From Akkermansia muciniphila ATCC BAA-835 (GTDB lineage: Bacteria > Verrucomicrobiota > Verrucomicrobiia > Verrucomicrobiales > Akkermansiaceae), in assembly GCF_000020225.1 (NCBI RefSeq), contig NC_010655.1, positions 1,980,001 through 2,012,000 on the forward strand: 32,000 bases of DNA. The letters run 5' to 3'. The notes below the pieces were generated by a model. It ran no database searches. It worked only from the letters and a program-made list of their open reading frames with translations, and was not told where the DNA came from. Of this stretch, positions 1 to 32,000 are shown one piece after another. Numbering within the stretch: position 1 is the stretch's first letter; every line of letters starts with the position of its first letter. Both the position numbers and the translations under genes were made by a program.

Positions 1-1671
1 TATCTGCGCAGCCAGGCCAGGACGCATGATGCCACGGCCATGACTGCGGCGGAACGCGGCGTGAATATTTCCGTGGATCCCGGTCCTGCAGACAGCGTTT
101 CCGCCAGGGACGCCGCCGCCAAGAGAATTACGCTTAATCTTCAGAATGTACCTCTTCGTGAGGCCCTGGAATACGTGGCGCGCGCATCCGGCCTTATTCT
201 GCGGACAAATGCCTTTGGTGCGGAACTGGTATCCAGTTCAGACGGAACTTCCTACATGGTCACCAAGTCCATTACCCTTCCGCCGGGCTTCTTTTCCGGA
301 TTGTCGGAGGACTCTGGCGCCGAAAATTCAGACCCCTTCAGTTCCGGTGATTCCGGTTCTTCCGGCATGACCCTGAAACGGGTGGATCCGCAAAAGGCGC
401 TGGCTTCCATGGGGGTGAAATTCCCGGAAGGCAGTTTCATTAAATACAACTCGGGCAACTCCACTCTTCTTTTCCATGGCACGCCCAGAGATTTGAGCAT
501 GCTGGAGGAGCTGGTAGCGGCCAGGACTGCGGAACAGCCCCTCCAGGTGGTGGTCAGCGCGACCTTTCTGGAAGTCAATCAGACGGACTTGGAGGAATTG
601 GGCTTTAACTGGATCGTCAATCTGAACCTGGACCCTACCAAGTGGTTCATGGGCGGCGCGGGAACCGATAAAAATGACTATAACAATTCCGTGCTGGACA
701 GCGCCGCCAATGTGGCCGGAGCCGTCGCTCCCGCAGGAGTGGTGGGCGGGCTGCGTTCCGGCAACCAGGTTTTTACGGAAGATAGCATTGACAGCATGAT
801 AGAACGCGGCACTTCCGCCAGAAGTTCTGATGCGACCTATGTTCCCGGCGGCGCTCCCAGCATCGTCACTCTGCGCGGCATGTGGAGTCACGCGGATATC
901 ACGATGATTATGCGCGGCCTGAGCCAGAAAAAAGGCACAGACATTATGCAGCATCCTTCCGTGATTGTGCGCCCCGGTGAAAAAGCCACCTTTTTCAGCG
1001 GCAGGGAACTGATTTACCCTACGGAATATGATCCGCCTGAAGTTCCCAACAGCACGGGCAATAATAATGACTGGGGCGACAATGACAATAACGGCGGCGG
1101 TATTCCGGTCATGCCCATGACTCCCGCCCATCCCTCTGCCTTTGAAACCAGGCAGCTCGGCACGATCTTCAATGTGGAAGTGACCGGCATCAGCGATGAC
1201 AAATCCATCGTGGAAATGACCGTAGTGCCGGAAATCGTGGATTTTGACGGTTTCATCAACTACGGCACGTCGCTTTTCGTTCCCATGGTCTCCCAGGAAA
1301 AGGACGCAAAGGAAGAAGTCGTCATGGTGAAAACTTCAGACAACTTCATTCTTCAGCCCGTGTTTTCCACGCGGCGCCTGACCGCTCCGGTGCGCATAGC
1401 CACCGGCAATACGCTCGTCATCGGCGCCTTGAAAAAATCCACTTCCATTACGTATGAGGATAAAATTCCCGTTCTGGGGGATATTCCCTGGGTGGGGCGT
1501 CTTTTCCGTTCCAAGGGGTCCAAGGAACAGCGCAAGGCCATCATCATCATGGTAAAGGCGGAAGTGGTGGATCCGGGCGGCAAGAAGCTTTATACGCCGG
1601 ATACTTCCATTCCGGACGATGAGGTCCCGGCAGGGGACGCTTCGCTCCCCGCCCTCAGCAATGCCCAGTAA
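1..1671 (+). CDS. Secretin-family outer-membrane channel (GspD/PilQ-like); N-terminus lies upstream of the window
   Basis: Frame 1 is open from base 1, with no stop before the first ATG at 40. The C-terminal region carries the secretin-domain signature IPVLGDIPWVGRLFRSKGSKEQRKAIIIMVKAEVV. An Asn/Asp/Gly-rich insert (NSTGNNNDWGDNDNNGGG) is present. Confidence 0.85.
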   Translation, partial: YLRSQARTHDATAMTAAERGVNISVDPGPADSVSARDAAAKRITLNLQNVPLREALEYVARASGLILRTNAFGAELVSSSDGTSYMVTKSITLPPGFFSGLSEDSGAENSDPFSSGDSGSSGMTLKRVDPQKALASMGVKFPEGSFIKYNSGNSTLLFHGTPRDLSMLEELVAARTAEQPLQVVVSATFLEVNQTDLEELGFNWIVNLNLDPTKWFMGGAGTDKNDYNNSVLDSAANVAGAVAPAGVVGGLRSGNQVFTEDSIDSMIERGTSARSSDATYVPGGAPSIVTLRGMWSHADITMIMRGLSQKKGTDIMQHPSVIVRPGEKATFFSGRELIYPTEYDPPEVPNSTGNNNDWGDNDNNGGGIPVMPMTPAHPSAFETRQLGTIFNVEVTGISDDKSIVEMTVVPEIVDFDGFINYGTSLFVPMVSQEKDAKEEVVMVKTSDNFILQPVFSTRRLTAPVRIATGNTLVIGALKKSTSITYEDKIPVLGDIPWVGRLFRSKGSKEQRKAIIIMVKAEVVDPGGKKLYTPDTSIPDDEVPAGDASLPALSNAQ

Positions 1672-1749
1672 CCTTTAACCGGATCAAGACCATTGAAAAA
1701 CAGCGGTTCCGATTTTGAGTCTTCTCCGCCCCAGGGGGCTGATAATATC

Positions 1750-3333
1750 ATGCGTCAGCTGCATGCGTCGGATTCCCACGGAGTAGAACGGAGAAGGGAA
1801 GTAGTAGTGCGCCCGGACGGCAGCAAGGTGATCCGGGTGGAAAAGCGTCGGCGGACTTACAGTGACGACCAGCGGGACGCCAAACAGGCCATGTTGAAAA
1901 ACAAGCGTTTTTTAATAGGCCTTTGCATTCTGGTTCTGCTGGCTGCCGGTGCGCTGGCGGGGACGTATATGTACCGCCTTACTTCTTTCAATACGGAGGA
2001 ATTTGCTGGCCGTCTGCAAGCTGATCTTTCCGCCGCCTGGGGCGGAGAAGTGAAAATTTCCGGAATGGCGGTGGATGGCCTTACCATGAAGGCTTCACGC
2101 ATCAGGATATCCTTTCCGGAAGATTCCTGCCTGTCCTTTGTGGCGATGGAAGGCATCTCCGGGGAAATTTCCGCCGTGCCCTTGTTCATGGGGAAAATCA
2201 AGGGGGAAAGCCTTAATGTGTCCAGGGCGGTAGTCGGTTTGCGGCCCGGATTCGTTAAATTTGCCGTACCGCAGACGAAACGGGAATTGCCGTTCGTTTT
2301 CCGGCGATACACAGCGCCGCGTCTGGAAGTGGGGTATGCCCATGGGACGGAAGAATTTACTCTGGAGAGGAATGGCGCTCCCTTTTATATGACGGCGGAA
2401 GCCTACATCCGCACGTCCGGGAACGGACCTGAACCGGAATACGTGCTGGATCTGTCACAGCAAAAATTGAAAATCAAGGGCTGGCCACTGATGGGGGTTG
2501 ATTCCGGTTCCGTCATTCTAAACGGGAGCGGCGTCAAGCAGCTCACTTTTTCCGGTTTTCTGGACAAAGGGCGCCTGCTCAATAAGCCTACGGATCTCAG
2601 CCCCTTCATGATTACGGGGAATTTCCTTCTGGGTACGGATTTCCGTCACCAGGCGTGGACTTTGACAGGAAAAAATTTCGATCTCGCTTCCCTGCTGGGA
2701 GATGATTTCTCTTCCCTTCTCAAGGTGCAGACGGGAGAACAGGAAGGGGATGAAAAGCATGAATTGAAGCTGGATTTTGCTTTGCCTGTAACAACTGAAC
2801 AGAAGAGGCCCTCCCTAAAAGGATACAGCGGTTCCGTTATCAAGGCGACCATGATCAGGCTGCCTGTTTTGCGCCTGCTGGCGGCCATGACTGCCCGGAA
2901 TACGGAAATAAGGCTGCCGTACTCTTCTCCCGTCTTTACGTCCGGTTCTTTCCTGCTGGAAAGCGATGGAACGGGCCGTTCCGCCTCCCTGAAGGAAATT
3001 TCCCTGTTTGAGCAGGGCTTTCTGGGAGTGACCGGGGGGGTGTACAGCAACGGTACTTCCTTGACGGGGAAGCTGGTTTTTAAAATTCCTTCCTACATGG
3101 TGGACAGTCGGAAACTGCCTTCCGGCGTGACGCAGGAAGGGCATGAAATTATTCTTCCTGTGAAAATTTCCGGTACTCCGGAGTCTCCACAGGACAACTC
3201 TGCCGGAATGTTCCAGGAAGAGGCGCCGCGCACGGGCCGCCCGGAAATGCATACCGCTCCTTCCCGTGGAATAGCTCTTCCAGCTCCGTCAAATTCCTCT
3301 CCTTCCCGTATTACGGTAGACGGATTCATGTGA
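1750..3333 (+). CDS. Hypothetical membrane-anchored protein (single N-terminal TM helix), family unknown
   Basis: The ORF is open from TTG 1693 and the first ATG is at 1750 (MRQLHASD). A basic N-terminus is followed by a hydrophobic helix (FLIGLCILVLLAAGALAGTYMY) and about 440 aa with no motif I recognise. It lies directly downstream of the secretin on the same strand. The start codon is uncertain. Confidence 0.6.
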   Translation: MRQLHASDSHGVERRREVVVRPDGSKVIRVEKRRRTYSDDQRDAKQAMLKNKRFLIGLCILVLLAAGALAGTYMYRLTSFNTEEFAGRLQADLSAAWGGEVKISGMAVDGLTMKASRIRISFPEDSCLSFVAMEGISGEISAVPLFMGKIKGESLNVSRAVVGLRPGFVKFAVPQTKRELPFVFRRYTAPRLEVGYAHGTEEFTLERNGAPFYMTAEAYIRTSGNGPEPEYVLDLSQQKLKIKGWPLMGVDSGSVILNGSGVKQLTFSGFLDKGRLLNKPTDLSPFMITGNFLLGTDFRHQAWTLTGKNFDLASLLGDDFSSLLKVQTGEQEGDEKHELKLDFALPVTTEQKRPSLKGYSGSVIKATMIRLPVLRLLAAMTARNTEIRLPYSSPVFTSGSFLLESDGTGRSASLKEISLFEQGFLGVTGGVYSNGTSLTGKLVFKIPSYMVDSRKLPSGVTQEGHEIILPVKISGTPESPQDNSAGMFQEEAPRTGRPEMHTAPSRGIALPAPSNSSPSRITVDGFM

Positions 3334-3348
3334 TATTGCCAGGACTCC

Positions 3349-4077
3349 ATGCTGCTGCTCAATCCTATTGTTCGGAAAACATCTGAAAAGCGTTCCCGCT
3401 GGTGGACCAGGCTGGCCGGATTTGGCCTGTGGTCCGTACTCCAGCCCATTTGCATGAGCCTGAATATCCGTTCCATCAAGGAGGAGCATGATGATGTTTA
3501 TACGGCGCCTTTTCTGGTAGCCCTTTGGCACAACCGCACGATGGTGCCGGGTTATGCGTGGTCCCTGGCCCAGAAGCCGCTCAAGATGAGTGTGCTTACC
3601 AGCGCCAGCAAGGACGGCGCCCTGGTGGAGGCCGTATGCAGGCATTTTGGCCTGGGTGCCGTCCGGGGATCTTCCGGACGGCGGGGGGCTCTGGCCTACA
3701 TGGAAATGATGCGAAAGGTCCAGGAGGGGGACGTCTGCTTCTGTTTTACTCCGGATGGTCCGCGAGGCCCTATTTACGAAGTGCACCACGGTATTGTCAA
3801 ACTGGCCTCCCAGTCAGGGCTGCCCATCGTTCCCGTATGCATCGAATATGAAAGCTGCTGGCGTTTGAACAAGACCTGGGACCGCTATGCCATTCCCAAA
3901 CCGTGTTCCAACGTAAATATTCTATGGAAAAAGCGCCTGTTCATTCCTCCGGACGCGACGGATGAACAGGTGGCGGATTATGCCCGTCTTCTGGCCGGGC
4001 TGCTTGGCGAGGGGCTTCCGGACTTCCCGCCTCTTAACCAATCATTATTATGCAAATCATCGATGGAAAACAAGTAG
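3349..4077 (+). CDS. DUF374 / lysophospholipid-acyltransferase (LPLAT) superfamily protein
   Basis: The motifs [40 protein letters not shown] and FTPDGPRGP match my recollection of the DUF374 family pattern. The 3' end overlaps the folD start by 28 nt. Confidence 0.75.
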
Positions 4078-4925
4078 CTTCCCAGGTGCTGGAAGAGGTT
4101 GAAAGGGATATTGCCCGGCTCAGGGAACAGGGAATAACGCCCGGCTTGGCCGTGGTTCTGGTAGGGGAAGATCCCGCTTCCCAGGTATATGTAAATTCCA
4201 AGGTGAAAAAGTGTGCGGAGCTGGGGATGAATTCCCGTAAAATAGTTCTCCCTTCCGACGCCTCCCAGGAAGAACTGCTCCGGATTGTCCGTGAATTGAA
4301 CGTGGATCCTTCCGTCCACGGCATACTGGTGCAAAGCCCGCCTCCCCCCCATATCGACGAGGCGGCCGTGGTCCTGGAAATAGACCCTGCCAAGGATGTG
4401 GACGGCTTCCATCCGGAGAATGTCGCCAAGCTGGTGCTGGAAGATGAGACCGGTTTTGTACCCTGTACCCCTCTGGGCTGTATGAGGCTGTTAAAGGCCG
4501 CCGGCATTGAAACGGCGGGAGCGAATGCCGTGGTCATTGGCCGCAGCATGATTGTGGGCAAACCGATGGCGCATCTTTTGATGTCCAAACAGGCAAACGC
4601 TACCGTAACCGTGGCTCATTCCCGTACGAAAAACCTGCCGGAACTTTGCCGTTCCGCTGATATCATCGTGGCAGCCATAGGCCGGCCCGCTTTTGTGACG
4701 GCTGATTTTGTGAAAGACGGCGCCGTAGTGGTGGATGTGGGCATCAACCGCGTGGAAGATGCCTCCGCCAAGCGCGGCTACCGGATTGTGGGAGACGTAG
4801 CCTATGACGAGGTGGCTCCCAAGTGCCGGGCCATTACTCCCGTGCCCGGCGGCGTGGGGCCGATGACTATCGCCATGTTGATGGCTAATACGGTCAAAGC
4901 GTGCCGCCAGCAGACGGGAGCCTGA
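4050..4925 (+). CDS. folD: Bifunctional methylenetetrahydrofolate dehydrogenase / methenyl-THF cyclohydrolase
   Basis: A full-length 291-aa FolD-like sequence: [73 protein letters not shown]. Confidence 0.95.
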
Positions 4926-4992
4926 CGAAAATGCCGTGACGTCCGTTTTTCTTGTCAAATGAAGGAAAGTAGGGCAGTATTCAGTTACCATT

Positions 4993-5775
4993 ATGTCAAG
5001 TAAATTACTCGAAGGCAAAGTTGGTGTCGTAGTCGGCGTAGCGAACAAGCGCAGCATCGCGTTCGCAATTGCCAAGGCGTGGCATGAAGCGGGCGCAAAG
5101 CTCATCTTCAATTATCAGGGAGAACGTCTCAAGGACGGAGTTCTCAAGCTGATCCATGAGAACTTCGGAGAGGATGTTCCCGTTTATGATCTGGATGTCA
5201 GCAGTGATGAATCTGTTAACGCTTTCTTTGAAAGGGTCCGCCAGCATACGGATAAAGTAGATTGTCTGCTGCATTCCGTGGCTTTTGCCCCGAAGGAGGC
5301 TCTTGGCGGCAGTTTCCTGGAAACGGGCCGCGAGGCGTTCAAGATTTCCCTGGATATCTCCGCTTATTCCCTGGTAGCTCTTTCCCGCGCCGTGGAACCC
5401 ATGATGTCCGACAACGGCAGCATTTTGGCGATGTCCTATCTGGGATCCGAAAAAGTGGTTCCTAACTACAATCTGATGGGAGTTTCCAAAGCTGCCCTGG
5501 AAGCCTGCACCCGTTATCTGGCTTATGATTTGGGCCGTTCCCGCGGTATCCGTGTCAATTGCATCAGTGCAGGCCCCATGCAGACGCTGGCTGCTCGCGG
5601 CGTTTCCGGTTTTAACACCATGTTCAAGGTGTATGAGGAGCATGCCCCTCTGGGCCGTTCCTGCACGGGTGAGGAATTGGGAGCCACCGGCGTTTTCCTG
5701 GCCAGTGACGGCGCAGCCGCAATCACCGGGCAGGTGATTTACGTGGACGGCGGTTATCAGATCATGGGAATGTAA
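4993..5775 (+). CDS. fabI: Enoyl-[acyl-carrier-protein] reductase (NADH), FabI type
   Basis: A 260-aa SDR with FabI hallmarks: LEGKVGVVVGVANKRSIAF, HSVAFAP, YNLMGVSKAALEA, IRVNCISAGP, TGQVIYVDGGY. Confidence 0.95.
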   Translation: MSSKLLEGKVGVVVGVANKRSIAFAIAKAWHEAGAKLIFNYQGERLKDGVLKLIHENFGEDVPVYDLDVSSDESVNAFFERVRQHTDKVDCLLHSVAFAPKEALGGSFLETGREAFKISLDISAYSLVALSRAVEPMMSDNGSILAMSYLGSEKVVPNYNLMGVSKAALEACTRYLAYDLGRSRGIRVNCISAGPMQTLAARGVSGFNTMFKVYEEHAPLGRSCTGEELGATGVFLASDGAAAITGQVIYVDGGYQIMGM

Positions 5776-5806
5776 CGCGTTCCTTGCGGAAGCTTTCTTC
5801 CTGTTC

Positions 5807-5839
5807 ACAAGCCGTACCGGTTTTTCCGGTACGGCTTGT
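5807..5839. terminator. Bidirectional hairpin terminator between convergent fabI and lipid-kinase genes
   Basis: A perfect 14-bp stem, ACAAGCCGTACCGG (5807-5820) pairing with CCGGTACGGCTTGT (5826-5839), with a TTTTT loop. It lies between the fabI stop (5775) and the minus-strand stop at 5918. Confidence 0.7.
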
Positions 5840-5917
5840 TTACGGTTTCATGGAGAAGGTAAGGGGGGCTGGGGGCTTCCTGGCTTCTGTCGGAAAGGCC
5901 TGTTTCCCCGCTGCGTT

Positions 5918-6775
5918 TCAGGGGACGAACACTTTCAGCGAGCCGGGGCGGGTAATGCGGACCGGAGCGTTTCCTGCATAATCGCCGTCCAGTTCGCAGG
6001 AGGCCTGTCCGGCGGAGGTGACGGATCCCCCCGTCATCCGGATGTATTCAAAACTGCCGCTCCTCCGGGAATGAAAGCCCCCATGGACTGCGGCCATCAG
6101 GAATTCCCCGATGATGGAAGTAATGGAATGCCTGAATACTACTGCGTCCAGAAGGCCGTCACTGTTGTCCGCTTCAGCAAAGAAGTTAAGCGGCCCGCCA
6201 TACTTGCGTCCATTGCCGAAGATGATGAAGCGGCCTTCCAATACCCGGCCTTCATCTGTGGTCAGGGTGAGGTGCGGCTGTTTTTCCGTACAGACGCGGG
6301 CGCCGGCAATTACGTAGGCAAGGGCTTTCCATTTTTTTTTCATTTCCCATGTGGTCAGTTCTACGGCTCGGGCATCCGCGCCAATGCCCGCCATTTGGAG
6401 AAAAACTTGCCCGTTGAATGCGAACAGGTCCACATTTTTGGAACGCCCCGTGTTCAGAATGTGCAGGGCGTGGTCGAAATCCGGGCGGATTCCTATTTCC
6501 CGTGAAAAAACATTCATGGTACCCGCAGGGAAGGGGGCCAGCACCGTTTCCGTATTGCAGAGGGCCCTTGCCGCGATTCCCAGCGTGCCGTCTCCCCCAG
6601 CCACAGCCACGGCAGGCGCTCCGGAATTAGCCTGAGAAACCAAATGGTTCAACATGTCTTCCCTGCTTTCCGGTTCAATGACGTCAAAAAAATCCCGGTG
6701 CCGATCCAGCCAGCGGCGGAATCGTCCGGATCTGGCGCTGCGCGCCGTGTTATTGAAAAACAGGGGAATTTTCAT
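5918..6775 (-). CDS. Diacylglycerol-kinase-family lipid kinase (YegS/BmrU-like)
   Basis: 285 aa with the GGDGTLG nucleotide-binding motif (AVAGGDGTLGIAARA) and DAGK catalytic-domain layout. The start overlaps the upstream gene's stop as ATGA (6772-6775). Confidence 0.85.
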   Translation of the reverse strand: MKIPLFFNNTARSARSGRFRRWLDRHRDFFDVIEPESREDMLNHLVSQANSGAPAVAVAGGDGTLGIAARALCNTETVLAPFPAGTMNVFSREIGIRPDFDHALHILNTGRSKNVDLFAFNGQVFLQMAGIGADARAVELTTWEMKKKWKALAYVIAGARVCTEKQPHLTLTTDEGRVLEGRFIIFGNGRKYGGPLNFFAEADNSDGLLDAVVFRHSITSIIGEFLMAAVHGGFHSRRSGSFEYIRMTGGSVTSAGQASCELDGDYAGNAPVRITRPGSLKVFVP

Positions 6776-7911
6776 GGAGCGGACACGAAGAAGTTCAAAA
6801 TCTGAACCGGGGCCTCCGTGTGTGCCACAGGTTCATGGCGCACGGTTCCGTCAGGCAGCTTGAACTCCAGCATGCCGCGGGAAATATTGTCCGGCAGGAG
6901 TACCTCAAGAAACTTCCTCATGTCGTCGGACGGTCCGGGTGTAATGCCTTCCGCCAGAACTTTCCCTTCTTCCGATTTGAGGACGACGTGCAAGGGAAGC
7001 CTTCTGGCACCGTTTTTTCTCTCTTCCCTGATGTCCAGCATCAGCCGGCTGCCGGGCACATATTCCGGTTGGGCCGCCACCCATTCATTCGCCAGTTTCA
7101 TGTAGCGGTCCGTGATATTGACGGCGGGGACGGTACGGCTTTCCGGAGGGAAAGCCAGCGCGTGCCGTTTGTCGTCGTAGCGGGCTTCCCATATCATAGG
7201 GAAAAAGGCTCCTGAAGGTTCTTTTTTCCAGGAGGTGGCATAAATGGCGTTCTCCGGTTTGCGGGGATCCAGCATGCTGATGGCGGACATCACCCACGGG
7301 GTGTTGAAGTCCTTTTCATTGTATTCCAGCATTTTCCATTCTCCGTCACACCAGGCTTCCACCCAGTTGTGGTTGCCGCGCACGTGGTTCCAGGTAAGAA
7401 CGCCCGCCATGCGGGCCGGAATGCCCACGGAGCGAAGAGCGCAGATTAGCAGGATGCTTTGGCCCGTACAGGAGACCTTGCCGGATTGCAGGGATTCCTT
7501 GACTCCCTGGTGGGGAACTCTTCTCTCCGTGGAATAGCGTACATTCAGGGTTTTCTGGATGCGGGAGGCGATGGCGAGGGCGGCTTCCCGCCCCGTCTTG
7601 CATGGGGAAACAAGCGGTGCGAAGAGGTGATGGAACTGCTCCCTCCATTCGTCGCGCGGTTCGTTGACCACGGCATAAGGGAGAACGTTATTTTCATAAA
7701 GTTCCCACGGAACCTGGGCAGCCCAGGGGAATTGGCTCCGTGCAGCCAGGGCGAGGCGGACTTCCCGGACCAGCCTTTCTTGCGTAACCGTTCCCCTGTC
7801 CTGCGCGGGCATGTAGGCACGCAGAAACTCCACCCCGTCCTGAATGGCGTCATGGGCGGCGCAAATAGCGGCGGTCAGGCCCGGGAGAAGGGCGAAAGGC
7901 AGCAGATTCAT
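6772..7911 (-). CDS. Transglutaminase-like (Cys-His-Asp) domain protein, secreted
   Basis: N-terminal signal-like segment MNLLPFALLPGLTAAICAAHDA. Transglutaminase core: GKVSCTGQSILLICALRSVGIPARMAG, then HNWVEAWCDGEWKMLE. Confidence 0.8.
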   Translation of the reverse strand: MNLLPFALLPGLTAAICAAHDAIQDGVEFLRAYMPAQDRGTVTQERLVREVRLALAARSQFPWAAQVPWELYENNVLPYAVVNEPRDEWREQFHHLFAPLVSPCKTGREAALAIASRIQKTLNVRYSTERRVPHQGVKESLQSGKVSCTGQSILLICALRSVGIPARMAGVLTWNHVRGNHNWVEAWCDGEWKMLEYNEKDFNTPWVMSAISMLDPRKPENAIYATSWKKEPSGAFFPMIWEARYDDKRHALAFPPESRTVPAVNITDRYMKLANEWVAAQPEYVPGSRLMLDIREERKNGARRLPLHVVLKSEEGKVLAEGITPGPSDDMRKFLEVLLPDNISRGMLEFKLPDGTVRHEPVAHTEAPVQILNFFVSAP

Positions 7912-7923
7912 GAACGTTGAAAT

Positions 7924-8982
7924 TCATACCTGAATTCCGGGAGGGAGACAAGCTTCCTCTTGCGCAAGAAGGGTATGGAAATGGGCAAAGAGATGCGTGT
8001 CTTCCGGCGGAGTGGGGGCAAAGGGTGCGTCGTTATCCAGAATATCCTCGCAAATGCGCATGAAATCGCGGGCGGTTTTCGCCCTTTTCATGTAATGGTC
8101 AAAAGTGTCGGGAAGTCCCCGCGCGGTATAAACCAGATATTTTTTCATGCGGTGGATGTGTTTTTCCTCCACATAATGTTCCTGCATTTCCCGCGTGCGT
8201 TCATAAAGGCGGCGAATGTAGTGCAGCACGTTCCGGAAGGTAAGGTCTGCTGCAGGATGGCCCTGAAAGCGGGAATGAAGCTGTGAAAATATCCAGGGAT
8301 TGCGCAGGGCTGCCCGCCCAATCATCAGCCCAGCTGGCCGGGCCAGCCGCACCCATGCCTCCGCTGTGGCTGCATCCACAATATTTCCGTTGGCGACTAC
8401 TGGGCATTTCAGCATTCCTGCGGCCCATTTCACCCATTCCGGGTGTACTGGGGAGCGGTAGCCCTCACGGACGGTGCGGGCGTGGATGCACACCCTGTCC
8501 GGGGAATGGGAGGCAATTACCGGAAGAATCCGTTCAAACTCGTCCGGCGTTTCGTATCCCAGGCGGCATTTGACGGTGAAGGCTCCGGGGGGCAATACGT
8601 CCCGAAGCGCTCCCAGGGCCGCGTCCATGGCCTTCAGGGACCGCAGCATGCCTCCGCCCGCATTTCTCCGGCATACGATGGGAGCGGGGCAGCCCATGTT
8701 CAGATCCACGCCTGCACAGGCGTGTTCCATCAGGACCTGCGCATCCCTTGCCAGGTATTCCGGTTCATGGCCCACGAGCTGTCCGTAAATGGGGCGGCCT
8801 GTAGGATTTTCATCAATGGAGCGCAGAATGTATGGCGACATCTTTTTATGATGGGCCACCGTCCGGAAATACTCCGTGATGAAATAATCCGGCAGGGAAT
8901 TCAAGTCCTTCAATGTGTTGAGGAAAGCCAGATCCGTCACATCTTTCATGGGGGCCAGGGCCAGGAGCATGGGTCTGTGCAT
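7924..8982 (-). CDS. tRNA-dihydrouridine synthase (Dus family)
   Basis: LAPMKDVTDLAFL, DLNMGCPAPIVCRRNAGGGMLR and the TIM-barrel flavoenzyme pattern. The longest ORF starts at 9054 but would overlap divergent ispH. I chose the ATG at 8982 (MHRPMLLALAPM); an ATG at 8970 is also possible. Confidence 0.85.
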   Translation of the reverse strand: MHRPMLLALAPMKDVTDLAFLNTLKDLNSLPDYFITEYFRTVAHHKKMSPYILRSIDENPTGRPIYGQLVGHEPEYLARDAQVLMEHACAGVDLNMGCPAPIVCRRNAGGGMLRSLKAMDAALGALRDVLPPGAFTVKCRLGYETPDEFERILPVIASHSPDRVCIHARTVREGYRSPVHPEWVKWAAGMLKCPVVANGNIVDAATAEAWVRLARPAGLMIGRAALRNPWIFSQLHSRFQGHPAADLTFRNVLHYIRRLYERTREMQEHYVEEKHIHRMKKYLVYTARGLPDTFDHYMKRAKTARDFMRICEDILDNDAPFAPTPPEDTHLFAHFHTLLAQEEACLPPGIQV

Positions 8983-9037
8983 ACCGTGAAAAGCTCCGGT
9001 TGGCAAGCTGTGATTGTCTTGACGAAAGAAGGAAAGT

Positions 9038-10252
9038 GTGGAAGCTGGGAGCATGAATCAGGACTCAACCCGCAAAGCCAGAGTGAATGTGAGACGGGCC
9101 GAAGTAATGGAGCAGGTGGAAAAGGAAATCCAGCAGCATTACCAGAGTGAATTGATTTCCCACATCCGTTCTGCGGGCAATGTGTACAATCTGGGCCATA
9201 CGGAATTTTTTCTCGCCCGGGAGTTCGGGTTCTGCAACGGCGTGCGCCGTGCTATTGATATAGCATATGCGGCACGCAGAGTGTTTCCTGACCGGCGGAT
9301 TTTTCTGATTGGGGACATTATTCACAATCCGGAAGTGAACCGGCAGCTGGAGGAAATGGGCATTCGAAAACTTCCCTGGAAGCAGTTGGATTCCTCCTAT
9401 GACCGGGTTGCTCCGGACGATGTGGTGATTATTCCCGCGTTCGGTGTTCCCACTCCTTTCATGGATGCGCTGGAGGAGAAGGGCGTGCAGATTGTGGATA
9501 CGACATGCGGGGACGTGATGAAGGTCTGGAAAAGAGTGAAGAATTACGCCGCCATGGGGATTACCTCCATTATCCACGGTAAGGCTACCCATGAGGAAAC
9601 CAGCGCTACGGCTTCCCGGGCTCTTGGGGAACGGGGAAGGGGGAAATACCTGGTGGTTTACGATTTGGAGGATGCCCGTATCCTGTGCGACTACATCATG
9701 GGCCGCGGAGACCGCGAGGCATTCCTGAAACGGTTTGAAGGATGCTGTTCCCCGGGATTCGATCCCGACCGGGATCTGGAGGAGGTTGGCATCGCCAACC
9801 AGACCACCATGTTGAAAACGGAGACGCAGACGCTCCAGAAGATGGTGAAGGATGCCATTGTTCAGAGGGATGGGGACGATGATAATTTTTATGTGTTTGA
9901 CACCATTTGCGGTGCTACCCAGGATCGCCAGGATGCCCTGTATGAACTGCTTAAAAATCCTCTGGACGTCATGTTTGTGGTGGGTGGCTACAACAGTTCC
10001 AACACAACGCATCTGGTGGATATTGCCAGGGAGCATGTGCCCACGTACTTCATTGAGTCCGCAGAATGCATCAAGTCCATCCAGTATGTGGATGCTTTTG
10101 ATACGAAGACGCGGGAAGTGCGCCGCATGACTACGGAACCGGTAGTGCAGAATCTGGGCAAATCCCTGAAGGTGGGAATTACGGCGGGCGCCTCATGTCC
10201 GGCCAACCTGATTGAGGCCACCATCCTCCGCATTGCGGATCTGCGCAAGTAG
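9038..10252 (+). CDS. ispH: 4-hydroxy-3-methylbut-2-enyl diphosphate reductase, long form
   Basis: FGFCNGVRRAI, DIIHNPEVN, VIIPAFGVP, TTCGDVMKVW, HGKATHEE, NQTTMLKTET, ICGATQDRQDA, VVGGYNSSNTTHL, ITAGASCP. About 400 aa with an N-terminal extension compared with the ~316-aa enterobacterial form. An alternative start is the ATG at 9053. Confidence 0.93.
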   Translation: MEAGSMNQDSTRKARVNVRRAEVMEQVEKEIQQHYQSELISHIRSAGNVYNLGHTEFFLAREFGFCNGVRRAIDIAYAARRVFPDRRIFLIGDIIHNPEVNRQLEEMGIRKLPWKQLDSSYDRVAPDDVVIIPAFGVPTPFMDALEEKGVQIVDTTCGDVMKVWKRVKNYAAMGITSIIHGKATHEETSATASRALGERGRGKYLVVYDLEDARILCDYIMGRGDREAFLKRFEGCCSPGFDPDRDLEEVGIANQTTMLKTETQTLQKMVKDAIVQRDGDDDNFYVFDTICGATQDRQDALYELLKNPLDVMFVVGGYNSSNTTHLVDIAREHVPTYFIESAECIKSIQYVDAFDTKTREVRRMTTEPVVQNLGKSLKVGITAGASCPANLIEATILRIADLRK

Positions 10253-10388
10253 CAAAACGCCTCCGGTTTGGCGAATGAGAAAAAAGAAGAGTTCTCTTTC
10301 AACGGCGGCACGACCGTTTTTTCCGTAACACGGCGCAGTAGCCTGGGCTGCGGAAGAAAGCATAGGGAAAACTGCGCGGGAGCGTTTC

Positions 10389-10610
10389 CTAAATTTCCAA
10401 ATCTTCCGGTGTAACGGAACGTTGTTCCCGGGATGCAAGCAGTACGGCTTGTTCCACGACATATTCCGTATTGGAGTCAAAACGGTAGGCGTTGCAGTTG
10501 GGACACACTGCCGTAGTCAGGGATACGATGGAACCGCAGGCTTCGCAAACCTTGAAGTCCCCGGGACGGTCAATAATCAGTTTGGCTTTATCCAGGCGGG
10601 ATTGCTGCAT
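10389..10610 (-). CDS. Small zinc-ribbon protein (CxxC...CxxC), function unknown
   Basis: A 73-aa ORF with CEACGSIVSLTTAVCPNCNAYRF. It lies just downstream of the rpsT terminator on the same strand. Confidence 0.55.
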   Translation of the reverse strand: MQQSRLDKAKLIIDRPGDFKVCEACGSIVSLTTAVCPNCNAYRFDSNTEYVVEQAVLLASREQRSVTPEDLEI

Positions 10611-10627
10611 GGGAGTAGAAAATAAAA

Positions 10628-10656
10628 CAAGCCGCTCAGCAGAACAGAGCGGCTTG
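10628..10656 (-). terminator. Rho-independent terminator of rpsT
   Basis: A 10-bp stem, CAAGCCGCTC pairing with GAGCGGCTTG, with a 9-nt loop. On the minus strand it is followed by TTTTATTTT (10627-10619) and sits about 35 nt after the rpsT stop. Confidence 0.75.
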
Positions 10657-10690
10657 CCATAAAGAATCGTCAGAAAACCGAAGTGAAAAC

Positions 10691-10954
10691 TCAGGCGATT
10701 TTTGCGATGGCCTTGGCGGCCTTGCTCTTGTAGTTGGCTGCACGATTGGCGGGAATGGTGCCAACCTTGGCGGCTTTGTCAACGGCTGAGGAGAAAGTGT
10801 TGTAGGCAGCAGCAGCGGCTTCCTTGTCGGACGTTTCCACCGCAGCGGCAACTTTCTTGCGGAGGGTCTTCAACTTGGAGGTCACGGCGCGGTTGCGGGC
10901 GGTGCGGGTTGCTGTCTGGCGGATGCGCTTGAGTGCGGATTTGGTATTGGCCAT
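10691..10954 (-). CDS. rpsT: 30S ribosomal protein S20
   Basis: An 87-aa basic protein starting MANTKSALKRIRQTATRTARNRAVTSKLKT, the canonical S20 N-terminus. Confidence 0.95.
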   Translation of the reverse strand: MANTKSALKRIRQTATRTARNRAVTSKLKTLRKKVAAAVETSDKEAAAAAYNTFSSAVDKAAKVGTIPANRAANYKSKAAKAIAKIA

Positions 10955-11114
10955 GTTTAAAAAAGGTTCGGTTTCCGTTTCGAGGTGGCAAAAACATTAG
11001 AATAACAGGACAAAATGTCAAGCTCTTGATGTATTTTTTAAGGCATTCCTTTCCTGCACGGACTGACTGTGGGCTTTACCGGAAAAGGAGTTTGTGGCAC
11101 TATATTCTCCCGTT

Positions 11115-11723
11115 ATGAAGAAACGCGTGGATTTGCCTGAAAAAAAATATGAAGGATATATTTTTGATTTGGACGGCACCCTGGTGGACAGTATGCCGCT
11201 CCATTACAGGGCATGGCGTGAAGCCCTGGCTCGAGCGGGGGCTCCGGACCATGTGTTCCGGGCGGATGAATTTTATTCCTGCGGCGGAAAATCCGCCAAT
11301 GATGTGGTGCGTTTTTTAAATGAACGGTACGGCATGCACATGGATGCGGCGTCCACAGCTGCGGACAAGCGCCGCATTTATTTGGAAATGCTGGAAAAGG
11401 AAGGCATGCAGCCTATCCGGGAAGTGGTGGAATTCGTGCATTCCCTGGGAGACGCCCCCAAGGCGATAGCTACCGGGAGCGCCATGCCGGGAGCGTCCCG
11501 GACTCTGGCTGCTGCCGGACTTTCAGGCCTTTTTGATGTGATTTTGACGCCGGATGAGGTGGAGCATGGCAAACCTGCTCCGGACATGTTTTTGAAGGCG
11601 GCGGAACTCCTGGGGGCATCCCCGGACCGTTGCGTGGTTTTTGAGGATGCCGAACCCGGCATGAAAGCTGCCGCGGCCGCAGGAATGGACTGCGTACAGG
11701 TCCGGCGGCCATCCCTGTCCTGA
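11115..11723 (+). CDS. HAD-superfamily hydrolase (beta-phosphoglucomutase-like subfamily IA)
   Basis: Motif I is IFDLDGTLVDS. The later motifs are ATGSA and GKPAPDMFL...VVFEDAEPGMKAA. ATG 11115 (MKKRVDLPEKK) was chosen over the upstream alternative start at 11094. Confidence 0.85.
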   Translation: MKKRVDLPEKKYEGYIFDLDGTLVDSMPLHYRAWREALARAGAPDHVFRADEFYSCGGKSANDVVRFLNERYGMHMDAASTAADKRRIYLEMLEKEGMQPIREVVEFVHSLGDAPKAIATGSAMPGASRTLAAAGLSGLFDVILTPDEVEHGKPAPDMFLKAAELLGASPDRCVVFEDAEPGMKAAAAAGMDCVQVRRPSLS

Positions 11724-11872
11724 TTCCTCTTTCCGGATTTGGTACGGAAGGGGATTCCGGGATTTTCCTCCTTTCTCCATGCCCTTCTTCCTTTTAAGGA
11801 AAAGGCTTCACATTGCGCCCGGAATGCGTTAGAACCTTTTTTCCTATTGAACAAATAAAATATTATTTGCAC

Positions 11873-13726
11873 ATGAGCACAAACGACAAAACATCATCCG
11901 CCCCGACGAAAACCCGCATGACAGGAGCTGAAGTGCTCGTGGAATGCCTCGTGCGTGAAGGTGTAGACGTCGTCTTTGCCTATCCTGGCGGCGCCAGCAT
12001 GCCGATTCATCAGGCCCTGAGCCATCAGCCCAAGATACGGACCATCCTGCCCCGCCATGAACAGGGCGGGGCATTCGGCGCGGAAGGCTATGGCCGCGTT
12101 ACGGGCAAGGTGGGCGTTTGCATTTCCACTTCCGGCCCCGGCGCCACCAACATGATTACCTCCATTGCGGATGCTTATCTGGACTCCACGCCTCTGGTGG
12201 CGATTACGGCTCAGGTCATGCGCTCCTTGATTGGACGCGGCGCCTTCCAGGAAACAGACGTATTCGGCATGACCGCCCCTATCGTGAAGCACAGCTATCT
12301 GGTGACGGAACCGGAAGAACTGCCCCGTATCATCAAGGAAGCCTTCTACATCGCTTCCACGGGCCGTCCGGGCCCTGTGCTGATTGACATGCCCAAGGAC
12401 GTGCAGGAGGCCGTGTTCACACCGGACTTTGACATGGAGATGGATATTCCCGGCTACAACCCCGTGCTGCCCGTCCCTGCGGACAAGCTGGAAGAACTCA
12501 TCCCGTTGATTGAAAACGCCAGGCGGCCTGTCATTTACGCCGGCGGCGGCATCATTTCTGCGGAAGCTTCCGGGGATCTTCTGGAATTTGCGGAACGTTC
12601 CCAGATTCCTGTGGCGACCACCCTGATGGGCATTGGCGCCATGCCGGAAACCCACCCTCTTTCCCTGCGTTGGCTGGGCATGCACGGAGCCGTGTTTGCG
12701 AATAACGCCGTGAATGAAGCGGATCTGGTTATTGCCCTGGGCGCCCGGTTTGACGACCGCGTAACAGGCGCCGTCAATATGTTCTGTCCGGAATCCACGA
12801 TCGTTCACATTGATATCGACGCCAGCGAGATCAATAAAAACAAGAAGGTGGCGTATCCCATCCGCGCAAACGTGAAGGACGCCCTCCAGGTGCTCAACTC
12901 CGCTCTGGCCGCAAAAGGCTGGGAGCGCAAATCCTCCGGCTACACCCGCACTCCTGAATGGTTCGGCGTGATTGACAGTTGGAAAAAACAGTACCCCTTC
13001 TCCTATGAGGACCGCAAGGGGTATATCGCCCCGCAGGCTGTCATTGAGGAGCTCTACCGCCAGACGGCGGACAAGGACCCCATCATCTGCACGGGGGTGG
13101 GCCAGCATCAGATGTTTGCCGCTCAATTCTTCAAATTTGACAAGCCCCGCCGTCTGGCCACTTCCGGCGGTTTGGGAACCATGGGCTATGGACTTCCCGC
13201 CTCCATGGGAGCGTGCCTGGCTTATCCGGACAGACTGGTCGTGAATATTGACGGGGACGGTTCCATGCTCATGAATATTCAGGAGCTGGCAACCATTCAT
13301 GTGGAGCGTCTGCCCGTCAAATGCATTATTCTGAACAACCAGCACCTGGGCATGGTGGTCCAATGGGAAGATTTGAAGTATGATTCCAACCGGGCCCAAA
13401 CCTTCCTGGCGGACCCGCACGACAATTATGATCCTACCCATAAAACGGAAGATGTCATCTACCCGAACTATCCGCTTATTTGTGCCGGATTCGGCGTCAA
13501 GTGCGAGCGTGTGCTTCGCATAGAGGAGCTTCCGGCGGCTATCACCCGGATGATTGAATCCCCTGAGGCCTATGTCCTGGACGTCATGGTTCCCCATGAT
13601 GTGCATGTGCTGCCGATGATTCTGGGGGGCATGAGCTACAAGGATGTGATTCTGGAACGTATTGCCGGGGATGGTTCCGCCAAAAAGGCGTCTGAACTGG
13701 GCAAGGAAATCCCGACTGCCCTGTAA
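11873..13726 (+). CDS. ilvB: Acetolactate synthase (acetohydroxy-acid synthase) large catalytic subunit
   Basis: TPP-enzyme architecture: GAEVLVECLVREGVDVVFAYPGGA, HEQGGAFGAEGYGRVTGKVGVCISTSGPGATN, GLGTMGYGLPASMGA, DGDGSMLMNIQEL. ATG 11873 (MSTNDK) is in frame with the longer ORF. Confidence 0.93.
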   Translation: MSTNDKTSSAPTKTRMTGAEVLVECLVREGVDVVFAYPGGASMPIHQALSHQPKIRTILPRHEQGGAFGAEGYGRVTGKVGVCISTSGPGATNMITSIADAYLDSTPLVAITAQVMRSLIGRGAFQETDVFGMTAPIVKHSYLVTEPEELPRIIKEAFYIASTGRPGPVLIDMPKDVQEAVFTPDFDMEMDIPGYNPVLPVPADKLEELIPLIENARRPVIYAGGGIISAEASGDLLEFAERSQIPVATTLMGIGAMPETHPLSLRWLGMHGAVFANNAVNEADLVIALGARFDDRVTGAVNMFCPESTIVHIDIDASEINKNKKVAYPIRANVKDALQVLNSALAAKGWERKSSGYTRTPEWFGVIDSWKKQYPFSYEDRKGYIAPQAVIEELYRQTADKDPIICTGVGQHQMFAAQFFKFDKPRRLATSGGLGTMGYGLPASMGACLAYPDRLVVNIDGDGSMLMNIQELATIHVERLPVKCIILNNQHLGMVVQWEDLKYDSNRAQTFLADPHDNYDPTHKTEDVIYPNYPLICAGFGVKCERVLRIEELPAAITRMIESPEAYVLDVMVPHDVHVLPMILGGMSYKDVILERIAGDGSAKKASELGKEIPTAL

Positions 13727-13757
13727 GAGCGAGGCAAGCTTCTTCTATTGAGCCTTA

Positions 13758-13789
13758 AACAGGAGCCGTCCGTAAGGGCGGCTCCTGTT
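13758..13789 (+). terminator. Hairpin terminator after ilvB
   Basis: AACAGGAGCCG (13758-13768) pairs with CGGCTCCTGTT (13779-13789). The stem extends inward to a GTAA tetraloop. It sits about 30 nt after the ilvB stop. There is no clear T-tract, so its efficiency as an intrinsic terminator is uncertain. Confidence 0.6.
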
Positions 13790-14214
13790 GCATGGCGGCG
13801 CAAGTGGAATGCAGGTCAGTTGACTGCCGTTAGGGTGGCAGCAAGGCATGTATATAGATCCGGATATTCCTGTTTTCCGGTAGGTGAATTCCTGGTTTTG
13901 TGAAGGAATGAGGAAGATGTTTCTGGACGCAGTAGAAAAGAACGGTTAGCATCAATGAGCCAAATTGAGTGCAAGCTGGCTCGGACGTGAAGTAACTGAG
14001 GTTTTCTAAGATGATGCCACATCGGATGCTGCGCTTGCGCCAACCTCAAGCTCACAGAAAATTGCCGGGAATCCAGCGCATGCTGTAAGCGATTGAGAAA
14101 TGTAGCTTAACAGAAAAATTCCCTTTGATCAGGCCTGGCCGCATCCGGTTCTTGCATCAGGTTGGCGCAAGACCTTTGTTGCATGTTTGATACTCAAACC
14201 GTATTCGTCAGGCC

Positions 14215-14246
14215 GTCGCACCCACACGGGTGCGTGAATTGAAGTT
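14215..14246 (+). repeat. Solitary CRISPR-like repeat resembling the type I-C repeat family
   Basis: GTCGCACCCACACGGGTGCGTGAATTGAAGTT has the GTCGC head, a 6-bp GC-rich hairpin (GCACCC/GGGTGC, 4-nt loop) and an ATTGAA tail. That is the layout of I-C repeats as I recall them (GTCGCGCCCCGCACGGGCGCGTGGATTGAAAC). I found only one copy, with no second repeat at spacer distance and no cas genes. Confidence 0.55.
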
Positions 14247-14440
14247 TTTATGTATGTTTGACATATTTAAATACGAATCGTTGTTTTATTAAGGGAGGGA
14301 GATATATTGAAATAAGGGTATTTGTTGCTGAAGAATGAAAGATGGATTTTTGTGTTTTTTGTTGAATGCAATATTTTGACGGAGGAAGTTGGTTTTTCGG
14401 CTGATAGAGGAGAAATGACGGGAAGTATTATTGGACGAAT

Positions 14441-15274
14441 ATGAAAAGATATTGTCTGGTTTACGGGTTATGTTTGTGCCTGTTCATGGGGATATTTTCA
14501 TGTATTCCGGAAGCTCCGGAGCATAAGACGGAAAAAGATGCCTCAGCCATTGTTCTGGATGAGGATTCGGATATAATCTGGAGGAATTTTTCTTTGGGCC
14601 GCATTTCATTCGATGATAAGGCTCCGCATAGTAAAGGTTCCCGCATTTTTCGCCGATTGATTCCAGATACGGAGGTTTATATCCGTCAGTTGTCCCGTAT
14701 TGTTCTCCATACGTTGTATGAGAGTCCTGAAGAATATATTATTCCTGTCCACCATTTGCGTTTCATGCTGGAGGATACCGATGGAGTTGCCTGCAAATGG
14801 GGAGGAAATGGAGAGGTTGCCATTTCCTGCAGCACGCGCCATATTGAGAGTTTGTTTAAAGATGATGATGATGCGGCGAAGGTTTATTTTGAAATTCGAG
14901 GAGTCTTGTTGCATGAGCTAACCCATGTTTACCAACAGGAACCCCAGGGGATAGGTTCCTATGGAACGAACAGGGAATTTAGAGCATTTATCGAGGGGAT
15001 GGCTGATGCCGTTCGTATAGCTAACGGGGGATTCCATAGAGGAGCCTACCGTCCTACGGGCGGCAGTTATATGGATGGCTACCTCCATGCAGGTTATTTT
15101 TTTGTGTGGCTGCGGGATTATAAAGACCCTGAATTTCTACGCAAATTTAACCGTAGTGCTCTTGAGGTCGTTCCATGGTCGTTTGATGGCGCCGTTAAAT
15201 ATGCCTTGGGCAGCGAGTATCATATTGATGAGTTGTGGCGGGAGTATCAAAGGGTGATGGAAGAGGAAAAATAG
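14441..15274 (+). CDS. Lipoprotein, BSP-family (peptidase of plants and bacteria, PF04450-like) putative zinc metallopeptidase
   Basis: Signal peptide plus lipobox (LCLFMGIFSC), an HExxH motif in LLHELTHVYQQ, and a downstream FIEGMADAVRIANG. This resembles the basic-secretory-protein family (HE.THVWQ ... EGIADYVR). G+C is visibly lower than in neighbouring genes. Confidence 0.65.
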   Translation: MKRYCLVYGLCLCLFMGIFSCIPEAPEHKTEKDASAIVLDEDSDIIWRNFSLGRISFDDKAPHSKGSRIFRRLIPDTEVYIRQLSRIVLHTLYESPEEYIIPVHHLRFMLEDTDGVACKWGGNGEVAISCSTRHIESLFKDDDDAAKVYFEIRGVLLHELTHVYQQEPQGIGSYGTNREFRAFIEGMADAVRIANGGFHRGAYRPTGGSYMDGYLHAGYFFVWLRDYKDPEFLRKFNRSALEVVPWSFDGAVKYALGSEYHIDELWREYQRVMEEEK

Positions 15275-15547
15275 AGGCGCTTCATAGTTCAGGAGTTTTG
15301 ATGGGATATCTAGACAGGAGGCTGGAATAGAAGGAATGGCCGTGGAGAGCGTTCTTAAGGCGTGGGTATTTCTCGTTTACCATTTTTGAAAAGCAAGGTC
15401 TGAGTGGCCCGGCAGAAAGACAGGATGCCTTGGACAGAGGGATGGGAAACGGTGAGGAGGAGCGAGAAGCACCCATGCTGGAAACGGGAGGCAGGGATAT
15501 TCTTTCGGCTGGACAAACGGAGGGACGGAAGACATTCTAGGCGTTCC

Positions 15548-16444
15548 ATGGAGGGCATACGCTATTACAACCGCTATACGGGCAGGGAGGAACGGGAACA
15601 GGTACCGGGGGAGAAGTATATGCAATGGATTTACGGCACTGCTTCGGGGAAGGCGGCACTGCATGTCCTGATTAAACGCGGCGTTTTTTCCCGTCTGCTG
15701 GGTTGGTTGAAGAATCGCCCTTCCAGCGCCCGCTCCATTCCCTCCTTTGTGGAGGAGTACGGCATTAATATGGAAGATTCTCTCAAGGGAATGGGGGAGT
15801 TCAGGCATTTCAACGATTTTTTCTACCGCCGCCTGAAACCGGGAGCTCGCCCTCTGGCCGGCGGGGAGGATACGGCCGTTTTTCCCGCGGATGCCCGGCA
15901 CATGGGCTGGGAACGCGCCGACCGAATTAAGAATGTTTTCGTGAAAGGGCAGCGTTTTGACCTGCCTTCCCTTCTGGGGAGCGACACCTTGGCTGAGCGG
16001 TATGCGGCTGGCGCCGTCGTCTTGTCGCGCCTGTGCCCTACGGATTACCACCGGTTTCATTTTCCAGTGTCCGGGGTGCCCGGCCCCTGGACGAAGCTGG
16101 GAGGCCCGCTGGCAAGCGTGTCTCCGTATTGCCTGCGCGGCCGTCTGGCGTGGCTATGGACTAATAAAAGGAATTTGACCCTGATCCGGTCAGAGTTGTG
16201 GGGAGAGGTCGCCATGCTGGAGGTGGGGGCTACCGGAGTTGGGTTGATTGAAGAGACGTATGTTCCGGGTGTTTTCTCCGCAAGAGGGGCGGAGAAGGGG
16301 TATTTTGCCTTTGGTGGCTCCACGGTAATGTGCTTTTTTGAACCGGGAAAAGTCAGTTTGGCTTCCGATTTGTTGGAAAAGACGGAAGAAGGCCTGGAGC
16401 TGTTTGCCCGGCAGGGTGATATGATGGGCACGGCAGCGACATAG
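15548..16444 (+). CDS. psd: Phosphatidylserine decarboxylase proenzyme
   Basis: FFYRRLKPGARP, RLCPTDYHRFHFPVSG and the self-cleavage region FAFGGSTV. ATG 15548 (MEGIRYYNRY) is preferred over the arginine-rich 48-codon upstream extension from 15404. Confidence 0.85.
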   Translation: MEGIRYYNRYTGREEREQVPGEKYMQWIYGTASGKAALHVLIKRGVFSRLLGWLKNRPSSARSIPSFVEEYGINMEDSLKGMGEFRHFNDFFYRRLKPGARPLAGGEDTAVFPADARHMGWERADRIKNVFVKGQRFDLPSLLGSDTLAERYAAGAVVLSRLCPTDYHRFHFPVSGVPGPWTKLGGPLASVSPYCLRGRLAWLWTNKRNLTLIRSELWGEVAMLEVGATGVGLIEETYVPGVFSARGAEKGYFAFGGSTVMCFFEPGKVSLASDLLEKTEEGLELFARQGDMMGTAAT

Positions 16445-16582
16445 TTTTTGGGCAGGCGTGCCTGTCCCGCAATGTTGTGAATAGGGCTCTTCCCTAGAGC
16501 CTGATGACGGAATACCGGGGATGGACTCCGGCGTTTCAGGGCGGATTTTCGGATTTTTTGATTTTCCGAAGTGCCAAGTGGT

Positions 16583-17236
16583 TCATTTCATTTCCGCAAT
16601 GGCGTGGGCCATATCCGGAGCCTTGAAGGTAGAGGAGCCTGCCACCAGCACATCCGCTCCGGCCAGAGCGCACTGAGCGGCATTGTTTTGGCCAATTCCT
16701 CCGTCCATTTGAATGAGGAAGGAGGCGCGGTTTTCCGTGCGCCATTCGGCGGCTTTTTCCACCTTGTCCAATACGGAAGGCATGAAGGACTGGCCGCCGA
16801 AGCCAGGCACTACGGACATGACCAGCAGCAGGTCTATTTCCGCCAGGTAAGGTTCTACGGCTTCAAAGGGTGTGGCCGGGTTGAGAGCCAGGCCGTTTTT
16901 TACTCCGGCTTCCCGGATTCGCCCGAGTGTGTTGCGAATGTAGTAGGAGTCTCCCAGTTCCACGTGAAAGCAGATGAGGTTCACACCTGCCCTGACGAAG
17001 CGGTCAAAGTAGTGGTCCGGCCGTTCTATCATCAGGTGGGCATCCAGAAAGCGGTCCGGCCCCACCGCTTTTCTGACGGCGGCGCAGATTTCCGGGCCAA
17101 AGGAGATGTTGTCCACAAAGTGGCCGTCCATGATGTCCAGATGCAGCCAGTCGGCACCGGCGTCAAAGGCCCGCCGCGCTTCCTCCCCAATGCGGGAGAA
17201 ATCAGCGGCCAGCAGGGACGGGGAGATTATGGTCAT
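16583..17236 (-). CDS. rpe: Ribulose-phosphate 3-epimerase
   Basis: 217 aa: ISPSLLAADFSRIGEE, ADWLHLDIMDGHFVDNISFGP, HLMIERP, VMSVVPGFGGQSF, IQMDGGI. Confidence 0.95.
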   Translation of the reverse strand: MTIISPSLLAADFSRIGEEARRAFDAGADWLHLDIMDGHFVDNISFGPEICAAVRKAVGPDRFLDAHLMIERPDHYFDRFVRAGVNLICFHVELGDSYYIRNTLGRIREAGVKNGLALNPATPFEAVEPYLAEIDLLLVMSVVPGFGGQSFMPSVLDKVEKAAEWRTENRASFLIQMDGGIGQNNAAQCALAGADVLVAGSSTFKAPDMAHAIAEMK

Positions 17237-17260
17237 GGCTGAGGGAGGCTTTTCGGGATG

Positions 17261-19834
17261 TCAGTTGGCTACAATGTTGACGAGGCGGCCGGGTACGACA
17301 ATTACCTTGCGCACAGTGACGCCGTCCAGGAAGGTTTTCACCTTGGCGGAAGCCAGGGCCTGTTTTTCCAGTTCTTCCCGGGAGATGTCCTTGGGCACTT
17401 CCAGTTTGTCCCTCAGCTTGCCGTTCACCTGGATGACCATGGGAACGGTATTTTCCTCCAGCAGGGCTTCCTCCCATTCAGGCCAGCTTTTCTGGCAAAG
17501 CTGCGTCTGGGCCAGAGCCGGGAAGGCTGTTTGCAGGCGGCTGTGTATTTCTTCCGTAAGGTGGGGGGCAAAGGGATTCAGCAGAGTCAGGAAAGCATCA
17601 TAGTCCTGAACGTCCACCACATCCGCGGAGGTCATGGCATTGGTGCATTCCATCATTTTCGCGATGGCGGTGTTGAAGGACATGCCATTGATGTCCTCCG
17701 TCACTTTTTTAATGGTTTTGTGCAATTCCTTGCGTACGGCAAGCACCCCGGCTTCCGGAGCGTTCTCCACCAGTTTGGAGTTGATTTCCCATTCTCCTTC
17801 CTGATTTTCCCGGAAGGCCACGCGCCAGACGCGGGCCAGGAAGCGGGAAATGCCTTCCACACCTTTGGTTGCCCAAGGTTTCACGTCCTTGAGAGGGCCC
17901 ATGAACATTTCATATAACCGCAGGGAGTCCGCGCCATATTCGCGGACGATGTCGTCCGGATTGACGACGTTGCCGCGGGATTTGGACATTTTCTGGCCGT
18001 CTTCCCCTAGGATGAGCCCCTGGTTGACGAGTTTTTGGAAGGGTTCATTGGTGCTGAGGTAGCCCAGGTCAAAGAGCACCTTGTGCCAGAAGCGGGCATA
18101 GAGAAGGTGGAGCACGGCGTGTTCCGTGCCGCCCACGTACAGGTCCACGCCTCCGGGGGAGCCGGCGGAGCCCATCCAGTATTGTTCCGCTTCCCGGCTG
18201 ACGAAGCGTTCCGTGTTGGCCGGATCCAGGTAACGCAGGTAGTACCAGCAGGAGCCGGCCCATTGGGGCATGGTGTTTGTTTCCCGGTGGGCTGTGGGCG
18301 TGTAGGCTATCCATTCCGCAGCCTTGACCAGCGGGCCGCGGGGGTCTCCCGTGGGGGCGAAGTCGTCCAGATCCGGCTGGAGTACGGGGAGTTCGCTTTC
18401 CGGCAGGGCGCGGTGGCGACCGTCTTCCCATACGATGGGGAATGGTTCCCCCCAGTAACGCTGGCGGGAGAAGAGCCAGTCGCGCAGCTTGTAGTTTACT
18501 TTGCGGCGTCCCTTGCCGTTTTCTTCCAGCCAGAGGATCATTTTTTCCTTGGCTTCCGGAGTAGGCAGCCCGGTCAGGAAGCCGGAGTTCACGCTGGAAC
18601 CTTCATAACCGCAGAAGCCGCGCCAGTCCGTGTCTTCACTGGGCGGCTGAACTACCTGGAGTATGGGCAGGCCGAAGACCTGGGCAAAGGCGAAGTCGCG
18701 TTCGTCATGGGCGGGGACGGCCATGATGGCTCCGGTTCCGTAACCCATCAGCACATAGTCCGCGATCCAGACGGGAATTTGTTTTCCATTGACCGGATTG
18801 ACGGCATAGGCTCCGGTGAAGACCCCTGTTTTTTCCTTGGAGAGGTCCGTGCGTTCCAGGTCGCTTTTGGAGGCGCACTGGGCGCGGTATTGTTCCACAG
18901 CATGTTTCTGTTCCGGCGTGGTGACGGTATCTACCAGAGGGTGCTCCGGGGAAAGAACCATGTAGGTGGCTCCAAAGAGGGTGTCCGGCCTGGTGGTGTA
19001 AACAGTGATCGTTTCTCCGTCCAAGGTGAAGTCCACTTCCGCACCTTCCGATTTGCCTATCCAGTTGCGCTGAAGCAGTTTAATGGATTCCGGCCAGTCC
19101 AGGGGCTCCAGCTCGTCAATGAGGCGTTCCGCGTAGTCCGTGATGCGCAGCATCCACTGGCGCAGGGGGCGGCGTTCCACGCGGTGTCCCTTGGATTTCC
19201 ATTCCTCCACTTCCTCATTGGCAAGGACGGTCCCCAGGTCCGGGGACCAGTTGACGGCAGCTTCCGCTACGTAGGCCAGCCGGCGCTGGTCGATTTCTTC
19301 CCGGCTCAATCCCTGTTCCTCCAGTTCGGAAACGGGGCGCGCCTTTTTCAGTTCCTTGTTGTAGTAGGAGTTGTAAAGCTGGAGGAATATCCACTGGGTC
19401 CAACGGACGTATTCATGGTCCGTTGTTGCTATTTCCCGGTCCCAGTCGTAAGAGAACCCCAGCATTTTGAGCTGGCGGCGGAAGTTGTCTATATTCCGGA
19501 AGGTAGTGACGGAGGGGTGCTGTCCGGTTTTAATGGCGTATTGTTCCGCCGGAAGGCCGAAGGAGTCCCACCCCATGGGATGGAGCACGTTGAAGCCGTT
19601 CATGCGTTTGAAACGCGCTACAATGTCCGTGGCGGTGTACCCTTCCGGATGGCCCACATGCAGGCCCGCCCCGCTGGGGTAGGGGAACATGTCCAGCACG
19701 TAGTATTTGGGTTTGGACGCATCAAAGCCCTCTTCTCCGGGGTTATTTACTTTAAAGGTTTTCCTCTCGTCCCAGATCTGTTGCCATTTAGGTTCAAAAA
19801 CGTCAAAGGGATATGGTTTCTTGCGCTCGGACAT
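17261..19834 (-). CDS. leuS: Leucine--tRNA ligase
   Basis: Class I aaRS HIGH motif ([16 protein letters not shown]), KMSKS motif ([12 protein letters not shown]) and a CP1 editing-domain region. ATG 19834 ([18 protein letters not shown]) matches the canonical LeuRS N-terminus. The 118-codon extension to 20188 is non-homologous and would overlap the sulfatase gene. Confidence 0.96.
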
Positions 19835-20003
19835 GACGGGAGGGAATGTATACTCCGCCCGCGGGTCAATCAAGCCTAAACCCGGCGGAGTGCAGGCGCT
19901 TCCAATGCTCCTGGGGCATGATGCCGTTTTTCGGAAAAAAGGGGAAAGGTAAGAAGACGTTTGCGCGTATTTTTTAACTGAAAGGTTTTTGTTGATTGCA
20001 ACC

Positions 20004-21689
20004 ATGAAGTTTACTTCCTGTATTATGTCCGCCGTTTGCGGAGTATTGTTCCTGTTTGCCGGGGCATCCGCTCTGGGCAATGGTTCCAACACTGTTTCCG
20101 GAAAGAAGCCCAATATCATCGTTTTCCTGGTAGATGACATGGGATGGCAGGATACTTCCCACCCGTTCTGGTCCGACAGCCAGGGCAACCCGAAGAAAAC
20201 CTTTTTGAACAGGCGCTACCGGACGCCGAATATGGAGAAGCTGGCTTCCCAGGGCATGACGTTTACGGATGCATATGCCCATCCCCTTTGCACTCCTTCC
20301 CGGGTGAGCCTGATGTCCGGCATGAATCCGGCGCGGCACCGCGTGACCTGCTGGGTACGGGAACAGAACGGAACGACGGACGCCAACAGCAGGAGCCTCC
20401 TGCCTCCGGACTGGGCGTTGAACGGCCTTCAGCCTATAGGCACTCCCGCCAGGGGAACGACAAAACGCCCCATTTCCGGGGAGGATATGCGCTATCACAT
20501 GACGCGTCCTTTTGCCACGGCGGCTACACTGCCGGAGATGCTGAAGAAGTGCGGTTATGTTACCGTCCATTGCGGGAAGGCCCATTTCGGCACGCAGGGA
20601 ACTCCGGGTTCCAATCCGTTGAATATGGGATTTGATTATAATATCGCAGGTACGGAGATCGGCCATCCGGCGGATTACCGCGGTTCCAGGCATTACGGAA
20701 AGGGGTTTAACCATGTGCGCGGACTGGATGAGAATAATTATTACCAGGACGATGTATTTTTGACGGAGGCCCTGACGCGGGAGGCCATTAAACGCCTGGA
20801 AGCCATCAGGACCAATCCCAGGGAGGCTGGCAAGCCCTTTTATCTGTACATGGCCCATTACGCTTTGCATTCTCCGCTGGATGAGCGCGCTTACGACAAG
20901 AGGTTTGCGGATGCCTACAAAAACCCGGAGGACGGCCACAAGTGGTCCCGGACGGAGAAACATTATTCCGGGCTGATCGAGGGGATGGACAAAAGCCTGG
21001 GGGATATCATGAAGTATCTCAGGGAACATCATCTGGAAAAAAATACCGTACTGGTGTTTATGTCGGATAACGGAGGCCTGGCCATCTCCGGCAGACTGGG
21101 CAATGAAGAGGCCAATTACCCTCTTTCCTTCGGCAAGGGGTCATGCATGGAAGGCGGTATCCGGGAGCCTATGATTGTTTCCTGGCCGGGCGTGACGAAG
21201 GGCGGTTCAAGGTGTGCCGTTCCGGTGGTTATTGACGATTTTTTCCCAACTCTTCTGGATATCGCCGGATGCCGGAACGTAGAAGTTCCGCAGAAGCTTG
21301 ACGGCTTAAGCCTGGTTCCTTTGCTCAAAGGCGGCCGGTTTCCTGAAGACCGCCCCCTTTTGTTCCACCAGCCGAATAATTGGGGGGAAGGCAGCCGGCA
21401 GGCGCCTCAGTATACTTCTTCCACCGCATTGCGCCAGGGGGATTGGAAATTGATTTACCGCCACCTGACCCAGAGCTTTGAGCTGTACCATTTAAGGAAA
21501 GATATCGGCGAGAAGGAAAACCTGGCTTCCAGGGAGCCGCGGAAAACCAGGGAAATGGCTGTTGTCATGGGCAGGTTGCTCCGGGAGAGGAAAGCGCAGA
21601 TGCCAACCTATAAGAAGGACAATGAGCTGGGCGCTCCTGCCGGGAGTTCCGTTCCGTGGCCCGACCAGGTGAAGGGGAATGGTTTTTGA
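20004..21689 (+). CDS. Secreted sulfatase (S1 family, Cys-type formylglycine site)
   Basis: Signal peptide [37 protein letters not shown], the CTPSR formylglycine motif ([13 protein letters not shown]), GKAHFG and VFMSDNGG are present. Confidence 0.9.
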
Positions 21690-21937
21690 TGATCCGCAAT
21701 AACGTTTTTCCAAAGTTTTTTCATAACCCCCGGCAGGATTCACATCCCGCCGGGCGGACCGGGTCGAGGCTGGGGTGCCCTCACTTCTTTTTCCAGTAGT
21801 TTTTTCTGTCCGGTATAGGAATGGTGTGTGTTTTCTTTTCCGGATGCAGGATCATCGTTTTTCGTGAATGAAGGCCTCAGCTTTTTTCGGAGCAAGGGGA
21901 GGAATGAGCAAGGGAACTGGTTCGGGAGGGATAAAAA

Positions 21938-21966
21938 ACGCCCCGACGGATATGGCGTCGGGGCGT
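21938..21966 (-). terminator. Rho-independent terminator of the minus-strand lipoprotein gene; may also stop the convergent sulfatase gene
   Basis: An 11-bp stem, ACGCCCCGACG pairing with CGTCGGGGCGT, with a 7-nt loop. It is flanked by an A-run at 21933-21938, which reads as a T-run on the minus strand. It lies 40 nt downstream of the stop at 22006. Confidence 0.75.
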
Positions 21967-22005
21967 GACAGAGGTTAAATAACGAAGTTCCCTGAAAGGG
22001 AGGGT

Positions 22006-22752
22006 TTAAAAATCGTCGGTGACAGCGGCATCATCCGTTGTCGTGGTATCTTCGCTTTCAGCAGCGCTGTCCGCAGAGGGCTCCTCTTCCGTTCCGGCAG
22101 TATCGTCGGCAGGAGTTTCTTCCGTAGCGCCTGGTTCAGAAACGGACGTTGCTGCGGATTTGGCAGCGGGCACTGCGGACGGAGCAGCTCCCTTGGGCGG
22201 AACAACGACTTTCATGGCCGGAGGGGCGGGAACGGGAGTTTCCAGACCGTCAGCCTTGCGGGTGCTGACGCGGAGTCCGTCAGCATAAGCCAGGTTTTTC
22301 AGGATGGCATAGCCCAGGGCGGGAGCCCGGTCCGTCGTGTTGACCAGCATCTTGAAGTGGTTGTTGACGGACATCTTGCGGGCGTCCTTGCCATTGCGGA
22401 AGGGAATGATGCCTGTCATGTTGCCGTCATTGTCAATGCAGATCGCCCAGAAAGAGCGGTCTACCTGGATGAAGTACTGCGGGCGGATGTAGTCCATCGT
22501 TTTCCATTCAGCGCCCTTGATGTATTCCTCCATGGCGCGGCGCGCATTGGCCGGCATGCTGCCCCAGTCAGCGTAAACCCGGGAGGTCAGCGTTTCACGG
22601 CCATTGTAGCCGTGCACGGATACGTGCTGGGCAGTAGCAAATTGACGGGCATAGCTCTCGGGAGAGGCAGGTTGGCAAGAGCTGGTGAAGAGCGCTGCTC
22701 CGGCGGTCAGGATGCAGGCTGCTGCAGTAGTGAAGGGATGAATGTTAGTCAT
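22006..22752 (-). CDS. Lipoprotein of unknown function with a Pro/Ala-rich linker and strongly acidic C-terminal tail
   Basis: ATG 22752 gives MTNIHPFTTAAACILTAGAALFTSSC, a signal peptide plus lipobox. The C-terminal ~80 aa are low complexity (PAPPAMKVVVPPKGAAP...EETPADDTAGTEEEPSADSAAESEDTTTTDDAAVTDDF). I recognise no family. Confidence 0.65.
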   Translation of the reverse strand: MTNIHPFTTAAACILTAGAALFTSSCQPASPESYARQFATAQHVSVHGYNGRETLTSRVYADWGSMPANARRAMEEYIKGAEWKTMDYIRPQYFIQVDRSFWAICIDNDGNMTGIIPFRNGKDARKMSVNNHFKMLVNTTDRAPALGYAILKNLAYADGLRVSTRKADGLETPVPAPPAMKVVVPPKGAAPSAVPAAKSAATSVSEPGATEETPADDTAGTEEEPSADSAAESEDTTTTDDAAVTDDF

Positions 22753-22973
22753 GGCAATCGCAATGGTTACGTTATAAAAGAGGAAAATACATCCCATTTC
22801 AAGGAAAAGAATGCAGGAGGTACCGTTTTGTGCCGTTTTTTGACGTTTCCGTTTGATGCGGGGGGCTGGCGGGAGTGGGGAAGGCGTTCTCATGCCCGTC
22901 TCGCAGGTATGATGGTAAATTACTAAAATTTTTCTCGCAAATCGTTCTGAATCGCTTAGGTTGTCGTTGCTTT

Positions 22974-24176
22974 ATGTCCGCCTTTATCATCAGCCTGCCG
23001 GCCCTGGAACGCAACGCTCTTATCCTGAGGGATGTGGCGGATGCCGCAGGGTGCCGCATCGCTCTGGCGCTGAAGGGGTTTTCCTGCTGGCCCTGTTTTG
23101 AGGCCCTGTCCCCCTGGCTGGACGGCTGCTGCGCTTCCGGCCTGTGGGAGGCGCGGCTGGCCCGGCGCAGGTTCGGGAAGCATGTGCTGACTTATTCTCC
23201 CGGCCATGCCCCGGAGGAAATAGCGGAGCTGGCGGAGATTTCCAGCCATCTTGATTTTAACAGCCTGACGCAGTGGAGCCGTTTCCGGGAGGAAGTGATG
23301 CGGCATCCCCGCTTTGTTTCCGGTGAATTGAAATGCGGCTTGCGCGTCAATCCCCAATGTTCCACCGGGCATACGCCCATATATGACCCCTGTGCCCCCG
23401 GTTCCCGCCTGGGCGTGACGCCGGACATGATGCAGGGGGCGGACCTGTCCGGCATTTCCGGTCTTCATTTCCATACTTTATGCGAACAGGGAGCGGATGA
23501 CCTGGCGGTAACGATGGAGGCGGTGGAACGCCACTTCGGCCATCTTCTGAGCCGCCCGGAGATTTCCTGGCTGAATATGGGAGGAGGTCATTGGATTACC
23601 AAACCCGACTATGACCGGAAGCTGCTGGCGGCACTTATCCGCCGCATCCGCGAACGCTACGGTGTGGAGGTATGGCTGGAACCGGGAGAGGCCGCTGCCA
23701 TTCATACCGGGGTGCTGCGGTGCCGGGTGCTGGACCTTTTTTCCGCGGAGGGGGTGAATCATGCCATTCTGGATGTTTCCGCATCCGCCCACATGCCGGA
23801 TACGCTGGAAATGCCTTATCGGCCGGATGTGTTCCAGATTGCAGGAGACGCTTCCCTCCGTTCCGCGCAGCAGCCCGCCGTACGGTTGGAAGGGGAGAGC
23901 TATGCGCTGGCGGGGAAGGCCGGGGAAAAAGCTTATACGTACCGGCTGGGCGCCCCCACGTGCCTGGCGGGAGACCGGCTTGGAGATTATTCCTTCGCGG
24001 AGCCCCTGGCGGTAGGTGACGAACTTGTGTTTGACGATATGGCGCATTATACGATGGTGAAGACTACGTTTTTCAATGGCGTGCGCCATCCGGACATCGC
24101 CGTTCAGAGAAAAGACGGTTCCGTGGAGACGGTGCGCCGTTTTTCCTATGAAGATTTTGAGGCCCGCCTGGGCTAG
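22974..24176 (+). CDS. nspC: Carboxynorspermidine/carboxyspermidine decarboxylase
   Basis: ALKGFSCWPCFEALSPWLDGCCASGLWEARLA, LDFNSLTQW and GLRVNPQCSTGHTPIYDPCAPGSRLGV fit the NspC/CANSDC pattern. ATG 22974 was chosen over the non-homologous upstream extension. Confidence 0.88.
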   Translation: MSAFIISLPALERNALILRDVADAAGCRIALALKGFSCWPCFEALSPWLDGCCASGLWEARLARRRFGKHVLTYSPGHAPEEIAELAEISSHLDFNSLTQWSRFREEVMRHPRFVSGELKCGLRVNPQCSTGHTPIYDPCAPGSRLGVTPDMMQGADLSGISGLHFHTLCEQGADDLAVTMEAVERHFGHLLSRPEISWLNMGGGHWITKPDYDRKLLAALIRRIRERYGVEVWLEPGEAAAIHTGVLRCRVLDLFSAEGVNHAILDVSASAHMPDTLEMPYRPDVFQIAGDASLRSAQQPAVRLEGESYALAGKAGEKAYTYRLGAPTCLAGDRLGDYSFAEPLAVGDELVFDDMAHYTMVKTTFFNGVRHPDIAVQRKDGSVETVRRFSYEDFEARLG

Positions 24177-24199
24177 AATATTTGACCAGACAGATTGAC

Positions 24200-26137
24200 A
24201 TGGCAGCAGCTAAAGAAGGCATCAAGCAGAAAGTCCGCGGGTGGAGTCACCATGATTCCGCAGATTTGTACGGCATTGACGATTGGGGGAACGGTTATTT
24301 TCGCATCAGCAAAAAGGGAGAGGTTACCGTACGCCTGAATGACGAGGATGGAGGAAAGAAGGATGTCAGCCTGTGCGATTTGCTGGAGGGGCTGAAGGAG
24401 CGTGGGACTACCGTTCCCGTTCTGTTCCGGTTCCGGGATTTGCTGCGCAGCCGTATTGCGGAGCTGAACGACAGTTTCCGGAAAGCAATCAAGGAGGCGG
24501 GGTACCAGGGTAAGTACCAGGGCGTTTACCCAATCAAGGTGAACCAGCAGCGCCAGGTGGTGGAGGAGATTGCGGAGTTCGGCACCAAGTATGATTATGG
24601 TCTGGAGGCCGGTTCCAAGCCGGAGCTGATAGCCGCCATGGCCCATATGCACAATCCGAATGCCTATCTGATTTGCAACGGGTACAAGGATGACGAGTTT
24701 ATTGACCTGGCGTTGACGGCCCAGAAGATGGGGCTGAATATTTTTATCGTGCTGGAAATGCCTTCCGAGCTGGACGTTATTCTGGAGCGCGCCAGAAGGA
24801 TGGATATCCGCCCTAATCTGGGCGTGCGCGTCAAGCTGGCGGCCAAGGGGTCCGGATTATGGCAGGAATCCGCGGGGGATAAGTCCGTTTTCGGGCTGAA
24901 CGCAGCCCAGGTGGTGGATGTGGTGGATAAGCTGAAGCAGGTGGATGCGCTGGACTGCCTGAAGCTGCTCCATTATCATCAGGGGTCCCAGATTCCAAAT
25001 ATTTCCGTGGTGCGCGAGGGGCTGACGGAGGCGGTCCGCATTTACGTGGACCTGGTGAAGGAGGGCGCCCCTCTGGGCACGCTGGACATGGGCGGCGGCC
25101 TGGCCGTGGATTATGACGGTTCCAAGACGAATTTCCATTCTTCCTGCAATTATTCCATTGCGGAGTTTGCCCGTGACGTGGTGGAGGTTGTGGGAGACAT
25201 GTGTTCCAAGTACGGGGTTCCCCATCCCACGCTGGTGACGGAGTCCGGACGGGCCGTAGTGGCCTATTATTCCGTGCTGGTGTTCAACGTGCTGGATGTG
25301 ACGAGCGCTCCGGGCGAGGAACCTCCGCCCGAGCTTCCGGATGACGCTCCGGAGCTGTTGAAGGCTTTTGCGGACACGGACCGGACGCTGGCCAGGAAGA
25401 ATATGCAGGAGTGCTATAATGACGCCTGTTATTACCGGGATCAGTTGAGAGCCCAGTTTTTTTACGGGAACGCCACCCTGCGGCAGCGCGGGCTGGGAGA
25501 GGCTTATTATTGGCATATCCTGAGCCGCATTTCCCGCATGCTGGCGGAGATGGAGACCATTCCGGAGGATCTCAGGGAGCTTTCCTGCTCCATGGTGGAC
25601 TTTTATTACGGCAATTTTTCACTGTTCCAGTCTCTTCCGGATTCCTGGGCCATCCGCCAGCTTTTCCCCGTGATGCCTCTGCACCGTTTGAATGAACGGC
25701 CCACGAATAAGGCCGTGCTGGCAGACATCACGTGCGATTGCGACGGAAAGATAGACCATTTCATTGACCGTGAGGACGTGGCAACCGCCCTCCCCCTGCA
25801 TGCCATCAAACCCGGCGAGGACGATTATTACATAGGCGTATTCCTGGTAGGAGCCTATCAGGAGACCTTGGGGGATTTGCATAACCTGCTGGGAGATACG
25901 AATGTGGTTGGCGTGCATCTGGAAGGCGGCCGCCCCGTTTATACCCATGAAGTGGAGGGCGATACGGTGTCCGATGTCCTTTCCTACGTGGAGTATGATC
26001 CCAAGGAGTTGATCAACAAGTTCCGCACGTTTGCGGAGCAAGCCGTAGCCGAGGGGAAAATATCTCCGTCCGAACGCCGGAGAGCCTTGGAAGTGTTCCG
26101 TTCCGGATTGAATGGATACACTTATTACGAACTGTAG
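24200..26137 (+). CDS. speA: Biosynthetic arginine decarboxylase
   Basis: About 645 aa. The N-terminus WSHHDSADLYGIDDWGNGYFRISKKGEVTV is typical of SpeA. Also YQGVYPIKVNQQ (PLP lysine region), GLEAGSKPEL and ITCDCDGKIDHF. It starts 24 nt after the nspC stop, so the two are a likely operon. Confidence 0.94.
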   Translation: MAAAKEGIKQKVRGWSHHDSADLYGIDDWGNGYFRISKKGEVTVRLNDEDGGKKDVSLCDLLEGLKERGTTVPVLFRFRDLLRSRIAELNDSFRKAIKEAGYQGKYQGVYPIKVNQQRQVVEEIAEFGTKYDYGLEAGSKPELIAAMAHMHNPNAYLICNGYKDDEFIDLALTAQKMGLNIFIVLEMPSELDVILERARRMDIRPNLGVRVKLAAKGSGLWQESAGDKSVFGLNAAQVVDVVDKLKQVDALDCLKLLHYHQGSQIPNISVVREGLTEAVRIYVDLVKEGAPLGTLDMGGGLAVDYDGSKTNFHSSCNYSIAEFARDVVEVVGDMCSKYGVPHPTLVTESGRAVVAYYSVLVFNVLDVTSAPGEEPPPELPDDAPELLKAFADTDRTLARKNMQECYNDACYYRDQLRAQFFYGNATLRQRGLGEAYYWHILSRISRMLAEMETIPEDLRELSCSMVDFYYGNFSLFQSLPDSWAIRQLFPVMPLHRLNERPTNKAVLADITCDCDGKIDHFIDREDVATALPLHAIKPGEDDYYIGVFLVGAYQETLGDLHNLLGDTNVVGVHLEGGRPVYTHEVEGDTVSDVLSYVEYDPKELINKFRTFAEQAVAEGKISPSERRRALEVFRSGLNGYTYYEL

Positions 26138-26207
26138 GAAACGGTCTTGTCTTTTGCTTCAACAGGGAGCGTTTGTCCCGTGCCGGCGCGTTTTCCTTTG
26201 TTGCGGA

Positions 26208-27308
26208 TCAGGAGACCGGCGGTTCTTCCGGCGGTTTCGTTTCTTCAATGACCTTGGCTGGCGTCAGGGCCCAGAAGCGCGTGGCCGTTTGCGGAGAGAT
26301 GCCTTTCATGTTCAAGTACCGTGTGCGGAGCAGGGAGGAGGAGCGGTGCCCCATTTCCATTTGCAACAGGTTGTAGTCCTTGAAGTGCTTGGCGTGGTAG
26401 CTGGCGTAGGTGTGCCGCAGGCAGTCCGGCACCCATGATTTTTTTCTTCCTCCCCAGCCGGCTTTTTTCCGGATTTTGCGCCACTTGATTGTCCACCCTT
26501 TCGGGCAGATGGGAGTTCCGGGGCCGGGTTTGGTCCTGTCACGGCAGAATTTGAGCCATTTGGCGAGCACGGGCAGGATGGTGACGTGTCTGGCGCCTCC
26601 GGTTTTGGTATGCTTGGAGTTCAGAATGATACAGCCGTCGCGGAGAGCGATGTTTTCCCAGAGCAGGCGTTCCACTTCCTGCGGGCGGATTCCTGCAAAG
26701 ATCATCAGCGCCGCTCCAGCTGCGCAGCTTCCGTCAAATTCTTCCATGGCCGCCTTGAGAAGCTGAGTTATTTCCTTCAGCGTCAGAGCGGGGATTTCCT
26801 GCTCCTGCAGAAAAGGCGTGTCTACACGGAGGATGGGATTCTCGTCACACCATCCGCGTTTGACGGAGAACGAGAAAATTCCGCTCAAGATGAGCCTCGC
26901 TTTGTGCCTCTGCCGGGATGTGGTAAAGGTATTCATCAGGATGTTCTGGCATTCCTCCACGCTCAGGTTGCGCAGGGAGGTGTGTTCCAGTTCCGGATTG
27001 CTCTTTTTAAGCTTGTGGATGATGCTCCTGATGTCCGTCAGCGTCCGGGGACGGCGGTGGCTTTTGGAACGCAGGCATTCCACGGCCGCCGTGCCGAAAC
27101 TGACGGTTTGATGTTTGTTTTTAATGGCGTTCAATCCCAGGGAGACGACTTCCCGGCACCGGGTAATGGTACAGATTTCATCTCCAAGGGCTTCCTTGAT
27201 TTCTAATACCAGCCTTGCAGCCTGGATCAGGGTGACTGATTCCCCCTCCAGAAGTGCGGCTCCGACATATTTCAATTTGTTTGTATTCGGTGCTTTTTTC
27301 ATGTTCAT
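26208..27308 (-). CDS. Tyrosine recombinase / phage-type integrase
   Basis: The C-terminal catalytic domain has R (AGIRPQEV), H-x-x-R (CLRHTYAS), H (MGHRSSS) and Y (RTRYLNM). The ORF opens at GTG 27329, and ATGs occur at 27308 and 27302. No tRNA gene or direct-repeat att pair is visible nearby. Confidence 0.88.
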   Translation of the reverse strand: MNMKKAPNTNKLKYVGAALLEGESVTLIQAARLVLEIKEALGDEICTITRCREVVSLGLNAIKNKHQTVSFGTAAVECLRSKSHRRPRTLTDIRSIIHKLKKSNPELEHTSLRNLSVEECQNILMNTFTTSRQRHKARLILSGIFSFSVKRGWCDENPILRVDTPFLQEQEIPALTLKEITQLLKAAMEEFDGSCAAGAALMIFAGIRPQEVERLLWENIALRDGCIILNSKHTKTGGARHVTILPVLAKWLKFCRDRTKPGPGTPICPKGWTIKWRKIRKKAGWGGRKKSWVPDCLRHTYASYHAKHFKDYNLLQMEMGHRSSSLLRTRYLNMKGISPQTATRFWALTPAKVIEETKPPEEPPVS

Positions 27309-27625
27309 TTCTCGTGTTTGTCCAAACACGGTTTTAATGAAAAAGGCTATCCTTATAATGGGGAAAACTTATGCTTTCCACTAGAAAACGCGTAACCGTC
27401 AAGGATATGTTGTTACTTATGTTTTCTTTGAACCGGCCGGAAAATCAAAGTTTCTGATGGTGCAGGAACCGAAAATGTTAGAAAGCGCGGCTCCCTGTGC
27501 TGAATGTCAAGATGGACGTGACTTGTCCGGCATGAGTATATTTCTGTTGGAAGAGGGGTAAAGGAACGGCCGGATGAAAGTATTTTACATGGCCGGACGT
27601 ATGGGATATACTGCTTCACTGTATC

Positions 27626-28043
27626 ATGAACATCAGAATTCATTCTTTCAACGTATCATGTGCCGGCCTTTGCTGCGTATTGGGGTCTTTTTTCGCGGCG
27701 GACGCCCGTGAGATTTATTCCCTGAACGGTTCCTGGGATTTCAGTTTTAACGGGAAGCCTGCTGAAAAAGTGACGGTGCCCCATACATGGAACGCAGAGG
27801 ATGCCGCCAATGGTGCTCAGGGGAAGCGGGAAGACGCCAAATCCGTCAACAGTGACGCCTACCGCCGCGGGCCGGCCGTTTATTCGCGCACGCTTCCGGT
27901 GGAGCCCAGGCCGGGCAAGAGGTATTTCATCCGCGGCGGGGGAGCCAGCATTGTTTCCGAGGTTTCCGTCAATGGGAAGCCTGCCGGCAGCCATGAGGGG
28001 GCGTTTACGGCTTTCTGTTATGAAATAACGCCCCTTTTGAAAA
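27626..28043 (+). pseudogene. N-terminal fragment of a glycoside hydrolase family 2 gene (beta-galactosidase/glucuronidase-like) interrupted by a transposon
   Basis: Signal peptide, then the GH2 sugar-binding-domain pattern (SLNGSWDFSF, VTVPHTWNAED, YFIRGGGASIVSEVSVNGKPAGSHEGAFTAFCYEITPLLK). Composition switches abruptly at 28044. The frame resumes after the right-hand target duplication (31987-32000) to read ITPLLKKGSNT. Confidence 0.85.
28036..28043. repeat. Left copy of the 8-bp target-site duplication TTTGAAAA
   Basis: Identical to 31979-31986. It directly abuts the terminal inverted repeat. The match cannot be extended by a single base on either side. Confidence 0.8.
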
Positions 28044-28068
28044 GGGATTTATATACTTAAGTTAGGCG
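28044..28068 (+). repeat. Left terminal inverted repeat (IRL)
   Basis: GGGATTTATATACTTAAGTTAGGCG compared with the reverse complement of 31954-31978 (GGGCCTTATATACTTGACTTCGGTT): 19 of 25 positions match, including 13 of the first 15. Confidence 0.75.
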
Positions 28069-28330
28069 CTTTTTAATTGCTTCTAAGAAGCCCCTTTGAG
28101 TTTTTTTACAAGTTCTAATGCGTCTTCCATTGTTATGAACATGCGCATGAAATTTGATTGGAAAGACTTGAAATTATACTTTTTATAAAATTTTTCGGAA
28201 TTATCCCTTTTAATCTTGTTACCCCTCTCCTACTTCGTAGGGAAAGAGAATATAGATATTTGCTGGAAGAGGTTGTGTCGTTTTTGATTTTGTCAAATAA
28301 TAAGAAATTGGTATTATTTCGAAAAGAAAA

Positions 28331-28365
28331 GCGCTACCTCACTTTTTCATGAGGTAGTGCTTTTT
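28331..28365. terminator. Bidirectional rho-independent terminator at the end of the cargo operon
   Basis: An 11-bp stem, GCGCTACCTCA pairing with TGAGGTAGTGC (one G-U pair), with an 8-nt loop. TTTTT follows on the plus strand and TTTTCTTTTC on the minus strand. Confidence 0.7.
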
Positions 28366-28384
28366 AACTTGTAAAGAGGAGAGG

Positions 28385-28473
28385 CTTCCAAAGACGTATG
28401 TTACACTATCGTGTAGTTCAAAAGTGCGTGTGTTATACATACTACACGATAGTGTAACATACGTCTTTGGAAG
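28385..28473. repeat. Perfect 33-bp inverted repeat with a 23-nt spacer (giant hairpin/cruciform)
   Basis: 28385-28417 (CTTCCAAAGACGTATGTTACACTATCGTGTAGT) is the exact reverse complement of 28441-28473. It lies between the stop of the 215-aa gene (28501) and the terminator at 28331-28365. Confidence 0.9.
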
Positions 28474-28500
28474 AAACAATATTGAAAAATGTCATTGCCT

Positions 28501-29148
28501 TTAAAAGCAAGCGATAACGCCTTCAACAATACTTTGTAATTTCGGACAACCGACTGAAATAGTAATGAGAGAAGAAAGAATCACCGAAGCAATCCACAGT
28601 AAAGCCTTCAAACCAAATTTAACACAATATTTCCTTTTTGCCCAATTAATATCTGATATTTTAGAATTAATATGGTCGTATAGCTCAGTATATTGATTAT
28701 AGGCGTCTTCGTATTTTTTCAGAGATTTTGTTTTATCGATTCCTTCTATTTTTTTAGCCTCTCTAACTGAGAAAATAGCTTCATTGTGCAATTTTTTGTA
28801 AGTGACGTAAAATTGTCCATTATCTACTACAAATAAATCGACACGCTTAGTCCTTTTCTCAAAATTTTTAACATAATCAGATAAATGAATATTAAGGTAT
28901 TTATAACAATCCAAAATTATTCTCCAAATATGTCCTTCCGCTTTTGCAATTTCATCTTTAATAGTTTCGGGCTTTAAATCAGGAATATAGCATCTAGCTA
29001 TATGGTCATGTAAAGCACGAATTTCATTAAAAAGTTCTATAGGAAATTTTTCGTATTTCGCTTCTATATCCGCTATCAATAATTTGATAGTATTATTATA
29101 TGTCGTATAGAGATTCTCTATACGTGATAAATAATCAGAGGAAAGCAT
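28501..29148 (-). CDS. Hypothetical 215-aa helical protein with one C-terminal transmembrane helix (candidate effector of the cargo module)
   Basis: An intact ORF. The ATG lies one base after the stop of the upstream 82-aa ORF. The hydrophobic helix FGLKALLWIASVILSSLITISVG is near the C-terminus. An R-x4-H motif (RALHDH, residues 44-49) is present. I recognise no family. Confidence 0.7.
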   Translation of the reverse strand: MLSSDYLSRIENLYTTYNNTIKLLIADIEAKYEKFPIELFNEIRALHDHIARCYIPDLKPETIKDEIAKAEGHIWRIILDCYKYLNIHLSDYVKNFEKRTKRVDLFVVDNGQFYVTYKKLHNEAIFSVREAKKIEGIDKTKSLKKYEDAYNQYTELYDHINSKISDINWAKRKYCVKFGLKALLWIASVILSSLITISVGCPKLQSIVEGVIACF

Positions 29149-29149
29149 T

Positions 29150-29398
29150 TTATATTTTAGCTATTTTTTTATCAAGATTAAATCTTAAAAATCTTGAAAG
29201 AGCTAAATATACAGAACCTCTTCCAACTAGTGGAAATCTATTGCGTTTTGTGTCTAATTTTAGTTTCTTGCCAATTTTAGACTCTACAGCCGCATCTAAT
29301 TCAGAGGCATCCATCTCTAATATTCTAGATACAGGCACTCCAACAGAACGAGCAATCGCCTGCTTAGTTTCCTCATTCAAAGATATTTTAGGTAACAT
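29150..29398 (-). CDS. Hypothetical 82-aa protein, possible N-terminal HTH; translationally coupled to the 215-aa gene
   Basis: An intact ORF. The N-terminal segment ISLNEETKQAIARSVGVPVSRIL resembles a helix-turn-helix. Its stop TAA (29152-29150) is separated from the downstream ATG (29148) by 1 nt. Confidence 0.6.
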   Translation of the reverse strand: MLPKISLNEETKQAIARSVGVPVSRILEMDASELDAAVESKIGKKLKLDTKRNRFPLVGRGSVYLALSRFLRFNLDKKIAKI

Positions 29399-29487
29399 GA
29401 TGCTCTCTACAATAAGTACCTCTTCAAAATGGATTATTCATAAAATATGTCAACTAATATTACACGATATTATCTATATGACGCATA

Positions 29488-29631
29488 TTATCCATTGATT
29501 GACGATTTTTCAACCTTCTCCTCCACAGTCCCCAAAATCCATTCCTCCACCGCCAATCCTTCTTTGACGGCCCGCTTGACCATCTCATTTAGAGTAGAAT
29601 TTTTCATTCGAACGACGATTTGTGATTCCAA
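29488..29631 (-). CDS. Small ribbon-helix-helix-like ORF missing from the ORF track (47 codons from TTG 29631, or 39 from ATG 29607)
   Basis: My translation is (M)ESQIVVRMKNSTLNEMVKRAVKEGLAVEEWILGTVEEKVEKSSING. This fits a beta-strand followed by helices, as in CopG/Arc/HicB-type antitoxins. It also aligns with the C-terminal tail of the upstream 118-aa protein (IPNKILNLAVRAAVQKDMSVEEFVVWATEGAARKIVE). Confidence 0.45.
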   Translation of the reverse strand: MESQIVVRMKNSTLNEMVKRAVKEGLAVEEWILGTVEEKVEKSSING

Positions 29632-29669
29632 TTCCGAATTGGGTAATCGACATTCATCAGGTGTACAAG

Positions 29670-29692
29670 GAGTCTCTCACGTTGAGAGTCTC
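29670..29692. promoter_or_regulatory. Palindrome GAGTCTCTCA-cgt-TGAGAGTCTC between the HTH gene and the small RHH ORF (operator or attenuator hairpin)
   Basis: 10-bp arms with one mismatch and a 3-nt spacer. It lies about 40 nt upstream of the TTG of the RHH-like ORF and 40 nt downstream of the HTH gene stop. Confidence 0.4.
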
Positions 29693-29731
29693 TAAATACC
29701 TAGATAGCCACTCATTTCCGAGCCTTTCTTT

Positions 29732-30088
29732 CTAATTACACCTATTCCCTTCCACAATTTTCCTCGCCGCCCCTTCTGTGGCCCACACCACAAATTCCTC
29801 AACACTCATATCCTTCTGAACCGCCGCTCGAACGGCCAAATTGAGAATTTTGTTAGGGATAGGAACGCTCAGTTGAGAAACAAAGTCATTGTTGGAAGCA
29901 GGTTCCCGGCCTTTCATGTAGCGGGAAATCAGAATCTGAACGTGTTTAGGAATACTGCCCTTGGAAAAATAGTTATCAATGGTGCTTCTGGCTAGACCTA
30001 GGGAGGAAGCAAGTTCGGTGCGGGAAACTTTGTTCTCTTCTAACCACCTTCCCAACGTCTGAATATCCAGCGGGCGTTTCTCGTCCAT
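29732..30088 (-). CDS. Transcriptional regulator: N-terminal Cro/XRE-type HTH fused to an RHH-like C-terminal tail
   Basis: 118 aa. The HTH is VSRTELASSLGLARSTIDNYFSKGSIP. The C-terminal segment resembles CopG/HicB-antitoxin-type sequences. It is the first gene of the minus-strand cargo operon and faces a divergent operator-rich promoter. Confidence 0.75.
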   Translation of the reverse strand: MDEKRPLDIQTLGRWLEENKVSRTELASSLGLARSTIDNYFSKGSIPKHVQILISRYMKGREPASNNDFVSQLSVPIPNKILNLAVRAAVQKDMSVEEFVVWATEGAARKIVEGNRCN

Positions 30089-30090
30089 GC

Positions 30091-30210
30091 GGATAATTTT
30101 CTCCTATCAGGAGGGCAAATGGAAGAATCCGGGTTATTTATGATTGACAAAATCCTATTAGGATAATAATAGCTCTTTTATTGGACAATATTACATCTCA
30201 TTAGGATAAT
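30091..30210. promoter_or_regulatory. Divergent promoter region with three operator-like palindromes (consensus TCCTATYAGGA)
   Basis: The sites are TCCTATCAGGA (30102-30112), TCCTATTAGGA (30153-30163) and the degenerate TCTCATTAGGA (30197-30207). GGATAAT recurs at 30091, 30161 and 30204. Sigma70-like elements TTGACA (30144-30149) and TTGGAC (30181)...GATAAT (30205) overlap the sites. Confidence 0.6.
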
Positions 30211-30249
30211 TCTTTGTCCTCTCTAAGGAATCCAAAACCTAAAAACATC

Positions 30250-30873
30250 ATGAACACGAAAACCATCATCACCAGTTTGGGGCTTATGGGCCTCTCATGT
30301 ACCGCACAGGCCGCCTCTAGTGACCCTTGGAACTATTATAGAATGGGAGGGAATTATAGTTCCGCATATTCAACACGGTATGATTCCAATTTTGGAATGA
30401 GCATTAGAGGAATGTACGGATTCCATTCGGGGAATGATTATGGAATAGATATGCCAGACCTGTACGGTGCCCAATTAGGACTTCACGCTAACATTCCAGC
30501 GGGTTCTGTTTTCCATGAATTATCTTTCAATCTCGGCGCGCTTACAGGTTCTAAAACCTACGAAGGGGAGTTGAAATGGAAACAACAGGTATTCCCATTT
30601 ACCGCTGGATATTCTTTTAATGTCCCCTTATCTGATTCTGCCACTTTCTATTTAGGCGGCAAAATAGGCCTTCATTATTATAAACAGGAACTCTCTGGAG
30701 GTGGAGGAAAAGTATCTGAGTCTGATTCTAGTGGAACTTACTCGGCATTAATCGGTTTCAAATTTGCTGTTGCAGAAAAAACAGACATCGTTATTGGATA
30801 TGAAATAACGAAATACTGGTCAGATGTTGACCCATACCACTTTATCACAGTTGGCTTTAGCTGGTCATTCTAA
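30250..30873 (+). CDS. Small outer-membrane beta-barrel protein (OmpX/OmpW-like, OMP_b-brl type)
   Basis: Signal peptide MNTKTIITSLGLMGLSCTAQA. The sequence has alternating hydrophobic/aromatic strands, Gly/Ser-rich loops, and a C-terminal beta-signal ending in Phe (ITVGFSWSF). ATG 30250 was chosen within the longer ORF that starts at 30214. Confidence 0.75.
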   Translation: MNTKTIITSLGLMGLSCTAQAASSDPWNYYRMGGNYSSAYSTRYDSNFGMSIRGMYGFHSGNDYGIDMPDLYGAQLGLHANIPAGSVFHELSFNLGALTGSKTYEGELKWKQQVFPFTAGYSFNVPLSDSATFYLGGKIGLHYYKQELSGGGGKVSESDSSGTYSALIGFKFAVAEKTDIVIGYEITKYWSDVDPYHFITVGFSWSF

Positions 30874-30894
30874 CTTTCGGCGGTGAATTAACTG

Positions 30895-30920
30895 GCCTCC
30901 TTCCTTTCGGGGAAGGGGGC
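30895..30920 (+). terminator. Hairpin terminator after the beta-barrel gene
   Basis: The 10-bp stem pairs 30895-30904 with 30911-30920 (GCCTCCTTCC / GGAAGGGGGC, one G-U pair). The loop is TTTCGG, and a T-rich stretch (GATTCTTTGATTT) follows. Confidence 0.5.
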
Positions 30921-30971
30921 GATTCTTTGATTTGCATGACTTAGGCCGTCGCCTTGCTCGCAAGGTGGCGG

Positions 30972-31913
30972 TCAATTCTTCAATTCGGCGTAAGTAATTC
31001 TCGTCGAAAATGCTTTAGCCATAAGAGAATCCAATCTTACCCATGTGTGGATTTTCACATTTCCCTCATTCAACCGATACGCAAATTCATCTACATATCT
31101 CTGTAAATGTTTTGTGCTGAATGAATGGTAGATTCCATAGAATCCTCTCTTCAAAACCGCCCATACGCTCTCGATGCCGTTAGTATGGGCCATTCCGTCA
31201 ACATACTGCTTGGCACTATGATTCACCACCTGATGATTGAACTGTGATTCTTTGTAAGAAGCATGTTCATCAGTAACCAGAACGGAATCCCGGCTCAAAT
31301 ACTTATTCAAAACTTGGTGAACTGTATCTCTTGAAGTGTCGGGAATAACCCTTGCTAAAACCTTTCCTGCTCTGGCTCTCATTCCTAAAACCGCTGTCTT
31401 TCCAACAATTCCGCGCCCAGCCTTCAATTTCTGAGATTCGTGCTTATTGGATTCCTTGCCTCCAATATACACCCCATCAGCTTCAACAATTCCAGATAGA
31501 AAGCCGTTATTGTCATCGTCATCATGGTTGGAATTGCATGCTTCCCTAATCCTTTGAAGCATGAACCACGCCGTTTTTTGCGTAACCCCAATTTCCTTGG
31601 AAAGTTGCATGGAGCTAATACCCTTTCTGGAAGTCACTACTAAATAGAAGGCAAAAATCCATTTATGAAGTGGAACATGGCTTCTCTCAAAAATAGTTCC
31701 AGTCCTCACAGTATAAACTTTCCCGCACTCCCCGCATTCAAAATACCCCTCAACCCCGTTCCTCTTTACTCTATACTGTTTTTCGCTTTTCCCGCAGAAC
31801 GGGCAAACTACCTTATCGCCCCACCGCTTTTCCTCTAAATACTTTTTAGCTGATTCCTCATTGGGGAATTTTTCAAAAAGCTCAAAAAGTGAAATAGTTA
31901 AGCGGTCGTTCAT
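30972..31913 (-). CDS. IS1595-family (ISXO2-like) DDE transposase
   Basis: An N-terminal transposase zinc-ribbon (CPFCGKSEKQY...YFECGECGKVYTVRTGTIFERSHVPLHKW) is followed by a DDE domain (GIVEADGVYIGGKE, LVTDEHASYK, HTNGIESVWAVLKRGFYGIYHSFSTKHLQRYVDEFAYRLN). ATG 31913 is preceded by AAGGAGG. Confidence 0.92.
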   Translation of the reverse strand: MNDRLTISLFELFEKFPNEESAKKYLEEKRWGDKVVCPFCGKSEKQYRVKRNGVEGYFECGECGKVYTVRTGTIFERSHVPLHKWIFAFYLVVTSRKGISSMQLSKEIGVTQKTAWFMLQRIREACNSNHDDDDNNGFLSGIVEADGVYIGGKESNKHESQKLKAGRGIVGKTAVLGMRARAGKVLARVIPDTSRDTVHQVLNKYLSRDSVLVTDEHASYKESQFNHQVVNHSAKQYVDGMAHTNGIESVWAVLKRGFYGIYHSFSTKHLQRYVDEFAYRLNEGNVKIHTWVRLDSLMAKAFSTRITYAELKN

Positions 31914-31953
31914 GGGTGCCTCCTTAGTATGGCTAATTAATAGCATACGGAGA

Positions 31954-31978
31954 AACCGAAGTCAAGTATATAAGGCCC
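31954..31978 (-). repeat. Right terminal inverted repeat (IRR)
   Basis: The reverse complement GGGCCTTATATACTTGACTTCGGTT matches IRL. It lies about 40 nt upstream of the transposase start. Confidence 0.75.
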
Positions 31979-31986
31979 TTTGAAAA
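31979..31986. repeat. Right copy of the 8-bp target-site duplication TTTGAAAA
   Basis: Identical to 28036-28043. The downstream bases AAGGCTCCAATACG continue the GH2 reading frame. Confidence 0.8.
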
Positions 31987-32000
31987 AAGGCTCCAATACG

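Follow-up and report, generated by a model that had tools for sequence, protein, structure and literature searches.

The 32,000-nucleotide stretch of the reference chromosome of Akkermansia muciniphila MucT analysed here (hereafter the window) carries a low-GC insert whose block of four open reading frames (ORFs) raises a simple question, namely what such cargo does. The initial annotation read the block as a four-gene operon, and as a candidate for a previously undescribed system resembling toxin-antitoxin, abortive-infection, superinfection-exclusion or addiction modules. An ORF check confirmed four minus-strand frames of 118, 47, 82 and 215 aa, and homologues elsewhere support three of them as real genes:

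29732..30088, minus strand: 118-aa regulator (ACD05481.1), HTH with an RHH-like tail; sub-threshold matches to HTH_3, CI-repressor and TacA1 models, and PHROG transcriptional-regulator matches
29488..29658, minus strand: RHH-like tail, relic of an ancestral 127-aa regulator (sister-copy DNA comparison), containing the 47-codon ORF at 29488-29631 with a TTG start
29150..29398, minus strand: 82-aa small partner, an ORF with at least 300 homologues, upstream of the large gene
28501..29148, minus strand: 215-aa large protein, Amuc_1661 of A. muciniphila MucT (ACD05479.1), from ORF, identity match and homologues

As a unit, the four-gene operon did not hold up, since the conserved core consists of two genes, those for the 82-aa and 215-aa proteins. 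Our reading of this pair, which we think could equally well prove right or wrong, is that it forms an autonomous, horizontally mobile two-gene conflict module, most likely of the toxin-antitoxin-like or abortive-infection type, with an activity that we infer from the features described below.

The insert that houses the block has a GC content of 30-44%, compared to about 56% in the host chromosome, and is delimited as follows:

28032..28066, no strand assigned: left terminal inverted repeat, 35 nt, 77% complementary to the right arm
30214..30873, plus strand: outer-membrane beta-barrel (porin-family) passenger gene (Pfam OMP_b-brl E=1.6e-20; cluster names)
30972..31946, minus strand: IS1595-family transposase with a zinc ribbon and an ISXO2-like DDE domain (Pfam, NCBIfam)
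31956..31990, no strand assigned: right terminal inverted repeat, a 35-nt imperfect arm

The terminal inverted repeats thus flank a transposase, which matched PF12762 (E=3.8e-48), PF12760 (E=1.2e-15) and NF033547 (transpos_IS1595, E=1.5e-60), together with its cargo. On the left side, the repeat truncates a GH2 glycosidase gene whose 5' part lies at 27626-28060 (a 144-aa ORF with a Glyco_hydro_2_N match). On the right side, other copies of the element are homologous as far as 31978, and an end sequence resembling the terminal repeat was also found in the sister copy L083. With the right flank covering just 10 nt of the window, a target-site duplication could not be made out as a clean direct repeat. 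At least five distinct transposase-side flanks were found among the Akkermansia contigs L083, L084, L086, L088, L089 and L090, and the Akkermansia copies of the pair always lie within the IS1595 element. By part, the GC content is 30-33% in the two-gene pair and 42-48% in the remaining element, a difference which suggests that the pair is captured cargo. In its transposase domains, its terminal inverted repeats, its several insertion sites in a single genus and its non-transposition cargo, the element resembles IS1595-family insertion sequences with passenger genes; it differs from them in that its cargo is a mosaic of a porin/regulator cassette, existing in two exchangeable versions, and the low-GC pair. 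In A. muciniphila, the pair would have been captured from a low-GC donor by an IS1595-family transposon since inserted at several chromosomal sites, and this transposon would also haul a porin gene and its own HTH/RHH regulator.

By comparing the window with sister copies of the element, we found that the two upstream ORFs have a history of their own. The 118-aa regulator was swapped as a cassette along with the divergent porin gene, the replacement spanning 29660-30827. The matches behind its assignment as an HTH/RHH protein lie under the curated thresholds (HTH_3 at 19.9 bits for a cut-off of 23; TacA1 E=0.2). The 47-codon ORF, previously taken for an independent paralogous gene, is instead what remains of a 127-aa regulator, namely its C-terminal RHH-like tail, the full-length gene being preserved in sister copies (L083): homology breaks at 29659, the HTH half having been lost through cassette replacement, and an extra G shifts the frame near the 3' end of the relic. 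Across the tail, the relic is 71% identical to the 127-aa protein of L083, which itself matches an Arc-like repressor PHROG (E=7e-5). At the 82 loci outside Akkermansia (L001-L082), HTH and RHH genes never accompany the pair; the 118-aa regulator is element-specific and stands outside the conserved pair.

Around these genes, we noted four putative signals:

30152..30210, no strand assigned: direct repeat, two 16-nt copies 43 nt apart, with the palindrome ATCCTA-T-TAGGAT
29485..29513, minus strand: candidate sigma-70-like promoter match (TTGAAA, 17-nt spacer, TAATAT), upstream of the 82-aa gene
28385..28473, minus strand: perfect 33-bp stem with a 23-nt loop, an inverted repeat in the 3' untranslated region of the 215-aa gene
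28334..28357, minus strand: intrinsic-terminator-like hairpin followed by a T run, 3' of the 215-aa gene, the likely 3' end of the transcript

The 16-nt repeats lie in the divergent regulator/porin promoter region and, judging from their sequence, could be operators. The promoter-like stretch is kept in both element variants. The 33-bp stem has a fold energy of -77 kcal/mol (z = -12.6), and the sister copies L083 and L084 carry at this place a shorter, loop-less palindrome with three arm differences, each compensated on the opposite arm.

Then, we looked at the pair beyond Akkermansia. First, a homologue of the small protein lies immediately upstream of the large gene at 81 of the 82 loci of other bacteria, which agrees with the earlier proposal of two coupled genes on a mobile element and extends their co-occurrence well beyond that element. 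Second, the two genes are tightly spaced: over 67 loci, the intergenic gap has a median of 5 nt, is at most 15 nt in 82% and is an overlap in 27%. In the window the gap is 1 nt, the ATG of the 215-aa protein (29148) standing one base past the stop codon of the 82-aa gene (29152-29150), just as had been read at first sight. Third, the two proteins co-diverge, as their pairwise distances correlate with r=0.80 in a mirror-tree analysis, a value reached in 0 of 999 Mantel permutations. The genes are therefore adjacent, co-directional, tightly spaced and jointly inherited, like those of type II toxin-antitoxin pairs. The exception is a Syntrophomonadaceae locus (L044), where the large gene is intact, the small gene is undetectable and an IS1595 transposase adjoins; a large gene without its small gene indicates that the large protein is not necessarily lethal alone.

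The pair was found in 72 of 185,579 species genomes, with a sporadic, cross-phylum distribution. Its hosts are mostly Bacteroidia, with some Lachnospiraceae, Oscillospiraceae, Treponema, Sphaerochaetaceae, Planctomycetota, Ignavibacteria and Desulfovibrionaceae, and it recurs in hundreds of other gut bacteria. At 50% identity, the family of the large protein falls into at least 1,167 clusters, most of them from Bacteroidota of human and animal guts, in which the pair is widespread. This distribution bears on the idea that the pair serves the transposon, by controlling transposition, providing target immunity or stabilising IS1595, with no role independent of the element. The constant location of the Akkermansia pair inside an IS1595 element fits this idea, as does the IS1595 transposase beside the large gene of the unrelated L044 locus. 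However, L044 is the only one of the 82 non-Akkermansia loci at which an IS1595-type transposase is detectable using that of the window, most loci have no transposase among their nearest neighbours, and the base composition of the pair is unlike that of the rest of the element. We consider a service to the transposon very improbable.

The AF2 model of the 215-aa protein is all-helical (pLDDT 95.6) and, like the family sequences, supports the initial description of a helical protein ending in a hydrophobic helix. An N-terminal domain of about 175 aa is followed by a hydrophobic helix at about residues 178-200 and a tail of about 14 aa. This C-terminal helix is found in 95% of the family, with a net charge of +3.9 before it and about 0 after it. 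We presume from these topology signals and the model that the protein is tail-anchored, exposes its helical domain to the cytoplasm and acts as the effector of the pair. Among 236 sequences, each 28-53% identical to the window protein, 15 residues are conserved in at least 94%; a near-invariant polar cluster comprises E29, N41, E42, R44, H49, H73, R76, D80, K83 and E135.

In the AF2 model of the 82-aa protein, residues 9-42 fold into three short helices (pLDDT about 82), while the C-terminal half, which contains the invariant R60-G61-S62 (RGSVYL motif), has a pLDDT of 51-61. The N-terminal HTH suspected earlier is plausible from this three-helix model; the HTH-family profile matches are all non-significant (KorA E~0.1; HTH_26 E=0.06). 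A folded three-helix N-terminus followed by a low-confidence C-terminal half with an invariant RGS can be likened to antitoxins, and on the strength of this model we presume that the small protein is an antitoxin, a regulator or a sensor.

Neither protein could be placed in a described family, as the initial annotation had anticipated, and searches for homology to structural or metabolic families, which would have spoken against a conflict role, found none for either protein. The 82-aa protein gave nothing significant in Pfam, NCBIfam, PADLOC and PHROGs, its best match in PADLOC-DB v2.0 (5,027 models) being PbeC at E=0.015. The 215-aa protein had no match in PADLOC-DB and no family match in Pfam, NCBIfam, PHROG, PDB and BFVD; with Pfam searched up to E=10, DUF1804 was the sole match. 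Searching its model with Foldseek against 350,542 PDB chains returned nothing at E<=0.001, and neither Csx28 nor other solved effectors were retrieved.

The large protein also carries an R-x4-H motif (RALHDH, residues 44-49) that had been put forward as a hint of a HEPN RNase. The motif itself is real, R44 and H49 each being 99% conserved and the neighbouring N41 and E42 97-99% conserved over 236 members, but a HEPN membership finds no profile or structure match. Like HEPN RNases, the protein is all-helical, has the conserved motif, is predicted to hold a cytoplasmic domain on the inner membrane and occurs in a conflict context. One could thus picture a membrane-tethered HEPN-type RNase with a composite R44-x4-H49 site formed in a dimer and the 82-aa protein as its antitoxin, which would be a special case of the toxin model. 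Consistent with this picture, HEPN proteins that associate with the membrane and hold their HEPN domain in the cytoplasm have been described (Anantharaman et al. 2013, PMC3710099), and phosphodiester chemistry would be well served by H73 and R76, another conserved His/Arg pair. However, none of the three membrane-HEPN architectures of that study is an N-terminal domain followed by a single C-terminal anchor, and the 215-aa protein differs from these groups by its one C-terminal helix and by having neither a Zn ribbon nor a WP helix. As for the HEPN fold, the motif would be expected where the last helix of a four-helix up-down bundle begins; in the AF2 model it sits in the short helix 2 (residues 37-52), with four helices following. 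Moreover, HEPN-clan Pfam models were absent from the 25 most frequent families listed when 43 members were scanned at E<=10, HEPN entries were absent from the best 50 Foldseek matches, and aligning the family with a neighbouring HEPN_AbiU2 protein by hhalign gave a probability of 0.5%. A HEPN-type RNase is in our view improbable.

We also surveyed the surroundings of the pair. Among its 219 nearest neighbours, no family recurs. Solitary copies lie between housekeeping genes (L098, L099) and others are carried by integrase-bearing elements (L001, L093). Several copies have defence-type neighbours, namely HEPN_AbiU2 (L094), a Gabija-like OLD with UvrD (L095), PNP with AAA_35 in the same slot (L096), PIN_12 and DUF4238 (L093) and PAPS_reduct with SNF2 (L100), so that the pair does occur close to defence genes, in defence-rich slots, as well as on integrative elements. 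PADLOC matches near the pair include BrxD, a DRT reverse transcriptase, type I and type IV restriction components and MADS components. About 16 of the 219 neighbours match PADLOC models, which is a raw count, and at many loci the neighbours are housekeeping or capsule genes alone. No relative turned up among 2.9 million viral contigs of IMG/VR, 50,697 phage genomes of INPHARED and 72,556 plasmids of PLSDB. These absences weaken the superinfection-exclusion and plasmid-addiction readings offered at the outset and, for the plasmids, suggest that classical plasmid addiction is not the niche of the pair.

Copies in or beside capsular-polysaccharide or fimbrial loci (L003-L010, L095-L097), with FimA-family neighbours four times, could point in another direction. 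In this alternative, the two genes would have a regulatory or accessory role without toxicity: at the membrane, the tail-anchored protein would either sequester the small HTH-like protein or be regulated by it, in the manner of an anti-regulator and its regulator. The output might lie in the control of a stress response or of surface structures, and patchiness would reflect dispensability. The HTH-like three-helix domain of the small protein, the single locus with a large gene and no small gene and the intactness of most Akkermansia copies are compatible with such a role. There is also a precedent in C-tail-anchored bacterial proteins such as ElaB, which are reported to act in stress tolerance and not as toxins (PMC6389858). 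The 215-aa protein nevertheless differs from ElaB/YqjD, to which it has no sequence relation: it is twice their size and always partner-coupled, mobile and sporadic, whereas ElaB/YqjD is a core stress gene. Further, the neighbours show no consistent functional class, and insertion between unrelated housekeeping genes and carriage on transposon or integrative elements are hard to reconcile with a regulator, which would have no fixed target locus. Since the same capsule slots hold inserted defence systems, what the pair is associated with may be a hotspot and not the function of the capsule. Finally, the invariant charged cluster of the large protein would resemble an active site more than a docking surface. 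We regard a regulatory or accessory unit as unlikely.

In Akkermansia, the two genes decay unequally, which bears indirectly on a possible toxicity of the large protein. At least six truncating alleles of the large gene are independent of one another. They comprise a 43-nt deletion, Q112*, slippage in its A7 tract (-1 on two allelic backgrounds, as well as +1), a junction at residue 118 and an allele that ends inside the anchor. In the small gene, the last four residues are all that is lost. Given that the large gene is 2.6 times longer than the small one, some asymmetry of decay is expected by chance. One of these alleles had already been reported, in a Wageningen laboratory stock of MucT (PMC13055324):

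28639..28680, plus strand: site of the 43-nt deletion in the Wageningen MucT laboratory stock; the printed sequence (PMC13055324) matches exactly

The deletion frameshifts the large gene ahead of the membrane anchor, and its 165-aa product (P0388) was found on 15 contigs. The same study left Amuc_1661 undetected in proteome data (PMC13055324). Neutral decay of useless cargo, and not selection against a toxic gene, could account for the truncated alleles. In the corresponding alternative, the pair would be a decaying, functionless foreign passenger in Akkermansia, and its wider conservation would reflect a function other than conflict. This would agree with the multiple truncated alleles, one of them fixed in a laboratory stock with no reported phenotype, and with the undetected protein. 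Between Akkermansia alleles, the large gene has 2 synonymous and 5 non-synonymous substitutions, too few to show purifying selection. On the other hand, about 97% of the recorded Akkermansia contigs have an intact large gene, the two main intact alleles being present on 780 and 458 contigs and each truncated allele on 2-15. In addition, residue conservation at 28-53% identity together with strict pairing shows that a function is maintained outside Akkermansia. Decay of functionless cargo seems to us improbable.

We therefore return to a two-gene conflict module. Its obligate pairing, co-divergence, autonomy, sporadic spread, mobile carriage, conflict-system neighbours, asymmetric decay and effector-like and antitoxin-like features speak for it. 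Against it stand the missing likeness to any known toxin, antitoxin or defence protein, the solo large gene of L044, the high share of intact alleles, the failure to detect Amuc_1661 in proteomes, the absence from plasmids and the few PADLOC-matching neighbours. A more specific version, which we put forward tentatively and hold somewhat likelier to fail than to stand, is a new toxin-antitoxin or anti-phage system, with a tail-anchored effector of new fold, a new catalytic site made of Glu, Asn, Arg, His and Lys, and a small three-helix partner restraining it. In such a system, the two genes would be co-transcribed and translationally coupled. The C-terminal helix of the 215-aa protein would insert in the cytoplasmic membrane with the helical domain facing the cytoplasm, and the 82-aa product would hold it in check, its flexible RGSVYL segment docking on the large protein while DNA binding or the sensing of a trigger may fall to its three-helix N-terminal domain. 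Once the small protein is lost, through loss of the element, phage infection or stress, the effector would be released. The unrestrained Glu/Asn/Arg/His/Lys site would then harm the cell, either enzymatically, with nucleic acid, a nucleotide or a lipid head-group at the membrane as possible target, or through oligomerisation and membrane disturbance. The data above establish the layout, pairing and coupling of the genes, their conservation, topology signals, mobility and distribution, the lack of known homology and the repeated inactivation of the large gene; from these we infer that the large protein is toxic, that the small one binds and neutralises it, and that there is a trigger and a biochemical target.

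Compared to type II toxin-antitoxin systems, the pair is similar in that its genes are co-directional and, in most loci, -4 to +15 nt apart, its upstream product is small with a folded helical N-terminal domain and a flexible C-terminal half, it spreads sporadically and horizontally on transposons and integrative elements or as solitary copies, and inactivating mutations gather in its downstream gene. In contrast to these systems, it has no detectable homology to toxin or antitoxin families, it was not found on plasmids, and, in place of a small soluble enzyme or a short hydrophobic peptide, it has a putative tail-anchored toxin of about 200 aa whose helical cytoplasmic domain is large. With membrane-effector defence systems (CBASS, Pycsar, retron, RexAB, and Csx28 of type VI-B CRISPR), the pair shares a compact arrangement of a membrane effector with a soluble partner, and a location on mobile elements beside AbiU2, Gabija-like, BrxD, DRT and restriction genes. 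It departs from them by its single C-terminal anchor in place of N-terminal or multi-pass helices, by its large conserved cytoplasmic domain with a catalytic-looking polar cluster, and by having neither a signal-generating enzyme partner nor a PADLOC match.

If the pair is indeed a toxin-antitoxin or defence system, it would provide a new effector family, whose fold and conserved site match nothing solved. In the A. muciniphila type strain, two "hypothetical" genes would acquire a function; this strain is under development as a probiotic, genetic tools and transposon libraries exist for it, and candidate catalytic residues are now defined. The partial loss of Amuc_1661 in a laboratory stock would be explained as well. 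Finally, an IS1595-family element, probably active in the type strain, would be moving a conflict module and a porin cassette jointly from one chromosomal site to another, which would bear on genome stability and strain variation in Akkermansia.

By calling ORFs in the window we recovered, all on the minus strand and exactly where the initial annotation had placed them, the four ORFs proposed as a cargo operon. The element that carries them has the following features, listed from left to right.

27626-28060: GH2 glycosidase gene, a 144-aa ORF with a sugar-binding domain, ending inside the left inverted repeat
28032-28066 and 31956-31990: 35-nt imperfect terminal inverted repeats, bounding the low-GC stretch
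28501-29148, minus strand: 215-aa ORF (ORF call), the large gene
29150-29398, minus strand: 82-aa ORF (ORF call), the small gene
29488-29631, minus strand: 47-aa ORF (ORF call)
29732-30088, minus strand: 118-aa ORF (ORF call)
30214-30873: outer-membrane beta-barrel (porin) gene, within the low-GC stretch
30972-31946: IS1595-family transposase gene, within the low-GC stretch

The four-ORF block lies in a stretch of 30-44% GC, against about 56% for host sequence. A. muciniphila is a mucin-degrading bacterium, and the transposon appears to interrupt a GH2 glycosidase gene, the remainder of which would lie beyond the window end. Just left of this gene, a 373-aa tyrosine recombinase (26208-27329, Phage_integrase E = 6e-12) is encoded at host-like GC. 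The GC content dips a second time at about 13500-15500 (43-47% versus about 56%); this stretch has a strong positive GC skew and may be a further foreign insert. Among Akkermansia contigs the element has at least five different transposase-side flanks, which indicates that it has moved. Its left part is variable, with an extra 73-aa gene past the terminator in some copies and none in the window copy. In the sister copy L083 this gene (8064-8285, opposite strand) matches phrog_27431, a function-unknown phage protein family (E = 9e-22). One whole contig (L085) consists of the element as a perfect head-to-head palindrome; a true inverted duplication is less likely here than misassembly at the long hairpin.

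The proteins of the block are exactly those of strain MucT, where they are annotated as 'hypothetical'; the 215-aa protein is ACD05479.1 and the 118-aa protein ACD05481.1. Since the 42-nt string published for MucT position 2008639 (PMC13055324) corresponds exactly to window positions 28639-28680, inside the 215-aa gene, the window covers nt 1980001-2012000 of the MucT genome and this gene is Amuc_1661. The same paper gives the Amuc_1661 product as 261 residues, whereas our ORF and ACD05479.1 are both 215 aa long.

An indexed search returned at least 130 homologues of the 215-aa protein at 40-55% identity, and an exhaustive profile search (E<=0.001) gave a family of 1,167 representatives of 50%-identity clusters. 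All 150 relatives among the matches listed are 118-254 aa long, so that none of these carries a large additional domain. In the first three genomic contexts inspected, a gene encoding a 78-95-aa product, 38-61% identical to the 82-aa protein of the window, lies directly upstream of the large gene. Pairing was tested by a six-frame search with profiles of both families in 82 loci from other organisms (10 metagenomic places and 72 species genomes). First, the small gene is immediately upstream of the large gene in 80 loci. Second, one exception (L078) has a divergent 73-aa small copy that retains the RGSVYL motif; counting it, the pair co-occurs beyond the element in 81 of the 82 loci, which was the check initially proposed. 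Third, only in L044, from a Syntrophomonadaceae MAG, could no small gene be detected beside an intact large gene. About ten loci show a small-large-large order, that is a small gene followed by two tandem diverged large paralogues (L050, L052, L058, L059, L063, L065, L073-L075 and L078), in Parabacteroides, Bacteroides and related genomes.

As had been noticed, the start of the 215-aa gene is separated from the stop codon of the 82-aa gene by one base. This coupling is general: across 67 loci the intergenic gap has a median of 5 nt, with at most 15 nt in 82% and an overlap in 27% of them. The pairwise distances of small and large proteins are also correlated (r=0.80, reached by 0 of 999 Mantel permutations). 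By contrast, homologues of the 118-aa and 47-aa proteins were found in none of the 82 loci from other organisms, and the conserved unit is therefore two genes rather than a four-gene operon.

Within the element, the pair has a GC content of 30-33%, compared with 42-48% for the regulator, porin and transposase genes, which fits its capture from a low-GC donor. The closest relatives outside Akkermansia are 50-60% identical proteins from Bacteroidales metagenomes. The pair was found in 72 of 185,579 species genomes (a pattern-based lower bound), mostly Bacteroidia, with some Lachnospiraceae, Blautia, Oscillospiraceae and Treponema as well as Sphaerochaetaceae, Planctomycetota, Ignavibacteria and Desulfovibrionaceae. 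We rejected a phage or plasmid origin because the pair was not found in 2.9 million viral contigs, 50,697 phage genomes and 72,556 plasmids.

The genomic contexts are diverse. The pair is found in integrase-bearing elements, one of them with PIN_12 and DUF4238 cargo, adjoining HEPN_AbiU2, in a PAPS-reductase and SNF2 cluster, in the middle of capsule operons, or alone between rpsA and a PLP enzyme gene and between ruvA and a peptidase gene. The capsule loci L095 and L096 (1200-5100), identical in other respects, differ by defence-type inserts a few kb upstream of the pair: the slot holds a Gabija-like OLD-family ATPase and a UvrD helicase in one strain, PNP (PNP_UDP_1) and AAA_35 in the other. 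This site is a defence hotspot within a polysaccharide operon. About 16 of the 219 nearest neighbours match PADLOC models (a raw count), including BrxD, a DRT reverse transcriptase, type I/IV restriction components and MADS components, so that an association of the pair with defence genes is suggestive only. The most repeated neighbour family occurs at most four times among the 219, and the pair is thus self-contained. In L044 (62-2477), an IS1595-family transposase (E=4.6e-50 against the window transposase) lies 0.9 kb upstream of the orphan large gene, a second association of the large-protein family with IS1595 elements. A function serving the transposon would accommodate these two associations; set beside the range of contexts in which the pair resides, we regard it as very improbable.

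The large protein was described as all-helical with a C-terminal hydrophobic helix, and both features were borne out. An AlphaFold2 model built from the alignment is entirely helical (pLDDT 95.6, pTM 0.82; helices 4-32, 37-52, 60-99, 105-134, 139-162, 164-200 and 202-214), and in 95% of the family members a hydrophobic segment lies about 85% of the way along the chain. The net charge is +3.9 ahead of this segment and zero in the tail of about 13 aa behind it, from which the positive-inside rule predicts a tail-anchored protein with a cytoplasmic domain. In an alignment of 236 members, 28-53% identical to the window protein, Y17, E29, P36, N41, E42, R44, H49, H73, R76, D80, K83, G111, F113, A131 and E135 are 94-100% conserved. 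It is a reasonable guess that E42, R44, H49, H73, R76 and K83 form a phosphoryl-transfer or nuclease-type site.

No family had been recognised for either protein, and none emerged here. Neither gave a significant match in Pfam, NCBIfam, PADLOC or PHROGs, PDB profile searches with both families returned chance-level matches only, and Foldseek found no match at E<=0.001 for the large model in PDB and BFVD, its top matches being generic long-helix proteins. Two archaeal families gave weak matches: DUF2096_N to 7 of 43 large proteins (best E=0.0025) and DUF3198 to 14 of 56 small proteins (best E=0.0015). An archaeal homologous pair was nevertheless rejected, as the family consensus sequences hit neither model; the one DUF3198 match inspected spans only residues 3-30 of a single sub-family.

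The R-x4-H motif had been read as a minimal HEPN signature. It is nearly invariant in the family, but the other defining features fail. The motif sits in the short second helix, whereas in a HEPN domain it would open the last helix of a four-helix bundle. Neither HEPN profiles nor HEPN structures match the large protein, a profile comparison with the HEPN_AbiU2 protein encoded beside one family member gave a probability of 0.5%, and the large protein differs from all three membrane-associated HEPN architectures in Anantharaman et al. (PMC3710099). On these grounds we did not file the protein under HEPN, and a special case of HEPN RNase, for which the motif itself speaks, is in our view quite unlikely.

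The small-protein family has at least 300 members, in which no Pfam domain was found. In the model, residues 9-42 form three short helices (pLDDT about 82), and the C-terminal half, modelled with low confidence (pLDDT 51-61), holds the invariant R60-G61-S62. Foldseek found no PDB match at E<=0.001, with villin headpiece and ACP at the top, and matches to the HTH families KorA and HTH_26 and to structures of HTH antitoxins were all non-significant. A folded N-terminal domain followed by a flexible partner-binding tail is also the layout of type II antitoxins, which is a resemblance short of established membership.

As for the remaining two ORFs, the element exists in two versions among Akkermansia contigs. 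Nearly all copies are 97% identical over 28439-29659, which covers the pair together with the 47-aa ORF. Over 29660-30827, where the window has the 118-aa gene, the sequence between it and the porin gene, and the greater part of the latter, most copies carry instead an unrelated cassette for a 127-aa protein and a porin of 248 aa (L083, about 5680-6743). The window cassette encodes the 118-aa regulator and a 219-aa porin. What is exchanged comprises the N-terminal part of the regulator, the porin gene and the divergent promoters between them, with flanks of 94-97% identity. In this the element resembles a mosaic transposon whose surface-protein module can be swapped. The 127-aa protein consists of an HTH half and a tail matching an Arc-like repressor family (PHROG, E=7e-5). 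The 47-aa ORF is 71% identical to this tail, lacks the HTH half and has its 3' end shifted by an extra G; it is therefore a recombination relic rather than the separate RHH-like gene initially proposed. The 118-aa protein is the full-length counterpart of the 127-aa protein. Its proposed HTH and RHH-like layout held, while family support fell short (HTH_3 19.9 bits for a cut-off of 23; TacA1 sub-threshold at E=0.2). Its gene travels with the porin gene, and their divergent promoter region holds two copies of the palindrome ATCCTA-T-TAGGAT (ATCCTATTAGGAT) in 16-nt repeats 43 nt apart (30152-30167 and 30195-30210), which are candidate operator sites. These observations suggest that the 118-aa regulator controls its own cassette at least as much as the pair.

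Between the large-gene stop codon and the terminator, 28385-28473 forms a perfect 33-bp hairpin with a 23-nt loop (fold energy of the region -77 kcal/mol, z = -12.6). Sister copies have a shorter loop-less palindrome with three arm differences, each compensated, and the stem of the window copy is lengthened by a 41-nt insertion. The hairpin may act at the DNA level, as a palindrome, or lend stability to the mRNA. An Rfam scan of 27000-32000 gave only microRNA models on the long hairpin, spurious for a bacterium.

The two genes decay unequally in Akkermansia. The large-protein cluster contains at least six independent truncating alleles: a 43-nt deletion (P0388, 15 contigs), Q112* (P0389, 8 contigs), a -1 slip at the A7 tract of codons 132-134 in two allele backgrounds (P0392 and P0393), a +1 slip at the same tract (P0396), a junction at residue 118 (P0391) and a truncation inside the anchor (P0397). 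The 43-nt deletion, which maps to 28639-28680 and distinguishes the Wageningen founder stock from the reference genome, has been put down to subculturing (PMC13055324). Small-gene alleles lose no more than the last four residues, via an A7 tract of their own, the remaining variants being start-site or contig-end artefacts. In both genes (about 28746-28755 in the large gene; about 29161-29170, codons 77-79, in the small gene) a TAG in the -1 frame follows the A7 tract (AAAAAAATAG). At the former tract natural alleles carry -1 and +1 slips, at the latter -1 slips, and the tracts could work as a crude on/off switch or just be prone to mutation. Large-gene-biased decay is a prediction of a toxin/antitoxin pair, but it is no proof: the commonest alleles are intact (on 780 and 458 contigs), and the large gene has 2.6 times the length of the small one; differences between alleles are too few for dN/dS to inform. 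That the pair is merely decaying cargo in Akkermansia would account for the truncations and, with intact alleles this prevalent, seems to us quite unlikely.

Taking our observations together, we give about even chances to the pair being a conflict module of toxin-antitoxin or abortive-infection type, made of two genes, autonomous and mobile. In such a module the tail-anchored large protein would act as effector, with the small protein as antidote, regulator or sensor. Our data show the anatomy of the pair, its pairing and coupling, conservation, topology signals, mobility, unmatched sequences and asymmetric decay, whereas toxicity, neutralisation and physical interaction of the products, together with a trigger and a target, are what we infer. 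The main observation against it is the single orphan large gene of L044, and the many housekeeping contexts also count against it. A non-toxic, membrane-tethered regulatory pair is in our view a clearly less probable alternative. Our literature search on tail-anchored toxin or defence families and on Akkermansia IS1595 elements found nothing relevant. Neither protein family is described in the libraries and literature searched. The kind of system proposed, two conflict genes compactly arranged on mobile DNA with a membrane effector among their products, is familiar. The large-protein family is large and gut-centred, its fold is predicted with confidence and has no match, and the pair could be studied at once in the type strain of a probiotic candidate.
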